A DNA stretch of 64,000 nucleotides, from contig JAVCCL010000032.1 of assembly GCA_030765505.1 (NCBI GenBank), positions 34,807-98,806 of the forward strand, given 5' to 3'. This document shows, one piece after another, positions 1 to 64,000 of this stretch. The notes beneath the pieces were generated by a model. That model was not told where the DNA came from and made no database searches. It worked only from the letters and a program-made list of their open reading frames with translations. Position numbers and translations under genes: made by a program. Position 1 is the first letter of the stretch, and each line of letters starts with the position of its first letter. This DNA is from Candidatus Kaelpia imicola (GTDB lineage: Bacteria > Omnitrophota > Gorgyraeia > Kaelpiales > Kaelpiaceae).

Positions 1-164
1 CTTGTCATATAAAGGGTAATAGTGGGTTTGGTTATGACCCTATATTTATACCTAAAGAATATAGCAAAACACTGGCTGAGCTAGGAGTTGATATAAAGAA
101 TAAGATTTCACATAGATATAAGGCGATTAGAGAGGTTTTTAACTTTATAAAGGAGAATTATTAG
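1..164 (+). CDS. rdgB: 3' fragment (5' partial) of non-canonical purine NTP pyrophosphatase (RdgB/HAM1 family)
   Basis: Frame 3 reads ...[42 protein letters not shown]..., the conserved C-terminal GFGYDPxF...SHR motif of Ham1/RdgB. Stop TAG at 162-164. Confidence 0.55.
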
Positions 165-267
165 AATTTTGGGGGCAATTTGCATTTTATGTAGTATGGT
201 ATAAATATTGCACAAATATTGCATAAAATGTTTAAAATGAGTAAATTAAAAAAATTCAGAAATCGAC

Positions 268-296
268 TTGACAGTAGGTTGTATTGTGATATAAAT
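268..296 (+). promoter_or_regulatory. sigma-70-like promoter (TTGACA, 17-bp spacer, ATAAAT) upstream of secreted-protein gene
   Basis: TTGACA at 268-273, spacer gtaggttgtattgtgat, then ATAAAT at 291-296. Sequence pattern only. Confidence 0.4.
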
Positions 297-456
297 GTAG
301 CAGGAGGTGGAAGGGCTTAAAGGTGAGACCATGAAGAGAATAAAGTTTAACAATATGATTTTCTGTATTATCGATGCTCGGGAGGGGCGTTGTCAAGATA
401 GATCAAGAAATTCAAATAAGTATGTGTTTAATTTAGTAAAAAAGGAGGAAGGTAAG

Positions 457-1131
457 ATGAAGAAATTTTTGGCACTGGTAGTTTTGGTGGCATTATGTAC
501 AACGCCTGCTTTTGGCCAAGTGGGTGACGGTTTTGTTGCTCCAGAGATAGCTAGTGATGATGTAGGCTTGGTGGCTTCTACGGCTGCTGCTCCATTTGTT
601 GTAGATTGGGGAACAAAAGCTGCATCTGCTTTCGGCAACGCAACAACATTTAGTGGGGTTATAGGTGGAGCTTTATGTGTAGCAATTAACATACAAGAAT
701 TAGACCCTTCATCTATTGATTTTACAAAAATTGAGATTGATTATGCTACTGGAGTACTTACTGCTTCTCCTGGAGCTCTTCCTACAGGTGTTGATTTAGA
801 TAAGTTAGCAGCAAGTATGAAAAGCTCTGTTAGTATTTCGGAAACATTATTAAGCTGGGATGCTAGCTCAGGTACTACTGTGAAGTTAGATGATAATGGG
901 AGCCCAGTAAATGAAGATGGAAAAGTTATTATTGATGCAGAAGGAAATACAGAAGATCCTACTGGATCAGTATCTACTTATGATTTAGCAAGCTATAAGG
1001 TGCAGTTACAGAAAGTTGAAAATTTTCAAGAAGCTCTTGGGCTAGCACGAACTACTAGTCAGAAAAAGACAGCCATTGCAGATTTAGCCGAAGCTGCTAC
1101 ATTACTTGTAAATATGGATAACGGATTTTAA
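457..1131 (+). CDS. secreted hypothetical protein (signal peptide, Ala/Thr/Gly-rich)
   Basis: ORF in track 307-1131. The internal ATG at 457 is preceded by AAAGGAGGAAGG (RBS) and gives MKKFLALVVLVALCTTPAFGQ, a signal peptide with an AxG-Q cleavage site. A hairpin terminator follows. Confidence 0.6.
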   Translation: MKKFLALVVLVALCTTPAFGQVGDGFVAPEIASDDVGLVASTAAAPFVVDWGTKAASAFGNATTFSGVIGGALCVAINIQELDPSSIDFTKIEIDYATGVLTASPGALPTGVDLDKLAASMKSSVSISETLLSWDASSGTTVKLDDNGSPVNEDGKVIIDAEGNTEDPTGSVSTYDLASYKVQLQKVENFQEALGLARTTSQKKTAIADLAEAATLLVNMDNGF

Positions 1132-1149
1132 ATAAGGTTTTAAATAAAG

Positions 1150-1175
1150 CCTCTCCTTCGGGAGAGGTTTTATTG
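1150..1175 (+). terminator. rho-independent terminator
   Basis: gcCTCTCCttcgGGAGAGGttttatt: GC-rich hairpin followed by a T-run. Confidence 0.6.
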
Positions 1176-1225
1176 GAATTGTTTTTTGAAACTTTTGTAA
1201 AGTTTTTAATTAAGGAGAATATTAA

Positions 1226-4200
1226 ATGAGACAGATTAAAAGGAAAGCAAGTTTTAAAGTGCTTTCAATAATTTTTCTAGAATTTTTTCTCCTATCTCAA
1301 ATAGGCTGGGCTTCAGTTTCACAAGAGATGCTCTCTTCTTATGATCCTGGATTTACAGCTTCTTGTCCAATCAATACGAATAGTTCTTTCTCAATTAATA
1401 TTCCTCTCGAATATGAAGATAGTACTTTCTTTGCTTCTAGCGAGTCGACACTTGAAGAAATAAATGGTTTTACAATAATTCAATCTGATAGTAGTAATAA
1501 TATTCAACTTATAAACCAATATTTTTATGTCGAAATAGTTATTGCAGATAGTGTACCGCCGCTACAAGGAGTTGAGGATATACGTAATTATCTGGAAAAT
1601 CCAGTAGGAGTGCAGGAAATTCTTTTGGAAAGAATTAATGTAGATGAAGAAAAAGATGTTTTTTGTTATAGCTTTAAAGATGTTATTAATTCAGAAAATT
1701 TAGCAATAGAGAGGATTGAATTGGATGAGTCTTCAGGTCAAGTAAGCGTAGAAGGCGGTATAGTAATAGATTATTTAGAGGTTTCATGTGAGCTTGATAA
1801 CGGAGAATTAAACTATCCAGATACAGTAAATTCAATTTCTTCAGTGGAAAATTTTATTCAAATAGTTGGAACTACATATATGGAAGAAAATTATCCAGAG
1901 TTAGCCTCGCAATTGAATTTTTTCATGCATTTTGTTTTAAATAGTTATTTTAATAATGCTACAGGTAGTTGGCCTAAGTCTATTTCATCTCTCGAAGTTA
2001 GTTTTCCAGGTAATGATTACATTATAAGCTATGATAATCAGCATATGTCGATAAATTCTCTGGAAGAAGATTCAACAGATATGGATGTAACTATAAACAG
2101 TGTAGTTGAAATATCTCGAGGTCTCAATCTACCTGCCGAGTATACGCTGTCTTTTAGCAAAGACAGTGAAGCTTTACAGTCATTAAGTCATAAAATAACA
2201 TATTTCCCCGAAAGTGCGTTAGAAAATCCTTGGGAATCAATAGAGATTAGAGATTGCCAGACACAAAAATTGTTGTATAAGGCAGAGAGAGAGTTAAGCG
2301 AAGATGGTTTGCAGATATTGTCTTTTTCTGAAACGCAGTATGATTCTAATGAGGAGATAGTCTCTCAGAGGAAAACAGAGAGATTAGATGATGGTTCAAG
2401 CAGATATGTTCTTGCTGACAAATGGAATAAAATTATAATTTATTATGATGTTACAGAGAAAATAAGAAGAGAAGAGCATTATGTAATGAATCCAGCCGAA
2501 GGTGAATATCAACTAGATTACATGAAAAATGTTTCAGATGTTAATTCTTGGCAGAATGCCTCTGATGAAGTATTTCAACATTACTTTTATATAGTCGGAA
2601 ATGTATGGAGTTTTTCTGATCAAAATCTTGGATTAGGTGATATAACTTTAAGTCAACGCATAGACCAGGTTTTAATTAGTGCAGTAGCGTCTTCTGAAAC
2701 AGGCGAGGGGATTTATTACAACATGCTGGATATTGGTGGATACCATGGTGAATATTCCTCGTCCATATATCAAAGATTATATGAATATAGGGCATGTTTA
2801 ACAAGCGACGGTTCTGATTTAAAAGCATTGTTTGGTCAGGAATTACAGCGATATTTACCTCTTCGTCAAATCGAAACTGCGGATGGTTTAGTAGATGTAT
2901 GGGGGATTGTAGCATTTGAATCTGATAAAATTGATTTAGATAAAGCTAATATAAGAGATGCAATTTTAAATACTTCTTTAGAAAGCAAGGTTATGGATTT
3001 ATATGACATGATAATGGAAGAGAATGGTTCTTGGTTTACTCAATTGACGTCTGAGCAGAAAAGAGATGTATTTAGAAAATTTTTGGAGCCGTTAAAAATA
3101 GATGAAGAAGGTTTAATAAGTGCAGTCTTTGAAAGTGTTGATACTGAATACGAAACTTTTGTTGAAATTTTTGATAGATACTTTATGAAAGAAGTAGATA
3201 TTCCAAAATACGACGAGAGTGATTTTGCAGATAAATTTTTGTATATCCTTGGAGGGGCTAAAAGCTCTGATTCTCTCAACTCTTTCGTGGATACAATATG
3301 TTCTTATCAATCAAACATTCAAGCTTTTCCCGGGGATATTAGAATAGAAGAATTTTATATGGGTAAAGATAATTTTTATAATGACAGAGAATTGGCTTTT
3401 GTTGATGTTTATCAGGAGACAGCAGGAGAAGAGCGTAGATTATTGCAGCGCTGGGCGGGTGCTAATATTTATAAATTTACGGAATGGGATCAAGAAGGGA
3501 GTCCTATAGCTTGCGAGTTAGACGGGGAATTTATTTCTTTTCCTCACGAGGATATATTAAAAGCAGGCTCCCCTGGTGATTGGGAAGAGATGAATCAGGC
3601 GCCTAATAGTTTGTTTCCGATGATTCCCAAGGTTCCAGAGTGGATGTGTCATGGGAAGGTCGGTCTTACTCTTATAAAAAAGAGATATGCTACTGATGGG
3701 CTTAATGTTGCAGCTACCCCTGATTTTGAATCTTTCAGACCTGTTGAATTTGGTGATACATTTAACGAAAGCTATTTTACGCAAGATGAATTTTTGTCTA
3801 GAGATCCAGAGATACTTAAAACATTTTTAAATTTAAATACCGTAACCAGAGGTTTAATTGAAAAGTTTAATATTTCAATTTCAGAATTAGAAGGTAAGCC
3901 ACTCAGTGTTGTTTTTTACGAGATTAATCAAACTATAGCTGATAGATTAGGATTTTCCAATGAGATGAGAGAAGAGCAATTAGAACATCTTAGTGTAGTT
4001 AGGCGTGAATATTATCTTAGAGAAGTGCTTGGTATTACCGAAGAGTCTAAAATCGCTGCCTGTCTCTATGAAAGTAATGAAGTTATTGCTGAGGTCTTTA
4101 GAATGGAATCTATTGGATATAGTGAAGAGCAGATACAAGGTTTTTTGGCGATAGATGAATCTCTTGATGGAATAGCAAGCGAACTGGTTTATATGAGTAG

Positions 4201-5800
4201 GGCAGAGATCGAGGTAAACCTTGCAGAGTTTGGATATAGCTCTGAACAGGTAGATGAATTTTTTGCTATAGAAGATGCATGTCGGTTGGAATCGGAAAGT
4301 GTTTTGCAGCTTCTTAAAGAAGTATATGGAGATGATATTGAACAAATTATGATTACTGCTTTTGAAGATTCTATAAAAGGAACTCCGATGCAAGCATTGA
4401 TAGATAGTGAGGAGTATAGAGAATTTAAAGAAGAGGTTGGATTGATGGGGGTGATAACAAGTGATCCTGAAATAGCTAAAATAGTTTTAAATCGGCTATT
4501 GTTATATTACGATGATTATGAAGATATTGATTTAGATGAATTAATAACAGATTTTAATTCTATTGCAAGTAGAAATTCTGATGTAATAAAAGATTATTTA
4601 GACGTTGTATTAATTGGTACAGAAGATTTCAACGACTGGACCGATAAAGAAATAAGAAGTGCATTATCTTGTGCGTATTTAAAGACAAGAAGAGGGGAAG
4701 AGAGCGCAGACGATGCTTATGAACGGAGAGCAGATTTATTTAGCGCTTGGATGGAAGCAAATAGAGATGTAGGTTATCCTGCTTTTGGAGTAGCTCCGAC
4801 TCAGGATATAATGATTGCTCCTTATTCTGATCGTATGAACTGGGCTCAATTTGCAGGTTGGTCTTTAACGGGTTTAAGTGCTGCTTTTCTTGTTGCTTCG
4901 GGCATAGGTGCAATTTCTGCAGTTACTCTTCCTGTATGGTTAACTCCAATAGTTGCAAATGCAGGTCTTGCGAAAGTTGCTGCTTTTACTGTTGCAGGAA
5001 CATTGTTAACTGGAGTAATGACTGGATCATGGGCGCAAGCCCCATATGGAGGTATTCAGGGTTTTCTTCTAGGGATAACTTATCAAATTTTGCCTAGCGT
5101 TATAAGTGGAACATTAAGATTAGGACGTCCCTTGCTTGCAAAAATACTGGGAAGTACTGTTAGAGCGTCCAATTTCCTTTTGGAATCTGCTAGCCAAAGA
5201 GCGCTTCTAATACCTCTTATAAAGACAGCTACTGGAACAGCTTTTAAAGGACATAAAGTATTGACTTTAGCAGAACGTTTTGGTTGGTTTATTGGTAGTT
5301 ACAAGTTTATTTCTCAGCCTATAGCGGAAGGAGTGGCGAATATTGCTATGAGGAGAAAAGGTTTGGATCCTCAAGATTCTCAGAATCTTTGGATTCATGA
5401 ATTGGCTAATATAGGGGCATTATTAATTATGCCGTTATTTATACCTGGGTCTTGGGCGATGAATACAAGTGTTATATATAGCGGTGGCGAATATCAAGCA
5501 ATCAGACCGTTTACAACAGCTAATAACGTATCTCATTATATTGGAAATTGGACGACGCGGGGCAGTTTTCGTAGCTATGGTAGTTCTCAATTATCGGGGG
5601 CTATTGCTATGCCTTTGGGAGTACAAAGATTGCTTGAAGAATTAGATCAAGATGTAACAGGGATAGAGCTAGGGGTTGCATTAGATAGTTATGGTGTGGA
5701 AAATGAGGAATGGCGAGCAACTTTAAATACCGATTTTGATTCTTGGAAGATGGTATATGAAATTTTATCTGAACTAGGGGTGCTTGAAGATGGAGAATAA
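1226..5800 (+). CDS. giant membrane-anchored acidic protein (1524 aa), N-terminal TM/signal, C-terminal Gly/Ala-rich hydrophobic module
   Basis: Uninterrupted 4.6-kb ORF with RBS AAGGAG 9 nt upstream. N-terminal hydrophobic helix (VLSIIFLEFFLLSQIGWASV), a long D/E-rich region, and a C-terminal ~200-aa Gly/Ala-rich multi-helix hydrophobic segment (GWSLTGLSAAFLVASGIGAISAVTLPVWL...). Its stop overlaps the start of the next giant gene. No recognisable catalytic motif. Confidence 0.75.
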   Translation: MRQIKRKASFKVLSIIFLEFFLLSQIGWASVSQEMLSSYDPGFTASCPINTNSSFSINIPLEYEDSTFFASSESTLEEINGFTIIQSDSSNNIQLINQYFYVEIVIADSVPPLQGVEDIRNYLENPVGVQEILLERINVDEEKDVFCYSFKDVINSENLAIERIELDESSGQVSVEGGIVIDYLEVSCELDNGELNYPDTVNSISSVENFIQIVGTTYMEENYPELASQLNFFMHFVLNSYFNNATGSWPKSISSLEVSFPGNDYIISYDNQHMSINSLEEDSTDMDVTINSVVEISRGLNLPAEYTLSFSKDSEALQSLSHKITYFPESALENPWESIEIRDCQTQKLLYKAERELSEDGLQILSFSETQYDSNEEIVSQRKTERLDDGSSRYVLADKWNKIIIYYDVTEKIRREEHYVMNPAEGEYQLDYMKNVSDVNSWQNASDEVFQHYFYIVGNVWSFSDQNLGLGDITLSQRIDQVLISAVASSETGEGIYYNMLDIGGYHGEYSSSIYQRLYEYRACLTSDGSDLKALFGQELQRYLPLRQIETADGLVDVWGIVAFESDKIDLDKANIRDAILNTSLESKVMDLYDMIMEENGSWFTQLTSEQKRDVFRKFLEPLKIDEEGLISAVFESVDTEYETFVEIFDRYFMKEVDIPKYDESDFADKFLYILGGAKSSDSLNSFVDTICSYQSNIQAFPGDIRIEEFYMGKDNFYNDRELAFVDVYQETAGEERRLLQRWAGANIYKFTEWDQEGSPIACELDGEFISFPHEDILKAGSPGDWEEMNQAPNSLFPMIPKVPEWMCHGKVGLTLIKKRYATDGLNVAATPDFESFRPVEFGDTFNESYFTQDEFLSRDPEILKTFLNLNTVTRGLIEKFNISISELEGKPLSVVFYEINQTIADRLGFSNEMREEQLEHLSVVRREYYLREVLGITEESKIAACLYESNEVIAEVFRMESIGYSEEQIQGFLAIDESLDGIASELVYMSRAEIEVNLAEFGYSSEQVDEFFAIEDACRLESESVLQLLKEVYGDDIEQIMITAFEDSIKGTPMQALIDSEEYREFKEEVGLMGVITSDPEIAKIVLNRLLLYYDDYEDIDLDELITDFNSIASRNSDVIKDYLDVVLIGTEDFNDWTDKEIRSALSCAYLKTRRGEESADDAYERRADLFSAWMEANRDVGYPAFGVAPTQDIMIAPYSDRMNWAQFAGWSLTGLSAAFLVASGIGAISAVTLPVWLTPIVANAGLAKVAAFTVAGTLLTGVMTGSWAQAPYGGIQGFLLGITYQILPSVISGTLRLGRPLLAKILGSTVRASNFLLESASQRALLIPLIKTATGTAFKGHKVLTLAERFGWFIGSYKFISQPIAEGVANIAMRRKGLDPQDSQNLWIHELANIGALLIMPLFIPGSWAMNTSVIYSGGEYQAIRPFTTANNVSHYIGNWTTRGSFRSYGSSQLSGAIAMPLGVQRLLEELDQDVTGIELGVALDSYGVENEEWRATLNTDFDSWKMVYEILSELGVLEDGE

Positions 5801-8800
5801 AGGCCAAAAAAAATATTCTAAAAATAAATACTTTGCAAAAGTATTTAAGGATTGGTCTTTACAAGATTTTATAAAGAAGATAATACTTGTTTTAATTAGT
5901 GAGATATTTCTTGTAACACAGTTATGTTATGGAATAGAAATAACTACCGAACCAGATCAGCTTCCTCCTTTTTTCGGGGATGCTACTGACTTTGCTTTTC
6001 CACTCGATGAAACAAGTCTTTTCCCAGTTAGTCAGACTATTTCAGGTGCACCAAGCCAAGTAGGTACTCTTATATTTGATGCCGGCGATAATCAAATTGT
6101 GCCGGTTAATGTTGAAGAAATAACAGATGGAACATATCAGATTACTCTTCCTTTTGGTTCGGAAGAAGATCCTGTTTTTAACAATTTTCTTGTATCTGGA
6201 TATGAAGTTTATGAAAACGGATGGATACATGCTGATTCCTTGGCTTTAGTAGAAGAGGGTTCTTCATATATAACATATCGCAATTTAGACATGAAACCTG
6301 GTGAGTCTGGAGACGGAGAGAGTAGTGGTTTTATTATCTGGAATGCAGAATTTGAAGTCATTGACGGTACATTCGGGGTTATTGAAGAGGGTGAACTTAC
6401 ACAGTTTAGTTCTTATCAAACAAAGATACTTAAAAAAACAATGTTTAACAGCTATGATCCAGATGGACAAAGATATTTTGAGGGTGACAGAACTGATGAT
6501 GGCGGGCTTATTACAAGCCCTGAAGATTTCAGTGGGATATTTACTGATGATTTCAGGGAAAGCTATTTTAAATATCAGCGTGATTTGCTGAGAGGTCATA
6601 TTGATCCCAGTTTATTTGGTGAAATAGAACCGATTGCGTTTCGGATAAATTATGACGACCAGAAAGATCAGTATGATTTTGAAGCAAATATTAATATTAA
6701 TATTTATTCAATGCTTGCTTATTCTGGTTTTGTTTCTTTTAGTTCTGAATCAAATTTAAATAACATAACCTCTACGGCTATAATAATAAATGAAGAAGTT
6801 GATACAGGATTAGATGAAGAAGCTACTGCAATAATAGATGAAGAAGGAGGGGCAGTTTTAAGCGATGAAATAGAATATTTAAATTTTGGTGCTGGCCTTA
6901 AAGTGGAAGAAAGGTGGGGCATGGTCAATACTTTTACGACGCTTTTAAATAAAAATCTTATTGATGAGGACGGGAACGTTAAAATAAGAGTTAAAGTAGG
7001 TGATGGAACAGAGGGTGTAGAGTTTAGTGTTCCTTTTGTTTACTTGTTAGGAGATGTCCCTCCACCAAAAGAATACTCTCGACCCTCATATAGTGTTATA
7101 GACGATAAATATGACGACCTTACATATTTAATAATGCAGGATATTTGGGATGCGCTTAGATATGACATTATAAGAAAAGAACAAGATATGCAGGAACTAG
7201 ACGATATAATCCATTTACCTGGGTATCTTAAAGACTTAGCTTATTGGCATTTTAGGTATGATGAGACAGGTGATGAGACAGGTGAGGTAAAGAAAGGTTA
7301 TTATCTAGGTGATTTTGGAAGTGTTAGATTTGATGAGAATAGTTCCGAAGTTGTTTTTAATCTTGATTTTACTGAAGAAGAAAAAGAAGCGTGGTTGGGT
7401 TGGGTTTCTCCTGATTTGTATTTTTATGATCGAGACCCGAGTAAATTAACAGCGGCTTTAAATGAATATATTGGAGCAGCATTAGATCTCCCAGAAAAAC
7501 CTCAAGGTGTTATTGCAACGATTGAGCAGGTGCGGGAACAGGCTCTGAATGGAGAATATTATACGATTATTCTTGGCGAAAGATTAGATGATGTTACGAC
7601 TACCTTAGAGAGTTTTACAGTCGATGAGTTATATGAAAATAAAGAGGATTTATATTTTAAAAATCCATTCAGACAGCATGCCTTAAAATATCTACTGGAT
7701 AATGATTTGATAGATACATTAGGAAATGTTGCGGTATCTATTAATATTGACCAGAGTTCTCCTCAAGATGTAGTAGAAATAGTGCTTCCATATCAATACT
7801 TTATTTTATTTGCAGATCCATTACGAGAATCTCTTCCATTAGAATGGAGAGATGATGGAGGATCTCATGACGAAGCTTGTGATGTTTTTTATGATATTCT
7901 AGCAAATGTATCCGGGCGATTAGGTGCTAGAGGGAGAGTAGATATTGATTATGAAAGCAAAAGTTTAATTTATACAGGAAATGAAATAGAGTCTATTATA
8001 TCAACCCCAGAGATGGAACTTGAAATTGGTAGTCTTGTTGTAATATTAGCTGAGAGAGTCACTGTAGATAAAATGAATGATATAGAAATAATTCATAAGC
8101 TTCCAGAAGATGTCGAGTTAGATATGAATGCTATGTTTTTAGACTTAGCTAATGGAATGCTTGACGACCATAGCGTAGAAGAAGATGGTGAACTTGTAGA
8201 AGTTAAAGGACTAAATTCATTGCTTTATGATTTGGATGTTTTAATCGAAGAGGGTGATTGGTCAGAGACAGCTGTAGTAATCGATAAAATATCAGCCATT
8301 AGTCTAGATTTTAAAGAGAAGATGGAGTATATACGGGTCTGTGATTACTACGTTGATCGCTTAACATATATCCATGGAGGGAGTCGGAATGCAAAAATAT
8401 TATGGTGTATAAATATTTCACCCAACTCAGATGGAATAGAAAGCGATATTTATCCATTCATTGAAACACTGCAAAAGTTCTCCCAAGGTAATTGGGCAGA
8501 GGGCATGGAGATCTATAATAACCATGCTCAAGAGTATGACGATAGTCGTCACTTTATAACAGGTTTATTTGGTGAGCTTGATACTGAGATCTCAAGTCAG
8601 ATGAAGAAAGTAGCTGTTCGTGTAGGAATAGCTCGTGCGGCAACCTTTGTCATTTTAAGTATTGCATCTGCAAAACTGGGATTTCTTGCAGGTCGATTCT
8701 TAGGCGCTTGGTCTAAGACCCTTCCATTTATACAGAAGATTCAGGCGTCAACAAGTATCGGTGCACAGATGGCAAAAGGTACTTGGGCAGGATTTAAGGC

Positions 8801-11800
8801 GGTTACCAGGATTTTAGGTGTCTATGTAGATAATGCGACTGAAGCAGCACTAATGTGGCAGTCGTTGCTGCCATTTATGGGTAAAGCCGGTAGGATGCTG
8901 GGGAGTTTAAGTCCGAATTTATTTGGTATGGCGTTACGTTATGGAGTTAACGCTTCTATAGTAGGTACAGGTGCAGCAATGGGTTATCTAAAACCAGGGA
9001 GGAATTTATGGTCTTTCATGAATAATCCTGTTGGATTCTTAATCCCTGCGTCTGAACGTCTAGGTAATTTAGGAGATGTTTTTGAATTTATATCTGTTGC
9101 ATTGGATGGATTTAACTTTGCAAGGACTGGAAGATGGCCTACAAGATCTCCTATGCTAGATTTTTGTCGTAAATATGAGATCCATGTCCCACTTATTACA
9201 CAGATTCAAGAAAAGATAGAAGGCTTTAAAACAGAAGTAGCTTTGCAAAATGTGCTGAATAAATTTAAGACGGCTCGGGCAACTATACATCAGGCAAATA
9301 TAGTTTTTAGCGCAGGACTTTTTGCCGGCTTAGATGTAACTGCTCTAGAAGTGGAATCTTCTTCTACTTCAAGTAGCGTTGAGAGTCAGAGTGAATCAGA
9401 CGAAGAGCCCACTGCACAGTTTGTGTATTTTGCTGATTTAGAGAAGTTTCCGAATGAGGAGAGTTTTCTTGATTATATAAAAGGTTTTAAAGTACGAGTT
9501 AGTGGTGAAGTCAGAAACTTCTGGGATGTGTTATATGAAAAGAATGTTGACCAAAGTAAGACATTAACAGAAGCAGGATTTTTAAAACTTAAATATGAAT
9601 TGATTGGATTAACAGTAGAAGAATTACAAAGATTTCAGGAACTGAAAGGAGACGAAGCCGAAGAATTAATAAGTGCTGGAAATATGCCATTCTTTACTCA
9701 ATTTTACCGTGCTTTATCTGAAAATTTGAATAATCTAACAGATAGGACAGATGTTTCTTTAGCTCAGGCGTTGGCTAAAGTCTATACGGTTATGCACAAT
9801 ACCCTTAGCGTAGGAACAGGCATCCCTTTAAATCTAACATTCCCGCAACTGCTTGCAGCATACTTTGTATGTGAGGGATACAATGTAAGAAAAACTGATA
9901 CAGGTAAAATACGTTCAATTATAGATAAAGTCTTTAATGTATCTACAGGTGAAGGCAAAACCTATATAGAACCTGCAGCTGCAGCAGCGCTTGCATTGAT
10001 GAGGAAAGACGGGGAAAAAGCATTTGATACGGTGCTTATTGCATTCTCTTCTAATATTCTTTGTAAAAGAGATTTCGAGGGTAAAACTGATAACGACAGA
10101 GGTGTTAATATCGATATGCAGGAGTTTTATAGCGCCTTGGGCTTAAGAGTAGCCCATTTAGAGGAACCCCGTGATAATACAGTTAAATCATTTGTAGATT
10201 ACAAACGTAATTTACTAGAAAGGTTGAGAGGGCAGCATAAGCCAGACATTGTTTATGCACCTATTTCAAATATAATATTTCACATTGCTTATAAACTGGC
10301 TGATGAGGATTATTCAGAATTTGATAATTTAGACCGAGTAGCTGTAATTCTTGATGAAGTTGATGCTACTGCCTTAGAACAAGCACAGAGTCCATTTATA
10401 ATAAGCAGGGGTGGCGCAGAAACATACCGCGTTGGTACGCCAGAGGGAGATTTCTTTGAAGCTGTAGGTAGATATATTCGCGGATTGGATTTATTCGGCA
10501 AGTTTGGCTTGTGGGAATCATCACCTGAGGTAGATATTGATGCTTTGAAACAGGAAATCCAAGAATCTAGGGATATTAGCGATGAGGATAGAGAAAATCT
10601 GATAGAAGAATTAAGTGCAGGGAATAGTCCTTTGCAGGTATATCGTGACTGGAAGTTAAAAGTATCGTCTGAGTTAAGAGAGCAGATTCCAGAGATATTA
10701 GCTGACAATATTGCAGATTTAAATTACTCTGGCTTAATTGAGGCGCTGGGATCAGCCGAGAGTATAATACAAAATTATAAAGATAAGTACATTATAGAGT
10801 TTGAAAATGGTGTTCCAAGAGTAATTATTGTAAGTGAATTTAGTCACGAAGCACAGCCAGGTAAAAAATGGCAGAATTGGATACACCAAATGATAGAATC
10901 TTATGTAGAAGGGGTTCCTGTGAGTACGACTAGCTATACTTCAGGTTCAGTTATTATGTATGAAATACTTGCAAAAATGGGTTATGTTGTAGGGCTTTCA
11001 GGCACTGTGGATGTATTTCAAAAAGTTTGGCAAGATCTTCTTAATGCCGCAGTTATGACTTTTCCTGAAGCTTTAAATGATTTAGAGCAGTTTCGAAAGA
11101 CAACTCCTGTATATGGTTATACAAATTATGATCGTAGTCAACAGGATATGATTGGAAGCCTTATAGAGCATGCTATGCACGGCGAATCTGTTGTATTGGC
11201 AACATTAAAATATGAACAGAAGTGTGATGCTGTTTTGACATATTTTAGAGATCAGGGTGCCCAAATAGAAGAAGAAGCTATAGAGGAAACAGAGGGTAAG
11301 ATACGCTATAAGGTAACTTTGTCTACGGGAGATGTTCTGTATGTACAGAAATATGGAGCTCGGGAAGATTTAGACCCAGTGTTAAAAGGTATGATTGAAC
11401 AATTAGCAGGAGAAATGGGATTAATTACAATTGGTTCTCCGATTTTTGGTAGGGGAATTGACATTGATACATCACAAAGAATTTCTGAAGATTCTACTGA
11501 TAATAACGCGATATCTAAAAATGAATTGATTCAGGAAGTACTGGAGAATACATTAAGTGGTCAAGCTGTTGTATTTGCTTCAGAAAAGCATGAGGATGCA
11601 CTGAATGAATTCCTATCTTATTTAGCATTAGATGATATAGAAGCTGAGTCTGTAGAAGGCTTAGAAGGTGCTAGAAAAATTAGAATAGAGTATGAAGGTA
11701 AAGAAGTAGTATTGTTTAGTTACGGCACTAAAGAAGGTGATTTATCCCCAGAGGTAAAAGCAAAAATTCAAGCAGAGATAGACCAAGCTAATGAAATTAA

Positions 11801-12992
11801 TGGAGAGGGAGGGAGATTTATTATTTTCTGTTCACCAAATATTGGACAAGAGTTTAATGTTGGCGACTCAGATCAAGTATTGTATGAAATGAAAGGAGAG
11901 TGGGGTTCAATATATCGCAATCTTCATGTTGTTGCTGATGGATTAATGGCATTATGGCTTACACAGCAGATTATTGGAAGAGCAAAACGTGGAGGGCGAC
12001 CAGGGACTGCTGCAGTATTTTTCTCTACCGATTTTGTCAATGATCCAATTTGGCAGCAATATCAAAAATTGTTCATAGCTCATCCGGAATGGTGGGAAAC
12101 AATTGAATCAAGTGTTGTAAGATTGTCTGATTCAATTGGTGACGCAAGGATGAATGAATTTAGTTTTTTAGATGCACGTATTCAAGAAATTCAAGGTATT
12201 CATGTTCAATCAGTTCTTGGAACTTTGATGAATGTGATGGAGCAATACAAACCACTATATGAATTTCAGGTTGATTTTATACGGGGATTGGGTGAAAGAA
12301 TTAATGGCAATCTAACCCAAGAACAACAGCAGAAAATTCAGGAAATTCAGGAAATTCAAGAATCTAAGAATTTTACTGCCGAAGATAAAGAAGATTTAAT
12401 AGGGCAAATACATGCAAGGAATAATCCACATCAAGTGTTTAAAGAATTTAGAATATTTGAAACGCTAGGTGGAATAACAGTCGATAACTTAAAAGGCTGG
12501 ATTCAAAATGACTCTCTCTATTGTAGCGAAGAAACAAAAATTCAATTAATACAAACTTTAGAAAATGAGGATAATTTAATTTCTCCGCAACTGGTTTATT
12601 TAAGGTGGAGAATCTTGGATTCACCGCTATTATCAATAAATCAAAAATCCAACATTGAAGAGCTGTATACATTATTTGCAAACTCTGCAAGAAGTATTGG
12701 AAACAATAATTTGCCGGAGATTATTAATCAGTGTTTAGATGATGTAGGAAATGGAGACTTAAAAGCAATAATGTTAAAATATCTTACTCCTTCGGATCCT
12801 AATTCGCAAAATTCTCAAAGAGAGACAGCAACGAGTAGAGTTGTTCCTACATATAAATCAATGGTGTTGAATAATTTTGGTGGCGAACAAGCTGCTGTTC
12901 ATTATGGAATTAAGAGTGATTTTAATGACTGGCTCTTAGAAGAAGCAGCTGATATATATGAAATTTTAGTTATTTTGGATTTGGTGAACTGA
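5784..12992 (+). CDS. giant multidomain protein (2402 aa) with embedded SecA-like DEAD-box translocase motor
   Basis: 7.2-kb ORF; TTG at 5784 or, more likely, ATG at 5790 overlaps the upstream stop. It has an N-terminal TM helix ([17 protein letters not shown]), a ~900-aa acidic region, a central Gly-rich hydrophobic module ([28 protein letters not shown]...) and a poly-Ser/acidic linker. A SecA-like core follows. Its NBD1 motifs are STGEGKTY (Walker A), [17 protein letters not shown] and [26 protein letters not shown] (Walker B/DEVD). NBD2 matches are LSGTVD (compare MTGTAA), [11 protein letters not shown] (compare NMAGRGTDI) and [18 protein letters not shown] (compare [18 protein letters not shown]). 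Each was aligned by eye to the genuine SecA at 51090-53963. Confidence 0.8.
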   Translation: [2402 protein letters not shown]

Positions 12993-13011
12993 TATTAAAG
13001 TAATATTTGTA

Positions 13012-15936
13012 GTGTTATGCATTTTCACTGTGCTGGTAAGTCCGGGTTGGGCAGATAATATCTCTGGTTTTAAACAAATTATTTCGGAAAGACAAAACTG
13101 GAACTATATATATAATCAGATTATTGTTGGGTTTAAACATAATAGTAGCAATAAAGAGATAGAATCTTTTATTGAAGAGTATGGGTGTGAGCTGATGGCT
13201 CCGATTGATGAGTTTAGGGTTTACGCTTTAGTCTTACCTCGAGGAGTTTATTATAGCGAAGTGAAAAGAAGCTTTCTAAATGATAAAAGAGTAAGATATG
13301 TTTTACCCAGTTACTATATGCATGCGCAAAGCATGTCTGACTTAGAAGGCGTAGTAAAAAGAGCACGAGATGAAAACGAGAGTAGTTTAAATGAAATAGG
13401 ATTTTTACAAGCACAAGAGTATATGCAATTGTACAGTTCACTATTGCCTGAAAGTGGCGGTGTTGTATTTGCTCTTCTTGATAGCTCTGGTCTTCATCCA
13501 GAATTGATTCAACAGTTGAATGATGCAGGAATATATCGCAATGGAGTTTGTTTCCAAAGGAGTGTTGATAATAGTGTAAATGTGGTTAACAATATTGAAG
13601 AATATACAAATGGCCATGGTACTCAAGTTGCTACATTACTCAGCACTTTAGGAGAAGGTTCTGAAATTATGCACATACAGTTCGATGGTGGATTAGGAAC
13701 ATTTATCGAGGGGATTAAATATGCTATCAGAGAGACTAGAGATAATAAAGAGCGATTGATTATAAATTCTAGTATGAGCATTTCTTTAGAATCTTTTAGT
13801 TATGATACAATGAAGTTTTTATTAAGAGATTATTATTTAGCTCAATCAATTGAAGAAGCAAGAATCGATGGTCAGGATGATAAAGCAATATATGATAGCT
13901 ATATTGATTATCGTAATGAGGCTCGAATCAAATCTTATGGTATTGTTGACGAGATTTTTACAATGGTTGATTCTGGAATAATTAATAATTTTCAGAATTG
14001 GGATGAAAGTGATTGGGCAATTGTTAGAGAGAAGTTTTCTTTGTTTGACGAAGAGATAAGTTTACTTAAATATGCTGAACATGTTGCAAGACGCGATTTC
14101 CAGTATTTTGTAAAAAGTCCTCTTTATGAAGATTTTGAAGAATTTTCTCAACATGCAATTATTGTTTCTGCAGCTGGTAATTGTAATGATTCAGGCATGG
14201 CTTTACCTTCGAGTTATCCTGGAGTAATTGGGGTTGGGGCAAGCTATAATGATAATATTGCAAGTTATTCTCGCTATGGCAATGCGGTAGATTTATATGC
14301 TCCAGGAGGGTATGCCTATGGAGATGTTTGGACTTACGACATTCAGGACGGTAGTTTAATTGAAACTAAATCTAAGAGAGGAACATCCCTTGCAGCACCT
14401 TTTGTTACTGCAATGGTTGGCTTAATTTGGAATGAAAATCCAGATTTAACCCCAGCAGAAATGAGTAATATTATTATTGCAAGTTCTTGTAATATATTTG
14501 ATAGTAATTTGGAGATTTATTTTAAACAAATAGATGGGCAGCAAGCAGCTATTCTTGCTTGCGCATATTCTTCTATAAAAGATGTCATAGCATTAATTGA
14601 TGATTATACTTCCGATGAATTTGATTTATTGGAACAGATAAATCAAAATTTAATTTTTAGTCAAAAATTGATTTCAGAACAAGTTGAAAATAGGCTATTA
14701 AACGATATAGATCTTTTTATTTCGGGGGTGCTTACAGCGAAAGAGCTTGAGGTGAATTTTCTCACTCAGCTATGGAATTTGGAGTCAGATGTTGGCATAC
14801 GGGTAGCATCGGGATTAGCTATAAATTATCTTCAGGATGATAGAATTTTAAAATCTGTGCTGGAAAAAAGTATTTCTGGCACTTCGACAGATATAGTACA
14901 GAAAATGTTAGATATTGTAAGCAATGAGGATAATAATTTTGATATTTTTAAAATAGAGCATGTTTTTAAGTCGTATGTAGTATTGAGCGACTTATATCAA
15001 GATTTAAAAGATTCAACCATTTCCCAAAGTTCTTTTATGCAAAGTGTGGAATTAATTTTTGGTATGCAAAATAAAATGTTCGAGAAATATATTCCTCAAT
15101 TTGTGAGTATTATTAATAGATTTATAAATGCTGAAATAGATTCAAACCAAGCTCAGCAAATGGTGTGTAATATAGCGTGGGATGTATGTACATCATTAGG
15201 GGATGAAGATTCTAAAATAGCTATAGCATTATATGTTGATAGCTTAGATGATGTGGAGTTTTTAAAGAATCTTCTTCAGCATCAGTTTCCACAATTAGAC
15301 TCAGGAATAATGGATGTTATTATTCAAGAGTCTTTATTTGAATGTAGAGATACAGACTCTTTAACGTTGCATGTATTTGATGTAGCAAATACATTAAACT
15401 ACTTAAATGAAATGTTTACTGCTATTGAGAAATTTGATTTAGAGTGGAATAATGAAATAGATTATTCGGTAGATTATTTAAAGCTAAGTGATTTGGGTAA
15501 TTGGGAAGACTGGAGTAAATTTTTAGACCAAAATATTCAGCGGAAAGAGTACATGGAAAACTTAGAAGTCTATCAAGATGTAGAATTTTTTTATACAGGT
15601 TTAGTAGAAAATTTATGTTCAATTTTTTTGGAACAAAAAATAATATCTTCAGAGTTTCAGGATGCAATTAATGCTCATATTTGGGATTTTGTAAATGGAG
15701 ATATAGATATTATTGCTGCTCAAGGAAATATTTTGGATAGCATTGAACAGGAAGCAGAATTACCTCAAATTTTATTAGGTACAAGTATTATACGTAGCAT
15801 TAGGTGGGATGAAGTGGATAATATTAGCGTTCCAACGATAGAAACAAACACCTCTCTTACTGTTCCAGGAGTAGATACAGCTGTAATTGATCAGCAGTTT
15901 GGAAATATTGAATTTGATTTTAATCAATTTTTGTAA
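13012..15936 (+). CDS. subtilisin-like serine peptidase (S8 family) with ~500-aa C-terminal extension
   Basis: GTG start. Short N-terminal signal-like segment (LCIFTVLVSPGWA). Asp region VVFALLDSSG, His motif NGHGTQVATLL and Ser motif KRGTSLAAPFVTAM form a subtilase catalytic triad in canonical order. A long extension of unknown function follows. Confidence 0.75.
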   Translation: MLCIFTVLVSPGWADNISGFKQIISERQNWNYIYNQIIVGFKHNSSNKEIESFIEEYGCELMAPIDEFRVYALVLPRGVYYSEVKRSFLNDKRVRYVLPSYYMHAQSMSDLEGVVKRARDENESSLNEIGFLQAQEYMQLYSSLLPESGGVVFALLDSSGLHPELIQQLNDAGIYRNGVCFQRSVDNSVNVVNNIEEYTNGHGTQVATLLSTLGEGSEIMHIQFDGGLGTFIEGIKYAIRETRDNKERLIINSSMSISLESFSYDTMKFLLRDYYLAQSIEEARIDGQDDKAIYDSYIDYRNEARIKSYGIVDEIFTMVDSGIINNFQNWDESDWAIVREKFSLFDEEISLLKYAEHVARRDFQYFVKSPLYEDFEEFSQHAIIVSAAGNCNDSGMALPSSYPGVIGVGASYNDNIASYSRYGNAVDLYAPGGYAYGDVWTYDIQDGSLIETKSKRGTSLAAPFVTAMVGLIWNENPDLTPAEMSNIIIASSCNIFDSNLEIYFKQIDGQQAAILACAYSSIKDVIALIDDYTSDEFDLLEQINQNLIFSQKLISEQVENRLLNDIDLFISGVLTAKELEVNFLTQLWNLESDVGIRVASGLAINYLQDDRILKSVLEKSISGTSTDIVQKMLDIVSNEDNNFDIFKIEHVFKSYVVLSDLYQDLKDSTISQSSFMQSVELIFGMQNKMFEKYIPQFVSIINRFINAEIDSNQAQQMVCNIAWDVCTSLGDEDSKIAIALYVDSLDDVEFLKNLLQHQFPQLDSGIMDVIIQESLFECRDTDSLTLHVFDVANTLNYLNEMFTAIEKFDLEWNNEIDYSVDYLKLSDLGNWEDWSKFLDQNIQRKEYMENLEVYQDVEFFYTGLVENLCSIFLEQKIISSEFQDAINAHIWDFVNGDIDIIAAQGNILDSIEQEAELPQILLGTSIIRSIRWDEVDNISVPTIETNTSLTVPGVDTAVIDQQFGNIEFDFNQFL

Positions 15937-15950
15937 TTTAATTAATATGT

Positions 15951-17489
15951 ATGAAAGTATTGAGTAAAAGAAATATTATTTATTACGTAGGTTGTTTTTT
16001 AAGTATTTCCTTATTGTTTTGTTGCTTTTTTTTATCATATTCAGAAGGTAATGAGTTTAGTCAAGATAAATTAATCTCAGCTGTTTTGATTTTGACAGAA
16101 CAATGGGGTAGCTTGCTAGACAAAGAGCAACTAATAGAAGATATTGAAAAACTAACACCTTTAAAGGCGAAGGCTTCTAAAGAAAGTTTTATTGTAAATA
16201 TTGTCAGAGCTGTGCGGAAACAGGGAGTTTTTTTAGAAGCGTTTGCTTTAGAGTCTAAAGATATAACGAAACTTAAAGAAAATAAAACAGCGTTTATATC
16301 TTTACTCAAAAATGGAGATTTATGTTATGTTGTTAAAAATATAGAGATTAAAAATAATAAAGCTGTATTTAGTTGTATTTTGCCCGATAGAAAGGAAATT
16401 TTTATAGATGAACGTGATTTTTTTTCTTGTTGGGAAGGTATGGTTATTTCAAAACCGCTTGTTAATATTAAAGCAAAAAGATTACTGAATAAGGAGGGGG
16501 ATAATAAATTTGTTGCTCTTTATTTTTATCATTCAGGTGAAGATTTTAACTTATTGCGTAAAGTTTTAGAAAAATTAAAAGAAGAGGCGGAAAGGACAAA
16601 TAAGAAACTTATTTACATTGATGAATTAGGCTTAATTCCAGAAAGGTCTATTGAATCTTATATGAAGGTAAATCAAATTGGAGAAAAAGAGGCTTTTGAG
16701 CTAATTAAGAAGATGTTAAATGAAGATATATCTAATGTTGGAAAAGGAGTTGCTATTTTAGGTGAAACCAATCCATTCTATAGACAGCTTTATCAATATT
16801 TAGCAAAGAATAAGATTGAATCATACATGGAAGACTTGCGATATGATGCATGGAAAAAGATAGTTGTTTTTGACAGCATGGAATATTATAGCAAGGCTAT
16901 CAATTACTTTTTTTTCAACAATATTGATAAGTATATTAAATCTATAGAAAGATTTATTGAGGGATATTGGGAGTATAATATTAAAAGAAGAGATGATGAT
17001 TTTAGAAGTCAAATAAAAAAGATAGTCGCAAAACACCCCAACTCTCTCATTTTTACAATTAGGGGAATTGGGCATTATGGAATGGATAACGATATTAACT
17101 TAGATAATTTAGCAGTGGAAACTTTAGTATTTGGTCGTGGAATATTTGAAGATAATCTGTTGCACTCTCAGATGTATTATATATTGCTTTCGAATGATAT
17201 TGTTATGAAAGAGAACGATAAAAAGCTTGCTATTCTTAAAACATACTTCGAAGATACTTTACGAGCATATTTTGTAAAAAAAGGATTAAATATTCCTGAG
17301 GCGACACAGTTAGTATGCAAAATATCAAAACGGTTGAAAGAAAAAAATGTTTTAAAATTTTCACAAGCAATTTACTATGCTGTGATTAAACAACCGGAGC
17401 AATTGCAGGAAATGTGGGGTTTTACTTACAATTGGTTTAAAAATCAAGGTTTTATCAAAGAGGAAGATCTTAAAGTATTCCAGAATTAA
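15951..17489 (+). CDS. membrane protein with degenerate papain/C39-like domain (catalytic Cys/His not conserved)
   Basis: N-terminal TM (IIYYVGCFLSISLLFCCFFLSY). The segment ...NGDLCYVVKNIEIKNNKAVFSCILPDRKEIFIDERDFFSCWEGMVISKP has the spacing of the C39 His-box (HfvVl...DP..G...F...W.G), but with D in place of His and no N-terminal Cys box. Low-confidence fold assignment. Confidence 0.55.
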   Translation: MKVLSKRNIIYYVGCFLSISLLFCCFFLSYSEGNEFSQDKLISAVLILTEQWGSLLDKEQLIEDIEKLTPLKAKASKESFIVNIVRAVRKQGVFLEAFALESKDITKLKENKTAFISLLKNGDLCYVVKNIEIKNNKAVFSCILPDRKEIFIDERDFFSCWEGMVISKPLVNIKAKRLLNKEGDNKFVALYFYHSGEDFNLLRKVLEKLKEEAERTNKKLIYIDELGLIPERSIESYMKVNQIGEKEAFELIKKMLNEDISNVGKGVAILGETNPFYRQLYQYLAKNKIESYMEDLRYDAWKKIVVFDSMEYYSKAINYFFFNNIDKYIKSIERFIEGYWEYNIKRRDDDFRSQIKKIVAKHPNSLIFTIRGIGHYGMDNDINLDNLAVETLVFGRGIFEDNLLHSQMYYILLSNDIVMKENDKKLAILKTYFEDTLRAYFVKKGLNIPEATQLVCKISKRLKEKNVLKFSQAIYYAVIKQPEQLQEMWGFTYNWFKNQGFIKEEDLKVFQN

Positions 17490-17586
17490 GCCTGCGATTA
17501 TTCGATTTGTTTTTATCCCGTCTTTTATATTTAAAAACATTCTATTTTTTCAATTTAATGGTATAATTACTTATACGGAGGAAGGG

Positions 17587-19296
17587 GTGAAAACAGAGAA
17601 GATTGTACTGTTTGTTCTAGTTTTTTTATCCCTGTTGCTTTTAAATATTTCATATGCAATAGAAGATTTAGAAAATTCAGGGATGTCTATATTAGGGGTA
17701 TATCCTGTCCAATGTCAATCTTATACCGTTTGGAACATTAACACATCTATCCAATCTTTTTCAATGCTTCCTATATTCAATTTAGAAGAGTTAAGCGATG
17801 ATTTCAAGTCCAACATAGATCTTAGTGGTGTATCTTTTTCTAATATAGAGGTTGAAAGTAATTTCAGTCCATATTGTTTTGATAATATTGTTGAATTGCC
17901 TGATATCGAAATAGAAGAGATTGTTGTTGAGTTACCTATTTCAGTAGAAGTTATAGATGAGGGAAATAAAGTATTTAAGCTTATCTTGGGCAATAAAGAG
18001 AGAAGCAGTATAAGTTTTATGGTTAAAGATGATGGTTTCTATGATTTAGAGGGTGAGTTTAAAGATACTTTCCTTGAGTTTGAATGGGCTAATGAACGCT
18101 TTAAAATAACTGTTTGTGATTCTGAAGAGAGCCTAGGGATATCAATTAAACCTTTAAATAGTGAGGTATACCCCAGGATATACTATAAGAAAGAGTTTAA
18201 TCTTGGGGTGTTTGATGGAGAGTACTCGTTGGGTTTTGTGAATCATAAACCTTATCTTGATATTATTTTAAAAGATTCAGATCAGGAGATTTTATCGGTT
18301 GATTTAGATCAAGATGAGCTATCTTTAAAGCTTAATATGAATCTTCCAATGTCTTTTGAGGATAGCATATCTTTAAGCTCCGACTCTTTTAAGATCGAAG
18401 ATGGAAATATTGATGGAAATATTGAAATTACATTAAATGAAGATGAGCAGAAGGTTGTGTTAAGAATAGGAGAGGGCGGTTACTTTGAGATAACTCAAAA
18501 TGGTAGCATGCGGGAGATAATAGATAAATTCTATACTGAGATTGCAGTTGATTTACAAAAGATGGTCGTACAGTTAGCAGAAGACGATGATAGTCTTGAC
18601 CCTAATATGACGGTAGATGATATAAGAGAGGTTTTATGGGAGGCAACAGGGGATGATTTAGAAGGTATGTTTGAAATAGTTCAGGATGCAAATGAGCAGA
18701 GACAGGGATTAGTAGTTCCAGGCGAAGTACGTCTATATTTGGATTTATCTAGTAATAATAGTCAAAAAAACGCTGAGCTTACATTTCCACTAATAGAGGA
18801 TAGCCTAGCCTTAAAGATGGGCTTAGAACCAGATGCTATTCAGATTAATTGTCTTGCTGATATATCAAGTATCTCAACTGCATCTACAGCTGAAGTTGGT
18901 TATAATAGTGATGGTCTAGTTCTATTTAAGCTTGCTGATTTAGCGGCGCTATCTTTAGTTAAGTTAGGAGTATCCCTTGATGGAAATATTGAATCTGTAG
19001 CTTTTAGAGTTAAAAATATCGAGGGTGATATCAACAGGGAAGGGTTTGAGGTAAGGAGTGTAGAAGATAGCTTACTTGGTTCATCAGCCTTGGATATTCT
19101 TCTTAGAGGATTGGAAGTTCAAGATAGTTCTACCAACTGGTGTTTTGGTTATGATTTTGAAGACGATTTATATCTAGGTTTTGGTATACCACTTAGTGAA
19201 GAAGTTAAGATTAGAGGCAGGATAAATAATCAAGGTTTAAGTTTTAAAACGCAGATATCTTTTATGGGGGGGGGGAATTCTAACAATAGAAAGTGA
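17587..19296 (+). CDS. secreted acidic hypothetical protein (569 aa)
   Basis: RBS GGAGGAAGGGG precedes a GTG start. Signal peptide IVLFVLVFLSLLLLNISYAIED. D/E-rich. Contains a G10 homopolymer 25 nt before the stop. Confidence 0.6.
   Translation: MKTEKIVLFVLVFLSLLLLNISYAIEDLENSGMSILGVYPVQCQSYTVWNINTSIQSFSMLPIFNLEELSDDFKSNIDLSGVSFSNIEVESNFSPYCFDNIVELPDIEIEEIVVELPISVEVIDEGNKVFKLILGNKERSSISFMVKDDGFYDLEGEFKDTFLEFEWANERFKITVCDSEESLGISIKPLNSEVYPRIYYKKEFNLGVFDGEYSLGFVNHKPYLDIILKDSDQEILSVDLDQDELSLKLNMNLPMSFEDSISLSSDSFKIEDGNIDGNIEITLNEDEQKVVLRIGEGGYFEITQNGSMREIIDKFYTEIAVDLQKMVVQLAEDDDSLDPNMTVDDIREVLWEATGDDLEGMFEIVQDANEQRQGLVVPGEVRLYLDLSSNNSQKNAELTFPLIEDSLALKMGLEPDAIQINCLADISSISTASTAEVGYNSDGLVLFKLADLAALSLVKLGVSLDGNIESVAFRVKNIEGDINREGFEVRSVEDSLLGSSALDILLRGLEVQDSSTNWCFGYDFEDDLYLGFGIPLSEEVKIRGRINNQGLSFKTQISFMGGGNSNNRK
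19266..19275 (+). repeat. G10 homopolymeric tract inside the 3' end of a CDS
   Basis: atgGGGGGGGGGGaattc, encoding MGGGNS near the C-terminus of the 17587-19296 gene. Extreme outlier for an AT-rich genome. Confidence 0.8.
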
Positions 19297-19515
19297 TGGT
19301 AGTTTTGAATATAAGATAAAGAGAGAGAATATAGATTTTAGATTTATTATTGATAATGAATAATAGACTTATTGTAACTCAATATTCATCAGGTATTTAT
19401 TTTTACCCCCATAATTTTTAAAAGTAGTGATAAAATTTGACAGCCCCTACTTTATATGGTACAAATATATTAGGTAAGAAAAGATGGTAGAACAGAAATT
19501 AAGTTTACATAAGGG

Positions 19516-19872
19516 GTGGGCAAATTGATTTACGATGGGATTGAAAGAAGACAGTGGTCTCGGGTTGATATGAATGTACCTCTTAAATTCAGAGAGGTAG
19601 GTGAATTCAGCCGTTCTCCATTAGATTCAGAGACAAGAGATATAAGTGAAGGCGGTATAAGATTTGCAACTGATAAATTTCTTCCTAAAGATAGTAAGCT
19701 TGTTGTAAACATGGATCTCAATGATATCCCGGTTGTTAAAGCAACTGTTAAGGTTGTTTGGTCGGTAAGAGATTCTCATACCAATATGTATGAGATAGGT
19801 GTTGAGTTTGATACGATTCCTTCAGAGGCAAGAGTTCAGCTTTCCAATATTGTCAGAAAAAACCTGAATTAA
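19516..19872 (+). CDS. PilZ-domain protein (c-di-GMP receptor-like)
   Basis: GTG start. RRQWSR (RxxxR) plus DISEGGIRF (D-x-S-x-x-G) form the bipartite PilZ c-di-GMP binding signature. 118 aa. Confidence 0.7.
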   Translation: MGKLIYDGIERRQWSRVDMNVPLKFREVGEFSRSPLDSETRDISEGGIRFATDKFLPKDSKLVVNMDLNDIPVVKATVKVVWSVRDSHTNMYEIGVEFDTIPSEARVQLSNIVRKNLN

Positions 19873-20894
19873 GATCTATTCTTCCTCTCCAACTCTCTTT
19901 TTCTCTCTAACTCTTTCTGTTTCTTCCTTCTATCTAAGTCGTATTTATCTATCTTCTTATTCAAAGCCTGACGGGATATGCCAAGTAGATTTGCAACCTT
20001 AGATTTATTCCATTTAAGTTCATATAGTATCTCAGTCAATAGCCTCTTCTCGTATATCTCAACTACGCCTTTAAGCGTCTTATCTTTTACTGCCTCTAGT
20101 TTAAGATTGACACCCCCTGACCTTATCTTCTCAGATAAGTCGCTGGGCAGTATATGAGATCCTTCCGATAGTATCACAGCTCTCTCTATCTCATGCTCTA
20201 ATTCCCGTATATTGCCTGGCCAGTCATACTCTAAGAAATATTTTATTGTATCCGGTACTATATTTTTGATGGATTTTTTATCATTTTTATCGGTATATAA
20301 CCTCAGAAAATATTCTGCTAAGACCGGAATATCGTCTTTTCTCTCTTTTAATGGCGGAATCGGAATGTCTATGACGCAGATCCTATAAAAGAGGTCTCTT
20401 CTAAAGGCGCCTCTCTCTACCTCTTTTTCGAGATTTTTATTTGTTGCAGCGATTATTCTTACATCTACATTTATATCATTTGTTGAGCCGACTCTCTTTA
20501 TGGCCCCTTCCTGCAAGACCCTTAAGAGCTTGGATTGCAGGCCTGGTGAAATCTCACTTACTTCATCTAAAAAGAATGTTCCTTTATCGGCTGCTTCAAA
20601 TAGGCCTTTCTTCTCTGCGATTGCTCCGGTAAATGAGCCTTTGATGTGGCCGAATAGTTCTGATTCAAGCAGTGTCTCAGTCAGGGCTGAGCAGTTGACA
20701 GCTATGAAAGGAGCGTTCCTTCTCTTAGAGTGATAATGAAGCGCTTTAGCGATGAGCTCTTTGCCTGTTCCTGTCTCACCCCTTACTAAGATTGTGCTAT
20801 TTGTATTTACAACCTTCTCCATAATCCTATAGCTCTCTTTCATCTGACTGTTTGTGCCTATTATCTCTGGAAATGGATTCTGATATTCTTCCAT
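19869..20894 (-). CDS. sigma-54-dependent transcriptional activator (bEBP), AAA+ plus Fis-type HTH only, no N-terminal sensory domain
   Basis: Walker A GETGTGKE, GAFTGA-like motif ESELFGHIKGSFTGA, arginine finger region GAFRRDLFYRI, and a C-terminal HTH (VANLLGISRQALNKKI). The protein starts directly at the AAA+ domain, as in PspF. It has a basic KR-rich tail. Confidence 0.85.
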   Translation of the reverse strand: MEEYQNPFPEIIGTNSQMKESYRIMEKVVNTNSTILVRGETGTGKELIAKALHYHSKRRNAPFIAVNCSALTETLLESELFGHIKGSFTGAIAEKKGLFEAADKGTFFLDEVSEISPGLQSKLLRVLQEGAIKRVGSTNDINVDVRIIAATNKNLEKEVERGAFRRDLFYRICVIDIPIPPLKERKDDIPVLAEYFLRLYTDKNDKKSIKNIVPDTIKYFLEYDWPGNIRELEHEIERAVILSEGSHILPSDLSEKIRSGGVNLKLEAVKDKTLKGVVEIYEKRLLTEILYELKWNKSKVANLLGISRQALNKKIDKYDLDRRKKQKELERKRELERKNRS

Positions 20895-20896
20895 AT

Positions 20897-22243
20897 TTAA
20901 CCCCTCCTTAACTTTGTAGACAATATTTTAAGTTCCTCTCTGTATTTAGCTACTGTTCTTCTTGCAACATTGACCCCGTCTTCTTTTAATAGCTGTACGA
21001 TTTTATTATCACTAAGAGGTTTTTTGGAATCTTCTGCTACGACTACGTCCTTTATCTTCTCTTTAATAAGTTCACTTGAAATACCTTTCACATTGCTTGA
21101 GAAGAAATCTCTCAGTTCAAATATCCCAGAAGGTGTATCGATATATTTACCGTTTACGGTTCTTGAGATTGTAGATTCATCTAATCCGGTGTTATCTGAA
21201 ACTCTATTTAGAGTTAAGGGTTTAAGTCCGGCCTTGCCCTTCTTAAAGAAATCTTTCTGGTAATTTATGATAAAATCAGTAATTTTGATTATAGTGTTGC
21301 CTCTCTGTTCCATTGCCTGGATAAGCTCTTTTGTGGTTTTAAGTTTCTCTTTTAAATATTTTTTAGTCTCCTGCGGGGTTAGAGGGTCTTTTAATATTTT
21401 AAGGTACTGTTTATTTATCCTTATTTTGGGAATATCTCTCTTGTTAATTTTAAGATTATATTTGCCGTCCGGTGTTATATCCAGAAATAGTTCCGGTATT
21501 GCATAGCTGGGGAATATACTGCTGTAGTTTCTGCCTGGTTTTGGATCCAGGCTCTTCAATATCTGGAGAAACTCTTCCATTTTCTTATCGGTTATCTGGA
21601 GTTCTCTCTCTATTCTTTTGTAATTATGCGTAGCAAGTTCCTCTAAGAATCTTTCTATTATCTCTTGGAATATTTTTTCTTTTAACCCTTTTCTTGCAAG
21701 CTGTATGGTCAGACACTCTTTTATATCTCTGGCTCCGATTCCGGCAGGTTCAAAATCCTGAACTATTTTTAAAACTTTCTCGCATTTTCTATTTGAGACT
21801 TTTAATTTCTCAGCTATCTCAGGCAGGGTTATTTCAAGATATCCATTGGAGTTCAAATTGCCTATCATCTCTTCGCCTATTAAAAGCTCCTCAATGGTCA
21901 TCTTCTGTATATGGAGCTGTTTTAAGAGATGCTCCTGAAGTGTTTCAGGTTTTGTAACTAAACTTTCAAGGTACTCTCTTTTTTTAATGTCTTCCTGGCC
22001 AAACTTTTCAGACCTCTTCTCCCAGATATTATCTTCTTGGAATTCAAATTTCTCTTCATCCGGGATGTCGGGATCTTTCTCTTCTTCGATCTCAAGAAGC
22101 GGGTTCTCTTCGAACTCTTCTTCCAGTTTTTCTTTGAGTTCTGTGATTGGTACCTGGAGAAGGTTTAGGAGCTGCCAAAACTGAGGCAAGAGCTTAAGTT
22201 TTAGCGCCAGGTGCTGTTCAAGACGGGGAATCAATCTTTCCAT
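20897..22243 (-). CDS. rpoN: RNA polymerase sigma-54 factor
   Basis: C-terminal RpoN box ARRTVAKYRE, an HTH, and an acidic region II. 448 aa. Confidence 0.85.
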   Translation of the reverse strand: MERLIPRLEQHLALKLKLLPQFWQLLNLLQVPITELKEKLEEEFEENPLLEIEEEKDPDIPDEEKFEFQEDNIWEKRSEKFGQEDIKKREYLESLVTKPETLQEHLLKQLHIQKMTIEELLIGEEMIGNLNSNGYLEITLPEIAEKLKVSNRKCEKVLKIVQDFEPAGIGARDIKECLTIQLARKGLKEKIFQEIIERFLEELATHNYKRIERELQITDKKMEEFLQILKSLDPKPGRNYSSIFPSYAIPELFLDITPDGKYNLKINKRDIPKIRINKQYLKILKDPLTPQETKKYLKEKLKTTKELIQAMEQRGNTIIKITDFIINYQKDFFKKGKAGLKPLTLNRVSDNTGLDESTISRTVNGKYIDTPSGIFELRDFFSSNVKGISSELIKEKIKDVVVAEDSKKPLSDNKIVQLLKEDGVNVARRTVAKYREELKILSTKLRRG

Positions 22244-22255
22244 AATCTTTTGGGC

Positions 22256-22465
22256 TTAAAACATATCCTCTTTAGAATCTCCAGGCTCTTCTTTGAGGAA
22301 ATCTTCATTATTATCCTCTATTGCCACAAGTGTCAGAGGATTCTTCCTTATTATCTCTGATGAAGTATTGCATTGGGGACAGGAGATTGTCTCCCCGATC
22401 TCAGGTGTAAAATCAAGAAGTATCTCTTCACCGCAAGCAGGACATACTGCAGTGAGCTCTTCCAT
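22256..22465 (-). CDS. LysW-like zinc-ribbon amino-group carrier-type small protein
   Basis: CPACGEEILLDFTPEIGETISCPQCNTS... followed by an acidic tail (EDNNEDFLKEEPGDSKEDMF). This matches the LysW pattern CPxCGAEl...lGE.v.CpdCgaelEvv...acidic. No LysX/ArgX partner nearby. Confidence 0.45.
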   Translation of the reverse strand: MEELTAVCPACGEEILLDFTPEIGETISCPQCNTSSEIIRKNPLTLVAIEDNNEDFLKEEPGDSKEDMF

Positions 22466-22651
22466 TCTTATTTCTCCTTTTATCTGGTTGTTTTGTTCTT
22501 TTAAATCTCACTTAGTTTAACATAAAAACAGAGGGCTTCAAATAAAAATTAGTAGAGGTTTATTTAAATCAAGGGGAAATAGTTGAAATCTTAGGGTTGC
22601 CGCTTCTGATTCTCTTTACAAAATTCTAAATTGGTCTATAATTAATGCACT

Positions 22652-23944
22652 ATGCATAACCTTAAGAGGTTAATTTTAAAAAAAGATGCGCTAATTTCAA
22701 TTATAGGACTCGGTTACGTAGGTTTGCCTTTAGCTGTTGAGTTTGCAAAGAAAGGATATAGGGTTTGCGGAATAGATATAGATAGAGAGAGAGTCAAGAG
22801 TGTGAATAGAGGTAAGTCTTATTTAGTGGATGTAGATGATAAGATTCTCCAAACTTTAGTTAAAGAGAGGAGTTTAAGAGCCGGGACAAGCTATAGCACT
22901 ATTGCTAAGTCCGATGCTGTTATTATATCTGTGCCTACCCCTTTAAGGAAGACCCAGGAGCCTGATATATCTTATGTTATAGCTGCTGTTAAGGAACTTA
23001 AAAGATATCTTAAGAAGAATACCATAGTTGTCTTAGAGAGCACAACTTACCCTGGAACAACGGAGGAGATAATATTACCTCTGCTCTCCGGCGGCGGTTT
23101 TAAGGTGGGGCGTGATTTCTACCTGGCTTTTTCACCCGAGAGGATAGACCCTGCAAATAAGAGATATAATACGAAGAATATTCCCAAGGTTGTAGGGGGC
23201 TGCACCAAGAGCTGTCTTAGTGTTAGTAAATTGTTGTATTCTCAAGTTGTAAAGGAGGTTGTAGCCGTATCTTCTCCCAGAGTTGCTGAGATGGTTAAAC
23301 TCCTGGAGAACTCTTTTAGGGCTGTAAATATAGCTCTGGCTAATGAAATGGCTTTAATATGCGATAGAATAGATATAGATGTCTGGGAGGTTATAAAGGC
23401 AGCAGAGAGCAAGCCTTTTGGTTTTATGCCTTTCTATCCCGGGCCTGGTATCGGAGGCCATTGCATACCGGCAGATCCGATGTACCTTGCCTGGAAATCA
23501 CGGCTCTCTGGGTATGAGCCGGACCTTATTCGCACAGCCCATAAGATAAATTCCAGCATGCCTCAGCATATCCTAAAGTTAGTAAGAGATGCGCTTAAGG
23601 AGAGAAAGACAGCTTTAAACTTTATTAAGGTTCTAATTGTAGGTGTAAGTTATAAAGCAGATGTTAATGATACAAGGGAGTCGCCTGCTATAGAGATAAT
23701 GCGGTTACTCAATAAGAGCAAGGTTAAGATTGAATTTTATGATCCATTAGTAAAAGAGTTAAACTTAAAGGGCAAAAAGTATAAGTCTATTGATTTAAAT
23801 ACGAAAAAAGTAGTAGAGCAAGACGTAGTAATTATTGCTGCGGCCCACAGCGTGATAGATTACAATATTTTCAAGAAGGCAGCTCTTCTTATAGATACAA
23901 GGGGAGTGATAAAGTGGAAAGGTAAAAACCTGATTAGGATATAA
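22652..23944 (+). CDS. nucleotide-sugar dehydrogenase (TviB/WbpA/WecC family, UDP-GlcNAc/ManNAc 6-dehydrogenase-like)
   Basis: N-terminal Rossmann GLGYVGLPLAVEFAKKG (the GLGYVGLP variant typical of TviB/WecC rather than Ugd GAGYVG), and catalytic Cys region GGHCIP. 430 aa. Confidence 0.85.
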   Translation: MHNLKRLILKKDALISIIGLGYVGLPLAVEFAKKGYRVCGIDIDRERVKSVNRGKSYLVDVDDKILQTLVKERSLRAGTSYSTIAKSDAVIISVPTPLRKTQEPDISYVIAAVKELKRYLKKNTIVVLESTTYPGTTEEIILPLLSGGGFKVGRDFYLAFSPERIDPANKRYNTKNIPKVVGGCTKSCLSVSKLLYSQVVKEVVAVSSPRVAEMVKLLENSFRAVNIALANEMALICDRIDIDVWEVIKAAESKPFGFMPFYPGPGIGGHCIPADPMYLAWKSRLSGYEPDLIRTAHKINSSMPQHILKLVRDALKERKTALNFIKVLIVGVSYKADVNDTRESPAIEIMRLLNKSKVKIEFYDPLVKELNLKGKKYKSIDLNTKKVVEQDVVIIAAAHSVIDYNIFKKAALLIDTRGVIKWKGKNLIRI

Positions 23945-23945
23945 A

Positions 23946-24890
23946 ATGGCAAACTGGATGGTTACAGGCGGTGCTGGATTTATAGGTTCTAATATCGTAG
24001 AGGAGCTTTTAAAGAGGGGGGAGAGTGTTAAGATATTTGATAATTTCTCTACTGGCAGAAGAGAGAATCTCGTTTTCTCCGGCGAGAATCTTTCTGGTTT
24101 TGGAGTTATAGAGGGGGATATTAGAGATATGGATTTACTTAAGGAATCTTTTAAGGATATAGATTATGTATTACATCAGGCAGCTCTGCGCTCAGTACCT
24201 AAATCTTTTCATAATCCGGGAGATTATGACGAAGTCAATGTTAAAGGTACGATGAATGTTTTAATTGCAGCTAAAGAAGCTGATATTAAGCGCGTTGTCT
24301 ATGCGTCTTCAAGTTCTGTCTATGGGGAGAGAGAAGATCTGCCTGAAGAAGAGAGTGACTTGCCTAATCCGCTCTCTATCTATGCCGCTGCAAAGCTTAA
24401 CGGAGAGTATTACTGTAATGTCTTCTCAAAGCTTTATGGAGTCCAGACTATAGTTTTAAGGTATTTTAACGTTTTTGGACCTAAACAGTCGCTGGAAAAT
24501 AAATATGCGGTTGTAGTCCCTAAGTTTATCAACTCTTTTATCAAAAAAGAACCACCTCCTATATACGGCGATGGGCTTCAAAGCAGAGATTTCACTTATA
24601 TAACAAATGTTGTTAATGCAAATATTCTTGCAGCAACTGAGAAAGATGCTAGCGGTATATTTAACATTGCCGGAGGTAGAGCCAATACAGTCTTGGAGTT
24701 ATTTAAGATCATAAAAGATTATTTTAAAATCGAATTAGAACCTAAGTTTGAATCTCCGCGAGTTGGAGATGTCAAACATACCCTTGCAGATATAACAAGG
24801 GCAAGGAGCATTCTGGGGTATAGAGCAGAGGTTGATTTCAAAGAGGGTGTCAGGAGAACCATAGAATGGTTTAAGGAGAATACTATATGA
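23946..24890 (+). CDS. NAD-dependent nucleotide-sugar epimerase (TviC/WbpP-like SDR)
   Basis: [12 protein letters not shown] Rossmann fold, YAAAKL (YxxxK), LRYFNVFGP. Adjacent to a TviB-like dehydrogenase, which is the classic TviB/TviC pairing. Confidence 0.85.
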
Positions 24891-25828
24891 AAAGGGCTGT
24901 TGTTACCGGAGGTTGCGGTTTTTTAGGGTCTTATCTGTGTCAAAGGTTGATTGAAGATGGGTTTGAAGTTGTGGCTATAGATAATCTTATTACCGGAGAT
25001 TTGAAAAACATAGAGCAGATAAACTCTGATTCTATTTTTGAACATATAAACTACGATGTCTCTAAGTATATAGATATTCCAGGTGAAGTTGATTGGGTAT
25101 TCCATTTTGCTTCTCCCGCATCTCCGACAGATTATTTGAATTACCCTATTCAGACTCTCAAGGCCGGTGCGTTGGGTACCCACAATACTTTAGGTCTGGC
25201 TAAAGCCAAGGGTGCAAAATATATGCTTGCTTCAACTTCAGAGGTTTATGGCGACCCGCTCCTAAATCCCCAGCCTGAAGATTACTGGGGTAATGTGAAT
25301 CCGATTGGGCCTAGAGGGGTATATGATGAGGCCAAAAGGTTTGCCGAGTCTATGGTTATGGCCTATAGAAGAGTGCATAATATAGATACTAGGATTATCA
25401 GAATATTTAATACTTATGGCCCTAAGATGAGATATGATGACGGTAGAGTAGTACCTAATTTTATAACTCAGGCATTAAGAGGAGAAGACCTGAGTATCTT
25501 TGGCGATGGGACTCAGACCCGGTCGTTCTGTTATGTGGATGATCTGATAAAAGGTATTTTGGCTCTTATGAGAGTCAAGGAACATGAACCTGTTAATCTG
25601 GGAAATTCTCGGGAGTTAAAGGTAGTAGAATTAGCCGGTATTATATTGGATATTACAAAGAGTAAAAGTAAGAAGAGGTTTCTATCTCTTCCTCAAGATG
25701 ATCCTAAATTAAGAAGGCCTGATATAACTAAAGCAAAAAGGCTGCTTGATTGGAAAGCAGAGATATCTTTAGAGCAAGGGCTTGCTAAAACCATAGAGTA
25801 CTTTAAAGAAAGATTGTCACTTGATTAA
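24887..25828 (+). CDS. UDP-glucuronate decarboxylase (UDP-xylose synthase, UXS family)
   Basis: [13 protein letters not shown]...[15 protein letters not shown]...[26 protein letters not shown]...[15 protein letters not shown] matches UXS1 signature blocks almost residue-for-residue. Confidence 0.85.
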
Positions 25829-27086
25829 CAAAATTAAAGTGGTATTCAAAAAACAACAGCTTTATTCCCAGGCGACAATTCTATTCTTAGCTGCCTCTGT
25901 AGGTAACTTCTTTAGTCTGTTGTATCACCTTTTTATGGTTCGGGCGCTTAGCCCTCAAGATTACGGTGTTATGAGCACTCTTTTTGCCTGTATCATGTTT
26001 TTTGCTATGCCTACAGGAAATCTTCAAATTACGCTTACTCGTTTTGTAGCACGCTATCATGGTATGGGCTCTAAATCGGCAATAGTAAGATTACTTAAGG
26101 GTATCTCAGGAAGAATATTTATTTTAGGTGCCATTATTGCAGCAGTAATATTTGTGGGTGCAAGATCTATAGCCGGCTATCTGCATATAGATAATCTTAT
26201 GCCTGTCTACAGTATGGCAGGTGTGGTTATGGCTAGCCTATTGCTGCCGGTTACTATGGCAGGTTTACAAGGTCTGCAGCATTTTCTCTCTTTAGGTTTG
26301 AGTATGATCTGCATGAATGTAGGGAAACTTATATTGGCTGTTGCTTTTGTTTTGTTAGGTTTCGGCGTAACAGGGGCTTTAAACTCTTTGACTGCAGGAG
26401 TTCTGATTGGTGCTGTTATTGCTTTTGCGATTCTAAAGAGTTCTATCAGAAAGATAGATTTTGAAAAAGATACCAATGTAGATGTGAGTTTCAAAGAGAT
26501 ATACCTCTATATTTTACCTGTCAGTCTTGCAATGTTATCTTTTGTGATGTTGACTCATTTAGACCTTATTCTCGTTAAACATTTCTTTACCCCTCTTGAA
26601 GCGGGATATTACTCTATAGCTCAGATGATAGGTAAGATGGTGCTCTTTCTTCCGGCTGCGATATGCATGGTGATGCTGCCAAAGGTTGCTAACTCTCATG
26701 CTAAAGAAGAAGAGACGATACACCATCTTAAGCACTCTACTCTTTATATAGTAGTACTTGTTATCTTTGCAGCCTCTGTGATTATAATATTCCCGGAACT
26801 TATGGTAAAATTGTTTACAGGTAAGGTCTATCCTCAATGCTACAACCTGGTGAGGCTATTCGCTGTAAGTATGGGGTTTTTTGCCATATGTTTTAATTTT
26901 CTGCTCTATTATCTGTCTTTAAACAGGATAAAGTTTATGATTCCCTTCCTCATTGTGCTGGTCTTAGAGGCAGGTTTAATATATTTCTGGCATAATAGCC
27001 TTAGTCAGATATTGGGTATTGTCATAGCTGCTGCTTTTGTACTCTTTTTAGCAAACGTAGTAATAATTAAGAAAAATTTCACTTAA
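25821..27086 (+). CDS. polysaccharide biosynthesis flippase (Wzx/MOP-family-like), 12 predicted TM
   Basis: Multi-TM protein beginning [34 protein letters not shown]..., the typical start of oligosaccharide flippases. Lies in a sugar-nucleotide cluster. Confidence 0.65.
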
Positions 27087-27154
27087 TTAAGTTGACTTGA
27101 AATAACTTTTCGAGTAAGTTATTAATACTTAAGCAGAAATAAGGAGGTGTTTAG

Positions 27155-27448
27155 ATGGTAAAGTACGTTGTGTTGATTTTAGGAGTTCTTTTTGTTGTAT
27201 TGGGTATTGTAGGAGCAGTTGCTTGGTGGCCGAATTTTCTTATAGTGTTAAAAGGCGGAGGTTGTCCTTTTCTGGCTTTCATTGGTGCTATTATGGCAAT
27301 AGCTGCAGTAGGTGAAATTAGAGATGCTATAGCTAGAAAGAAAGAGGAGAAGAAAGAGCCTCAAGAAGAACCAAAGCCAGAACCAGCTGTATCTCAAGAA
27401 GTGACAGAGCAGCAGGAAGCACCCCAAGAAGAGCCCAAGCAAGAATAG
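27155..27448 (+). CDS. small membrane protein with two TM helices and Pro/Glu/Lys-rich C-terminal tail
   Basis: RBS AAGGAGG. MVKYVVLILGVLFVVLGIVGAVAWW...AFIGAIMAIAAVGEI, then KKEEKKEPQEEPKPEPAVSQE... Confidence 0.5.
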   Translation: MVKYVVLILGVLFVVLGIVGAVAWWPNFLIVLKGGGCPFLAFIGAIMAIAAVGEIRDAIARKKEEKKEPQEEPKPEPAVSQEVTEQQEAPQEEPKQE

Positions 27449-27469
27449 ATTAGTTAAGTTATGTTTTAG

Positions 27470-27500
27470 CAGGGGGGTAATTTAGGCCCCCCTTTTTCTA
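27470..27500 (+). terminator. rho-independent terminator
   Basis: aGGGGGGtaatttagGCCCCCCtttttctattttt. Confidence 0.55.
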
Positions 27501-27510
27501 TTTTTATATT

Positions 27511-28917
27511 ATGAGAGTAGTAATTGAACATATAAATGGTCTTTATCAATTTTTAGATGATGAAGAGATTTATCTGGTGGGTGGATTTTTACGGGATCTA
27601 ATCTTAGGCAGAAAAAGAGATTCTCTTGATTTTGATTTTGCCTCCTCAGGCGATGTTGGGTCAATATCTAAAAAGTTTGCAGAGAGTATAGGCGGGAGCT
27701 GGGTCAGTCTGGATGATTTTAACCGTATCTATAGGGTGGTAATAAGAGAAGAGTCTATTATTCAATATGATTTCTCTGCCTTAAGGGGAGAGAGCATAGA
27801 AGAAGATCTAAAGAGCAGAGATTATACAATAAATGCTCTAGGGCTTAAGGTAGAAAAAAAAGGTTTAGATACTGAAAATTTAATAGACCCTTGCGGGGGC
27901 TTGAATGACCTGAGTAAAGAAATAGTTCGAGTTATCTCTGAAGATAATCTGCTCTCCGACCCTCTAAGGATTTTGAGAAGGGTGAGCATTGCTAGTTATC
28001 TCGACTTTACCATTGAACCCTCAAGCTATGAATTACTAAAGAAACATTCAGGTCTTATTAAGAGTATTGCCGGGGAACGAATAAGCTTTGAGCTTTTTAG
28101 ACTCTTTCAGGGCAGCTCTTCTTATAAGTATGTTCAGATATTGCATCAGCTGGGTATCTTAAGCATTATATTGCCAGGTTGGGCAGGGCTCTCTATCCCG
28201 GATCCCGGTCCTTATCATCATCTTCCGGTAGATTTTCACTCTATAGAGAGCTTAAAACAGCTTGAGTCTTTACTTGAAGATTTGGCTGATAATTTAAGAG
28301 TCCAAGACTACTTAAATGAAAAGATAAGAGAGAACCGAAGAAGAGTTGATATCTTAAAGCTTGCAGCCTTGTTACATGATATCGGTAAAGGCTCTGCCTA
28401 TTTTGTAGATAGTGATGGTAAGATAAAATTTACTGGTCATGATAAACTGGGCAGAGAGATGATTGATGATCTAGCTCTTGAGCTTAAGCTTTCCAAGAGA
28501 GAATCTACAATGATATCCGATATGGTCTATTATCATCTAAGGCCGGGTTGTCTTATTGAGTGTATCCATTCTAAAAAGGCGAAGTTCAGGTATTTTAGAG
28601 ATACTGATTCTGAGGCTGTCTCAATCATGCTTCTATCTGTAGCAGATAAGAGTGCTACCCGGGGAGAGTTATCCGATTTAAATGATATAGCTAATCATAG
28701 AGAAGTTTTACTGGATTTAATTGAAGAATATTTTAATAAGAGCGAGGAGATAATACCGCCTAAACTAATAAACGGAAATGATATAATAGAGATCTTAAAA
28801 ATAGAGCCATCTAGAAAGGTAGGCCAGATTTTAAAAGAGATTCAGGAGAGACAGGCATTGGGTGAAATTAAAACTCGTGAAGATGCAATGAAATACATAA
28901 GTCATATAAAGTCTTAA
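27511..28917 (+). CDS. cca: CCA-adding tRNA nucleotidyltransferase with HD domain
   Basis: GGFLRDLILGRKRDSLDFDFA (pol-beta nucleotidyltransferase GGxVRD...DxD), and an HD domain LHDIGK. Confidence 0.8.
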   Translation: MRVVIEHINGLYQFLDDEEIYLVGGFLRDLILGRKRDSLDFDFASSGDVGSISKKFAESIGGSWVSLDDFNRIYRVVIREESIIQYDFSALRGESIEEDLKSRDYTINALGLKVEKKGLDTENLIDPCGGLNDLSKEIVRVISEDNLLSDPLRILRRVSIASYLDFTIEPSSYELLKKHSGLIKSIAGERISFELFRLFQGSSSYKYVQILHQLGILSIILPGWAGLSIPDPGPYHHLPVDFHSIESLKQLESLLEDLADNLRVQDYLNEKIRENRRRVDILKLAALLHDIGKGSAYFVDSDGKIKFTGHDKLGREMIDDLALELKLSKRESTMISDMVYYHLRPGCLIECIHSKKAKFRYFRDTDSEAVSIMLLSVADKSATRGELSDLNDIANHREVLLDLIEEYFNKSEEIIPPKLINGNDIIEILKIEPSRKVGQILKEIQERQALGEIKTREDAMKYISHIKS

Positions 28918-29012
28918 ATTTGACACATATTTAGAAATGCGGTATTTTTAAGGTAAGGGGGCAAAAATCTATTATAAAGAAGCGCAGTCTATTTGTTATA
29001 TTTTTCTTACTT

Positions 29013-29318
29013 TTGTCTGTTGTCTCATCTGGCAAATTTCAGGATATTTCGCTGAATTGTTTCAGAAGAGTAAGAGTGGGCGGTAATATTAATTTTTATC
29101 AAACAGTCCAAGATATCTTGATGGATTTAGAAGAAAGGATTACACATGTGGACAAGGTAATTGTATTTGATGAACTTCGCTGTGGGCCTCATGGCAGTAT
29201 TTCCTGGAAGAGATTGCGAAATATGTTTACTGATGAAAATAGAGTGATATCTGTAACTGATGTACCTGTGGATGAGAATGGAATTATTAACTATAGTACG
29301 AACAGCATTTTGGGGTAA
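29013..29318 (+). CDS. hypothetical protein (weak coding evidence)
   Basis: ORF only; no motif recognised. Confidence 0.25.
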   Translation: MSVVSSGKFQDISLNCFRRVRVGGNINFYQTVQDILMDLEERITHVDKVIVFDELRCGPHGSISWKRLRNMFTDENRVISVTDVPVDENGIINYSTNSILG

Positions 29319-29380
29319 CGCTTCTCGGTCAATTTCGAATACGTCTGGGTGAAAAATATGCTAATAAAAAGGCAACGGTA

Positions 29381-29782
29381 TTGTTTTCTAAGGATAAAGA
29401 TAATAGTATGACAGCGTTGCGAGTTGAAATAGATGGTGAAGTTATTATTAATGAGGCGATGGTTTCATATCTTGTGAACAAAAATGGAGTCGAGCTTTGT
29501 GCTCCATCGTGTAACAATAATGTATTTGGGGTAGAACCTTTTCAGGATTACTTTTACTTTAGGTCTATAAGTCCGGAAGGTGATAATGCGGAGTATAATA
29601 CGTTGTATATTGTAAATCAGCGCCTTTCTCCTAAAGGGGGATTCATTCTTTTCAGCAAAACTCAAGAGACAATACTTTCAGATGAATTTGCCAAATCTCC
29701 TGTGTATTGTTTTTATGGTTTTTTACAAGAAGGTAAGGCGTTAAGCTACTCTCTAGAATTAGTTGAAGGCCCTGAGTTGTAA
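29381..29782 (+). CDS. hypothetical protein (weak coding evidence)
   Basis: ORF only; no motif recognised. Confidence 0.25.
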   Translation: MFSKDKDNSMTALRVEIDGEVIINEAMVSYLVNKNGVELCAPSCNNNVFGVEPFQDYFYFRSISPEGDNAEYNTLYIVNQRLSPKGGFILFSKTQETILSDEFAKSPVYCFYGFLQEGKALSYSLELVEGPEL

Positions 29783-29816
29783 TTTTACCAATCCTTATCC
29801 TGTTTTGTACCTGTAC

Positions 29817-29845
29817 TTGCAATTTATTTATATTCCTTTTACAAT
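29817..29845 (+). promoter_or_regulatory. sigma-70-like promoter for tRNA-Ser
   Basis: TTGCAA (29817-22), 17-nt spacer, TACAAT (29840-45), 9 nt before the tRNA 5' end. Confidence 0.4.
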
Positions 29846-29854
29846 TGATGGCAT

Positions 29855-29946
29855 GGAGAGGTGTGAGAGCGGCCGAATCAAAACGACTGGAAATCGTTTG
29901 ACCTAAGAAATTAGGTCCCTGGGTTCAAATCCCAGCCTCTCCGCCA
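29855..29946 (+). tRNA. tRNA-Ser (anticodon GGA), type II with long variable arm, CCA encoded
   Basis: Acceptor GGAGAGG pairs with CCTCTCC. Anticodon stem AACGA/TCGTT with loop CTGGAAA (anticodon GGA, U33, A37). Long variable arm GACCTAAgaaaTTAGGTC. T-arm GGGTTCAAATCCC. 3' end CCGCCA. Confidence 0.8.
29928..29946 (+). repeat. att-like 19-bp core (tRNA-Ser 3' end), copy 1 of 3
   Basis: AATCCCAGCCTCTCCGCCA recurs at 31515-31533 (exact) and 32738-32754 (variant ...CCGCTA). Confidence 0.8.
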
Positions 29947-30024
29947 TTAATCCTTCCTAAATCTATATTCTTCCTTAGTTTGTATTCGATATATCTATAT
30001 GGTATAAATATATAAAAGGGTGGC

Positions 30025-31314
30025 TTGGTAGATAAAATGAAGAGAATTTCAATTATTAAAATTGTTTTAATATTTTTAGCGTTTGGTCTATTTATTCCAA
30101 ATATTTCTTTTGCTAGAAGAACTAAGAATGCAGATAATATAGCAGTTTCTTTGCATCAAATACTTGTAGGAATTGGATATGAGCAAGAAGCAGGTGAAAT
30201 CAATGCTTTAATATTAGAAATTTTCCCTGATTTTGGGGATCTTAAAGCCTTATCTCCTCAGGCAAAGATTGTAGCTTTAGCTGATATAATAAAACAAAAT
30301 ATATCTGCACATAGCTGGAGTGAAGGAGAAGATTTATTATATTTTGAATTATCAGACGTGCTTAATAGTAGAAAATCCATTTGCTTTGGTTATGCCGAGC
30401 TTTTTTACGTTTTAGGTAAAACGCTAGGGCTAGATGTGGAGGTAATTCCAATTTATCCAGGACACGGAGCCAATCTGATTAAATTAGATAGTGGTCATGT
30501 GGTTTTAGATTTAGCTAATGAGTTAGTTTCTAATTATTATCAGAGTCAGGTTTTTAACTGGGATGAAAATTATCAAAGAGAAGGAAGTATATGGTGTTTA
30601 AAAGAAGGGAGTAATTTGCCTCAAATATATAAAATTGTTCAAAGGGTAAACGAGCAGGGGATAATTGAAGGTAGATACTATAATCGTGGTTGGATGTTAG
30701 AACAGGCGGGACGCACTAATGAGGCAGTCGAGTGTTATGGTAGAGCAACGGGAGTGGCTCAAGCTTGGAGCAACATTGGTTTAATTTTATCTAATCAAGG
30801 GCAATACAATGAGGCAATTCGATATTTTGACAGAGCGATAGAGTTAAACCCATATTTAGCCGAGACTTTTTACAATCGCGCTTCTACTAAAATTGTTCTA
30901 GGATTACACAGTGAGGCAGTTGATGATTGCGATATAGCGATAGGTTTTAATTCAAACCTAGCCCAAGCGTGGTTTAATCGCGGGACTGCTTTGGCCTTTC
31001 TAAAGCAATATGATGAAGCAAAAGAAAGTTTTAGAGAAGCAATAAAATTAACACCAGATCCATCAATTTTATCGGAAGCTTTTTATAATCTTGGTCTGGT
31101 TCATATTAACTTAGGGATCATTAATAAAGCGCTTGAATATTTTACATATTCAGCTCAACATAACCAAAATAATGCTGAGGCATGGTTTCATGTTGGATAT
31201 TGCAAATTCCAATTAGGACAATCACAGGAAGGAATTGAAGCTGTCAGAAAAGCGATTAAACTAGACCCTAGCATGAAGGATCGTCTTCCGCCTGAAGTTC
31301 AAAGATTACTATAA
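30025..31314 (+). CDS. secreted transglutaminase-like cysteine peptidase-fold protein with C-terminal TPR repeats, FARR leader
   Basis: Leader MKRISIIKIVLIFLAFGLFIPNISFA|RR. Cys-His-Asp arrangement CFGYAELFYVLGKTLGLDVEVIPIYPGHGANLIKLDSGHVVLDLAN (transglutaminase-like core). At least 5 TPR units (AWSNIGLILSNQGQYNEAIRYFDRAIELNP...). Confidence 0.65.
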   Translation: MVDKMKRISIIKIVLIFLAFGLFIPNISFARRTKNADNIAVSLHQILVGIGYEQEAGEINALILEIFPDFGDLKALSPQAKIVALADIIKQNISAHSWSEGEDLLYFELSDVLNSRKSICFGYAELFYVLGKTLGLDVEVIPIYPGHGANLIKLDSGHVVLDLANELVSNYYQSQVFNWDENYQREGSIWCLKEGSNLPQIYKIVQRVNEQGIIEGRYYNRGWMLEQAGRTNEAVECYGRATGVAQAWSNIGLILSNQGQYNEAIRYFDRAIELNPYLAETFYNRASTKIVLGLHSEAVDDCDIAIGFNSNLAQAWFNRGTALAFLKQYDEAKESFREAIKLTPDPSILSEAFYNLGLVHINLGIINKALEYFTYSAQHNQNNAEAWFHVGYCKFQLGQSQEGIEAVRKAIKLDPSMKDRLPPEVQRLL

Positions 31315-31360
31315 GTAAAAATAAGTGAATTTATCTAAAAACAATTTTCTCTTGGTAAAA

Positions 31361-31533
31361 TACTCTTGTGCCCAAACTGTGCCCATCTTACATCAAAACA
31401 AACGTATGCAAACGTAGGCAAACGTAACCATTCGCACTCGATAAGTCCTTCATAAAGCAGTGGTTTATAACATATATGTTGATATATAAGGAGTTAAGGG
31501 ATTTAATCTAATAGAATCCCAGCCTCTCCGCCA
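31361..31533 (+). repeat. ~170-bp island repeat unit R ending in tRNA-Ser 3' core (copy A)
   Basis: gtgcccaaactgtgcccatcttacatc...aaacgtatgcaaacgtaggcaaacgtaacc...aaggagttaagggatttaatctaatagAATCCCAGCCTCTCCGCCA. Near-identical copy at 32588-32756, partial copy at ~34335-34400. Confidence 0.75.
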
Positions 31534-31622
31534 TTAATCCTTCCTAAATCTATATTACCCCTCAATTTGTATCGTATATATCTATATGGTATAAATATAT
31601 AAAAGGATGGCTTGGGCATAAA

Positions 31623-32528
31623 ATGAAGAGAATTTCAATTATTAGAATTATTTTGATATTTTTAGCGCTTGGTCTATTTATTCCAAATATTTCTTTTGCC
31701 AGAAGGGTGAGGGAAGTATTAACTCAAGTTGATAATTTTGGGACAGTTACTTATTATGAAAGTTATAATGGTAATTTTCGTCCATTAAAAATAGTTGATA
31801 AATTAGGTCATGTTTTAGATGAATATTATTATAGAGGTTCTGAATTAGATAGAGTTATAACAACAAATTTAGAGACAGGAGAAAAGTTAGAATTACGAAT
31901 AAAAAAAGTAGAAGGTAGGCCTGGATTACAAGCTGATATATACATTGAACAAAAATATGTGGGATTTCGAGAGTGGGAAATTAATGAAGGATGGATAATA
32001 TTGGGAGATATTACTATAGATGAAGGGATGCGCAAAAATGGTATTGGCTTAACGGTTTCAAATTGGATTGTTGCTTACTCAAATATGGTTGAAGGTGTTA
32101 CCAAAGCAACCACATTGTCTCAAAATCCTCTGATAATTTCTATTATGCAGCGTGTCACTAAGTTAGAGACAGTTAGTTATGCTCAAGCTGCTCTTTTGGG
32201 TATTAGAAGTCTAGGAACCAATTTAAGCAATACAGATCTTATTAAAAGTATAGAGTCTTTTTCTATTGGCAATGCTGACAATCTAAGGTTTGGTGTTGAT
32301 ATGTATAGGGTGATATTTGATGATAGCAAAGTTTTTTCTTCAAATTATCCATCGTTGCCAGTAGGAACAGAATTGGATAATTTTGAAGTTCTTGGTGATT
32401 GGATAGTTAAGTTGGATGGAGTTGTTATAGGCCAGATTAAATCTTTTTGTTCCTTTCTGTGTTTAGGTGGAGAGATAAATCCAATTCACGTTTTCATAGA
32501 CGAAGAAGGTAAAGTGGTTCAGTATTAA
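31623..32528 (+). CDS. secreted hypothetical protein, leader paralogous to 30025 gene, unrelated mature domain
   Basis: The first ~28 codons and ~110 bp upstream are nearly identical at nucleotide level to the 30025 gene (MKRISIIRIILIFLALGLFIPNISFARR). The rest has no similarity. Confidence 0.65.
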   Translation: MKRISIIRIILIFLALGLFIPNISFARRVREVLTQVDNFGTVTYYESYNGNFRPLKIVDKLGHVLDEYYYRGSELDRVITTNLETGEKLELRIKKVEGRPGLQADIYIEQKYVGFREWEINEGWIILGDITIDEGMRKNGIGLTVSNWIVAYSNMVEGVTKATTLSQNPLIISIMQRVTKLETVSYAQAALLGIRSLGTNLSNTDLIKSIESFSIGNADNLRFGVDMYRVIFDDSKVFSSNYPSLPVGTELDNFEVLGDWIVKLDGVVIGQIKSFCSFLCLGGEINPIHVFIDEEGKVVQY

Positions 32529-32587
32529 ATAGATTAAATTGTCAATTGATAGCTCTGCAATATGAACGATAATAGAGAGTTTTATTT

Positions 32588-32756
32588 CTGTGCCCAAACT
32601 GTGCCCATCTTACATCGAAACATCCGTAGGCAAACGTAAGCAAACGTAACAATCCGCACTCAGTAAATCCTTTACAAATAAGAGGTTTATAGTATAGTTT
32701 ATTGATGTATAAGGAGTTAAGGGATTTAGCCTAACAGAATCCCAGCCTCTCCGCTA
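32588..32756 (+). repeat. island repeat unit R (copy B) ending in variant att core
   Basis: Same architecture as 31361-31533: gtgcccaaactgtgcccatcttacatcgaaacatccgtaggcaaacgtaagcaaacgtaac...cagAATCCCAGCCTCTCCGCta. Confidence 0.75.
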
Positions 32757-32807
32757 GTTAATTTTGGCTTCAAATTAGAAGTTCCACCTCTTTTAGTAAT
32801 GTAGAAT

Positions 32808-33806
32808 ATGTTTAAAAGAATACTTAAAACAGTTTACTGTAATGCATCTTTAAGCCAAAAACGAAAATTTATAAAATGTTACAAATATTTTAAGAAAGGG
32901 TGGATTATAAAAAATATTCTTTCTTCATTAGTTAGACGTTTCTTTATAATACGCAAAATTAAAAATTTTGCTCTCTTCGAACAAATGTTTTATTCCCAAA
33001 ATGGAGAGGATGGCATAATAAAAGCAATATTTGGTAAAATAGGATCAACTAATAAATTTTGTGTAGAGTTTGGCATTCATCCAATGGAGGGTAATACCAT
33101 TTACCTACAAAAAAAAGGGTGGAATTGTTTATGGATGGATTAAAATGGTGATGGAAAAGTTATTAGAAAAGAATATATAACTGTAGAGAATATTAATCAG
33201 TTATTAGTAAATTACAATGTTCCTAAAGAATTTGACTTGCTTTCTATCGATATAGATTTCAATGATTATTGGATTTGGAAGGCAATCAGGGGATACTCCC
33301 CAAGAGTTGTAGTTATTGAATATAATTCCTCTATTCCTCCAGCAGAAAGTAAGACTATAGAGTATGATCAAAATGCCCATTGGGATGGCACTAATTATTT
33401 TGGAGCGAGTTTATTAGCATTAACAAAACTTAGTAAATCAAAAGGGTATACTTTAGTGGCATGTGATAAAAAAGGAACCAACGCTTTTTTTGTAAAAACT
33501 GATTTGATTAAGAATAATTTCAAAGTTAAAGAAGTTAAAAAGATTTACAACCCACCCAAATATGGCAAAAAAGTCAATGGCAAATACATTGGGCACCCTC
33601 CAAGTAATAAATCAATGAGTTCTATTTTAATTAGTATTTCTTATGCTGCCTCTCTGTATCATGCTGTGTCTACGACTTTGTTTTCGACATTTTTGCAGGC
33701 TCCATCCAAAAATTACTTCACTTTATTCCGCAAAATTTGTTTAATCATATGCGTTAAAAAGAATTTATTGCTCAGTTTGATGAAATCAAACAATCTCGTA
33801 GAATAG
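32808..33806 (+). pseudogene. disrupted gene: single reading frame interrupted by in-frame TAA (33141-33143); weak FkbM-methyltransferase-like C-terminal half
   Basis: ORFs 32808-33143 and 33237-33806 are in the same frame. Translation runs through ...KGWNCLWMD*NGDGKVIRKEYITVENINQLLVNYNVPKEFDLLSIDIDFNDYWIWKAIRGYSPRVVVIEYN... with only one stop. Confidence 0.5.
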
Positions 33807-34451
33807 GATTAAAAAAGCTTTAAATCGTCAGAAACAATAGACCGATAGGTAATAACTGACGTGCGGAGATTTTAGTCACTACTATTGTGTCTTACCTTTA
33901 CTTTTTTGTATAGTATACGATATCTAAACGGTAAGAGAGTGTTTATAGATAATGTGAGAAAATTACTCATTTTAGCATTTGTTATGCTTTTATTATAATA
34001 AAGATAGCCTTGTAAGTATTTCTTGCAGGACGAGAAAGCGTTAAGCGATACAAATTTTCTAAAATGATAATTTGTTTTCGGGTATTACTGTTCCATCCAT
34101 TCTTTTGAATCAAAGGATCTAAATGTAGCGGAGAGAAGAAGAGAATTAATAAGTCTCTTTGATAATTGTTTAAATAAAGAAGAGATAGATTTTCTAATTA
34201 CAGGTTCTATAAAATCAATTATGTTAGCTTCTCGCTAATAAGCCATATCCCTCAGTTAGTCAAGCTGTACCTATATTAGGTATACTACCTTAGGATATTT
34301 TTATAATTTAATCTTATATGCATATATCCAGTAGACTCTTTACAAAGAAATATTTCATAGTATAGTTTATTAATGCGTATATGTTGTGGGTGTTAATCAA
34401 ATAGTTATTATTGGTATTGATTGTATGGAGGTAATTGTTTAAAGAATTATT

Positions 34452-35237
34452 ATGAAGAGTAATTTTAAATATATCTATGGTCCGGTCTCTTCCTGGAGAT
34501 TGGGTTCTTCTTTGGGTATTGACCCTATATCGGGAGAGAATAAAATATGCAGCTTTGACTGCGTATATTGTCAAATAAAAGAGCTGAGTCTATTAAGCAT
34601 GGAGAGAAAGATTTTTGTAGAGACTGAATTGATTGTTAATGAACTTCAGGCTCTACCTTCAGGTTTAGATATTGACTACGTTACTCTCTCAGGTAGGGGC
34701 GAGCCTACTCTGGCTTTAAACATTAAGGATATAACTATCGCTGCAAAGAGTATCTTAGGTCATCCAGTTGCTCTTCTTACTAACTCTACTATGCTTTTAA
34801 GAGAAGATGTTAGAGATGATATTTTAGATATTGATTTTGTAATAGCCAAGGTAGATGCTTGTAGCGATGAACATTTAAGGGTTATCAACAGGCCTCATGA
34901 AGATTTAGATTTTTTAAGCATATTAGATGGAATTAAGAAGTTCAAAGCTAATTATAAAGGAAAATTTGGAATCCAGATTATGTTTTTAGAGTCAAATAAA
35001 TTTGAGGCAGAAGGTATTGCAAGAATTGCATCAGAATTAAATCCAGATGAAGTGCAGCTTAATACTCCCTTGCGTGATTCTAAAGTCAAAGCTCTTTCGA
35101 AAGACGATATGGATAAAATAAAGGATTGCTTTAAGGGTTTCAATGCTATTTCGGTTTATGATAGAGAGAAGAAAAAAGTAGAATCAATAAGTAAAAAAGA
35201 TACAATGAGAAGAAGGGGAAAGGATTATGATAATTGA
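34452..35237 (+). CDS. radical SAM domain protein
   Basis: YGPVSSWRLGSSLGIDPISGENKICSFDCVYCQ contains the CxxxCxxC radical-SAM cluster motif in the conserved GPVxSRRLGxSLGI...C context. Lies directly upstream of feoAB. Confidence 0.8.
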   Translation: MKSNFKYIYGPVSSWRLGSSLGIDPISGENKICSFDCVYCQIKELSLLSMERKIFVETELIVNELQALPSGLDIDYVTLSGRGEPTLALNIKDITIAAKSILGHPVALLTNSTMLLREDVRDDILDIDFVIAKVDACSDEHLRVINRPHEDLDFLSILDGIKKFKANYKGKFGIQIMFLESNKFEAEGIARIASELNPDEVQLNTPLRDSKVKALSKDDMDKIKDCFKGFNAISVYDREKKKVESISKKDTMRRRGKDYDN

Positions 35238-35460
35238 TATAACTGATCTAAAATCCAAAGAGAGCGGTGTGATTATTGAGATAAAAGGCGGCTGTGGTCT
35301 TATTGACCGCCTTCAGAGCATGGGCATAAGAATCGGTAAGAGAGTCATTAAGGTTAGTTCTCATTTCTGGAGAGGCCCGCAGACTATCGAGATTGATAAT
35401 TTTAAAGTTGCTATCGGTCATGGTATGGCTAAGAAGATTAGGGTAGATACAGGTAAATGA
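35227..35460 (+). CDS. feoA: ferrous iron transport protein A (FeoA)
   Basis: 77-aa SH3-like FeoA pattern (GVIIEIKGGCGLIDRLQSMGIRIGKRVIKV). Its stop overlaps the feoB start (ATGA). Confidence 0.7.
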   Translation: MIIDITDLKSKESGVIIEIKGGCGLIDRLQSMGIRIGKRVIKVSSHFWRGPQTIEIDNFKVAIGHGMAKKIRVDTGK

Positions 35461-37166
35461 AAAATATTCTGTTAGTTGGAAATCCCAATGTAGGTAAGAG
35501 TGCGATATTCTCTCGTCTTACCGGGGCAAGGGTTGTTATATCTAACTTTTCTGGCTCAACCGTTGAATATACAAAGGGTCGAAGTAAGATCTTCGGAGAT
35601 ATTGTAGATGTAATAGATGTTCCAGGTACATATAGTTTGAAACCCAATTGTTGCGCTGAAGAGGTTGCAGTTAAGATGATTGATGAGGGTGATATTGTTA
35701 TCAATGTAGTTGATGCAACGAATTTGGAAAGAAACCTCTATCTCACCCTAGAATTAATCGAAAGAGGTCTGCCTGTTATAGTTGCGTTAAATATTTGGGA
35801 TGAGACAAAGCATCGTGGGATTAGTATAGATATCAAGAGATTAGAAGAGCTGTTAGGAGTACCTGTTGTAAGTACTTGCGGTTTAACGGGGGAAGGTATA
35901 AGAGAAATAGCATCAAAGATGAAAGATTTAAAGCCAAAACAGAAAGAGGATGTTTCTGATCAGCAGCGTTGGATAGAGATAGGCAGTATTACTCAAGAGG
36001 TACAGAGACTTTGCCACAGGCACCATACATTTCTTGAGATATTAGAAGGATTGAGCATTAGACCGGTTAGCGGTCTGATCATAGGATTAATTATTATGGT
36101 AGCCTCTTTCTTTGTAGTAAGGGTTATAGGCGAAGGTGTTATCAACCATCTATTGGATCCGCTATTTGAAAATTACTGGCTTCCCGTAATGAACAGTCTA
36201 AGCACTGTTCTCTCTAAGTTTAGCTTTTTGCATTATGTGATCATAGGCAAGTTGATTAATGGAGGGATAGACTTTGGGCTCTCATTCGGGCTTTTGACTA
36301 CAGGACTCTATGTGCCCATTGTAATGGTGGCTCCTTATATCTTAAGCTTCTATTTTGTTCTAGGGCTCATGGAAGATTTTGGGTATCTGCCTCGTCTTGC
36401 TGTTTTAGTTGACAATGTAATGCATAAATTAGGATTACACGGCTATGCTGCTGTTGGGATGATCTTAGGTTTAGGTTGCAATGTCTCTGGTGCTTTATCA
36501 GTACGATTACTTGAAAGCAGGAGGGAGAAGTTTATTGCTTCAACGCTTCTTAGTATTGCGGTACCCTGCATGGCTCAGATCGCTGTTATAGCCGGGTTGT
36601 TAGGGGCTAGGAGCGGTAGGGCGGTAATGATTGTATTTTTAACCCTTCTCTTGCTATGGTTCATTATAGGATATATTTTAAATAAGGTTTTAAGAGGAGA
36701 GAGTGCTCCTTTGATTCTTGAGATTCCTCCATACAGGAGACCTCATTTTAGGGCTGTTTTAAAGAAGCTTTGGATGCGGATATCGAGTTTTTTTATTACT
36801 GCGATACCCTATGTTTTGTTAGGTGTTCTCTTGGTTAATATGCTCTATGCTTTTGGAATTGTAGATTTCTTTGCTCACATTTTTTCACCGGTACTTAAAA
36901 ACATCTGGGGTTTGCCGCCTGAGGCAATATCGGCATTATTGATTGGGTTTTTAAGAAAAGATGTTGCTGTGGGTATGTTGGGGCCAATGGGTTTAACATT
37001 GAAACAGCTTACTGTAGGTTGTGTTATTCTTGCCATATACTTTCCCTGTTTTGCTACTTTCATAGTCTTATTTAGAGAGCTGGGGTTAAGAGATATGCTA
37101 AAGGCGGCTTTTATTATGGTAGGAGTGGCGCTTATGGTTGGAGGAATACTTAACTTTATACTCTAA
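35457..37166 (+). CDS. feoB: ferrous iron transporter FeoB
   Basis: N-terminal G-domain LLVGNPNVGKSAIFSRLTG, DVPG, NIWD. A long polytopic membrane domain follows. Confidence 0.9.
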   Translation: MKNILLVGNPNVGKSAIFSRLTGARVVISNFSGSTVEYTKGRSKIFGDIVDVIDVPGTYSLKPNCCAEEVAVKMIDEGDIVINVVDATNLERNLYLTLELIERGLPVIVALNIWDETKHRGISIDIKRLEELLGVPVVSTCGLTGEGIREIASKMKDLKPKQKEDVSDQQRWIEIGSITQEVQRLCHRHHTFLEILEGLSIRPVSGLIIGLIIMVASFFVVRVIGEGVINHLLDPLFENYWLPVMNSLSTVLSKFSFLHYVIIGKLINGGIDFGLSFGLLTTGLYVPIVMVAPYILSFYFVLGLMEDFGYLPRLAVLVDNVMHKLGLHGYAAVGMILGLGCNVSGALSVRLLESRREKFIASTLLSIAVPCMAQIAVIAGLLGARSGRAVMIVFLTLLLLWFIIGYILNKVLRGESAPLILEIPPYRRPHFRAVLKKLWMRISSFFITAIPYVLLGVLLVNMLYAFGIVDFFAHIFSPVLKNIWGLPPEAISALLIGFLRKDVAVGMLGPMGLTLKQLTVGCVILAIYFPCFATFIVLFRELGLRDMLKAAFIMVGVALMVGGILNFIL

Positions 37167-37168
37167 CT

Positions 37169-37489
37169 ATGAAATTTGAAGAACTGGATAAAGATAGGAA
37201 GATTCTTAACTTAGAGGCTGAGGCCATGGTTCAAGAGGTTAAAGATTCTTTTCATAAATTAGCAAAAGAGACCCATCCGGATGTTGCTAAAGATAAAAAC
37301 AAGGAGAAAGCGATAGAGAGGTTCAGGGAGATATCATGGGCATATGAAGTTATTATGAATTATCTATTCCATTATAAATTCTCTTTCAAGGAAGAGGATT
37401 TTAATAAGAAACATTTAGACTTAAACAGAGGAATAAAAGACCACATGAACAGGTTCTTTGATAATTGGCTAGGAGATTTATCTATTTGA
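37169..37489 (+). CDS. small J-domain-like protein
   Basis: LAKETHPDVAKDKNKEKAIERFREISWAYEVI: an HPD tripeptide in the J-domain helix II/III context. Confidence 0.45.
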   Translation: MKFEELDKDRKILNLEAEAMVQEVKDSFHKLAKETHPDVAKDKNKEKAIERFREISWAYEVIMNYLFHYKFSFKEEDFNKKHLDLNRGIKDHMNRFFDNWLGDLSI

Positions 37490-37521
37490 CTTTTAAACCC
37501 TTATTATTTAGAATTCTTGCT

Positions 37522-38472
37522 ATGAAAAACTTCAAGGTTCTTATCGTACTTATAGTCTTTTTCAGCTTCTTAAACAATGCGTTTTCTTTTTGGATCTGGA
37601 CCCCTGAGACAGGTAAATGGATAAACCCTGATAGTTATGTTCGGGATACACCTGAGGAACAGTTTAATCTGGGTTATAAGAAATTTCAGGAGGAAGATTT
37701 TAAAGGAGCTATTGAGGCTTTTAAAAAACTCGTCAAATATTATGAAAAGTCAAAATATGCTCCGGAAGCACAGTTCTACATTGGCCAGGCTTACGAGAGG
37801 CTGGGCAAATATTATTCGGCATTTAAATCATATCAGAAGATCATAGACACCTATCCTTATACCTCAAGAGTAGATGAGGTTATATCTCTGGAATACAAGA
37901 TAGCCAATCTCTATTTTGTGAGAGATAATGAAGATAGGAATTTAATAGAGAGGGTATCTTTCTTGGATGATAACTCGAAAGCTATTGAGATATTTAAAAA
38001 AGTAGTCGATAATTCTCCTTACGGAGAGTATGCGCCTTTGGCTCAGTTTAAATTAGGCCTGGTGTATAAACGAATAGGCGATTACCCCGGAGCAGAAGAA
38101 GCTTTTAAAAATCTTATTACAGGTTATCCGGGTTCTGAGCTGGCGGATGATGCAGTGATACAGCTTGCAGAGGTTGCATCAGAGAAAGAAGCCAAGGTAG
38201 ATTATTCTCAGGAAGGGACAGAGATTGCAATCAAGAGACTAGAAGAGATGTCTCAAATTGGTGATATGCCTGAAGAAGGTGATAGGATATTAATAAGGTT
38301 AAAAGAGCGTAAGGCGGAGAGTCTCTATAATACAGCTAAGTTTTATGAGAAGCAAAAGTTATATGATAGTGCTGTGATATATTATGAAGAAATAGTTAAA
38401 CAATATCCTAATACTGATTGGGCTGTAATAGCTGCCGGGAAGGTTGCAGCATTGAAGAAGAAGGAAAATTAA
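37522..38472 (+). CDS. TPR-repeat protein (BamD/YbgF-like), signal peptide
   Basis: ATG at 37522 gives MKNFKVLIVLIVFFSFLNNAFSF. Repeated ...A.F.lG.ay....y..A...f..l...YP.s.....A.. units. The track's upstream start at 37465 overlaps the previous gene. Confidence 0.55.
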   Translation: MKNFKVLIVLIVFFSFLNNAFSFWIWTPETGKWINPDSYVRDTPEEQFNLGYKKFQEEDFKGAIEAFKKLVKYYEKSKYAPEAQFYIGQAYERLGKYYSAFKSYQKIIDTYPYTSRVDEVISLEYKIANLYFVRDNEDRNLIERVSFLDDNSKAIEIFKKVVDNSPYGEYAPLAQFKLGLVYKRIGDYPGAEEAFKNLITGYPGSELADDAVIQLAEVASEKEAKVDYSQEGTEIAIKRLEEMSQIGDMPEEGDRILIRLKERKAESLYNTAKFYEKQKLYDSAVIYYEEIVKQYPNTDWAVIAAGKVAALKKKEN

Positions 38473-38991
38473 TTGAAAAGATTAGCGACGTTATTATTGG
38501 CTGCTTTAATTGTCTCAGGTTGCGGTTATACTTTGAGAAGCGCTCAAGATTCACCTTATGAGACAATCTACATTCCGGTATTCTTTAATAAGATCTCTAT
38601 AAATAACATCTCTTCAGATTATAAACTCTATTATCGCGGTCTAGAGATAGAGCTTGAGAATATTTTAAGAGAGAGGTTTAGATATGATGGTAATATTCTA
38701 CCCGTCTCTAGTGTCCAAGATGCTGATATTGTCGTAGAAGGTGAGATATTAGACTATAACAAGAGTGCTCTAAGCTATGCTAGCAACGAGGATGTTGATG
38801 AGTATAAGATTACGGTTAGTACAAATGTCCGTCTCATAGAGAAAGAAAAAGAGCTCTGGGCTGAAAGCATGTCTGGAGAGTCAACCTATCTTACAGCAGG
38901 TGCTAATGCTAAAAGCGAGACTCAGGCTTTAAGGGATGCTCTGGGTGATCTATCCAGAAAGATTGTAGATAGAGTAGTAATTAACTGGTGA
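38473..38991 (+). CDS. lptE: LptE-like LPS-assembly lipoprotein
   Basis: Lipobox LIVSGC followed by GYTLRS (compare LptE CGFHLRG). ~170 aa. Immediately followed by a holA-like gene, as in the conserved leuS-lptE-holA arrangement. Confidence 0.55.
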   Translation: MKRLATLLLAALIVSGCGYTLRSAQDSPYETIYIPVFFNKISINNISSDYKLYYRGLEIELENILRERFRYDGNILPVSSVQDADIVVEGEILDYNKSALSYASNEDVDEYKITVSTNVRLIEKEKELWAESMSGESTYLTAGANAKSETQALRDALGDLSRKIVDRVVINW

Positions 38992-39836
38992 GTGCTTTTT
39001 TAATACATTCAAAAGATAGTACTCTTGCTGAGATATTTTTAGAGTCTCAGTTCAAAAGATTAAATCCCAAGAGAGTCCAAAGATATTCTTTTAAATCTAT
39101 AAGTTTTGAAAATATTATAGCTGATATATTTAATTCTTCTCTTTTTGAAGATAGAACATTGTATTTTATAGATAATGCAGAAGCTCTTAAACCAAAAAAT
39201 ATAGCCTTCTTAAAAGAAAAAATAGATTTTACACAACTTAAAGATAGCTACATTTTTAATCTTATAAGCAAGACTTATTGGCTGCAGCTGCCTAAATGGG
39301 AGGGCATCAAGGGGTTAAAAGTTATAGAATTGCGATTTAACCCGAGCGACATAAAGCTATACCTTGAGGAATTTAGCGATAAGAAGGTTTCTCAAGAAGT
39401 CCTAAGCCATATAGTGAAGGTATATAACAAAAGCAGAGATTTTAAATCTATTCTTGATGCTGTTTCAAAAGTTGAGCTGCTTTATCCCGAGAAAGATTAT
39501 ATAGACTTAGGTTCTCTCAGTGAATTTCTTCAGGAGAGAGAACCGCCCGAGATAAAGTATCTTTACGAGATGGTATTGGCAAAGGACGCGAAGCGTTCTC
39601 TTGAGACAGTCTTATCTCTAAAGGAGAAAGGCTATAAAGACGAGAGAATACTTCTCTCTCTTATGCCTCGTTTTCTTGATAATGTAGATAATAGAGAGGC
39701 TGATTTTATTGTCCATCTGGAGAAGAGTTTTAAAACGGGTAAGAAAGATGCCTACTCTTTAATTTTGGATCTGATCCTGTTTTTTACACACAGAGAGATT
39801 TTTAAAATATCTGCCGGAGTTTTAAATAATGATTAA
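38988..39836 (+). CDS. holA: DNA polymerase III delta subunit-like (by synteny with lptE)
   Basis: GTG start overlaps the lptE stop. Size and position are as for holA. No decisive motif, so the call rests on inference. Confidence 0.4.
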   Translation: MSAFLIHSKDSTLAEIFLESQFKRLNPKRVQRYSFKSISFENIIADIFNSSLFEDRTLYFIDNAEALKPKNIAFLKEKIDFTQLKDSYIFNLISKTYWLQLPKWEGIKGLKVIELRFNPSDIKLYLEEFSDKKVSQEVLSHIVKVYNKSRDFKSILDAVSKVELLYPEKDYIDLGSLSEFLQEREPPEIKYLYEMVLAKDAKRSLETVLSLKEKGYKDERILLSLMPRFLDNVDNREADFIVHLEKSFKTGKKDAYSLILDLILFFTHREIFKISAGVLNND

Positions 39837-40116
39837 AGAGATGATAAAAGTAGGAGATAGCTTTATAGAGGCTGTTTCAATTGAATTAGATAATCATAAT
39901 CTTATTGTTTTAAGAGGTAGCAGGGGTTACGTTATGTGTGGTTATCTTAGTATGGATGCAGCAGATAATTTTGGGGATGTTGCGATTAAGATAACAGGGA
40001 TTAGGACAATTCAGGAAGCATTAAATACTGAAGCTGAAGAGGTTAGTAGAGAGGCTAAAAATATCGGTATCTATGAGGGCCAGAGTATTAATGAGATTCT
40101 TGAGTTAATCGTATAG
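39829..40116 (+). CDS. small hypothetical protein (DUF1805/YunC-like pattern)
   Basis: LRGSRGYVMCGYLSMDAADNFGDVAIKITGIRTIQEAL resembles the DUF1805 core. Low confidence. Confidence 0.35.
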   Translation: MIKEMIKVGDSFIEAVSIELDNHNLIVLRGSRGYVMCGYLSMDAADNFGDVAIKITGIRTIQEALNTEAEEVSREAKNIGIYEGQSINEILELIV

Positions 40117-40128
40117 GAGGTATAAGTT

Positions 40129-40638
40129 ATGAAAAGATTAACCTTTGCCGTTACCGGTTTAGTTTTAATTTTATCTTCTTTAGGCTACGCTCAAGATAGG
40201 GTGCTTCTATTAAGAGAGGCAAAAGAACATAGGAGAGCAACCGCTGCAGTCGAGGCTTATCTAGAAGGCAATATTCTGGAAGTAAAAGTAATAGCCAGGA
40301 TGGATAGGACAAAACCTAGAATATATAATGTGATAGTGATTGGTCCTAAGATTGGTCGCTTGGTACCTAAGATGCGTGAGACTCTTTATCCTACTATGGA
40401 AGACGAAGAGCCTTTTCCGACAAAAAAAAGTGGTGGTTTTATAAGGTTCTCCAGTAAAGAAGAAGCAAAGAAAACATCGGGAACGCTTACAAAAGAGCTC
40501 TTAAAATTTGAGATACCAAGCGAGAAAGTGGTAGCTGGAAAGCGTTATCAGATCTGGGTTAAGATAGAGAGCATGCAGAGAGGCGGCGATAAAGAATCAT
40601 TTAAGTTTGACTTAGAGGATTTTGCCGGTTATTTCTAA
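40129..40638 (+). CDS. secreted hypothetical protein
   Basis: RBS GGAGG. Signal peptide MKRLTFAVTGLVLILSSLGYAQD. Confidence 0.5.
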   Translation: MKRLTFAVTGLVLILSSLGYAQDRVLLLREAKEHRRATAAVEAYLEGNILEVKVIARMDRTKPRIYNVIVIGPKIGRLVPKMRETLYPTMEDEEPFPTKKSGGFIRFSSKEEAKKTSGTLTKELLKFEIPSEKVVAGKRYQIWVKIESMQRGGDKESFKFDLEDFAGYF

Positions 40639-40741
40639 AGTCTGCTTTTATAATTTTTCTCTTTTTTCTAATTTGAAAAGTAGTTAATTTTCTGTATAAT
40701 ATAGTTGTAGTTAATAGCTATAGTATCTTTCAATTTGCGAA

Positions 40742-40750
40742 GGGGGGGGG
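40742..40750 (+). repeat. G9 homopolymeric tract immediately upstream of a start codon
   Basis: gaaGGGGGGGGGattTTGagg... sits 4 nt before the TTG start of the FARR-leader gene at 40754. Confidence 0.8.
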
Positions 40751-40753
40751 ATT

Positions 40754-41662
40754 TTGAGGTTATACTTAAGATTTTTGATAATAATCAGTCTGTTTTTTTT
40801 ATCTAATCTCAATATCAATAATTCTTTTGCCAGAAGAACAAAAACCATCCCTAATGAGAATAATCCAGACGATAAGCTTGGTTCTGATATAGATTTGGCA
40901 CAACAAGAGCTTAGAGAGATAAAGCAGAGATCAGGTCTTTCTATAGAAGATTTTGCTAAGGAATTAAACATATCAGTTATGTTTATGCGTTTATACCTTG
41001 TAGGTAATATGGCTATCCCTGATGCTCGCCTTTAAGAGGCTCGAGAGAGATTTAAGCCTGGTCAGGATAGAGTGGCAGTGCTTGTAAGGCTGCAATCTGA
41101 ATTTGGATTAAATAGAAAAGTACTTGCTTTAAAACTTGGTATAACAAAGTTTCATCTAAGTAAGATATTAGGCTATAAAGTTCCTGTTTCAGATGAGATA
41201 TTCAATAAGTCAACTCAGCTTTATAGGCTAAATATGTTAATTAGGTTGCAGGATACATTGAGTGTTGATAATTCTGTTTTAGCTGAGGAGCTTGAAGTTA
41301 AGCTTAGTGAATTAGAAAAGATTCTTAGTGCAGAAGCAGATATAGCAGATGATATGGTTGAAAAGATAAGTCAATTGCAGCAAAAACATGCGCAGGAAAA
41401 TCAGAGAGAGTTTTATTATCCCGGTTATATCTATGCCCGCTGGCTGCTTGAAGAAGCAATAAATATATTGGGTGTAGAGGAGAAAGATTTTGCCAAAAGC
41501 ATAAAAACATCAGCAGAGAGTTTGACAAGGATATTACATGCCGGCAGTCCTATTGAAATCTCCTGTATAAAAAAGGCTCAGGATTTATTAAGTGATGAAG
41601 AGTTCACAAAGTATAAAGAAAGAATGGAAGAACGAATAGCTGAATTTATCAGTTCCTATTAA
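40754..41662 (+). pseudogene. FARR-leader secreted protein with four tandem ~40-aa HTH-like modules, interrupted by in-frame TAA (41033-41035)
   Basis: ORFs 40754-41035 and 41072-41662 share one frame. Read-through gives ...MAIPDARL*EARERFKPGQDRVAVLVRLQSEFG.... Modules: SGLSIEDFAKELNISVMFMRLYL / FGLNRKVLALKLGITKFHLSKIL / LSVDNSVLAEELEVKLSELEKIL / LGVEEKDFAKSIKTSAESLTRIL. Leader: LIIISLFFLSNLNINNSFA|RRTK. Confidence 0.45.
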
Positions 41663-41844
41663 AATTCAGATTAAATATTTAATTTTTAGCTTGTTTAAAA
41701 TAGATAAGTTTAGTATTTTAATCCCAACCTCTATGGAGTGGTCTCATCTCAAAGAAGAGTTATAAAATTCTCCAAATTGCTGTTGATTAGTTAGTCCTTA
41801 TTGGTATAATAGTGCTCAAATTTCAACCATTATAAGGAGGGTCT

Positions 41845-44800
41845 ATGCCGAAGCGTTCTGATATCCACAAAGTTCTAATAATAGGGTCAGGTCCGATTAT
41901 TATAGGGCAAGCTTGTGAATTTGACTATTCAGGTACTCAGGCCTGTAAGGCTCTTAAAGAAGAAGGTTATGAGGTTATCCTTGTCAATTCTAATCCGGCA
42001 ACTATCATGACTGATCCTGATATGGCTGACAAAACATACATAGAACCTTTAACGATTGAGAGTATAGCAAAAATTATAGAGAAAGAGAGGCCTGATGCTT
42101 TACTTCCTAATCTTGGCGGTCAGACAGGACTAAATCTATCTTCTACCTTATATAAAGAAGGAATACTTGATAAATACAATGTTGAGGTAATAGGAGTAAA
42201 GACTGATGCTATAGAACGCGGCGAAGATAGGCTGGTTTTTAAAGAGACAATGGATAAACTTGGTATTCCGCTTGCAAAGTCTGAGATATCTCACTCGGTT
42301 GAGGAAGCAGAAAGAATAGCCAGCGAACTATGTTATCCCGTTGTATTACGCCCTGCATATACTATGGGTGGTACAGGAGGAGGCATAGCTTATAATGTTG
42401 AAGAGTTAAGGACCATAGTTACGCGTGGTCTAGCGGCAAGCATTGTAAATCAAGTTTTAGTTGAAGAAGCTGTTATCGGCTGGGAGGAGCTTGAGCTTGA
42501 AGTAGTCCGTGATGCTAAAGATCAGAAAATTACAGTATGTTTTATTGAAAATGTAGATGCGATGGGGGTTCATACCGGGGATAGTTTCTGTGTTGCGCCG
42601 ATGCTTACGGTATCTGATGATCTGCAGAAAAAATTAGAGGATATTTCATATAAAATAGTAGATGCAATAGGTGTAACAGGCGGGACAAATGTTCAATTTG
42701 CCCATAACAAAAAAGACGGAAGAATAGTTGTTATTGAGATAAATCCCAGAACCTCTCGCTCATCAGCTCTGGCCTCAAAGGCAACAGGCTTTCCTATTGC
42801 AAGGGTCTCTACCAAGCTTGCAGTAGGCCTAACAATGGATGAGATTCCTTATTGGAGAGATGGAACGTTGGAGAAGTACACCCCCTCGGGTGATTATGTT
42901 GTAGTTAAATTTGCACGTTGGGCATTTGAAAAGTTCTCACAAGCAAAAGATATACTTGGTACTCAGATGAAAGCAGTGGGAGAGGCTATGAGTATTGCTA
43001 AAACTTTTAAAGAGTCTTTTCAGAAATCTATCAGGTCTCTTGAGATAAAGAGGTATGGTTTAGGAGGAGTGAAAAAATTTAGAGACCTTTCGTTAGATGA
43101 GTTAAAAAAGAAGCTGATATACCCATCAAGTGAAAGAGTCTTTATTGTATATGAAGCTTTAAGAAAAGGTATCACGGTAGAAGAGCTTTATAAGATTACT
43201 CATATAGGAGAATGGTTTTTGGAAGAGATAAAAGAGCTGGTTGATTTTGAAGAGAAAATAGCTACTGGAGATTGGAAAAGTTTATCTGAGGGTAATTTGA
43301 GAAAAGCTAAAGAACTTGGGTTCTCTGACAAATATTTAGCTTCTATCTTCTGTGTTGAAGAGAAAGAAGTTAGAGAGAAGAGAGTCTCTTTAGATATAAA
43401 TGTTCGCTTTGAAGCTGTACCTGTAAGCGGAGTCGAAGATACAGCCTATTATTATTCGACCTATTCTAAAGGAGAAGATGAAGTTTCTGTATCGGATAAT
43501 AAAAAGATTATGATTCTCGGTGGAGGGCCTAATAGAATAGGCCAGGGTATAGAGTTTGACTATACCTGTGTCCATGCTGCATTTGCTTTAAAGGATGAAG
43601 GTTTTGAAACTATTATGGTTAACTGCAATCCTGAAACCGTCTCTACCGATTATGATACTTCTGATAAGTTATATTTTGAGCCTCTGACGGTTGAAGATGT
43701 TTTAGCTGTATACAAAAAAGAGAAACCTCAAGGTATTATAGTTCAATTTGGCGGCCAGACACCATTAAATATTGCCCAGGAGCTAAAAGATTGCGGGGTT
43801 AATATATTGGGGACTTCTCCTGAGAGTATTCATTTTGCAGAAGATAGAGAACGTTTTAGAAAAAAGATGATAGATTTAAGTGTTCTTCAGCCCGAGAGTG
43901 GTATAGCACGTTCAGTAGATGAGACTGTAAAGATAGCTGATAATATCGGATATCCTCTTATGGTTAGACCCTCTTTTGTTTTAGGGGGGCGGGGTATGGA
44001 GGTTATATATGACGAAGATAGGCTCTTAAAATATGCTGAGGAGGCGATAGACGTATCGCCTGAATACCCGATGCTTATTGATAGATTCTTAGAGAATGCT
44101 GTTGAGCTTGAAGTCGATGCTTTATCGGATGGTGAGGATACTTTTGTTGCTTCTGTTATGGAACATATTGAGTATGCCGGAGTACACTCTGGTGATTCTG
44201 CCTGTGTTATTCCAACCAGAACTATATCTAAAGAACATCTTGATAAAATAGAGGAGTATACTAGGTCAATAGCAAAAGAGCTTAAAGTTGTAGGACTGAT
44301 AAATATTCAATATGCTATCTGTGATAATAAGGTCTATATCTTAGAAGCAAACCCTAGAGCATCCCGTACAGTACCTTTGGTTTCAAAAGTTACCGGAATA
44401 CCTATAGCGAGAATTGCAACGCTTCTTATGCTGGGTAAAAAGATAAAAGATTTTAAGGAATTAAAAAAATATAATTTACCTTACTTTGGAATTAAAGAGG
44501 CGGTCTTCCCTTTCAATATGTTTCCTGAGGTTGATCCTGTATTAGGACCTGAGATGAAGGCAACAGGTGAGGTGATGGGTATAGCCGATAGTTTCGGGCT
44601 TGCGTTTTATAAGGCTCAGGAAGCTGCTGGTGTTAAATTACCAACTTCAGGAGCTGTTCTTTTGACAGTTAAAAATAAGGATAAAGAGCCGCTTCTTCCA
44701 ATCGCAAAAGGGTTGGATAGGTTAGGTTTTAAGATCTATGCTACAGATGGTACGGCCGATTTTCTAAAAGATAACGGCATAGAAGTTCTAAGGGTAAAGA

Positions 44801-45048
44801 AACTGCATCAGGGTAGGCCCAACATAGTAGATCTTATTAAAAATAAAAAGCTTCAGCTTATTATAAATACTCCTGTTGGTAAAGAGAGCAAGTATGATGA
44901 CAGCTACATTAGGATTATGGCTATTCAGAATAAAGTCTCTTATATGACTACTATCTCAGCTGCATTGGCTGGAGTAGAAGGAATTGAAGCTGCTAAAGAT
45001 AAAGAGCTTACAGTTAAGGCTTTGCAGGATTATTATAAGGATAAATAG
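41845..45048 (+). CDS. carB: carbamoyl-phosphate synthase large subunit
   Basis: 1067 aa with duplicated ATP-grasp halves (KVLIIGSGPIIIGQACEFDYSGTQA... and KIMILGGGPNRIGQGIEFDYTCVHA...) and a C-terminal MGS-like domain. RBS AAGGAGGG. Confidence 0.95.
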   Translation: MPKRSDIHKVLIIGSGPIIIGQACEFDYSGTQACKALKEEGYEVILVNSNPATIMTDPDMADKTYIEPLTIESIAKIIEKERPDALLPNLGGQTGLNLSSTLYKEGILDKYNVEVIGVKTDAIERGEDRLVFKETMDKLGIPLAKSEISHSVEEAERIASELCYPVVLRPAYTMGGTGGGIAYNVEELRTIVTRGLAASIVNQVLVEEAVIGWEELELEVVRDAKDQKITVCFIENVDAMGVHTGDSFCVAPMLTVSDDLQKKLEDISYKIVDAIGVTGGTNVQFAHNKKDGRIVVIEINPRTSRSSALASKATGFPIARVSTKLAVGLTMDEIPYWRDGTLEKYTPSGDYVVVKFARWAFEKFSQAKDILGTQMKAVGEAMSIAKTFKESFQKSIRSLEIKRYGLGGVKKFRDLSLDELKKKLIYPSSERVFIVYEALRKGITVEELYKITHIGEWFLEEIKELVDFEEKIATGDWKSLSEGNLRKAKELGFSDKYLASIFCVEEKEVREKRVSLDINVRFEAVPVSGVEDTAYYYSTYSKGEDEVSVSDNKKIMILGGGPNRIGQGIEFDYTCVHAAFALKDEGFETIMVNCNPETVSTDYDTSDKLYFEPLTVEDVLAVYKKEKPQGIIVQFGGQTPLNIAQELKDCGVNILGTSPESIHFAEDRERFRKKMIDLSVLQPESGIARSVDETVKIADNIGYPLMVRPSFVLGGRGMEVIYDEDRLLKYAEEAIDVSPEYPMLIDRFLENAVELEVDALSDGEDTFVASVMEHIEYAGVHSGDSACVIPTRTISKEHLDKIEEYTRSIAKELKVVGLINIQYAICDNKVYILEANPRASRTVPLVSKVTGIPIARIATLLMLGKKIKDFKELKKYNLPYFGIKEAVFPFNMFPEVDPVLGPEMKATGEVMGIADSFGLAFYKAQEAAGVKLPTSGAVLLTVKNKDKEPLLPIAKGLDRLGFKIYATDGTADFLKDNGIEVLRVKKLHQGRPNIVDLIKNKKLQLIINTPVGKESKYDDSYIRIMAIQNKVSYMTTISAALAGVEGIEAAKDKELTVKALQDYYKDK

Positions 45049-45075
45049 CAGTTCTTTTTATCCTTCAACTCTGAT

Positions 45076-46299
45076 ATGAAGCGTTTTACTTTCCATAAAC
45101 CGGAACTGGTTGTTCCTGCCGGTGACTGGCCATCTTTAGTCACGGCTATTGAGAATGGGGCAGATAGTATTTACTTCGGTATCCAAGGATTAAATATGCG
45201 CGAACGCGCCTCCAATTTTAAGATTTCAGACTTAAAGAAGATCATGCGATTATTACACGAGAGAAAGGTAAAAGGATATCTCACTCTCAATGTCGTAGTC
45301 ATGAATGATGAATTAAGAAGAGCAGAGAAGATTTTGTTAAAGGCTAATGAGAGCAATATTGATGCTGTAATAGCATGGGATATGGCTATTATCTCCTTGG
45401 CAAAAAGAATGGGATTAAAAATTCATCTCTCAACTCAAGCCAGCGTCTCTAATATTGAAGCAATAAGATGCTATAACAGATTAGGTATTAAGAGAGTTGT
45501 TTTAGCACGGGAATGTAGTCTCTCTGATATAAGAAAGATTAAAGGTTTAATAAAAAGAGAAAATATAGATACCCAGATAGAGACTTTTATCCATGGTGCG
45601 ATGTGTGTCAGTATATCGGGAAGATGTTTTTTATCTGAATATTCTTATGGAGAGTCTGCAAACAGAGGCAGGTGTCTTCAGCCTTGCAGGCGTGAGTTCA
45701 TTATAAAAGAGAGGCGGGGCGATTTGGAGTATAGTTTAGGGAAAGACTATATCTTAAGCCCAAAAGACTTATGTACGATAGATTTTATAGATAGTTTAAT
45801 AAGAGCAGAGATAGATGCTTTTAAGATTGAAGGCAGGATGCGTTCTCCAGAGTATATAAAGGCTGTAGTATCTACCTATAGAGAGGCAATAGATGCTTTT
45901 TATGAAAATAGGCTAAACGAATCTTTAAAAAAGAAACTTAAGAAAAAACTTAAGAGTGTATATAATAGAGGATTTTCAGACGGCTTCTATTTTAAAAACC
46001 CTGATGGAGATATAAGCAGGCGTTTAGAGCATCTCTATGAGAAGATATATTTAGGTGAGGTTAAAAAGTATTATCCTAAGATTTCTGTTGCAGAGATATT
46101 AATCCAAGCCGGTACTCTAAAAAAAGAGGATGAGTTATTATTTATAGGTAAAAGTACTTCAGCTCAATTTGTAAAAGCGTCTGAAATTCAGCAAAAGCAT
46201 AAATATGTAACTCGAGTAAAGAAAAGCGAATTAGCCGGAATCAAAATTCCTTTTAGAGTCAAAGAGAGAGACAAGGTCTATATCTGGAGAAAAAAATAA
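45076..46299 (+). CDS. peptidase U32 family protein
   Basis: ETFIHGAMCVSISGRCFLSEY matches the U32 signature (E-x-F-x2-G-[SA]-[LIVM]-C-x4-G-x-C). Confidence 0.85.
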   Translation: MKRFTFHKPELVVPAGDWPSLVTAIENGADSIYFGIQGLNMRERASNFKISDLKKIMRLLHERKVKGYLTLNVVVMNDELRRAEKILLKANESNIDAVIAWDMAIISLAKRMGLKIHLSTQASVSNIEAIRCYNRLGIKRVVLARECSLSDIRKIKGLIKRENIDTQIETFIHGAMCVSISGRCFLSEYSYGESANRGRCLQPCRREFIIKERRGDLEYSLGKDYILSPKDLCTIDFIDSLIRAEIDAFKIEGRMRSPEYIKAVVSTYREAIDAFYENRLNESLKKKLKKKLKSVYNRGFSDGFYFKNPDGDISRRLEHLYEKIYLGEVKKYYPKISVAEILIQAGTLKKEDELLFIGKSTSAQFVKASEIQQKHKYVTRVKKSELAGIKIPFRVKERDKVYIWRKK

Positions 46300-46395
46300 G
46301 AATAGAGGTAGTGTAGTATGGCGCTAATGTCTCTTTGAAAACGTTAAAAGTTTTATATTGAAATTGAGTTTATAGATTAAAAACAAGTGTTAATT

Positions 46396-46662
46396 TTAAC
46401 CCTTTGCTTTGTTTAGTAGGATCTGTAATCTTGATATATAGCGTGAAGCTTTATTCTTGTGAATAATGTTTTTGCTTTCAGCCTGCATCAATCTCTTTTT
46501 AAGTTCTTCAAAATATTCTTCAGCTTCTGATAGTTTTTTCTCTGCTACCAGTACTCTGAATTTCTTGATTTTAGTCTTAAGTTCTGATTTTACAGTTTTA
46601 TTTTTAGACTCTCTCTTTACATTTTGCCTGAGTCTTTTGCAGGCAGACTTTAAATTCGGCAT
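46396..46662 (-). CDS. rpsT: 30S ribosomal protein S20
   Basis: MPNLKSACKRLRQNVKRESKNK...IHKNKASRYISRLQ, the typical S20 sequence. The internal ATG at 46662 has GGAGG 7 nt upstream. The longer upstream start in the track is unlikely. Confidence 0.85.
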   Translation of the reverse strand: MPNLKSACKRLRQNVKRESKNKTVKSELKTKIKKFRVLVAEKKLSEAEEYFEELKKRLMQAESKNIIHKNKASRYISRLQILLNKAKG

Positions 46663-46710
46663 TGTAAAACCTCCAGTTTTGAGACAAAATATAGCATATA
46701 TCATTTCGGT

Positions 46711-48282
46711 TTGTCAAACAATTTTAATAGATATATAAGCATAAATATGTTTAGACAGATATTAAGGAACTCTTTTACGATTGGAACAGCCACTTTTATC
46801 AGCAGGGTATTGGGGTTTATACGAGATATTTTGATTGCTTTTTTCTTTGGAACCGGCTATGAAGCTCAGGCTTTTGTTGTGGCTTTTCGTCTTCCGAATA
46901 TCTGGCGTAGTTTCGTGGGGGAGGAGGCGGTTAATGCTGCGGTTGTCCCGGTTCTATCTGAATATAGAGCTAAGGAAGATTCAGACAATTTTAAAGGTCT
47001 ATCTAAATCTCTTATAAAGTCTTCTGCCTTCATGTTGACTTTGGTTACTATAGGTGGGATTTTTTTTGCTCCATTGTTAATTAAGTTGATAGCACCTGGC
47101 TTTATAGCTGATATCCAAAAATATGTTCTCTCCGTTAGGTTGACCAGGGTAATATTTCCTTATGTACTTCTTATAGGGTTAACGGCTATAGTAGCGGGTA
47201 TTGCAATGTCTCAACGGATATTCTGGAGCTATTCCTGGGCTCCTGCCGTTTTAAATATCTCTATCATATCCAGCATTCTTGTCTTAGGCAGAAGATATGG
47301 AGTCTATGCATTGGCTTTTGGGATAATAATAGGTGGGGTCATTCAGCTTTTGATGCAGTTTTTTGCTATAAGAGGAAAAGGAGTGTATAGGGCAAAGACC
47401 AGGATGTTCCATCCGGAATATGGTAGGATTTGGAAGCTGTTGCTCCCCAGGTTTCTTGGTGCTGGAGTCTATCAAGTTAGCATATTTATAGATACTATCT
47501 TAGCCTCTCTTCAATCCATCGTAGGTTCCGGTGCTATTGCAGCTCTGTATTATGCTCAAAGGTTTGTACAGCTTCCACTGGCTGTTTTTGCTACCTCTCT
47601 TGCAACTGCGGTACTGCCTTTCTTCTCTGCCAGGAGAACAAAAAATGAAAATGCATCTATAGGAGATAATCTGCTTCTCTCTTTAAGGTTCGTCTCTTTT
47701 ATTATGATACCTGCGACGTTTGGTTTTTTCATTTTAGCAAAAGAGATAATATCTGTTGTTTTTCAACATGGTAGTTTCTCTAGTTATTCTACAGCTATAA
47801 CATCTGGTGCTCTGAGGTTCTATGCTTTAGGTCTGCTATTTTATGCGGGTATAAAGATTCTCGTTGTTACTTTCTATTCTATGCAGGATACTTTGACGCC
47901 GGTAAAGATATCGGTGATATCTTTAGCTGTAAATATAGCAGCTAGCATTGCCTTGATGTTTCCAATGAAAGTCTCAGGCTTATGTCTTGCCACCTCTTTT
48001 GCGGCAAGTTGTAATTTTATTCTGCTGTTCCTGGCTTTAAATAAAAAGATAAAGTTTTATAATAAAAATTTTGTATCAGGTATTTTAAAGATCTTGCTTT
48101 GCTCTGTTATCATGGCTGGAGCCCTACTCTTTACCAAGAGGTTGTTTTTGGAAAATATCTCTTCAGATATTTTGGTGCTTATCTCCCTGATATTGATATC
48201 AATATTTGTCTATCTATTTTCAAGTCTTTTTATAAACAGCGAAGATTTGCGGAGATTTATATGGTCTGGAAAGAAAAGATAG
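46711..48282 (+). CDS. murJ: lipid II flippase MurJ (MviN)
   Basis: ...ISRVLGFIRDILIAFFFGTGYEAQAFVVAFRLPNIWR... and 14 TM segments. The true start may be ATG 46747 (MFRQIL...). Confidence 0.85.
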   Translation: MSNNFNRYISINMFRQILRNSFTIGTATFISRVLGFIRDILIAFFFGTGYEAQAFVVAFRLPNIWRSFVGEEAVNAAVVPVLSEYRAKEDSDNFKGLSKSLIKSSAFMLTLVTIGGIFFAPLLIKLIAPGFIADIQKYVLSVRLTRVIFPYVLLIGLTAIVAGIAMSQRIFWSYSWAPAVLNISIISSILVLGRRYGVYALAFGIIIGGVIQLLMQFFAIRGKGVYRAKTRMFHPEYGRIWKLLLPRFLGAGVYQVSIFIDTILASLQSIVGSGAIAALYYAQRFVQLPLAVFATSLATAVLPFFSARRTKNENASIGDNLLLSLRFVSFIMIPATFGFFILAKEIISVVFQHGSFSSYSTAITSGALRFYALGLLFYAGIKILVVTFYSMQDTLTPVKISVISLAVNIAASIALMFPMKVSGLCLATSFAASCNFILLFLALNKKIKFYNKNFVSGILKILLCSVIMAGALLFTKRLFLENISSDILVLISLILISIFVYLFSSLFINSEDLRRFIWSGKKR

Positions 48283-49682
48283 ATAAGCTTCCGGATTTAG
48301 CCGGTGTCTATATTTTTAAAGATGTAAAAAGAGAGACTATTTATATAGGAAAAGCTAAATCAATATTTAAAAGAGTCTATAACCATTTTTATTCCAAAAA
48401 TACTAGCTCAAAAAGCGAGAGATTGATTTCCAGAGTAAAGAATATTGATTATATTATCACCTCTTCTGAGGCTGAAGCGTTATTGCTTGAATCATATCTT
48501 ATTAAAAGAGAGAAGCCTTTTTACAATATAAGTTTAAAGGATGATAAGTCTTATCCTTACCTTAAAATTATGCTTAAAGATGATTTCCCGCGTATCTTTG
48601 TAGCTCGCAATAAGAGTAAAGATGGTTCGCTCTATCTGGGCCCCTATCCGGATGTTAAGGGATTGAAGTTGACTCTTAAAATTTTGAGAGGGATTGTTCC
48701 TTTTAGAAGTTGTAGAAATTTTAGTAAGAACGGATGCCTTTATTTACATATAGGTTTCTGTCCTGGGCCTTGCCTGAGCAAAATAAGCCAAGCAGAGTAT
48801 CGCAAGAGCATATTAATTATAGTGAAGACTCTTCTTGGAGATAGAGAAGGTGTAGTGAAAGATTTAACGGAAGAGATGGACGGCTATGTTAAAGATAGAG
48901 AGTATGAGAAAGCTGCTAAGGTACGGGATAGATTGAGGGCTTTGGGAGGCAGTTCAGGCATCTTTGGTCTTAGCGGAGGGATTAATGTACTGGAGAACAT
49001 AAAGAAGATTTTAAATCTTCCTAAAGTGCCCCGCATTATTGATGCTGTGGATATATCTAATATATCTGGCACTTCTGCAGCAGGAGCCGTGGTTAGATTT
49101 AAAGACGGAGTTAGAGATAAAAATCTCTATCGCAAATTTAGGCTAAAAAAACAGAATTTTATAGATGATTATGAAATGATGTCTGAAGTTATGCTGAGGC
49201 GTTACAGGGATCTTTTCAAGAAAAAAGAAGATTTGCCTGATCTTATCATGCTTGATGGCGGTAAGGGTCATCTGAATAGAATTAGTGCGATTATTAACAA
49301 GGATTTTAAAATAGATATACCTTTGATTGCCTATGCTAAAGGAAGAGATCTCATTCACTCCGGATATAGAAAGAGCCCCGTAGCTCTATCTCAAAATTCT
49401 TTGGAGAAGAATCTTCTTATCAGGATAAGAGATGAGGCTCACAGGTTTGCTATTGGATACCACAGGCGTTTGAGAGGGAAGAGAATGAAAAAGACTGCTT
49501 TTGAAAATATACCCGGAGTCGGTATATCTAAAGTCAATGCTGTTTTAAAATACCTCAGCGATTTAGGTCGCTATAAAGATATATCGGTTTCAGATCTAAA
49601 AAGAATTAAAGGCATCGGCGATATGCTTGCAGGGAGGATATATAATTATGTTAAAAAGAAAGGAATTAAAGAAACTTCTTAA
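48261..49682 (+). CDS. uvrC: excinuclease ABC subunit C
   Basis: GIY-YIG module AGVYIFKDVKRETIYIGKAKSIFKRVYNHF...PFYNI, RNaseH-like endonuclease region and C-terminal HhH (IPGVGISKVNAVLKYL...IKGIGDMLAGRI). Start ATG 48261 overlaps the murJ end. Shorter (~474 aa) than typical UvrC. Confidence 0.85.
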   Translation: MVWKEKIDKLPDLAGVYIFKDVKRETIYIGKAKSIFKRVYNHFYSKNTSSKSERLISRVKNIDYIITSSEAEALLLESYLIKREKPFYNISLKDDKSYPYLKIMLKDDFPRIFVARNKSKDGSLYLGPYPDVKGLKLTLKILRGIVPFRSCRNFSKNGCLYLHIGFCPGPCLSKISQAEYRKSILIIVKTLLGDREGVVKDLTEEMDGYVKDREYEKAAKVRDRLRALGGSSGIFGLSGGINVLENIKKILNLPKVPRIIDAVDISNISGTSAAGAVVRFKDGVRDKNLYRKFRLKKQNFIDDYEMMSEVMLRRYRDLFKKKEDLPDLIMLDGGKGHLNRISAIINKDFKIDIPLIAYAKGRDLIHSGYRKSPVALSQNSLEKNLLIRIRDEAHRFAIGYHRRLRGKRMKKTAFENIPGVGISKVNAVLKYLSDLGRYKDISVSDLKRIKGIGDMLAGRIYNYVKKKGIKETS

Positions 49683-49968
49683 AGGGTTGCCGAAGTTTAA
49701 AGAGATGGTATATCTTAAGATATTGGAGATTCCCTATGGAGAGACCCGTAGTTATAAACGGGTTGCAGAAGAGATTGGAGTTTCAAATAGAGTAAGGGCT
49801 GTTGCGAGAGCTATATCAGAGAACCCTTATCCTTTCCTAATACCCTGTCATCGAGTTATAAGGAGCGATGGAACCCCTGGCGGATATATGTTTGGTTTGG
49901 AAATTAAAAAGAAGTTACTAGATTTGGAAAAAAGAGTAAAATCCGTTATAATAGAGAAGTCTAGGTAA
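49648..49968 (+). CDS. ogt: methylated-DNA--protein-cysteine methyltransferase (DNA-binding/active-site domain only)
   Basis: IPYGETRSYKRVAEEIGVSNRVRAVARAISENPYPFLIPCHRVIRSDGTPGGY carries the PCHRV active-site motif. Confidence 0.75.
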   Translation: MLKRKELKKLLKGLPKFKEMVYLKILEIPYGETRSYKRVAEEIGVSNRVRAVARAISENPYPFLIPCHRVIRSDGTPGGYMFGLEIKKKLLDLEKRVKSVIIEKSR

Positions 49969-50005
49969 CCTGTTTGTATATATTATGAATCTATTGGGAG
50001 GAGAT

Positions 50006-51080
50006 ATGAGAGATAACTTAATACAGAGAGTGGTAGAGCTTAAAGAGAGATTTCAAGAACTGCGAGGTTTTCTTTAACCTGGATAAAAAGAATAAACATA
50101 TAGCAGAGATAGAAGAGAAGATATCTCAGCCTGGATTTTGGGATCAGGGCTCTATAAATACCAGCATCCTTAAAGAACTCAAAATCCTTAAAGAGAGTGT
50201 TGGAGATTCCAAGTTTTTAGAGAGAGAGTTAAAAGATTTAAAAGAGTTGATTGATATATCAACGGATGAAGAGGACAATTCTTTGTCTTTAGAGTTGAAA
50301 AAAGTTGAGTCAGAGATTAATAGATTAGAATTCAAGGCTTACCTAAGTGAACCCCATGATTCCGGCAATGCTATAATGTCAATCCATGCCGGGGCTGGCG
50401 GTACGGAGTCTTGTGACTGGACTCAGATGTTAATCAGAATGTATTCCAGGTGGGTTGAAAAAAGAGGGTATAAGATAGAGATGCTGGATATTCTAGAAGG
50501 TGAAGAGGCTGGTGTTAAAAATGCTACTTTTATCATAAAGGGCGATTATGTCTACGGTTTTTTAAAGGCTGAGAAAGGGGTTCATAGATTGGTGAGAATA
50601 TCACCTTTTGATGCGAATAAGCGCAGACATACTTCTTTTGCATTAGTTGAGGTGCTGCCTGAAGTCGAAGATATTGAAGTTAATATAGATGGTAAAGATT
50701 TAAGAATTGATACATTCCGTTCTTCTGGTGCCGGCGGTCAGCATGTGAATGTAACGGACTCTGCAATACGAATAACGCATAACCCAACCGGCATTGTTGT
50801 TGAGTGCCAGAATGAACGTTCCCAGCATAAAAATAAAGCTACAGCTATGAAGGTCCTGAGATCTAAGCTTTATGATTTAAATAAAGAGAAGCAGAAGGAA
50901 GAGCTTCAGGAGATGCGGGTTAAAGGAGATATAGGCTGGGGTTACCAGATACGTTCCTACGTCTTACATCCCTATACCATGGCAAAAGACCATAGAACTG
51001 GATTGGAGGTTGGTAATGTCCAGGGTGTATTAAATGGTAACATAGACGGTTTTATAGAAGCCTATTTGAAGAAAAGGTAA
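50006..51080 (+). CDS. prfB: peptide chain release factor 2 with programmed +1 frameshift (site CTT TAA C at 50072-50078)
   Basis: RBS GGGAGGAG. Frame 0 reads MRDNLIQRVVELKERFQELRGFL*. The +1 frame continues NLDKKNKHIAEIEEKISQPGFWDQ...SPFDANKRRHTSFA...GGQHVN(GGQ)..., aligned to E. coli RF2 ([27 protein letters not shown]) at the homologous frameshift position. Confidence 0.85.
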
Positions 51081-51089
51081 GGGTATACC

Positions 51090-53963
51090 ATGCTTAATTT
51101 TATAATGAAAAAGATCGTAGGAACCCAGAACGAAAGAGAGTTAAAAAAACTCAATCCTTTGGTTAATGAGATAGACTCTTATGAAAACGAAATGCAGAGA
51201 TTAACCGATGCAGAGTTGCGTCTTAAGACCGATAAGTTTAGAGAGAGGCTTTCGGCTGGAGAGAGCTTGGAAGATATTCTACCCGATGCTTTTTCGGTTG
51301 TAAGGGAAGTTGCAAAAAGAAGACTGAAAATGAGACATTTTGGTGTCCAGCTTATAGGCGGAGCAGTGCTTCATCAGGGTAAGATTGCTGAGATGGCAAC
51401 AGGTGAAGGTAAGACTCTCGTTGCGACACTCTCTGCTTATTTAAATGCTTTAAATTCAAAAGGCGTACATATTGTTACTGTAAATGATTATCTTGCTAAA
51501 CGTGATAGGGATTGGATGGGTTCTATCTATGAATCTTTAGGCTTAACTGTAGGCGTTATTGTGCATGGACAGAGCCATGCTCAGAAAAAAGAAGCTTATA
51601 ATTGCGATATTACCTATGGCACAAACAATGAGTTTGGGTTTGATTATTTAAGAGATAATATGGTGATATCTCAAGAAGATGTGGTTCAGCGAGCTCACCA
51701 TTACGCTATAGTAGATGAAGTTGATTCGATACTCATTGATGAGGCAAGGACCCCTCTTATTATCTCGGGTCCTTCTGAGGAGTCAGTGGATAAATATTAT
51801 CTTGCAGATAGAGTAGCTAAGCAGCTTCAGGCAAGAGTGATTATTGATGCAAGAAATACTCAGGATGGATTTACTGTAATCAGAACTCAGGATGGACGTG
51901 AAGAGAAGATTCCTCGGGAGGAGTTTAACGACAGCTGTGATGCTATAGCCGAGGAGAAGAGCAATAATTCTCGCATAACTCAAAAAGGTGAGAAAAAGTG
52001 TGAAGAGATACTGAAGATAGATAGTCTTTGGGAGGAGATGCCGAATGCTTATTCTGAACCCTGGTCTCATTACATAAACCAGTCTTTGAGAGCCAGGTTT
52101 CTATTTAAGAGAGATACTCATTATGTTGTAAAAGATGGCAAGGTTTTAATAGTAGATGAATTCACAGGCCGTCTTATGCCCGGGCGCCGCTGGTCTGACG
52201 GTTTACATCAGGCGATTGAGGCTAAAGAAGCTCTTAAGATAGAACAAGAGAATCAGACTCTTGCGACTATATCCTTTCAGAACTATTTCAGAATGTATCA
52301 GAAACTCTCCGGTATGACAGGGACGGCGGCTACGGAGGCCCCGGAGTTTAACAAGATATATAATTTAGAAGTGATCGTTGTGCCTCCCAATAAAACCTTA
52401 AGAAGATCGCAGAACCCCGATGTGATTTATAAAAGTCAGAGAGAGAAGTTCAATGCAGTTGTCGGTGATATTAGCCAGATGTATGAAGCGGGCAGGCCTG
52501 TACTTGTGGGAACTACATCCATAGAGAAGTCTGAGATTATAAGTGAATTATTAAAAAGAAGAGGAGTGGTTCACAATGTACTCAATGCTAAATACCATGA
52601 GAAGGAGGCTGAGATTATTGCTCAGACAGGAAGGCTTAAGGCGGTGACGATAGCGACAAATATGGCTGGCCGCGGAACAGATATTCTTTTAGGCGGTAAC
52701 CCGGAATTTTTGACAAAAGCTAGATTAAAACAGAATAATAGAGATAGTAACGATATTACCGAGGAGGAGTTTAAAAAGGCAGCCCAGGAAGTTTCATCTT
52801 TAGTGGAGGATGAGCATAAAAAAGTAATTGAATTGGGAGGCCTTCATGTCATAGGAACAGAACGTCATGAATCAAGACGCATCGATAACCAGCTCAGGGG
52901 GCGTTCTGGCCGTCAGGGTGACCCTGGCTCTTCAAAATTCTACCTATCGTTAGAAGATGATCTGATGCGTATTTTTGGTTCTGAGAGAATTGCTATGATT
53001 ATGGATAGGCTGGGCATTGAAGACGGCGAAAAGATAGAGCACGGTTTAATCACTAGAGCTATAGGTACGGCTCAGAAAAGGGTTGAGAGTTTTAATTTCG
53101 AGATCAGGAAGCATCTCTTGGATTATGATGATGTAATGAATAAGCAGCGTCAGGCAATATATAATGAACGCAGGGGCGTTCTGTTTAATGAAAATCTAAA
53201 AGAACATATTTATGAAATAATAGATGAGGTTTTAGAGTATCAGATAGAGATTTATATCTCTGAATCTGAACTGGCTGATAACTATGATTGGGATGGGCTC
53301 TCTAAGTGGTTATTGGATAAATTTAGAGTTCAGATTACAGGAGATAGATTGAAAGAGAGATCTTTAGAGGGTGAGAGAGAGCATAAGAGCAGCTGGCATA
53401 GGATCGTAACTAACTGCTTTGAATATCTGAGTACTAAGATGAAAGAGATTTATCAAGATAGGGAGAGAGAGCTGGAAGAGAATGAGATAAGAAGATTAGA
53501 GAGGATGATATTCTTACATGTTATAGATATGAGATGGAAACAGCACCTCTATGGCTTGGATTATTTAAGAGAGGGTATAGGTCTTAGAGCTTATGGGCAG
53601 AGAGATCCGTTGGTTGAATATAGAAATGAATCTTATGCGATGTTTCAAGAGATGGCTGCGAGGATCAAACTGGATGTTGTCGAGTATCTGTTCAAATTTC
53701 ATCCCAGGTTTAGGATGGCTTCAGGCGGTTTGATTGAAAAATCTGCCCAGGACTACAAACATGAAGAGGTTAATCAGTTCCAGTCTTTGAAAAAGATGAA
53801 ATCTGAATCTGAAGACCCAACTCGTTTGACGCCGCATGAGAAGCTAGGAGTAGATAGACACCAGACCTACAGGAGGGATAATAAAAAAGTAGGTAGAAAT
53901 GATCCCTGTCCTTGTAATAGCGGTAAGAAGTATAAAAAATGCTGTTATCCAAAATATGGATGA
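51090..53963 (+). CDS. secA: preprotein translocase ATPase SecA (with C-terminal zinc-binding [13 protein letters not shown] tail)
   Basis: [83 protein letters not shown], and a C-terminal Zn finger. Confidence 0.95.
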   Translation: [957 protein letters not shown]

Positions 53964-55402
53964 AAATCTTTTTGACTGTTCTGCTCTCTGCACTATTAAC
54001 AGCAGCTGGTTTTTATTATTCTGACCTGTTTCTGCTCTTCTCTCTTACTCCTCTAATCTATATCGGAATAAGCACAGCGTCTCTTAAGAGAAAATTTTTA
54101 TTAGGATATTTTTGGGGTATCATAACTTTTAGTTTTTTGTCATATTGGGTTATTCATATAACTTTTCTCGGGTTTTTAGCGGCAATTTTTTATCTCGCTT
54201 TATACCCCGGACTCTTTACAGCTCTAATTAGTAGAAATAGAAAATTGACTAATCCTTTTTATATAGCAACTCTATGGGTATCTCTTGAATTTTTGCGTTC
54301 TTTTCTCTTTACAGGTTTTCCTTGGGGTTTTTTGGGTTATGCTTTTTGGAGCCGTTTGAATTTTATTCAGATTGCAGATCTATTCGGTATCTACGGTATA
54401 TCATTTGCAGTTGTTTTGATTAATACAGCGTTACTCTATTCATTTATCGAAAAAAATAGAAGGTATAAGGCGGTTAATTTTATAATAATCCTATTAACCA
54501 TAGTCTGTTCTTTTTGTTATAGCAGGCATCGCTTGAACTCTCTTCTGCCTGAAGGTAGTATTAATAACGTTGCCTTGATTCAGACAAATGTGGATTCTAA
54601 CCTAAAGTGGGATCCAGAACTGTATGGAGATAATTTAAAAAGAATCAGGTTGCTTGGGCTAATTGCAAAAGAGAGAGGGGCGGAACTTATAATATTTCCT
54701 GAGACAGTATTGCCCTATAGCTGGAATAGAGATAAGAGAGTTATGGATGATATAGAAGATATCGTCAAAGAGCTCAACAGCAATCTGATTTTAGGCATTC
54801 CTTATTATCAGGATGACAAGCTTTATAACTCATCTCTTTTATTTAGCAAGAATGGAGAGGTCAAAGGCAGGTATTTTAAGAATCATCTGGTGCCTTTCGG
54901 TGAGTATCTTCCATGTAAGAAAATATTATCTTTTTTAACGGAGTTTTATCCTGTCGGATATTATTCTCCCGGCGTAGATTCAAATCTTCTTAAGTATCAA
55001 GACCACTATTTTTCTGTTTTGATATGCTACGAAGATATCTTCTCTGATATTACAAGAAAAGCTGCTTTAAGCGGTGCCTCTTTTTTAGTTAATCAGTCTG
55101 ATGAAGGTTGGTTTAAGAACAGCCAAGAGATATATCTGAATAATCAGATTGCGGTTTTCCGTGCAATCGAGAGTAGACGCTCGCTTTTGCGTTCAACAAA
55201 TACAGGCATAACTTGCTTGATAGATTATAAGGGGCGTATATTAAGTCAATTAGATCCATTTAGGGCAGATGTTTTAATGGTTGCTGTTCCAATTTATAGA
55301 GAGTTATCTTTTTATTCTAAATATGGTTTATTGTTACTTATTATTATTGTTTTTATTTTTGTTTTATTGTATTCCGCTTGGAGTAATAAAAAAACGTTCT
55401 AA
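53939..55402 (+). CDS. lnt: apolipoprotein N-acyltransferase
   Basis: N-terminal polytopic membrane domain plus C-terminal CN-hydrolase (nitrilase) domain (ELIIFPETVL...LICYEDIF). An alternative start at ATG 53960 would overlap the secA stop. Confidence 0.75.
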   Translation: MLLSKIWMKIFLTVLLSALLTAAGFYYSDLFLLFSLTPLIYIGISTASLKRKFLLGYFWGIITFSFLSYWVIHITFLGFLAAIFYLALYPGLFTALISRNRKLTNPFYIATLWVSLEFLRSFLFTGFPWGFLGYAFWSRLNFIQIADLFGIYGISFAVVLINTALLYSFIEKNRRYKAVNFIIILLTIVCSFCYSRHRLNSLLPEGSINNVALIQTNVDSNLKWDPELYGDNLKRIRLLGLIAKERGAELIIFPETVLPYSWNRDKRVMDDIEDIVKELNSNLILGIPYYQDDKLYNSSLLFSKNGEVKGRYFKNHLVPFGEYLPCKKILSFLTEFYPVGYYSPGVDSNLLKYQDHYFSVLICYEDIFSDITRKAALSGASFLVNQSDEGWFKNSQEIYLNNQIAVFRAIESRRSLLRSTNTGITCLIDYKGRILSQLDPFRADVLMVAVPIYRELSFYSKYGLLLLIIIVFIFVLLYSAWSNKKTF

Positions 55403-55436
55403 GTTTATAATATTTAAGTTTTCTTCAATTAGGAAT

Positions 55437-55570
55437 AGTTCGAGTCCTTGTTGGGGAGTTTTTATATTTAAGCCTCTGTAAAACAATAACTTACAGAGGT
55501 TTTTTTATTTATTTTAAAAACAGCGTGGTTATTTGACACTGCGTATATATGTGGTATATATATTGCAGAT
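55437..55570 (+). repeat. intergenic terminator+promoter module, copy 1 (second copy 56584-56720)
   Basis: ggggagtttttatat.taaGCCTCTGTA...CAGAGG.ttttttatttat...cgtggttatttga...tggta.a.ata...tatattgc shared between the two loci. Confidence 0.7.
55473..55510 (+). terminator. rho-independent terminator (member of repeated intergenic module)
   Basis: aaGCCTCTGTAAaacaataacTTACAGAGGtttttttattt. Confidence 0.6.
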
Positions 55571-55615
55571 ACTTTGTGAGGCGTGAGGGGGATGGAATGA
55601 AAAAAGGAGCTCAAT

Positions 55616-56521
55616 GTGATTAAAAAGGGTATGGCTGGCTGGTTTCTATTATTAATGTTTATTATAGTAGGTTGTTATGAAAATTTTGCAATATTTACTA
55701 ATAATGAAGATTCTACCCAGGATTATGCTTTACACCTACGTAGATTAAAAGATTCTTCTTTTCAATTCCAAGATATTGCTCAACCCGATTTTTTTGAAAG
55801 AAACTGGGAACGTTTGCGCGATGGAATACGTTTCCAATCATCTTCTGGCATTCTCATAGAGATACGAAGAAACGATGAAGCGTTCGTTATGGTATGCGTA
55901 TATAATCCAAAAGATTCTACTCAGATGACAGAGGCAGGCCAGTTTGTTGAAATTTATAATGCTAGTCTCGATAGCATAAGGAAAATAGAGCAAGAAAGAG
56001 GTATAGTAAATCATTATCAAGTTGGAGTACCAACAAATAGTCCTATTACACCTGCTATATATGATTTTTATAGCGTAACAAATTTAACTGAAAAGGAATT
56101 TAATATCTATCTTGAAGGTGTTAGGCAAGTAAAAGCAGGTTCTATCAAAGATACATATGATATAGTAGATCCTGATTTAAGAGAAACAGCTAAAATATTA
56201 GCCACGGATATTGCCGCGGAGATAGGAGGAAGACGTCTGGATCCTGTACTTATGATAGCAAGTAAACAAAAATTGATTGAAGGGTTAGAGATTTTTTTAA
56301 GAGAGTATGATAAAGAATTGTTTGGTTTTAGTTTTTGCGGTGATAGTATCAAAGAACAAAATATTTTTATAGGCGGAAGGATAATAAAAATTGGCGAGTT
56401 GGAAGAGCTAGCACTTCGGTTAAAACAATGCAAATCTTATCTTGAGGGAGACTTAGGCAATCTTTTTTATCGCTCGTATCTAATGTACGCACAAGGAATG
56501 CCGATAATAAGCTTTAGATAG
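55616..56521 (+). CDS. putative lipoprotein, hypothetical
   Basis: AAGGAG 6 nt upstream of the GTG start. MIKKGMAGWFLLLMFIIVGC has a lipobox-like IVGC. Confidence 0.5.
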   Translation: MIKKGMAGWFLLLMFIIVGCYENFAIFTNNEDSTQDYALHLRRLKDSSFQFQDIAQPDFFERNWERLRDGIRFQSSSGILIEIRRNDEAFVMVCVYNPKDSTQMTEAGQFVEIYNASLDSIRKIEQERGIVNHYQVGVPTNSPITPAIYDFYSVTNLTEKEFNIYLEGVRQVKAGSIKDTYDIVDPDLRETAKILATDIAAEIGGRRLDPVLMIASKQKLIEGLEIFLREYDKELFGFSFCGDSIKEQNIFIGGRIIKIGELEELALRLKQCKSYLEGDLGNLFYRSYLMYAQGMPIISFR

Positions 56522-56617
56522 TCAGGTGTTATTATAATCTTATCTGTAATTTTCTTTAGCTTCCTCTGAGTATAGCCAGTTGCGAAATTCGTCCAACACG
56601 GGGAGTTTTATATCTCA

Positions 56618-56658
56618 AGCCTCTGTATAGCGATAAGTTTCAGAGGCTTTTTTATTTA
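56618..56658 (+). terminator. rho-independent terminator (second copy of repeated intergenic module)
   Basis: aAGCCTCTGtatagcgataagtttCAGAGGCTtttttattt. Confidence 0.6.
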
Positions 56659-56681
56659 TCCAAATAAAATGACGTGGTTAT

Positions 56682-58082
56682 TTGAAATCGGTAATTACAT
56701 ATGGTACAAATACTATATATTGCTTAATAAAATATAAGGGGGATGAAATTATAGCAATCGTAAAAAAATGTTTACTTAGTGTATGTGTGATAGTTTTTTT
56801 GCTTAATCTTCACTCATTTTTTATATCTAAAGAAATTTCCAATTCATCTGTATCGCAAAATTCCGCTTATAGAAGATGTAGATATTTTTCTAATTATCCA
56901 AGAGAACAAATAATTGGTATTACGATCCGGAAAAAAGAAGCTCTGCTGTGGAATTATAGAAACGGTAATGTGCCAGCTGATTTATATGAGATAATTGGCA
57001 GAAACCTTGACGTAATTATTAATGGAGGCATTGAACAGATTTATAATTATTTTCCAATAAATCGTATTAATAATAATGTTGCTGAACATATTAATGTTTC
57101 ATTTTGTAATATGTTACTAAACATTGTGTTGCAAAATGAGCCTGATTTAAATGGAAATCAACGTAGCGCTTTATATGGAAATATTGATAGCTATCTAATG
57201 ACTCCGGAAATAAAAATTGCTCAACTTACAGAAGGAGAAAAGACTCTTTCCTCTTCACATATTGTAGCGAAACCCTGGGGAATGGAAGTCTGGATTGCGG
57301 AAAATGATCTTTTCGGGATAAAAGCCATATATATAATGCAAGGAGAACATGAGTCTGTTCAGTGGCATATGAAAAAAACTGAATCTCAGTTGTATTTTGG
57401 ACATGGAGAGATTTTGCATTTGCTTCTAGATGAGTTTGGAAATTTAAGAGAAAAAGTAGGATTATTCCATGAGTCTGACATGGAAGAGGTATCGTCTTTT
57501 TTTGATAGTTTACCTTTTGTGAATATTGGCGGTGAAAATTTGACTATTCGAAATATACCTGTGGGTACTGTGCATACTTCAAGACCTACTCAGGGACTTA
57601 TTATGCACTTGGAATTTAATTCAGGGGAAGAAGCTGCAGCTCCAACTGTGACTACTAGATTATTAGATAAATACACAGATAGCGAAAGGACTATTAAAGA
57701 AGCTCAAAGATTAAATATAAATTGGTGGGGCCCGAGGCTTCCTGTTGCATTAGGAGACGATGTAGCAAGAGTTGAATTTTCTGATGCGGGAAGAGAAATA
57801 CAGGAAAGTATAATTACTGAAGATGATGGTGTAGTGAGAATAGAGACTACGCCCAACTATGTGATTGATCAAATCACTTTTTCTAATGGAGAAAGTAGAA
57901 ATATTGGAGGACGTACACGTACATCGGAAGTAGTACTTGTATTAAATGGAATATTGAATGTAATCAAAGAAGGTCAACACTATTCATTGTTTCCTGGAGA
58001 GGTTTTAGAAATAGAGAAGGGAGAAAGTATTACTTTAACATCTTATGATAAGTGTAAAATTATACATACTTACGCACCATGA
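56682..58082 (+). CDS. bicupin protein, mannose-6-phosphate isomerase type II-like cupins; N-terminal hydrophobic segment; start uncertain
   Basis: VAKPWGMEVWIAENDLFGIKAIYIMQGEHESVQWHMKKTESQLYFGHGEIL carries the KPWG...H...H cupin motif. A second cupin-like block is at the C-terminus. The track's TTG start lies inside the promoter-like repeat, so the real start is probably near 56760. Confidence 0.45.
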   Translation: MKSVITYGTNTIYCLIKYKGDEIIAIVKKCLLSVCVIVFLLNLHSFFISKEISNSSVSQNSAYRRCRYFSNYPREQIIGITIRKKEALLWNYRNGNVPADLYEIIGRNLDVIINGGIEQIYNYFPINRINNNVAEHINVSFCNMLLNIVLQNEPDLNGNQRSALYGNIDSYLMTPEIKIAQLTEGEKTLSSSHIVAKPWGMEVWIAENDLFGIKAIYIMQGEHESVQWHMKKTESQLYFGHGEILHLLLDEFGNLREKVGLFHESDMEEVSSFFDSLPFVNIGGENLTIRNIPVGTVHTSRPTQGLIMHLEFNSGEEAAAPTVTTRLLDKYTDSERTIKEAQRLNINWWGPRLPVALGDDVARVEFSDAGREIQESIITEDDGVVRIETTPNYVIDQITFSNGESRNIGGRTRTSEVVLVLNGILNVIKEGQHYSLFPGEVLEIEKGESITLTSYDKCKIIHTYAP

Positions 58083-58095
58083 GGTTTATATTCAG

Positions 58096-60234
58096 ATGAA
58101 AAATTTTAAGTTAAAAAAATATCGATTCAACTGTATCATCACTCTCATAATATTTTTGTTTAATTTGAACGTGGCATTCGCAAGAAGGATACAGGATGTA
58201 GAGACTTCTTTTCCTAACAGTGTCGTTGATATAGTAGATGAAGCCAGGAGAAAAGGTGTCACTGTTTTATTCATTGGGCCACAATCACCTTTAATTGTAG
58301 ATTCTGCAATACTGGCAGCTCGAATTGAACAGCAGCCGCTAATATTTATACCTAGCCGTAATCAGGTTGATATGGACGAATTTGGTGGTGGGTATGTGGA
58401 AGGTTGGAATCAAGAACGTTTCGTAGGATTTGTAAGGCAACGCATGCAAGAATTAGGAGCTAGCGATGTTCCCGTTTATTTTTATCGTGATCATAGTGGA
58501 CCTTGGCAAAGAGATGAAGAGTTTAGAGAGGCGATTTCTGCTGAGGAAGCTATGCAGCGAGCTAAAATGTCGCTTCTTGCAGATTTGAAAGCGGGTTTTA
58601 ATGTACTTCATATAGATGCTAGTAGAAGTCCTCATAGTTCTGAGTGTGTTGAGTTAGGTAAGGTACAAGAAATGTTGATGTTACAGAGAACAGTTGAACT
58701 GATTGAATATGTTGAAAACCAACGTTGTACGCTAGGATTACCAGCTATTCAATATGAGGTTAGGGGAGAAAGGAAATATTGGGACCAAAGTATGATTGAA
58801 ATAACAGAACGTTTTTTAGTCTCTTTAAAAAGACTTCTTGAACTACGGGGTTTAAATCAAGACCTGATAGGATTTGTTACTGTTAATCCTTCTCCTTTAA
58901 GAGAGCGAGGTACTAGCCAAGCTGTACTAGATGAGGATTTTGTTCAACGATTGGCTGCTTCGATTAATGAGCAAGGTTATTATGTCAAATATCACAACGG
59001 TGATTTTATGGATCCATCTGATCGCGAAAAACTATCTTCATTAGGAGTGTATACACTAAATGTTGCACCGGAAGTTCCAGTAGTGCAAACACGTGCTTTA
59101 TTAGCTTTGGCAGATGAAGAAACGCGCATTTTAGAAAATGTTGCCAACAACGGTCTTGTTCCATCTCATTTGCGAGAGGTTATTACTGAGGCTGTATTTT
59201 TAGATGGTCGTTGGAAAAAATGGGTTCCACTTACAGAAGGCTGGAGTGAGGAAGATGTTAGATCTGATCATGCAAAATTAAAAGAAGTCGTTGAATTCAA
59301 TGCTCACTATTCCTATGGAGATAGTGAGGTGCAAGGAGCTCTGAGACTGTTAGAGCAGAATATGAATAGTTTACGATACGAAAACTATTTGCAGTTATTT
59401 ATACAAAGCAGAATCATCACAAAAATTATGGATTTTTATGAGTCATTGGATGGTATAACTCAGGTGCAATCCAGTCAGCATTCTTATGATATTTATGGAG
59501 ATAAAATAATTAGCAATGTAGAAGCTATAAGAGAGATACAAGAAAATACTGGTATTAGTCGACCAATAACAGTTGCTATTACTGGAGATATGGCAGCAGG
59601 TAAAACAACATTTGTCAACGGTGATGGAGATTTAAATATACAAGGACTCAAGAAGCGTTTAGAAGATAAAGGGCATACAGTTGTTTTGATAGATGACGAA
59701 ATGTTCTTGGAAAGCAGAGAAACACGACTGTTAGGACAATCATCTTTAGATACTAATGATCGTAACTTTGATTTTTTATACTTTCAACATCTTTTCGATC
59801 AGAATGCAATGCAATATTTGTTTGAAGAATTAGGTTCGTTCATAAGGGGCAGTCAAGCTATCTTATCAGTGCCTTTTCAAATATATGATCGAACAACAGG
59901 AAGACGTGGTCGAAACATAAATTTTAATATACCTCGCGATGCCGTAATAATATATTCAGGAGTAATGCTTAATCATTTGCCTCATGAGGTAGGTTTTGAT
60001 ATCTCTGTTTCAATGGAGTATAATATGCAGGATACAGATGAAGTTTTAGCTCGTATTCTTCAACGTGAAAGTAGAAAACCAAGTATGAATCAAATAAGTA
60101 GAGAAGAACTGTTGCAGAGAATCCGATATGATTTAGCTGCTTATAGACTTTATAGAATAAAATTTCCTTTCCAAGGTGATTATATAATAGATGTAAGCTC
60201 ATTTGAAGAGCCAATTTTAATCAACAACCTATAA
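58096..60234 (+). CDS. fusion protein: FARR-type leader, GatZ/KbaZ-like (tagatose-bisphosphate aldolase accessory fold) domain, C-terminal P-loop kinase (uridine kinase/PRK-like)
   Basis: Leader MKNFKLKKYRFNCIITLIIFLFNLNVAFA|RR. LFIGPQSPLIVDSAILAARIEQQPLIFIPSRNQVDMDEFGGGYVEGWNQERFVGFV...YRDHSGPWQRDEE...AGFNVLHIDASR aligns block-by-block with E. coli GatZ. C-terminal Walker A ITGDMAAGKTTFV, then VVLIDDEMF. Confidence 0.6.
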   Translation: MKNFKLKKYRFNCIITLIIFLFNLNVAFARRIQDVETSFPNSVVDIVDEARRKGVTVLFIGPQSPLIVDSAILAARIEQQPLIFIPSRNQVDMDEFGGGYVEGWNQERFVGFVRQRMQELGASDVPVYFYRDHSGPWQRDEEFREAISAEEAMQRAKMSLLADLKAGFNVLHIDASRSPHSSECVELGKVQEMLMLQRTVELIEYVENQRCTLGLPAIQYEVRGERKYWDQSMIEITERFLVSLKRLLELRGLNQDLIGFVTVNPSPLRERGTSQAVLDEDFVQRLAASINEQGYYVKYHNGDFMDPSDREKLSSLGVYTLNVAPEVPVVQTRALLALADEETRILENVANNGLVPSHLREVITEAVFLDGRWKKWVPLTEGWSEEDVRSDHAKLKEVVEFNAHYSYGDSEVQGALRLLEQNMNSLRYENYLQLFIQSRIITKIMDFYESLDGITQVQSSQHSYDIYGDKIISNVEAIREIQENTGISRPITVAITGDMAAGKTTFVNGDGDLNIQGLKKRLEDKGHTVVLIDDEMFLESRETRLLGQSSLDTNDRNFDFLYFQHLFDQNAMQYLFEELGSFIRGSQAILSVPFQIYDRTTGRRGRNINFNIPRDAVIIYSGVMLNHLPHEVGFDISVSMEYNMQDTDEVLARILQRESRKPSMNQISREELLQRIRYDLAAYRLYRIKFPFQGDYIIDVSSFEEPILINNL

Positions 60235-60249
60235 AATTCTGTCTGTTTT

Positions 60250-61460
60250 AAGCATCATAATAAGATCCTACCTGTGCAAAAATTTACTCATTCTCTATAA
60301 TAATGTCTAATAATCCCACCCAGCCTTGATTCACATTTAACCCTGCCGTCTAAATTCTTTGACCTATATCTTATTGGCATATTATTCAGTGCCGAATGCG
60401 GCCTTACGGTATTGTAATATTTAACGTACTCCTTAACCAAATACCTAAAATGCCTCTCTCCAAACACAAAGAAATAATCCAAACATTCTCTCTTTATCGT
60501 TCCCACCCACCCTTCTGCATAAGGGTTTAAATTAGGTGATCTATAGGGAATCTTCTTTACCCTCACTCCGTATTCTTCGATTATCCTGTCAAATTCCTTG
60601 GAATATTTCCCGTCTCCGTCTCTTATCAGAAGCTTTCTGTCCGATTCCTTACCTGTTTCAAATAAAAAAGATACACTTCTTGCTCTGTTAGTTACCCATT
60701 CCCTGTTAGGATGTTTGGTAATTCCTGCAATATGAACTTTCCTTGTATGCACATTAATAAAGAATAACGCATGGAGGCTCTTTGGCCCCGCCATTGTCCA
60801 TACGGTCTTTGTAAAGAAGTCACAAGCCCAGAGGGTCTTAACGTGCCTTTTGATAAAATCATCCCAGGTATCCTCAGTTCTTTTGGGAGTCGGATCAAGC
60901 CCGTTCTCTTTTAAGATATTCTTTATGGTATTTCGTGATAGGCAGTATATCCTCAGCTTCTTAATCTCACCTAATATTCTTGTATAACCCCAGTTGTTCT
61001 CTTTGGCCAGCTTTCTGATCTCTTGTTTGGTTCTTGGCCTTCCTCTTTTGGGGCTTTGTTTTCCCTGAGGCTCTCTGCCTTTAACCCATCTTCTAAAACT
61101 GGAATAACTGACAATAGAAATCAATTTCTGTATATCACCTTTTAAAGGAAGGCCATATTTAATGAGCCTTCTCTTTTCAGTCGGGGTAATAATGATACGG
61201 CCTTTGATTTTCTTACGCAGGATCTGGTTTTCTACCTTAAGGTATTCTATCTGCCTGATCAACCGGCTATGCACTAAGTGCTCTAAAAGAAACAAAAACT
61301 TTTGAAAAAGCCTGCCGTTCGTGTTATAAAAGCACTTGCTTGACATGTTTACCTCCTTGAAATTGCACCGTTTTGGTTAAATGTCCACCCCATGAGGCTG
61401 GACATCTTGCAACTGTTTGAAAACAAAAGAGTTATTCAAATTGACTCTCCAAAATACCGG
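60250..61460 (-). mobile_element. IS481-like insertion sequence (boundaries approximate; inverted repeats not resolved)
   Basis: Transposase ORF with short flanks. Terminal IRs could not be identified confidently by eye. Confidence 0.35.
60288..61346 (-). CDS. IS481-family DDE transposase (rve integrase core)
   Basis: N-terminal HTH/leucine-zipper (LIRQIEYLKVENQILRKKI) fused to a DDE core (...HTRKVHIAGITKHPNREWV...LIRDGDGKYSKEFDRIIEEYGVRVKKIPYRSPNLNPYAEGWVGTIKRECLDYF...). Single-ORF architecture typical of IS481. Confidence 0.85.
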   Translation of the reverse strand: MSSKCFYNTNGRLFQKFLFLLEHLVHSRLIRQIEYLKVENQILRKKIKGRIIITPTEKRRLIKYGLPLKGDIQKLISIVSYSSFRRWVKGREPQGKQSPKRGRPRTKQEIRKLAKENNWGYTRILGEIKKLRIYCLSRNTIKNILKENGLDPTPKRTEDTWDDFIKRHVKTLWACDFFTKTVWTMAGPKSLHALFFINVHTRKVHIAGITKHPNREWVTNRARSVSFLFETGKESDRKLLIRDGDGKYSKEFDRIIEEYGVRVKKIPYRSPNLNPYAEGWVGTIKRECLDYFFVFGERHFRYLVKEYVKYYNTVRPHSALNNMPIRYRSKNLDGRVKCESRLGGIIRHYYRE

Positions 61461-61881
61461 ACAAAATTGGACAAATTTACCACCTTTTAGCCGTATTCTC
61501 TTAATTTTTGCCCCCTGGAACCATTAGCCTGTTAAATACAAGTTCGAGCCTCTTGCGGGGCGGTGATAATGCTACTAAAACAACCTCTCTGAATTGGCAT
61601 ATAATCCGATATATCTGGTTATATAGCGCATATCTATAAGCCCAGGAATCAGAGATATAATTATAACTAATATTTGCACGGGGAGCCAGTTACTTATCGT
61701 AGCCGGGGATTTTTTATAGGGAAAATGTTTTTCTCGCAGTAGAAATACAGAGTTCGGATTTTTACCCGAATTGACCCCCCTTATTCAGATATCCGAACTT
61801 TTTTGTTTCTTGACTTTTTGGTTTGGAAATGGTTATATTTATATAACCATTTAGTTATTTGGTTGTGAAAGGGTGTTTTTT

Positions 61882-62223
61882 ATGAAAGATTTGGATGTTA
61901 TCTTTAAGGCGTTGGCTGATGTTAATAGGGTGAGGATTTTGAAACTTCTCGGCAGGCGCAGGATGTGTGTTTGTGAGCTTGCGTTTGTTTTGGGGGTTTC
62001 TCAGCCTGCTGTGTCGAAGCAGCTTAAGAAAATGGTAAAGGCTGGTTTGGTTGATTGTGAGCAGGACGGGTTTTGGACTAATTATTTCATTAGCCCAAAG
62101 AATCTTTACGCAAAGAAGCTGTTGACAATACTGAGTCAGTGGTTAAATGATGAAAAAATGATAATTGATGATTTGAAGAAAACAGAGAAAGCTAATAGAG
62201 AAAAGCTCTGCTGCAAGAAGTAA
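61882..62223 (+). CDS. ArsR/SmtB-family transcriptional regulator
   Basis: VNRVRILKLLGRRRMCVCELAFVLGVSQPAVSKQLKKMVKAGLV: winged HTH with a Cys pair in the metal-sensing position. Confidence 0.8.
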   Translation: MKDLDVIFKALADVNRVRILKLLGRRRMCVCELAFVLGVSQPAVSKQLKKMVKAGLVDCEQDGFWTNYFISPKNLYAKKLLTILSQWLNDEKMIIDDLKKTEKANREKLCCKK

Positions 62224-62260
62224 ATATTTTTTTGCAAAAATTATATAACCAAATGGAAAT

Positions 62261-63445
62261 ATGGAGACAAGGATGAAGGAAAGAGATAGGTTTTTGTTGA
62301 TGTTTGCAGCTTTTTTGGGATGTTTTTATCTGCCTGTGGAGCTTCTGCCTTTCAGAAATCCTGTCTTTGAATCTCTTGCATTGGTTCGGTGGTATGCACG
62401 TGAGCATGTTTTGCTTTGTCTTGTTCCTGCCTTCTTTATTGCGGGTGCTATCTCGGTTTTTGTAAGTCAGGCATCAGTGATTAAGTATTTTGGCGCAGAA
62501 GCCAAAAAGGTATTAGCTTATAGCGTTGCTTCTGTTTCGGGGACTATTCTTGCTGTTTGTTCCTGCACGGTTCTTCCGTTGTTTTCCGGTATTTATAAGA
62601 AAGGGGCTGGTTTGGGGCCTGCTGTTGCTTTTCTTTATTCTGGGCCAGCTATTAATGTTTTGGCCATAATAATGACTGCTCGAATTCTCGGTTGGCAGTT
62701 AGGCGTAGCCAGAGCCATAGGAGCTATTGTATTTAGTGTGGTTGTTGGGCTTTTGATGCATCTCATATTTCTTAAGGAAGAGCGTGCGAGACAGGTTAGC
62801 GGAAAGTTTCAGTTTGGTAAAGAAAAGGAAGCACGGCCTCTTTGGAAGAACGGGATGTATTTTTTCTCTATGGTCGCAGTCCTTGTTTTCGCTAATTGGG
62901 GAAAGCCTCAGACTGGTGATGCTGGCTGGTGGGCTGTTGTTTTTGGTTCGAAGTGGGTGATTACGCTTGTTTTTTTGTCTCTTTTGGGCTTTATGCTGTT
63001 TCGGTGGTTTAAGAAAAACGAGCTTAAAGAATGGACTGGTTCGTCATGGTCTTTTGCAAAGCAGATTATGCCTCTTCTCCTTGCCGGCGTTCTTGTAGCG
63101 GGTCTTCTTCTGGGAAGGCCGGGGTATGAGGGTTTGATCCCGTCTCGGCTTATTGAAATGCTTGTTGGCGGCAATTCGTTGTCTGCTAATTTTTTTGCTT
63201 CGATTGTCGGGGCGTTCATGTATTTTGCCACCTTGACTGAGGTTCCGATTTTGCAGGGACTTATAGGTGCAGGTATGGGGAAAGGGCCGGCATTAGCTCT
63301 TTTGCTTGCTGGGCCTGCTTTGAGTCTTCCTAACATGCTTGTTATCAGGGGTGTGATTGGCACAAAGAAGACGGTTGTTTACGTAAGCTTGGTCGTTGTC
63401 ATGGCAACAATAAGCGGAATTATTTTTGGAATTATTGCAGGATAA
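62261..63445 (+). CDS. ArsP/DUF318-family permease (CSC-motif membrane permease)
   Basis: Polytopic. AVCSCTVLPLFSGIYKKGAGLGPAVAFLYSGPAINVL matches the ArsP T-P-F-C-S-C-S motif region. Confidence 0.65.
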   Translation: METRMKERDRFLLMFAAFLGCFYLPVELLPFRNPVFESLALVRWYAREHVLLCLVPAFFIAGAISVFVSQASVIKYFGAEAKKVLAYSVASVSGTILAVCSCTVLPLFSGIYKKGAGLGPAVAFLYSGPAINVLAIIMTARILGWQLGVARAIGAIVFSVVVGLLMHLIFLKEERARQVSGKFQFGKEKEARPLWKNGMYFFSMVAVLVFANWGKPQTGDAGWWAVVFGSKWVITLVFLSLLGFMLFRWFKKNELKEWTGSSWSFAKQIMPLLLAGVLVAGLLLGRPGYEGLIPSRLIEMLVGGNSLSANFFASIVGAFMYFATLTEVPILQGLIGAGMGKGPALALLLAGPALSLPNMLVIRGVIGTKKTVVYVSLVVVMATISGIIFGIIAG

Positions 63446-63463
63446 AAATAGGAGGAAATAAAG

Positions 63464-63694
63464 ATGAAGATTGAGATTTTAGGCATGGGTTGTCCAAAAT
63501 GCAAACAGCTCTTTGATAATGCCGAGAAAGCTTTAAATGAATTGGGCATTGAGGCGGAATTGGTCAAGGTTGAGGATATGGATAAAATAACGGAGTATGG
63601 CGTTATGACTACGCCTGCTTTGGTTGTTGATGGAAAAGTTAAGGTTGCTGGCAAGGTGCCTTCGAGCGATGAGATTAAGGGGCTGCTTTCATAA
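63464..63694 (+). CDS. thioredoxin-fold redox-active disulfide protein (small, CPKC)
   Basis: MKIEILGMGCPKCKQL...VMTTPALVVDGKV: redox-active disulfide protein 2 family. Confidence 0.75.
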   Translation: MKIEILGMGCPKCKQLFDNAEKALNELGIEAELVKVEDMDKITEYGVMTTPALVVDGKVKVAGKVPSSDEIKGLLS

Positions 63695-63709
63695 AAAGAG
63701 GTAATTGAA

Positions 63710-64000
63710 ATGTCTGAAAAATGTGGTTGTGAAACAAACAAGGTTTTGGTGTTTCCCTGCTCGGGGGGTGCTGATGTGGGTGCCCTTTCTGATGCTGTTG
63801 CAAGAAAGTTGTCAAAGGACGGAAAAGCAAAGATGTTCTGTCTTGCAGGGATTGGCGCTCACGTTGACGGAATGATTGAATCTGCCAAATCAGCAGATAA
63901 GATAATCTCTATTGACGGCTGTCCAGCGATGTGTGCAAGAAGGCTTCTTGAGCATGCAGGATTTGTCCCTGAGCCTTATGTCCTTAAGCAGTTCGGTTTT
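63710..64000 (+). CDS. DGC-domain putative zinc-binding protein (3' partial at window end)
   Basis: MSEKCGCETNKVLVFPCSGGADVGALSD...IDGCPAMCARRLLE: Cys-rich DGC-type motifs. Runs off the window. Confidence 0.45.
   Translation, partial: MSEKCGCETNKVLVFPCSGGADVGALSDAVARKLSKDGKAKMFCLAGIGAHVDGMIESAKSADKIISIDGCPAMCARRLLEHAGFVPEPYVLKQFGF

What the first reader, a model, noticed from the sequence alone, without database searches (positions are those of the whole stretch)
29855..32760. tRNA-Ser(GGA) integration hotspot: 19-bp tRNA 3' core repeated three times, delimiting two tandem mini-cassettes
AATCCCAGCCTCTCCGCCA (the tRNA 3' end, 29928-46) recurs exactly at 31515-33 and as a variant at 32738-54. 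Each copy is immediately followed by an almost identical ~180-bp block (extended -10 promoter, RBS, 28-codon leader MKRISII(K/R)I(V/I)LIFLA(F/L)GLFIPNISFARR), then completely different mature-protein sequence (transglutaminase-like/TPR vs unknown). Each cassette ends with a ~170-bp repeat R whose 3' end mimics the tRNA. This looks like attL/attR-style serial site-specific integration, or cassette exchange at a tRNA. Yet the units are only 1.2-1.6 kb and no integrase lies within 25 kb (the nearest recombinase is the IS481 transposase at 60 kb).
Basis: seen in the sequence. Interest (0 to 1): 0.7.

Follow-up and report, generated by a model that had tools for sequence, protein, structure and literature searches.

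The report
Integrase-less gene cassettes at tRNA-Ser
Downstream of the tRNA-Ser(GGA) gene of an uncultivated Antarctic-lake bacterium (Candidatus Kaelpia imicola, Omnitrophota) lie three small, mostly single-gene inserts, each ending in a conserved ~165-bp attachment-site arm plus a copy of the tRNA's last 17-19 bases, and because related genomes carry different inserts at the same spot this looks like a site-specific gene-capture hotspot whose recombinase is encoded elsewhere.

Summary
The tRNA 3' core AATCCCAGCCTCTCCGC occurs three times (0.01 expected). The promoter-plus-signal-peptide block B and the ~165-bp block R each occur twice. The array is longer than reported: a third, decayed unit (32755-34404) ends in half an R that abuts the conserved radical-SAM gene.

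The window is Ca. Kaelpia imicola (Omnitrophota). Between the same flanking genes, K. aquatica has two different units. One metagenomic relative has three, and others have a 3.5-kb island, a serine-recombinase prophage, a helicase-bearing element, or no R at all. Two contigs are identical for 2333 nt to the right of a core and unrelated to its left.

R has the same layout as the arm found next to tRNA fragments and tyrosine-integrase genes in prophages of several phyla. Between orthologous cassettes R and B are 90% identical, against 73% for the cargo ORF and 77% for a housekeeping gene.

Best reading: these are non-autonomous integrative cassettes that accumulated at the tRNA by tyrosine-integrase recombination supplied in trans. 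The window encodes no such recombinase, and none was identified in any relative. I class this as a new variant of a known kind (CIME- or tycheposon-like accretion with integron-like cassettes).

The parts
29855..29946 (+). tRNA-Ser(GGA), the attachment target. Its last 19 nt (29928-29946) form core copy 1, the attL-type junction.
   Evidence: ARAGORN; Rfam tRNA, 49 bits; core search.
29947..30120 (+). Block B1: the element-side sequence right after the core. It holds an extended -10-like TGgTATAAAT, a putative RBS, and the 28-codon signal peptide MKRISIIKIVLIFLAFGLFIPNISFARR.
   Evidence: 91-94% identical to B2 and to B of L037. The promoter and RBS are read from the sequence only.
30037..31314 (+). 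Cassette 1 cargo: a secreted protein of 425 aa. It has a weak transglutaminase-like N-terminal domain followed by TPR repeats.
   Evidence: ORF list; Pfam TPR_1 E=3e-45; Transglut_core only 18.5-20 bits, below the cut-off.
31351..31514 (+). R1, the P-arm-like block. In order it contains GTGCCCAaacTGTGCCCA (31368-31385), three tandem 10-bp repeats (ACGTAnGCAA), CATTCGCACTC, a promoter-like element, and TTGATATATAAGGAGTT.
   Evidence: 85.5% identical to R2, 90-92% to the K. aquatica R and to L037 RA; motif search.
31515..31533 (+). Core copy 2 (19/19), the junction between cassettes 1 and 2.
31534..31706 (+). Block B2: promoter, RBS and signal peptide of cassette 2.
   Evidence: 90% identical to B of the orthologous cassette in L037, while the cargo ORF is only 73%.
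31623..32528 (+). Cassette 2 cargo: a secreted protein of 301 aa with unknown function.
   Evidence: No Pfam or NCBIfam hit. Homologs at 61% (L037-L039) and 54% (Ca. Saelkia, next to tRNA-Ser(CGA)). The AF2 model is poor, pLDDT 53.
32586..32737 (+). R2, the P-arm-like block of cassette 2. It contains an outward-facing promoter-like TTTACA-16-TATAGT at 32671-32698.
   Evidence: 90% identical to the R of the orthologous cassette in L037.
32738..32754 (+). Core copy 3 (17 of 19; ..CGCta), slightly decayed.
32755..34404 (+). Third, decayed unit. A 332-codon ORF (32808-33806) is interrupted by one in-frame TAA at 33141. An AT-rich spacer follows, then a degenerate 3' half of R (34329-34404) with no core.
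   Evidence: ORFs and translation; no family match; R remnant scores 59 against 27.5 +/- 3.9 for shuffles. K. aquatica has a full-length decayed R at the equivalent place.
34438..35237 (+). Conserved chromosomal right flank. The radical-SAM gene (34452-35237) is followed by feoA and feoB. This marks the end of the variable region.
   Evidence: 85.5% nt synteny with K. aquatica starting at 34438. The same gene order occurs in L062. Pfam Radical_SAM.

Best explanation
The tRNA-Ser(GGA) 3' end is an attachment site at which small, non-autonomous integrative elements (cassettes) have piled up in tandem.

Each cassette has three parts:
- the cargo, usually one gene with its own promoter;
- R, a ~165-bp arm built like the P arm of a phage-type attP, containing the paired GTGCCCA motif, three 10-bp direct repeats and conserved boxes;
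- a 17-19-bp copy of the tRNA 3' end, where crossover happens.

A circular cassette would carry one composite site, R-core-(B or another P' sequence). Recombination of that site with the tRNA core gives tRNA-core-cargo-R-core. This restores an intact tRNA and leaves a second core, so the next cassette can enter the same way. The result is tRNA|C1|C2|C3|chromosome, with older units decaying further from the tRNA.

The enzyme is most likely a tyrosine integrase with an arm-binding domain, encoded by an autonomous element of the same family elsewhere in the genome or population and acting in trans.

What is shown: the anatomy; the variability of the locus between relatives; a breakpoint exactly at the core; the resemblance of R to arms of integrase-bearing elements; and stronger conservation of R and B than of coding sequence.

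What is inferred: the type and source of the recombinase; the circular intermediate; excision of single cassettes; the direction of array growth; and outward transcription from R.
For: 1. Repeat anatomy. Three cores against 0.01 expected, and two R motifs against 0 expected. The similarity between tRNA and R begins exactly at the core.

2. Same locus, different content.
- K. aquatica (CCA gene 86% nt identity): tRNA | repeat-protein cassette | R + 19/19 core | serine-recombinase remnant + Fic gene | decayed R | the same radical-SAM gene.
- L037: tRNA | membrane-protein cassette | cassette-2 ortholog | RibD_C cassette, with three 19/19 cores.
- L005/L064: a 3.5-kb two-gene island plus R and a decayed core.
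- L062: no R at all.

3. Breakpoint at the core. L037 and L038 are 2333/2333 identical to the right of a core and 28% identical to its left. L039 begins at the second base of the core. L058, from the same sample as L037, has the same tRNA and the same 26 bp upstream, but a different element downstream.

4. The cassette-2 family lies with a decayed R next to a different isoacceptor, tRNA-Ser(CGA), in Ca. Saelkia. Similar 1.1-1.7-kb units flanked by a tRNA-Ser(TGA)-type core occur in L004 and L001.

5. The exact 20-21-nt R motif was found in 35 loci from several phyla, almost always beside a tRNA end; a looser 18-nt pattern added 8 viral contigs. In L043 the order is motif, about 150 bp, tRNA 3' half, then a Phage_integrase gene. 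L041 is similar. The L007 integrase carries Arm-DNA-bind_2.

6. Constraint. Between orthologous cassettes B is 90% identical, R 90% and the core 18/19. The cargo ORF is 73% and the housekeeping CCA gene 77%.

7. Decay gradient in the window: cores 19/19, 19/19, 17/19, then none, and the distal cargo is a pseudogene.
Against: - No integrase was identified for these cassettes. The window has none, and no locus carrying an R cassette has one either (same calls).
- No circular junction or empty site was observed, because reads were not available.
- The sequence on the other side of the core (P') is not conserved across cassettes. B is present in only 4-5 of them, so the site requirements are unclear.
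- Cassette 2 and its L037 ortholog have diverged about as much as the host genomes. Some cassettes may therefore be old residents rather than recently mobile.
- That the GTGCCCA motif binds an integrase arm domain is inferred from position and co-occurrence only.
Confidence: 0.65

Rival explanations
1. These are relics, not cassettes. Each unit is what remains of a full-size island or prophage that integrated with its own integrase and then lost everything except one gene and its distal att arm. The units never moved as 1-2-kb entities.
For: K. aquatica's second unit really does contain a ~100-155-bp remnant of a serine-recombinase gene fused to a Fic gene. Distal units are decayed. No integrase or circle was seen.
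Against: At least eight independent units have the same tight format: core, promoter, one or two genes, R, core. Deletion would have to stop at the core each time. The cassette-2 family, with its R, sits at two different tRNA-Ser genes. R and B are more conserved than coding DNA, which is not expected for dead remnants.
Confidence: 0.18
2. Exchange is by homologous recombination. The cores are old scars, and present-day turnover happens by homologous recombination of incoming DNA through the conserved B and R blocks (or the tRNA and R), which act as portable homology arms.
For: B (about 190 bp) and R (about 165 bp) are 85-94% identical between cassettes with unrelated cargo. B1 and B2 share a leader that ends exactly at the signal-peptide/mature-protein boundary, which suggests recombinational swapping of cargo.
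Against: The L037/L038 breakpoint lies at the first base of the 18-19-bp core, not inside B or R. Several cassettes lack B. Homologous recombination does not explain why R copies the layout of integrase-associated att arms in other phyla.
Confidence: 0.1
3. The recombinase is the large serine recombinase of the prophage that uses the same tRNA end, and the cassettes are its satellites.
For: In L053-L057 a 549-aa serine recombinase gene lies directly after tRNA-Ser(GGA). A remnant of this gene lies in the K. aquatica array.
Against: The phage attP (L059) shares only about 7-9 bp with the tRNA end. It has its own inverted repeats and no R. The R-core-B junction resembles attB rather than that attP. 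No TTGTTGACGC junction exists in the window.
Confidence: 0.04
4. The arrangement is an assembly or binning artefact created by mis-joining at repeats.
For: The window comes from a single MAG contig, and no independent assembly of K. imicola was available.
Against: The repeats are 85-94% identical rather than identical, so they can be assembled. The same architecture recurs in independent assemblies: L048 equals L049 over 4601 nt, plus L051/L052, L037, L038 and L039.
Confidence: 0.03

Closest known systems
CIMEs (cis-mobilizable elements) and tandem accretion of ICESt1/ICESt3-type islands in Streptococcus (reviewed in PMC5704250)
   Same: Units without an integrase are bounded by attL/attR-type sites. 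They lie in tandem at one attachment site and are presumed to be moved by the integrase of a related autonomous element.
   Different: CIMEs are usually several kb to tens of kb, derive from ICEs, and sit beside their helper. Here the units are 1.1-1.7 kb (one is 3.5 kb), usually hold one gene, sit at a tRNA-Ser 3' end in Omnitrophota, and have no identified helper.
Tycheposons and tRNA-proximal island growth in Prochlorococcus (bioRxiv 10.1101/2020.12.28.424599)
   Same: Serial integration at a tRNA. Elements are separated by partial tRNA copies. Newer elements sit next to the tRNA and remnants degenerate distally. Heterogeneity between strains is greatest near the tRNA.
   Different: Tycheposons are defined by their own recombinase plus a replication module. 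The Kaelpia units have neither, but they keep a long conserved att arm (R). Only element E in L058 has a replication-type gene.
Integron gene cassettes (attC x attI captured by IntI)
   Same: Single-gene units, each with one portable recombination site at its 3' end, are stacked at a fixed chromosomal site. The recombinase is not inside the cassette.
   Different: There is no intI next to the site, and no attC-type imperfect palindrome. The cassettes carry their own promoter-like signals. The crossover sequence is a tRNA 3' end, and R looks like a lambda-type arm.
Xer-dependent modules (pdif modules, IMEX elements)
   Same: Small modules without a recombinase gene, bounded by short site-specific recombination sites.
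   Different: Those use dif-like XerC/XerD sites. Here the site is a tRNA end with an arm-type layout. Xer involvement was not tested.
ssrA-targeted genomic islands of Dehalococcoides (PMC3146451)
   Same: Tandem islands are separated by repeats of the 3' end of a small-RNA gene, and content varies between strains.
   Different: By that paper's abstract these are whole islands (for example the vcrABC vinyl-chloride reductase island) integrated at ssrA (tmRNA), not single-gene units at a tRNA-Ser; I did not read beyond the abstract.

Membership tests
tRNA-targeted integrative island (tyrosine-integrase type) | The insert is flanked by direct repeats of the tRNA 3' end, and an intact tRNA is kept at one junction. 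| tested here: met
   Three cores; intact tRNA-Ser by ARAGORN and Rfam.
tRNA-targeted integrative island (tyrosine-integrase type) | An integrase gene lies inside the element. | tested here: not met
   phmmer/hmmsearch with 8 tyrosine-integrase seeds and gamma-delta resolvase, plus Pfam on the unknown ORFs, found nothing in the 64-kb window.
tRNA-targeted integrative island (tyrosine-integrase type) | Presence and content vary between related genomes at the same site. | tested here: met
   Seven different states of the tRNA-Ser(GGA) locus.
tRNA-targeted integrative island (tyrosine-integrase type) | The att arm carries integrase arm-type binding sites. | tested here: inconclusive
   R shares the motif + direct repeats + tRNA fragment layout with L043 and L041, which have a Phage_integrase gene. 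Binding itself cannot be tested here.
CIME / accretion | The unit is bounded by att sites and lacks recombination and transfer genes. | tested here: met
CIME / accretion | A related autonomous element with the same att site is present in the same species or population. | tested here: inconclusive
   Element E (L058) and the unknown left partner X (L038) use the same core. No integrase was seen. The X peptide gives only a 3.7-bit match to the catalytic-Tyr region.
CIME / accretion | Excision or integration happens when the helper integrase is supplied. | not testable with these tools
   Needs reads or an experiment.
Integron | intI lies adjacent to the capture site. | tested here: not met
   There is no recombinase in the window. 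The ORFs upstream of the tRNA have no family match.
Integron | Cassettes are mostly promoterless and end in an attC imperfect palindrome. | tested here: not met
   B carries a promoter-like TGgTATAAAT. In R, the candidate hairpins noted by eye in the 12-copy alignment are not kept between copies; no structure tool was run.
Tycheposon | Hallmark recombinase plus a replication (primase/helicase) module. | tested here: not met
   Absent from the window cassettes. A helicase-type gene occurs only in the separate element E.
Large-serine-recombinase prophage remnant | Junction CCGCCA|TTGTTGACGC with the 3' end of the recombinase gene. | tested here: not met
   Present in L053-L057 and in K. aquatica, absent from the window.
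Xer/dif module | A 28-bp dif-like XerC/XerD site at the module borders. | not tested
   The borders are tRNA 3' ends. No dif model was run.

The most novel reading that the evidence does not exclude
R + core is a portable recombination site, playing the role attC plays in integrons, and the tRNA-Ser 3' end is a fixed capture site, playing the role of attI. A dedicated integrase encoded elsewhere inserts, excises and reshuffles single-gene, self-promoted cassettes. This would be a tRNA-anchored gene-capture platform that diversifies the secreted and accessory proteins of Omnitrophota, and it would be mechanistically distinct from integrons because it uses an arm-type attP rather than a folded attC.
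Probability: 0.3. Interest if true: 0.8.

Novelty: new variant of a known kind. Interest (0 to 1): 0.6.

Why it matters
Omnitrophota are an uncultivated phylum, and the Ace Lake study that named these MAGs mentions no integrases or other mobile elements (PMC8542988). This locus shows a concrete route of gene gain. One tRNA-Ser gene collects promoter-equipped, mostly single-gene units, many of which encode secreted proteins. It is also used by at least two other mobile elements.

If the cassettes are mobilised in trans, they would be the tyrosine-integrase counterpart of miniature non-autonomous elements, and a functional parallel to integron cassettes. The conserved R arm gives a simple sequence tag (GTGCCCAAACTGYGCCCA, about 130 bp, then a tRNA end) for finding such units and their helpers in metagenomes.

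Tried and rejected
- Exact-protein look-ups of window genes failed three times.
- Searches of viral contigs found nothing for the 21-nt R motif, for the X-core junction, for R-end + core, or for relatives of element E's helicase. R-core-B has no match in GenBank phages.
- The 43-aa peptide at the left edge of L038 has no database homolog and no Pfam hit. Its 3.7-bit alignment to the integrase catalytic-Tyr box is kept only as a lead.
- Rfam found nothing in R or B, so I dropped the small-RNA reading.
- A micro-ORF in R (MPKLCPSY..) does not keep its stop between copies (read by eye from the copies). The reverse complement of the motif would encode integrase-tail peptides in different frames in different loci (frames worked out by eye). 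I therefore treat the motif as a DNA site, not a coding sequence.
- The hairpin or tRNA-minihelix mimicry at the 3' end of R is not kept across copies, so I did not pursue it.
- The AlphaFold model of the cassette-2 protein was too poor (pLDDT 53), so no fold search was run.
- The serine recombinase as the cassette enzyme was rejected on the attP sequence.
Full report

ARAGORN and Rfam find a single tRNA in the window, tRNA-Ser(GGA) at 29855-29946. Its 3' end AATCCCAGCCTCTCCGC recurs exactly at 31515 and 32738. Shuffled sequence gives 0.01 matches. With the CCA included, copies 1 and 2 are 19/19 and copy 3 is 17/19.

After cores 1 and 2 comes block B, which is 91-94% identical between the two copies. 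B holds a TGgTATAAAT element, a putative RBS and a 28-codon signal peptide. Similarity stops right after ..NISFARR, and the mature proteins are unrelated:
- Cassette 1 encodes TPR repeats with a weak, sub-threshold transglutaminase-like N-terminal domain.
- Cassette 2 encodes a 301-aa protein with no family match.

Before cores 2 and 3 lies block R, which is 85.5% identical between copies. No other R or B copy exists in the 64 kb, with one exception. Positions 34329-34404 align to the 3' half of R2 right up to the base before the core (score 59; shuffles 27.5 +/- 3.9).

**2. Where the array ends**

The window is Candidatus Kaelpia imicola, an Omnitrophota MAG from Ace Lake, Antarctica (PMC8542988).

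The orthologous region of Ca. K. aquatica is L048. It is identical to the independent ENA contig L049 over 4601 nt, and it is also covered by the JGI contigs L051 and L052. It is syntenic with the window on the left up to the tRNA. On the right, synteny resumes at the radical-SAM/feoAB genes, at window position 34438.

In K. aquatica a full-length but decayed R, with a decayed core, abuts that right flank. The window's half-R sits at the same place. The window array is therefore tRNA | C1 (1587 bp) | C2 (1223 bp) | C3 (about 1.67 kb) | chromosome. C3 contains a 332-codon ORF broken by one in-frame TAA, and half an R with no core. Core quality falls with distance from the tRNA: 19/19, 19/19, 17/19, none.

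**3. The locus in relatives**

The test fails, because every lineage differs.

| Lineage | Content downstream of tRNA-Ser(GGA) |
|---|---|
| K. aquatica | secreted repeat-protein cassette (in-frame stop) + R + 19/19 core, then a unit made of a serine-recombinase gene remnant + a Fic gene + decayed R |
| L037 (ENA contig) | membrane-protein cassette; ortholog of cassette 2 with B; RibD_C cassette; three 19/19 cores; last R decayed |
| L005/L064 | one 3.5-kb island with two genes, an R 86-90% identical to R2, and a decayed core |
| L053-L057 | a large-serine-recombinase prophage |
| L058 | an element with a cold-shock-like ORF (by eye) and a DUF3854/AAA_25 helicase-like protein |
| L062 (more distant) | same flanking genes, no R, no second core |

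Outside this locus:
- In Ca. Saelkia a cassette-2 homolog with a decayed R sits after tRNA-Ser(CGA).
- In L004 a 1.07-kb unit with R is flanked by an 18-nt core and sits next to tRNA-Ser(TGA). In L001 a related 1.73-kb unit is flanked by the same core type but has no intact tRNA beside it.

**4. Evidence that recombination happens at the core**

L037 and L038 come from two samples. To the right of a core they are 2333/2333 identical. To its left they are unrelated (28% identity), and the switch occurs at the first core base. L039 starts at the second core base. L058 comes from the same sample as L037. It shares the tRNA and the 26 bp upstream with L037, but diverges right after CCGCCAT. These are the junction patterns expected from site-specific exchange, not from homologous exchange.

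**5. What R is**

An alignment of 12 copies shows an ordered set of modules:
1. TGTGCCCAAACTGYGCCCATCTTACATCAAAACA
2. three 10-bp direct repeats, which are replaced by other repeats in some cassettes
3. CATTCGCACTC
4. a TTTACA-16-TATAGT promoter-like element facing outward
5. TTGATATATAAGGAGTT
6. the core, which changes with the tRNA-Ser that is targeted

Scanning public collections for the 20-21-nt motif gave 8 genomic and 27 metagenomic loci from Acidobacteriota, Proteobacteria, Omnitrophota and other groups. A looser 18-nt pattern found 8 viral contigs. The motif sits in one of two positions:
- about 150-190 nt upstream of the T-loop of a tRNA 3' fragment (about 130 nt before the core in the window's R), often with short direct repeats in between, as in R;
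- about 36-107 nt downstream of a tRNA T-loop signature (about 15-60 nt after the tRNA end where one can be read), where it often overlaps the 3' end of a tyrosine-integrase gene.

In the viral contig L043 the order is motif, tRNA-Leu 3' half, then a Phage_integrase gene that starts 10 bp after the CCA. L041 is similar. The L007 integrase has an Arm-DNA-bind_2 domain. The reverse complement of the motif would be translated in different frames in different integrases (frames worked out by eye), so what is conserved is the DNA site.

R is thus built like the P arm of a tyrosine-integrase attP. In the Kaelpia units, cargo occupies the position where autonomous relatives carry int.

**6. Constraint on R and B**

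For the orthologous pair C2 (window) and CB (L037), identity is as follows:

| Segment | nt identity |
|---|---|
| B | 90% |
| spacer between stop codon and R | 88% |
| R | 90% |
| core | 18/19 |
| mature cargo ORF | 73% |
| housekeeping CCA-enzyme gene | 77% |

The tRNA-proximal R copies of three lineages (R1, the K. aquatica R, and L037 RA) are 90-92% identical although their cargo is unrelated. So the flanks are either functional or exchanged. They are not decaying scars.

**7. The missing recombinase**

No tyrosine or serine recombinase is detectable in the window. The ORF at 60288-61346 is a DDE transposase. The loci that carry R cassettes likewise lack an integrase.

The serine-recombinase prophage uses the same tRNA end, but through a different site. 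Its attP in the 52.8-kb viral contig L059 is ..CCCGCTGAG-CCGCCA-TTGTTGACGCTCAG... It shares only about 7-9 bp with the tRNA and has no R. It is therefore an independent user of the hotspot, not the cassette enzyme.

Two leads remain. One is element E (L058). The other is the unknown 207-bp left partner X of L038. X ends in an ORF whose last residues align, at only 3.7 bits, to the catalytic-Tyr box of integrases. That is not evidence yet.

**8. Mechanism proposed**

The units are non-autonomous integrative cassettes. A circular form would carry R-core-(B or another P' sequence) and recombine with the tRNA core, which regenerates the tRNA and adds a new core. Repeating this gives a tandem array with older units distal and decaying. 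This is the same directional model described for tycheposon islands (bioRxiv 10.1101/2020.12.28.424599) and for CIME accretion (PMC5704250). The integrase acts in trans.

Shown: the anatomy, locus variability, the core-exact breakpoint, the similarity of R to other att arms, and the constraint on R and B. Inferred: the enzyme, the circles, unit excision, and promoter function.

The shared leader of C1 and C2, with unrelated mature parts, suggests that cargo can also be swapped inside a fixed B...R frame. How that happens is unknown.

**9. Comparison and novelty**

The phenomenon belongs to known kinds: tRNA-linked islands, accretion, CIMEs and tycheposon islands. Three features are unusual:
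- the miniature, mostly single-gene format;
- a long conserved att arm on every unit;
- no integrase in any unit, across several Omnitrophota lineages and three tRNA-Ser isoacceptors.

This gives a functional resemblance to integron cassettes, but none of the integron membership features is met. I class it as a new variant of a known kind and score interest at 0.6.

Noticed in passing
window 58045-60234 (and 60288-61346): A third protein with the same leader style (..NLNVAFARR). It is a 729-aa GatZ/KbaZ-like protein of the same Pfam family as the 756-aa cargo gene of the L005 island (the two were not aligned directly), and it lies next to a DDE (rve) transposase. The ending 'A-x-A-R-R' follows the hydrophobic region in most secreted cassette proteins seen here (C1, C2, the K. 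aquatica cassette, Saelkia, L005). It may be a lineage-specific signal-peptide feature.
   Followed up: partly
L053-L057, L059, L060: A family of large serine recombinases targets the extreme 3' end of tRNA-Ser genes (GGA and GCT), with the junction CTCTCCGCCA|TTGTTGACGC. The recombinase ORF reads through the core into the tRNA (..QQWRRGWDLNPGT*). L059 is a 52.8-kb viral contig with the attP.
   Followed up: partly
L001-L047 (motif GTGCCCAAACTGYGCCCA): An 18-21-nt DNA motif is conserved exactly across several phyla next to tRNA ends and integrase genes. Its reverse complement would give integrase C-terminal tails in three different frames (DGHSLGT, MGTVWAQ, WAQFGH). I did not look for, and do not know of, a published description of it as an arm-type site.
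   Followed up: partly
L004 2402-2527 (minus strand): The first 17 nt of tRNA-Ser(TGA), GGAGGGGTGGCAGAGCT, are duplicated about 110 bp upstream of the tRNA. This suggests a past event at the 5' side of the gene.
   Followed up: no
L055 7700-8500: Downstream of the serine recombinase gene lies a dense array of short repeats (..ACGTATATAC.. and ..CCGACACTTT..). It resembles iterons or operator arrays.
   Followed up: no
window 29013-29782: The two small ORFs just upstream of the tRNA (101 and 133 aa, no family) correspond to 90-aa and 220-aa ORFs in K. aquatica. The reading frames are split differently in the two species, so one version may be frameshifted.
   Followed up: no
L050 15380-16172: A 94%-identical K. 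aquatica-like contig diverges after the Fic gene into a response-regulator gene instead of R plus the radical-SAM gene. This is either a rearrangement at the distal end of the array or a strain difference.
   Followed up: partly
window 1226-12992: Two adjacent giant ORFs (1524 and 2402 aa) are followed by a subtilase (974 aa) and a weak, sub-threshold C39-peptidase-like protein. Almost all genes are on the + strand, with strongly positive GC skew.
   Followed up: no

Follow-up and report, generated by a model that had tools for sequence, protein, structure and literature searches.

Basic residues early in the mature chain impair Sec export in Escherichia coli and are depleted in ordinary signal-peptidase-I (SPase I) substrates; the work on early mature charge is reportedly that of Inouye, von Heijne and Kajava. 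In several systems, residues past the cleavage site steer the next step of transport, for instance in the lipoprotein +2 rule, the Bacteroidetes lipoprotein export signal, the N22 segment of the curli protein CsgA and the accessory-Sec AST domain. A conserved leader can also precede divergent mature parts, as in Mycoplasma Vlp and Borrelia lipoprotein families. The RxLR and PEXEL motifs are ER-pathway signals that mark large, fast-evolving effector repertoires, often in gene arrays. Both are eukaryotic host-targeting motifs that lie past the signal peptide, RxLR in oomycetes and PEXEL (RxLxE/Q/D) in Plasmodium (e.g. PMC3207932). In Bacteroidetes, the Q-rule describes SPase I substrates whose +1 Gln is cyclised to pyroglutamate, which protects the N-terminus; it covers most such substrates of the phylum (PMC5837995, PMC10653852). 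Cassette exchange is described for polymorphic toxins (PMC3482391).

Here, we report a class of N-terminal leaders from the phylum Omnitrophota in which a signal-peptide-like segment is followed by a short basic motif, the tag, in front of unrelated proteins. No description of this motif, published or curated, was found in the Omnitrophota papers checked or by broader literature searches. Omnitrophota are widespread, uncultured, ultra-small bacteria, and we know of no effector repertoire or delivery signal in them. Genomics suggests a life of dependence on other cells or of predation on them, and a host-dependent lifestyle has been proposed (PMC10066038). The window analysed is a stretch of 64,000 nucleotides from Candidatus Kaelpia imicola (contig JAVCCL010000032.1), in which a preliminary description had reported four dissimilar proteins sharing a leader that ends in [SA]FA/RR. 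The leaders and tags of the window, with two further probable members, are the following (the slash marks the junction before the tag).

28971-29318, forward strand: probable additional member; leader (I)IKKRSLFVIFFLLLSVVSS, a spacer, then F/RRVR, with RRVR at 29064-29075
30037-30114, forward strand: leader of the cassette-1 protein, MKRISIIKIVLIFLAFGLFIPNISFA, ending IPNISFA/RRTK; basic n-region, h-region, Pro at -7, S-F-A at -3 to -1
30115-30126, forward strand: basic tag RRTK of cassette 1, +1 to +4
31623-31700, forward strand: leader of the cassette-2 protein, MKRISIIRIILIFLALGLFIPNISFA, ending IPNISFA/RRVR
31701-31712, forward strand: basic tag RRVR of cassette 2
40754-40831, forward strand: leader of the 40754 gene, LRLYLRFLIIISLFFLSNLNINNSFA, ending NINNSFA/RRTK
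40832-40843, forward strand: tag RRTK of the 40754 gene
56682-58082, forward strand: probable spacer-class member; h-region CLLSVCVIVFLLNLHSFFI, a spacer, then Y/RRCR at 56871-56882
58096-58182, forward strand: leader of the 58096 gene, MKNFKLKKYRFNCIITLIIFLFNLNVAFA, ending NLNVAFA/RRIQ
58183-58194, forward strand: tag RRIQ of the 58096 gene

All four leaders are present where they had been described, on the forward strand and in frame, each [SA]FARR copy lying directly 3′ of a signal-peptide-like leader. These four are the only copies in the six-frame translation of the window, the minus strand having none, against a mean of 0.077 and a maximum of 2 in 300 block shuffles. The first leader had been started at 30025, a TTG codon; the ATG at 30037, chosen by NCBI, is the likelier start. 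Two likely members were absent from the earlier reading, 56682 (ending NSAY/RRCR) and about 28971-29318 (ending LNCF/RRVR). The latter has ATA/ATT where its Kaelpia aquatica orthologue (L079:44), which reads MKKRILFIMLLLFLSSISLDEFQNIPLNCF followed by RRLRADG, has ATG. The former carries a cupin or mannose-6-phosphate-isomerase-like passenger, and its membership is assigned with lower confidence, given a long n-region and an uncertain start codon. Signal peptides at 424, 17587, 37522, 38473, 40129 and 55616 in the window are untagged.

The leaders at 30037 and 31623 belong to two tandem cassettes downstream of a serine tRNA gene.

29855-29946, forward strand: tRNA-Ser(GGA), whose last 19 nt (29928-29946, AATCCCAGCCTCTCCGCCA) are the first cassette-bounding repeat
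29947-30036, forward strand: constant 5′ region of cassette 1, TTAATCCTTCCT...TATGGTATAAATATAT...AAAGGGTGG, probably holding a promoter and a ribosome-binding site
30037-31314, forward strand: cassette-1 gene (MDP8216699), with a transglutaminase-like N-domain (weak match) and TPR repeats
31367-31533, forward strand: constant 3′ region of cassette 1, with GTGCCCA twice and GCAAACGTA three times, whose last 19 nt (31515-31533) are the second tRNA 3′-end repeat
31534-31622, forward strand: constant 5′ region of cassette 2
31623-32528, forward strand: cassette-2 gene, of a GNAT-fold protein family
32589-32756, forward strand: constant 3′ region of cassette 2, whose last 19 nt (32738-32756) are the third tRNA 3′-end repeat, with one mismatch

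The array ends at 32756. Both cassettes have promoter, leader and 3′ arm in common, and their passengers are unrelated. The two constant 5′ regions (29947-30036 and 31534-31622) are about 91% identical, and the same region also lies 3′ of tRNA-Ser in K. aquatica. The leaders themselves share 94% DNA identity, and the roughly 100 nt upstream share 91%. The sequence AATCCCAGCCTCTCCGCCA thus stands at 29928, 31515 and, with one mismatch, 32738, and in K. aquatica at L079:1100 and 2218; the content of the tRNA-Ser cassettes differs between the two species.

Repeats of the att type bound tRNA-gene-integrated islands, and cis-mobilisable elements lack an integrase by definition. Like such elements, the two cassettes are bounded by direct repeats of a tRNA 3′ end, with three copies of a 19-nt tRNA-Ser end enclosing two tandem units whose arms are conserved in both Kaelpia species. 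Unlike tRNA islands, the units measure only 1.2-1.6 kb and hold one gene each, which bears the leader. An integrase was not seen in the window: no integrase Pfam domain occurs among the ORFs of 29947-34451, and the sole rve-domain gene of the window is IS-like (60288-61346). Metagenome contigs scanned with the cassette 5′ junction yielded the K. aquatica copy and one chance match only. Viral contigs scanned with the cassette 3′ arm and the 31623 protein gave no match, and no sign was seen that the cassettes are phage-borne.

Two further genes carry the leader elsewhere in the window.

40663-41658, forward strand: 996-nt block with its own promoter-like sequence, a ribosome-binding site that contains a G9 tract (40742-40750) and a leader-bearing gene
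40754-41662, forward strand: leader-bearing gene, 302 codons in one frame; leader, tag, then four HTH-like repeats, with an in-frame TAA at 41033-41035
58096-60234, forward strand: leader-bearing gene with a GatZ-like domain and a P-loop kinase-like domain

The 40754 leader and an HTH-repeat protein at 41072 had been taken for two genes; they are a single frame split by the TAA, which points to a pseudogene or to a nonsense mutation that arose recently. Since two carriers have in-frame stop codons, part of the carrier set may be decaying. At 58096, the leader was grafted onto a GatZ protein, because none of the 18 GatZ homologues whose N-termini were read (about 35% identical) has one. The idea of four separate instances needs amending: the 30037 and 31623 leaders are one duplicated module, whereas those at 40754 and 58096 have no DNA likeness to it outside the motif. 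The carriers are accessory, as block 40663-41658 is missing from K. aquatica and the cassettes differ between the two species; the block is also missing from the Ace Lake contigs.

The loci compiled from Kaelpia and related Omnitrophota (167 kb) encode 37 proteins with an h-region, usually AxA, and then R-[RV]-[VIT]-[RK]; their passengers form 27 clusters unrelated by BLASTP (E < 1e-3). The sample is biased, as it used K. aquatica and metagenome homologues and its loci came mostly by way of homologues of a single motif-bearing family. The related loci were placed in Omnitrophota by their TypA and LexA clusters. Signal-peptide-like N-termini were called by our own hydropathy and (-3,-1) rules, and the control set, 585 kb from other phyla, consists of contigs matched in a scan of genome contigs with AATANTTCTTTTGCNAGAAG. 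That scan gave 78 matches, all by chance or from NNSFARS, an unrelated enzyme motif of Bacteroidota, and none after a leader. Among such N-termini, RR.[RKQH] is found in 20 of 67 from Omnitrophota and in 0 of 153 from the controls, and AxA-R..[RKQ] in 22 of 67 against 0 of 153; AxA-RR is likewise absent from the 153. A broader motif form, counted without the seed family, occurs in 26 of 61 N-termini compared with 2 of 153 (odds ratio 56, Fisher p = 1.6e-14).

The position profile (n = 37) describes members chosen by a regular expression in which +1 must be R and the choice at +2 to +4 is limited. Within these limits, 23 of 37 have R and seven have V at +2, 29 have V, I or T at +3, and 32 have R or K at +4. 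Ala occupies -1 in 26 of 37 members, and Ala, Ser or Val occupies -3 in 27. The pattern R-x-[VIT]-[RK] is followed by D, E, N, S or T and lies 0-20 residues past the leader. About a quarter of members (some 10, the spacer class) have no AxA directly before the tag, showing instead L, F, Y, I or T at -1 and a 7-20-residue spacer. Loci L101/L102 (Logan sample ERR14788038), for instance, come from an organism in which AxA is missing and RRIR or RRVR stands 7-20 residues past the h-region. The motif is kept in at least five organisms, in the flavours RRxK, RVVR and RRIR. The leader class appears confined so far to Omnitrophota, judging by sequence. Of the conserved junction first described, lineage restriction on unrelated passengers has held up (27 clusters, strict forms in none of 153 controls), while the core is rather R-[RV]-[VIT]-[RK] than [SA]FA/RR. 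Nor is the motif limited to recent duplicates, occurring as it does in 37 proteins.

Only accessory, effector-like genes carry the tag; it is no secretome-wide rule. It is missing from housekeeping envelope proteins, namely a BamD-like protein, LptE and a conserved 169-aa protein, and from 424, 17587 and the lipoprotein at 55616. Its cargo domains include a GNAT fold and GNAT Pfam domain, an ARMT1-like phosphatase, a beta-eliminating lyase, WD40, GatZ with kinase, HTH and TPR. A PLP lyase and a damage-control phosphatase are thus among the cargo, and such domains normally work in the cytoplasm. The net charge of the mature part is negative in 34 of 37. Passengers that need ATP, acetyl-CoA, PLP or DNA would be useless in the periplasm, which fits delivery to another cell and, equally, retention in the cytoplasm of the producing cell. 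A search for anti-phage defence systems with PADLOC returned a TPR match only, and a defence reading was set aside. A chimeric query of four passengers found no scored homologue. An alignment of the leaders against a 5.8-billion-protein word index returned one candidate and none scored, such leaders being too short for this kind of search.

By sequence, the leaders are of the Sec type and not Tat, as had been proposed: the RR lies past the h-region, a second hydrophobic stretch is absent, and curated NCBIfam signal models are unmatched in 10 carriers. A basic n-region and an uncharged hydrophobic core are found in the four window leaders and in all 37 members by hydropathy scan. The maximum 12-residue hydropathy before the tag averages 2.88, compared with a mean maximum of 0.83 within 40 residues past the RR. 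The four window leaders have small neutral residues at -3 and -1 (SFA, SFA, SFA, AFA) and no Pro at +1. The neutral or acidic early mature region typical of Sec substrates is not found; +1 is Arg in 37 of 37 (by selection) and +4 Arg or Lys in 32. The postulated link to a novel SecA-like machine is not supported, the gene at 51090-53963 having every canonical SecA Pfam domain.

Other described signals fit less well. In a Tat signal the RR belongs to the n-region and not C-terminal to the h-region. Curated NCBIfam N-terminal signal and sorting models, Tat-type included, had no match in 10 members at E <= 1. No member has the Cys at +1 of a lipoprotein (SPase II) signal, and the true lipoproteins of the sampled loci (38473, 55616, L088:6705 and L091:9189) are without the tag. 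A type IV pilin-like signal was rejected, as the basic n-region passes directly into the h-region with no G-F-x-x-x-E. YSIRK/ESPR-type signals were ruled out by sequence and by the unmatched curated models. The Q-rule was rejected because the +1 residue is Arg and just some of the signal-peptide proteins carry the tag.

Within families, the tag outlasts the rest of the leader. The 31623 passenger family is kept with leader and tag in every Omnitrophota lineage sampled. In an alignment of homologues 26-52% identical to the 31623 protein, the +1 Arg is invariant and the +4 basic residue also persists, while the h-regions have diverged freely between lineages. Six genes stand side by side at locus L091. 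From the ATG through the final RVVR codon their DNA is 86% identical, whereas the flanking 90 nt on either side share 26-34%; among the six, the +4 Arg codon is CGT, AGG or AGA. No Rfam family occurs in the window, and an RNA-level explanation of the tag was rejected on this ground and on the synonymous variation of tag codons. An AF2 model of the 31623 protein from a nine-sequence alignment (pLDDT 88.8; the single-sequence model, at pLDDT 35, was unusable) places a leader helix at residues 4-18 and the fold from residue 32. The RRVR lies in a disordered linker between them (residues 21-29), and the tag is, in this model, a linear motif.

Set beside the systems described above, the Omnitrophota leaders resemble Sec SPase I peptides in their basic n-region, hydrophobic core, helix-breaking Pro or Gly and small -3/-1 residues, and a canonical SecA is encoded in the window. 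They differ from ordinary Sec substrates in that the first four mature residues form a basic motif, R-R/V-x-R/K. With Tat signals they share two consecutive arginines in an N-terminal export signal, although the Tat motif S/T-R-R-x-F-L-K precedes the h-region and the Omnitrophota RR follows it, at or beyond the cleavage site. As in the Q-rule, a phylum-restricted residue rule acts at the end exposed by SPase I; here, however, the residue is an Arg within a four-residue motif, on an accessory effector-like subset only. As with other post-signal-peptide determinants, residues right past the cleavage site would set the next step after Sec, yet there is no lipobox Cys, no accessory SecA2/SecY2 was seen and the sequence is different. 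The joining of a constant 5′ promoter-leader module to variable passengers, with an identity boundary at a short motif, recalls Vlp, Borrelia lipoproteins and polymorphic toxins. The constant part of those systems consists of lipoprotein signals or large trafficking domains, whereas in Omnitrophota it is an SPase I-type leader of about 26-29 codons plus a four-residue tag.

The best explanation of these sequence patterns, to which we give roughly an even chance, would be a portable export module with a basic address tag for effector-like Omnitrophota cargo, of a kind previously undescribed. The module would comprise a basic n-region, a hydrophobic core of 12-18 residues, a c-region that is usually A/S/V-x-A, and then R-[R/V]-[V/I/T]-[R/K]. 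By sequence rules, the leader would engage SecYEG and signal peptidase I would cut after AxA, leaving a mature N-terminus of Arg-Arg-x-Lys/Arg. Conservation, cargo type and gene context suggest a second step, in which a putative receptor, secretion channel or processing protease would read the exposed tag after Sec export and the cargo would be passed on from the periplasm to the cell surface, to the medium or to a partner or host cell. In the members without AxA, SPase I cannot expose the tag, so that either the tag does not require a free N-terminus or a different protease takes part. The cargo would be accessory, rapidly turning-over effector-like proteins. Under this explanation, the module would spread through duplication or recombination in which the preserved segment runs exactly from ATG to tag. 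We infer that the tag may act as a sorting or retention signal.

A topogenic anchor is an unlikely alternative, in which the hydrophobic segment is uncleaved and R-x-x-R/K is its positive-inside determinant. Positive charge right past a hydrophobic segment is the classical retention signal under the positive-inside rule, and passengers of cytoplasmic type (P-loop kinase, GNAT, PLP lyase, HTH, phosphatase) would suit such an anchor. Yet the n-regions are strongly basic (MKR, MKNKK, MKNFKLKKYR), disfavouring N-out insertion, and the hydrophobic cores are short, at 12-18 residues (4-18 in the AF2 helix). These cores end in Pro and a small-x-small site, with Ala at -1 in 26 of 37, which an anchor does not need, and in the spacer class the RR stands 7-20 polar residues off the core, too far for a flank. 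About equally improbable is a processing site without routing role, where a dibasic, furin/kexin-like protease or a specialised signal-peptidase paralogue would cut at R-x-x-R/K or RR and so mature or activate the proteins after export. The pattern R-[RV]-x-[RK] followed by D, E, N, S or T does resemble minimal R-x-x-R convertase sites, AxA-less members need a cut other than that of SPase I, and the window encodes an S8 subtilase with a pro-domain (13012-15936). That gene is unlinked to the carriers, however, and the tag mostly stands right at the predicted SPase I site, hence leaves no propeptide to remove.

Less probable again is retention in the envelope, in which the cationic N-terminus, after Sec export and cleavage, would bind LPS, phospholipid or capsule and hold acidic proteins at the surface or on vesicles. 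The acidic mature parts (34 of 37) make the basic N-terminus a distinct charge patch in a flexible linker, but two to four positive charges anchor a protein only weakly, and the preference for V, I or T at +3 and for Arg rather than Lys at +1 (fixed by the regular expression) points to specific recognition instead of bulk charge. The least probable alternative, with only a slight chance, gives the junction no function of its own and has it kept through leader-module copying or gene conversion among paralogues. The 94% identity of the 30037 and 31623 leaders (91% upstream) and the 86% identity of the six L091 leaders are what copying would leave. It does not account for the persistence of +1 Arg and the +4 basic residue in homologues 26-52% identical whose h-regions diverge, for three flavours (RRxK, RVVR, RRIR) in at least five organisms, for Arg codons that vary synonymously (CGT versus AGG), for the 40754 and 58096 leaders, which lack DNA similarity to the cassette leader outside the motif, or for the absence of strict motif forms from 153 control signal peptides. 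Copying alone is already largely contradicted.

A bolder form of the address-tag reading is offered by analogy and tentatively, being in our judgement somewhat unlikely. The R-x-[VIT]-[RK] leader would be a bacterial counterpart of PEXEL/RxLR, with Sec export followed by a tag-reading machine that passes the cargo into a host or prey cell. It is formally similar to these signals, with a short Arg-x-aliphatic-Arg/Lys motif 0-20 residues past a signal peptide, unrelated C-terminal domains and gene arrays. It differs in being bacterial, in its consensus and in usually abutting the cleavage site, a resemblance of logic and not of homology. Delivery into a host cell would fit, if only indirectly, the effector-like domains of the cargo and the host-dependent lifestyle proposed for the phylum (PMC10066038). 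Were this analogy true, the target cell would supply the cofactors of the kinase, acetyltransferase, lyase and DNA-binding domains.

In the tag, the avoidance of early mature positive charge has a natural and conserved exception, of interest for signal-peptide biology and for training SignalP-type predictors. The two tRNA-Ser cassettes suggest a way to swap cargo behind a fixed export module. As a searchable motif that splits an accessory effector-like secretome from housekeeping envelope proteins, the tag would let the repertoire be predicted from sequence and would offer a handle for finding the machine that reads it. If the PEXEL-like analogy is right, it would be a one-line predictor of the effector repertoire for an uncultured, host-dependent phylum.

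The motif [SA]FARR occurs exactly four times in a six-frame search of the window, always on the forward strand and directly C-terminal to a basic-then-hydrophobic ORF N-terminus, compared with an expected mean of 0.077 (maximum 2) in block shuffles of the window. The preliminary description of four ORFs with an [SA]FA/RR leader (slashes mark the leader-tag junction) is thus confirmed:

30037-30114, + strand, leader MKRISIIKIVLIFLAFGLFIPNISFA, then RRTK
31623-31700, + strand, leader MKRISIIRIILIFLALGLFIPNISFA, then RRVR
40754-40831, + strand, leader (L)RLYLRFLIIISLFFLSNLNINNSFA, then RRTK
58096-58182, + strand, leader MKNFKLKKYRFNCIITLIIFLFNLNVAFA, then RRIQ

All four leaders are real, but they are not four independent cases, as 30037 and 31623 share 94% DNA identity (91% in the ~100 nt upstream) and are one duplicated module. 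Outside the motif, leaders 40754 and 58096 lack DNA similarity to this module. ORFs 40754 (93 aa) and 41072 (196 aa, the HTH-repeat protein) are not separate, forming a single frame split by a TAA at 41033-41035. A G9 homopolymer (40742-40750) occupies the ribosome-binding region of 40754, 4 nt before its TTG start, and a G10 homopolymer (19266-19275) is found close to the 3′ end of gene 17587-19296; both tracts could reflect slipped-strand phase variation or assembly-error hot spots.

Two further window genes are probable spacer variants, with residues between the h-region and the tag (the basic tetrapeptide at +1 to +4 after the predicted cleavage site, core R-[RV]-[VIT]-[RK]) and no AxA directly before it:

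56682, ..NSAY, then RRCR
~28971-29318, ..LNCF, then RRVR; the Kaelpia aquatica orthologue has a clear leader plus RRLR

The latter, a small conserved gene, has ATA/ATT in K. imicola where K. aquatica (L079:44-316) has ATG, which could indicate a non-canonical start codon or lost translation.

Candidatus Kaelpia imicola is an omnitrophotan from Ace Lake, Antarctica (PMC8542988). The 58096 protein is 100% identical to one from a K. imicola MAG, and NCBI entries from a single 103-kb contig of this species match ten more window proteins exactly. Elsewhere in the window, predicted signal peptides have conventional ends without RR:

424, ..TPAFG, then QV
17587, ..NISYA, then IED
37522, BamD-like
38473 and 55616, lipoproteins
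40129, ..LGYA, then QD

Lnt, LptE, a BamD-like protein, sigma-54 and cell-envelope sugar genes are also encoded. Gene 51090-53963, previously regarded as a novel SecA-like machine, has all SecA Pfam domains and is an ordinary, canonical SecA. At 1226-15936, very large Pfam-less genes (1524 aa and 2402 aa) and, after them, an S8 subtilase gene (974 aa, fervidolysin-like pro-domain) form an operon-like series; the signal peptide of the 1524-aa protein is conventional and lacks RR. Lipoprotein gene 55616-56521 lies between copies of a 60-nt direct repeat (55453-55512 and 56600-56659, 80% identical), each including a terminator-like hairpin (AAGCCTCTG...CAGAGGTTTTTTT); this arrangement suggests that tag-bearing 56682 and 58096 are directly preceded by a further small unit, inserted or duplicated. 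Directly downstream of 58096, on the opposite strand, is an IS-type transposase (60288-61346, -) that carries an rve integrase core domain and coincides with a local GC-skew reversal. The window is strongly strand-biased: almost all its genes read along the + strand, and the GC skew, otherwise positive, departs from this only at 20-22 kb and 60-62 kb, the sites of minus-strand genes.

Genes 30037 and 31623 lie in tandem cassettes downstream of a tRNA gene:

29855-29946, tRNA-Ser(GGA)

The last 19 nt of this tRNA (AATCCCAGCCTCTCCGCCA) are repeated at 31515-31533 and, with one mismatch, at 32738-32756. The intervals between repeats share a common anatomy of 5′ region, leader, passenger (the protein part after the tag) and 3′ region. 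The constant 5′ region of ~90 nt (TTAATCCTTCCT...TATGGTATAAATATAT...GG) is probably a promoter and ribosome-binding site. The leader is constant through and including the RR codons, while the passengers are unrelated (TPR/transglutaminase-like in cassette 1 vs GNAT-fold in cassette 2). The constant 3′ region of ~150 nt contains GTGCCCA twice and GCAAACGTA three times, and ends in the tRNA-end repeat. This layout recurs at the tRNA-Ser of K. aquatica (GCA_030765335.1; L079:1027-2236), with one cassette, another passenger and a diverged leader, MKCNKLSVVLVCFILIGSVVFIPGHAYA then RRIKDD. Degenerate extra 3′-arm copies occur upstream of a radical-SAM gene in both species (34329-34375 in the window; L079 ~4370-4480), and no integrase was found between tRNA-Ser and that gene. 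The cassettes look like tandem, integrase-less, att-bounded mini-elements. Besides its cassette, K. aquatica has a Fic-carrying island with a degenerate 3′ arm. Gene 40754 is also accessory: K. aquatica and four Ace Lake contigs precisely lack its 996-nt block (40663-41658) between carB and a 169-aa gene. A single in-frame stop interrupts two tag-bearing accessory genes, the K. imicola 4x HTH-like gene (40754-41662) and the K. aquatica cassette gene (L079:1212-2066), which may be decaying or recently inactivated.

Related N-termini are found well beyond the window. Among 1.84 billion representatives, phmmer retrieved ten homologues of the 31623 protein (28-52% identity), and the loci around them belong to Omnitrophota wherever placement is possible. 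At 90% or more, L094 TypA clusters with Omnitrophota MAGs; L088 LexA clusters with that of Kaelpia and Saelkia; L091, L099, L101 and L102 are placed by association only. The leader and an Arg at aligned +1 occur in every sequence of an alignment of the 31623 protein with eight homologues (26-52% identical), with junctions AQA/RRSR, VQA/RRIQ, AQA/RRIK, SSA/RKIR, ASA/RRVR, SQA/RIVR, NSI/RRIR and SIT/RRIR. These loci also hold gene arrays with the same type of N-terminus:

L088, seven tagged genes: NSSA/RRAKD, GSYA/RRVKQ, LADA/RRVKN, PVEA/RRIKV, PVQA/RRIQN, PADA/RRVSE, ..TMDL/RRVKN
L091, at least 12 tagged genes, six with the common leader MKPHKLITIGLVLLLG.CFT.PADA/RVVR
L097 (K. aquatica), five tagged genes
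L101 and L102, five tagged genes, all RRIR or RRVR without AxA

In three independent Omnitrophota contigs, lexA lies within or adjoining such arrays (L088:5875-6507, L094:8166-8795, L096:449-1078).

Thirty-seven tagged proteins were compiled, from loci reached mainly via the 31623 family and hence with biased sampling; their post-tag parts form 27 clusters (BLASTP, E < 1e-3). Selection was by a regex that fixed +1 as R and restricted +2 to +4, making the profile partly circular there.

Residues around the predicted cleavage site (n = 37)
-3: A 11, S 9, V 7
-1: A 26; others L, T, Y, I, Q, S
+1: R 37 (fixed by selection regex)
+2: R 23, V 7 (restricted by selection regex)
+3: V 14, I 10, T 5, A 4 (restricted by selection regex)
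+4: R 22, K 10, Q 2, H 2 (restricted by selection regex)
+5: mostly D, N, S, T or E

The passengers are diverse. The 31623 family is predicted to have a GNAT fold: its top Foldseek PDB matches are all acetyl-CoA-dependent N-acyltransferases, and an R-x-x-G-x-G motif is present. Other recognizable passengers are:

Window: TPR plus transglutaminase-like; 4x HTH-like; GatZ-like plus P-loop kinase-like
L091:4888, GNAT
L101:1587, damage-control phosphatase (ARMT1-like)
L102, beta-eliminating (PLP) lyase domain in a 993-aa protein
L088:1323, WD40 propeller

Most remaining passengers have no Pfam match, and defence-system models do not match the tagged proteins. Their mature parts are acidic and Cys-poor, with no common C-terminal signal seen. 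GatZ homologues of the 58096 protein (~35% identity, ~420 aa) begin with the enzyme domain and lack a leader in all 18 cases whose N-termini were read; therefore, leader and tag were grafted onto a cytoplasmic scaffold in Kaelpia.

The controls were an opportunistic set of 78 unrelated loci from a DNA scan (585 kb, many phyla), with two-thirds of their signal-peptide-like ORFs on loci below 40% GC, searched with the same crude signal-peptide finder as the Omnitrophota loci. RR.[RKQH], AxA-RR and AxA-R..[RKQ] each occur in 0/153 control signal-peptide-like N-termini, vs 20/67, 12/67 and 22/67 in Omnitrophota loci; a broader motif form, with the seed family left out, gives an odds ratio of 56 (p = 1.6e-14) against these controls. 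Together with the 27 passenger clusters, these counts bear out the proposed lineage-specific leader on dissimilar passengers, and the motif extends beyond recent duplicates, as the DNA of 40754 and 58096 and the 37 compiled proteins attest. At the level of sequence, leader and tag are seen as a conserved, portable N-terminal module combining SPase I signal-peptide anatomy with a basic tetrapeptide, confined to Omnitrophota within reachable data and joined to many unrelated accessory proteins, while housekeeping envelope proteins of the same loci lack it.

It is very probable that the tag is under selection as a functional element of the leader. Pure hitch-hiking of the tag on duplicated leaders is contradicted by conservation of the tag across lineages while the h-region turns over: in the 31623 family, +1 Arg is invariant despite 26-52% identity to the 31623 protein. 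Six adjacent L091 genes share 86% nucleotide identity from ATG to the last RVVR codon and only 26-34% in the 90 nt on each flank, and therefore the conserved unit is exactly leader plus tag. Their Arg codons vary: AGA or AGG at +1, and CGT, AGG or AGA at +4. AlphaFold2 modelling of the 31623 protein from the nine-sequence alignment (pLDDT 88.8, pTM 0.82) places a leader helix at residues 4-18, disorder at 21-29, containing AxA and most of RRVR, and the fold from residue 32; the tag is a linear motif within a linker, outside the domain.

The leader meets SPase I signal sequence tests. Tat, lipoprotein and pilin-type signals were each rejected on sequence tests, in keeping with the earlier remark that an RR after the h-region is not a Tat motif. 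A positive-inside anchor, holding passengers in the producer's own cytoplasm, is weakened by the basic n-regions, short hydrophobic cores, conserved AxA and, in the spacer class, an RR 7-20 residues from the core. Members without AxA are not explained by a pure 'free N-terminal Arg' model, and this keeps alive the idea that the tag is a dibasic or R-x-x-R site at which a dedicated protease, or a paralogue of SPase, processes these proteins. Retention of tagged proteins on the envelope by electrostatic attraction is a further rival.

The N-terminus has no Pfam or NCBIfam match, and the motif is unmentioned in the searchable Omnitrophota literature and in a wider literature search. As a +1 rule peculiar to one phylum, the closest bacterial precedent is the Q-rule of Bacteroidetes, which involves Gln and covers most substrates (PMC5837995). 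Functionally closest, just past the cleavage site, are CsgA N22, the accessory-Sec AST domain and, for lipoproteins, the +2 rule and the export signal; the overall logic most resembles that of RxLR and PEXEL, eukaryotic motifs that mark effector repertoires. The leader and tag, a candidate post-signal-peptide sorting or maturation motif, are homologous to none of these.

Sec export followed by cleavage after AxA would expose R-R/V-x-R/K, which would then be read after export. Positive charge at +1/+2 normally hinders Sec export and is avoided (0/153 in controls). Strict conservation of the tag despite this cost implies a benefit exceeding it, and the preference for Arg at +1 and a beta-branched aliphatic at +3 points to recognition of a specific sequence more than of bulk charge. 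Cargo domains requiring ATP, acetyl-CoA, PLP or DNA would, outside the producer, be workable only within another cell. These considerations, with the host-dependent or predatory lifestyle proposed for Omnitrophota (PMC10066038), underlie the suggested post-export reading. Delivery of tagged cargo into partner cells is an unlikely, tentative extension. The sorting-or-maturation model as a whole, at roughly even chances, is the favored reading, under which leader and tag would constitute a two-step address label for an effector-like secretome.

Follow-up and report, generated by a model that had tools for sequence, protein, structure and literature searches.

The analysed window, a stretch of 64,000 nucleotides from Ca. 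Kaelpia imicola, encodes a 712-aa protein in which a GatZ/KbaZ-like barrel is fused to a divergent P-loop domain of the PRK/uridine-kinase type. The fusion carries a predicted N-terminal leader and belongs to the same operon as a cupin protein. We propose that it is a leader-bearing two-domain sugar-phosphate enzyme acting together with its operon partner, and give this reading as a whole a probability of about 0.55. The same two domains had been named in the initial annotation, and both calls are right according to the profiles, AF2 models and Foldseek, while some of its wording on the kinase and on the gene neighbourhood had to be revised.

Gene and Start Codon

The frame of the fusion CDS (58096–60234, forward strand; 712 aa) is intact in the ORF and its translation, and all sequence blocks quoted for it in the initial annotation are present. 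The product is identical to NCBI MDP8216724.1 from the metagenome-assembled genome of Ca. Kaelpia imicola (Omnitrophota), where its only name is “tagatose-bisphosphate aldolase non-catalytic subunit”. The ORF opens at 58045, and the ATG at 58096 is found 13 nt beyond the stop of the upstream cupin gene. This position, together with the Shine–Dalgarno-like GAGG (58081–58084, forward strand), located 11 nt upstream and overlapping the cupin stop codon (58080–58082), makes ATG 58096 the likely start; in other genes of the window, the Shine–Dalgarno sequence is GGAG or GGAGG at 6–9 nt. A start at 58045 was rejected because of its overlap with the upstream gene and the lack of a Shine–Dalgarno sequence at a suitable distance. 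The internal candidates TTG 58156, TTG 58165, and GTG 58171 all lack a Shine–Dalgarno sequence.

GatZ/KbaZ-Like Barrel

Residues ~41–455 (58216–59460, forward strand) comprise a GatZ/KbaZ-like TIM barrel of the class II aldolase fold, which is indicated by the profile, the homologues, and the AF2 model. The protein scores 51.6 bits with Pfam PF08013 (GatZ_KbaZ-like; cut-off 26.7), the best stretch covering profile positions 14–160 of 420, and GatZ-like proteins of ~420 aa match the barrel with E down to 7e-63. The AF2 model of the barrel has a pLDDT above 90 over most of its length, and Foldseek relates it to 3txv (E 5.8e-18, TM 0.79) and 2fiq (E 1e-16).

The catalytic residues known from E. 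coli GatZ are found at the expected places: D132-H133 (58489–58494) corresponds to the catalytic Asp87 and the Zn ligand His88, E225 (58768–58770) to the Zn ligand Glu171, and H300 (58993–58995) to the Zn ligand His257, all encoded on the forward strand. These four columns show no variation in alignment A4, of which E. coli GatZ is a member. In the E. coli protein, Asp87, His88, Glu171, and His257 have catalytic and Zn-binding roles in retro-aldol/aldol chemistry, and work published in 2025 identified the GatZ/KbaZ “aldolase chaperones” as C4 epimerases converting F6P to T6P, which are set apart from class II FBP aldolases by Cys20, Glu44, and Lys279 (PMC11907403). In the barrel, these three markers are replaced by G61, I85, and N322, and the nearest stand-alone clade has the same G/I/N combination. 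Equivalog scores of the fusion protein are far below the thresholds (47.1 vs 568.8 for TIGR02810; 28.7 vs 579 and 38.1 vs 707 for the NF011626/NF012002 set), and neither a GatY/KbaY aldolase nor a galactitol/GalNAc PTS was found among the neighbours of the gene in the window. E. coli GatZ and KbaZ (2fiq, 3txv) share with the barrel the fold, the Pfam family, and the Asp plus His/Glu/His metal set, but the identity is only ~20%, and the fusion adds a leader and a kinase-type domain and has no GatY partner nearby.

The best relatives of the barrel (33–38% identity) form a clade of stand-alone 420-aa GatZ-like proteins, mostly of Bacillota type (for example, Mesobacillus and Helcococcus). These proteins are leaderless, single-domain, and cytoplasmic, and their genes share PTS operons with those of transketolase, TAL/FSA, and HAD proteins. 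The barrel matches 69% of the conserved columns of this clade, and two loops conserved in it at 90% or more are changed (VGTEETNGG to VRGERKYWD and VGQTGT to TVNPSP).

Kinase-Type P-Loop Domain

Residues 455–712 (59458–60231, forward strand), which abut the barrel with no linker, represent a divergent P-loop domain of the PRK/uridine-kinase/PanK fold. Direct profile matches of these C-terminal 258 aa to PRK and uridine kinase are weak (E 2e-4 to 5e-3); profile A2, which combines the domain with a few relatives, reaches 1rz3 at 5e-13, uridine kinase at 3e-10, and PRK at 2e-8. A Pfam scan had been proposed as a check of both domains: it bears out the barrel but gives no match to PF00485 for the fusion protein; the PRK fold is recognised through profile A2 and AF2. 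NCBIfam scores are also far below the thresholds (20.6 vs 236 for PRK; 16.3 vs 180 for uridine kinase), while one relative of the domain, P0062, does pass PF00485 (28.7 vs 22). The AF2 model of the domain has a pLDDT of 72.5 and a pTM of 0.73, and Foldseek relates it to PRK, PanK, and UCK2 with a probability of 1.00 and E from 6e-9 to 1e-7.

Most of the family motifs are retained. The alignment with relatives reveals the Walker A motif GDMAAGKT (residues 497–504; 59584–59607), the DDE triplet 533–535 followed by SRETR 540–544 (59692–59727), and RESRK 657–661 (60064–60078), a lid-like segment with the R-E-x-x-K pattern conserved in the domain family, all on the forward strand; the YDRxTG motif is kept as well. 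The acidic catalytic residue of these kinases is located after strand 2, in the “DD” motif of PRK and at Asp62 in UCK2, and D533-D534-E535 fall opposite the PRK “DD” and in the column where the relatives have D or E. The R-x-x-R in SRETR resembles Arg64/Arg67 of PRK, which bind the phosphate of Ru5P. The exception is S621 (59956–59958, forward strand), located in the column that holds the Glu of the Walker-B-like “EG” at the end of strand 3 in 8/8 relatives. This makes the earlier description of an “authentic” kinase too strong: owing to the replacement of Glu by Ser, the kinase activity may be weak or dead, while D533/D534 could compensate for the lost Glu. The domain resembles PRK, UCK, and type I PanK (PF00485; 1rz3, 3asy, 6gve, 1uj2, 1esm) in its fold, Walker A, acidic motif, R-x-x-R, and lid Arg, but differs from them in falling below every curated threshold when taken alone, in the Ser at the “EG” position, and in an insertion after the P-loop, which is common only to the fusion protein, P0068, and P0079/P0065. 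Its C-terminus is complete and aligns to the end of the homologues.

N-Terminal Leader

Residues 1–29 (58096–58182, forward strand) read MKNFKLKKYR, FNCIITLIIFLF, and NLNVAFA, followed by RR, and resemble a signal peptide or signal anchor of the Sec type. The n-region has a charge of +5, the h-region extends from C13 to F22, and the c-region NLNVAFA ends in a predicted AFA|RR site. The leader passes an SPase I-type rule (charged n-region, hydrophobic h-region of 10–15 residues, small residues at -3/-1), which is also passed by the leaders of LptE and of the lipoproteins encoded in the window. It resembles the leaders of the BamD-like, LptE, and TPR proteins of the window, two of which also have the FA|RR ending, and AF2 models this region as a helix (residues 2–37).

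The leader suspected earlier thus appears real, since shuffling of its own residues restores the n/h/c layout in only 93 of 20000 cases (0.5%). Random DNA with the composition of the leader-coding stretch 58099–58200 is stop-free in 715/20000 cases (3.6%), and one signal-like peptide was found among these 715 sequences. A Tat signal was rejected because of the RR, which comes after the hydrophobic core and not before it, and a lipoprotein signal because there is no Cys. In E. coli, RR at +1/+2 of the cleavage site is unfavourable for Sec export; in the fusion, this pair directly after the predicted site may hinder export or turn the segment into an anchor, and counts against its export.

Operon and Neighbourhood

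Upstream of the fusion, in the same transcription unit, is the cupin protein gene (56682–58082, forward strand), the product of which has a hydrophobic N-terminal segment. The initial annotation described this protein as a PMI-type bicupin: two cupins are indeed present, the first with a PMI-type signature and the second EutQ-like, but the PMI match reaches 23.3 bits, just under the cut-off of 23.6. The word-indexed search revealed no homologues of the bicupin, and its PDB matches are only marginal. Its 5' cassette (56600–56750, forward strand) comprises a terminator hairpin, a promoter-like TTGAAA-17-TACAAA, and a GGGGGA Shine–Dalgarno sequence. The true start of the cupin gene is uncertain because the annotated TTG coincides with the -35 box of this promoter, and no canonical start codon is present 3' of the promoter. 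The fusion gene is co-transcribed with the cupin gene from this single predicted promoter.

A homologous copy of the cassette is found at 55453–55600, and the Rfam scan of both cassettes gave nothing meaningful. Behind the copy lies an orphan lipoprotein-like gene (55616–56521, forward strand; lipobox IVGC), which may be co-regulated with the cupin–fusion operon; family and homologue searches with this gene returned nothing.

The gene pair was previously placed in an IS-flanked accessory stretch, a description that does not hold. The region contains a single IS (60268–61685, reverse strand) with an IS3/IS481-like rve transposase (60288–61346) and candidate inverted repeats, and it is located only downstream, while SecA and Lnt genes are found on the upstream side. 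The base composition is unremarkable, which leaves a foreign island unsupported. The IS begins 34 nt after the fusion stop codon, and truncation of the gene by this element was rejected, as the C-terminus of the product aligns to the end of the homologues. PADLOC revealed no defence-system match. The window also holds an archaeovorin-like gene set, including SecA_DEAD-like, S8, and C39 peptidases.

Search for the Same Fusion

The combination of a GatZ-like barrel with a kinase-type domain was called non-standard in the initial annotation, and the search for it elsewhere agrees with this view: no second fusion and no orthologue were found in any protein database or genome and metagenome scan used. 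The scans returned only leaderless single-domain GatZ-like genes. The exhaustive search was used since a word-indexed search restricted to the C-terminal domain returned nothing and missed even the fusion protein itself. One locus, L014 (48% identity over 100 aa), was considered as a second fusion and rejected, being a frameshifted stand-alone gene beside a ROK kinase. Matches to the giant proteins P0058–P0060 were set aside as they involve short stretches of PKD/repeat proteins, and no GatZ-like segment was detected in the giants bearing the kinase-type domain.

The closest relatives of the kinase-type domain sit in giant multi-enzyme proteins of the Omnitrophota type. Signal-like N-termini are present in several other multi-domain carriers of this domain: P0068, P0079, P0063 and P0066 (HD domains). 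P0068 is annotated as Omnitrophota and combines the domain with ARMT1 and radical SAM domains.

The nearest parallel to the operon is the metagenomic protein P0057, which includes HAD, PMI-type cupin, and GatZ-like domains in one chain and has neither a leader nor a PRK-type domain. Its halves match both genes of the operon (E 2e-22 for the GatZ-like part and 2e-8 for the cupin). P0057 is encoded within a glycan-synthesis cluster (WcbI, HtrL, GT90, NTP_transferase+APH), and differs from the fusion in that the place of the PRK-type domain is taken by its phosphatase domain and by an APH-type kinase/nucleotidyltransferase encoded next to it. The operon structure and the HAD–cupin–GatZ-like fusion both support the view that the cupin and the GatZ-like domain are functionally connected, in line with the pairing suggested earlier.

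Discussion

The domain content suggests that the protein most likely combines a kinase with a retro-aldol epimerase or aldolase acting on a ketose phosphate. The P-loop domain would phosphorylate a sugar or, similarly to PRK, a sugar phosphate; the barrel would epimerise the product at C4, as in the GatZ-type F6P/T6P conversion, or cleave a ketose phosphate; and the upstream cupin would carry out an aldose–ketose isomerisation. The operon as a whole may thus interconvert an unusual hexose phosphate, and the most likely role of the leader is to direct the fusion to the periplasmic side or to anchor it there.

This location may be compared with what is reported for other Omnitrophota. Two preprints describe long Omnitrophota proteins that bear glycolytic-type, sugar-metabolism, and kinase domains, with a signal peptide or TM helix in 94% of them; their aldolase and isomerase domains are predicted to be extracellular, although the true extracytoplasmic placement of such domains is left open by both (bioRxiv 10.1101/2023.11.21.568195, 10.64898/2026.06.07.730766). 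The preprint text searched names neither GatZ-like nor PRK-like domains. The fusion shares with the giants (“archaeovorins” and others) the phylum, the N-terminal signal or TM segment, and the combination of sugar-phosphate and kinase-type domains, but has just 712 aa, two domains, and one hydrophobic segment, far below the thousands of residues of the giants. Judged by its sequence, it fits the exported or membrane-anchored multi-enzyme class of Omnitrophota in its origin, N-terminal segment, and enzyme domains, but not in length. Given the leader and the published reports on this phylum, it is plausible that the protein acts at the membrane or outside it. The strongest form of this proposal, in which the leader is functional and both the epimerase/aldolase and the P-loop phosphotransferase work in the periplasm, on the cell surface, or inside prey, appears doubtful. 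ATP-dependent chemistry is not expected in the periplasm, which counts against a periplasmic enzyme.

A fairly unlikely reading is that the protein is an ordinary cytoplasmic bifunctional enzyme, which either starts internally (TTG 58156, TTG 58165, or GTG 58171) or has a helix unused for export. The substrates of both chemistries are cytoplasmic, the stand-alone relatives of the barrel all lack a leader and belong to cytoplasmic operons of the PTS, transketolase, and transaldolase kinds, and translation from GTG 58171 would yield an N-terminus of ordinary length. However, it is ATG 58096 and not the internal codons that is placed 13 nt past a stop and accompanied by GAGG, the leader-coding stretch has a composition that would stay open in just 3.6% of random DNA, the peptide that it encodes resembles a signal far more than chance would allow, and leaders also occur in other multi-domain proteins that carry the kinase-type domain. 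The opposite placement, beyond the cell, would make the fusion a secreted effector, which passes through Sec and a further system to act in or on prey or host cells with ATP and sugar phosphates. The leader, the archaeovorin-like gene set in the window, and the reports of Omnitrophota as predatory or host-dependent bacteria with exported multi-enzyme proteins are consistent with this. We find it distinctly improbable, as no secretion-system genes are present beside the operon, there is neither a toxin/immunity pair nor a PADLOC match, and nothing points to passage past the inner membrane.

Two further explanations concern the activity of the protein. It is unlikely that we are dealing with a degraded or non-enzymatic orphan fusion, specific for this lineage and serving, if at all, for binding or as a scaffold, or being lost. 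The Ser at 621 opposed to Glu in 8/8 relatives, the outlying position in the conserved columns of the GatZ-like clade, the lack of orthologues in the databases searched, the orphan cupin partner with its doubtful start, and the adjoining IS would suit such decay. Nevertheless, a frame of 712 codons remains open in AT-rich DNA, the four GatZ catalytic residues are kept together with Walker A, DDE, R-x-x-R, YDRxTG, and RExxK, the C-terminus is complete as compared with the homologues, and D533/D534 could stand in for the lost Glu. The database annotation, favoured by the Pfam family match and the NCBI name, would make the protein a GatZ/KbaZ orthologue, the non-catalytic subunit or chaperone of GatY/KbaY tagatose-bisphosphate aldolase. 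This is extremely improbable given the TIGR02810 score (47 bits vs 568.8), the presence of G, I, and N instead of the markers C20, E44, and K279, and the absence of any GatY-like gene nearby; it also takes no account of the kinase-type domain of 258 aa or of the leader.

The reading of a leader-bearing two-domain sugar-phosphate enzyme, which we prefer, has several implications. The annotation as a “non-catalytic aldolase subunit” is corrected, as it misses one third of the protein. P0057 provides fusion-based evidence for cupin isomerases and GatZ-like barrels working together, and the comparisons define a small divergent PRK-like domain subfamily, which occurs in CPR bacteria and in multi-domain proteins with leaders, one or more of these being from Omnitrophota. 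If the protein does act outside the cytoplasm, nucleotide-dependent sugar-phosphate chemistry would occur in a compartment where such reactions are not expected. The giant proteins are too large for a direct test, while the fusion packs the same puzzle into an expressible protein; given a functional leader and action outside the cytoplasm, these 712 aa would represent a minimal, experimentally tractable model for the “extracellular metabolic enzyme” domains of the Omnitrophota giants.

The Fusion Gene and Its Operon

The open frame at 58045..60234 of the window encodes, from ATG 58096 (58096..60234, forward strand), a 712-aa protein in which a leader is followed by a GatZ/KbaZ-like barrel and a P-loop domain of the PRK/uridine-kinase type, the two domains being joined at about residue 455 in one frame and without a linker. 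The peptide blocks quoted in the initial annotation were all found in the translation, and the coordinates of key residues were checked. The product is identical to MDP8216724.1 (NCBI), encoded on a 103-kb contig of the metagenome-assembled genome of Ca. Kaelpia imicola and entered in the database as [quoted passage not shown]. The genus Kaelpia belongs to Omnitrophota and was described from Ace Lake. No second protein with both domains was found in a search of 5.8 billion clusters, in an exhaustive search with the C-terminal domain, in the GTDB species genomes or in JGI metagenomes, which bears out the earlier view that this architecture is not a standard one.

The start lies 13 nt beyond the stop (58080-58082) of the upstream cupin gene (56682..58082); since the fusion gene follows it directly, the two form a single transcription unit. 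The cupin gene had been described as a PMI-type bicupin: two cupins are present, the first with the type II PMI signature KPWG...SVQWHxxxxE and the second EutQ-like, but the PMI score of 23.3 bits falls under the cut-off of 23.6. Homologous cassettes of about 150 nt (55453-55600 and 56600-56750) precede, respectively, an orphan lipoprotein gene (55616..56521, lipobox IVGC) and the cupin gene; in each, a terminator hairpin with z about -3.5 is accompanied by promoter-like elements (TTGACA/TTGAAA and a -10-like hexamer, 17 nt apart) and by a GGGGGA box, which is followed by a mini-ORF of 2-3 codons. The TTG at which the cupin gene is annotated to begin (56682) coincides with the -35 hexamer of its cassette, and therefore the real start must be downstream. 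No canonical in-frame start occurs between the -35 box and GTG 56784, and ahead of the hydrophobic segment the frame offers only ATT, ATA and ATC as candidates.

A metagenomic protein of 573 aa (P0057) carries a HAD phosphatase, a PMI-type cupin and a GatZ-like part on one chain, the GatZ-like part matching our protein at E 2e-22 and the cupin matching the neighbouring cupin at E 2e-8. Its locus is a glycan cluster (WcbI, HtrL, GT90 and an NTP-transferase/APH-kinase fusion). By the logic of this fusion, the cupin and the barrel would share one pathway, in which phosphoryl transfer would also be needed.

The GatZ/KbaZ-Like Barrel

The domain assignment stands, as the Pfam GatZ_KbaZ-like model is passed at 51.6 bits (threshold 26.7). 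AlphaFold2, run with the barrel relatives, gave a confident barrel that superposes on 3txv (E 6e-18) and 2fiq (E 1e-16) with TM 0.76-0.79, followed by class II FBP and TBP aldolases. The closest relatives are single-domain proteins of about 420 aa (33-38% identity, E down to 7e-63). Two of them were examined, and each is encoded in a PTS operon that also has transketolase and a PRD regulator; TAL/FSA and an adjoining HAD phosphatase are present as well at the Helcococcus locus. A partner GatY, the tagatose-bisphosphate aldolase of E. coli, was found at neither locus.

E. coli GatZ and KbaZ are F6P-to-T6P C4 epimerases; Asp87 of GatZ is assigned as the base, His88, Glu171 and His257 are assigned as Zn ligands, and Cys20, Glu44 and Lys279 are given as family markers different from FBP aldolases (PMC11907403, 2025). 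Aligned with E. coli gatZ, our protein retains the catalytic set as D132, H133, E225 and H300, and the marker positions are occupied by G61, I85 and N322, variants also found in its nearest clade. Of the columns conserved to 90% or more within this clade it matches only 69%, and two loops deviate (VGTEETNGG to VRGERKYWD and VGQTGT to TVNPSP). Judged by these alignments, the barrel is a member of the GatZ/KbaZ-like superfamily with catalytic residues, not a GatZ ortholog, and it probably has its own substrate.

A Divergent Kinase-Type Domain

Direct profile matches of the C-terminal domain are weak: TsaE (P-loop only), PRK (E 2e-4) and uridine kinase (5e-3). When 1.84 billion representatives were searched exhaustively for matches to residues 455-712, only 12 proteins reached E ≤ 1e-3. 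Four are stand-alone proteins of about 260 aa (P0061, P0062, P0064 and P0067), and the cluster of one of them has CPR-annotated members (Taylorbacteria, Zambryskibacteria). The domain is embedded in multi-domain proteins in P0065/P0079, P0066 (two HD domains), P0063 (WD40) and P0068, where it accompanies an ARMT1-like phosphatase and radical SAM and which is annotated as Candidatus Omnitrophota. All other multi-domain carriers (P0068, P0079, P0063 and P0066/P0080) have signal-peptide-like N-termini. The motifs GxxxxGK[ST], D[WY]F, R-x-x-R, YDRxTG, EG and RExxK mark a small, divergent PRK/uridine-kinase-like subfamily, which appears to have no prior description as a family.

The profile of these relatives matches 1rz3 (5e-13), uridine kinases (3e-10), PRK (2e-8) and PanK, and the AF2 model from their alignment (pLDDT 72.5, pTM 0.73) matches PRK, PanK and UCK2 at probability 1.0. 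Our protein retains Walker A (GDMAAGKT), DDE at the PRK “DD” position, SRETR, YDRTTG and RESRK. An insertion after the P-loop is common only to it, P0068 and P0079/P0065, and by this feature its domain looks closest to those within large leader-bearing proteins. In PRK, Arg64 and Arg67, just past the DD strand, bind the Ru5P phosphate; the R-x-x-R pair of the family, which in pairwise alignment is one residue out of register with the PRK pair, hints at a possibly phosphorylated substrate.

The Leader

Residues 1-29 (MKNFKLKKYR-FNCIITLIIFLF-NLNVAFA, then RR) comprise an n-region of charge +5, a hydrophobic core of 10-12 residues and a c-region with Ala at -3 and -1. This leader conforms to a simple n/h/c rule, as do those of LptE, the orphan lipoprotein, a TPR protein and its paralog, ORFs 15951 and 40129, and the membrane protein Lnt in the window; the leader of a BamD-like protein is similar by eye. 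When the residues of the leader are shuffled, just 93 of 20000 permutations pass the rule. Random DNA of the same composition as the leader-coding stretch is stop-free in 3.6% of trials, 1/715 of these being signal-like.

Two other window proteins, mutual paralogs at the leader, end it in SFA followed by RR, so the “FARR” of the initial annotation is a recurring feature here. Genes 30025 (the TPR protein) and 31623 (an orphan), which are neighbours of each other, have the near-identical leader MKRISII[KR]I[VI]LIFLA[FL]GLFIPNISFARR with the same FA-RR ending as the fusion protein; repeated intergenic blocks occur at both, within a stretch (29928-34375) of repeat families D1-D5. The shared ending points to a motif for cleavage or sorting that is peculiar to this organism. 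Two Arg right after the predicted cleavage site disfavour Sec export in E. coli. The predicted leader of the fusion protein may be a cleaved signal or an uncleaved anchor.

Genomic Surroundings

The proposed “IS-flanked accessory stretch” is not supported: there is one IS only, downstream, no repeats or second IS copy border the stretch, G+C is ordinary, and core genes (UvrC, MGMT-like, RF2, SecA, Lnt) lie on the 5' side of the operon. The IS (about 60268-61685, reverse strand) encodes an IS3/IS481-like DDE transposase (60288-61346, reverse strand), has candidate imperfect terminal inverted repeats (60268-60284 and 61669-61685) and no second copy in the window. Truncation of the fusion gene by the IS was rejected, as the C-terminus of its product is complete by comparison with homologs. 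Beyond the IS lies an operon of an ArsR-family regulator, an ArsP-type permease and a small thioredoxin-like protein (61827-63694). In front of these genes, a perfect palindrome of 12 nt, AAATGGTTATAT/ATATAACCATTT (61827-61852), coincides in part with a promoter-like site and probably serves as the operator.

A +1 frameshift divides the RF2 gene (49985-51080): the end of ORF0 reads ...CGA GGT TTT CTT TAA C at 50072-50078, with GAGG just upstream of the slippery site and UAA after it, and the +1 frame goes on NLDKKNKHIAEIEEKISQPGFWD into the PCRF/RF-1 ORF. The canonical RF2 frameshift stop is UGA. The listed UvrC ORF (48099-49682) overlaps the murJ end (46711-48282) by about 180 nt and shows GIY-YIG from residue 69 only; the true uvrC start is probably further downstream.

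Discussion

The observation of the initial annotation is confirmed and its interpretation partly supported. The analysis establishes which domains the protein has, which residues it conserves, how its operon is built and that the fusion is unique among the sequences searched. We slightly favour (probability about 0.55) an intact, leader-bearing bifunctional sugar-phosphate enzyme of the Omnitrophota exported or tethered multi-enzyme class. The barrel would perform a GatZ-type retro-aldol epimerisation or cleavage, the P-loop domain a PRK-type phosphotransfer, and the cupin would be their partner as an isomerase.

Several rivals compete with this reading. The protein may be used in the cytoplasm via an internal start; however, no Shine-Dalgarno sequence was found at the in-frame TTG 58156, TTG 58165 and GTG 58171 within the leader, whereas ATG 58096 has GAGG 11 nt upstream (GGAG/GGAGG stands 6-9 nt 5' of the start in other window genes). 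A true GatZ chaperone is opposed by the NCBIfam equivalog models for AgaZ/GatZ/KbaZ, where our protein scores 10-20 times under the cut-offs, and by its changed marker residues. A degraded or non-catalytic protein finds support in the kinase-type domain, where Ser621 at the end of strand 3 replaces the Glu of the “EG” motif present in 8/8 relatives. Because of this replacement the “authentic” P-loop kinase claimed earlier is not established, although the PRK/uridine-kinase-type fold and Walker A are. A secreted effector is the other rival.

The exported or tethered enzyme that we favour has parallels in its phylum. Long and giant proteins of Omnitrophota are the subject of two preprints (bioRxiv 10.1101/2023.11.21.568195; bioRxiv 10.64898/2026.06.07.730766); GatZ-like or PRK-like domains are not mentioned in the one whose text was searched for them. 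In one catalogue of long proteins 94% have a signal peptide or TM helices, with modules centred on sugar metabolism and kinases/phosphotransferases, and aldolase, isomerase, FBPase and PGM domains of giant proteins are predicted to be extracellular, which puzzled the authors themselves. In the window itself, large ORFs, most of them with leaders, follow one another at 1226-19296: 1524 aa (no Pfam match), 2402 aa (divergent SecA_DEAD), 974 aa (S8 peptidase with fervidolysin-type propeptide), 512 aa (C39-like) and 569 aa. The SecA_DEAD/S8/C39-like set is reported as the hallmark of the giant “archaeovorin” genes of Omnitrophota, although here it is split over separate ORFs. The 712-aa fusion protein, with its leader and two enzyme domains, fits on a small scale the pattern of the long and giant Omnitrophota proteins.
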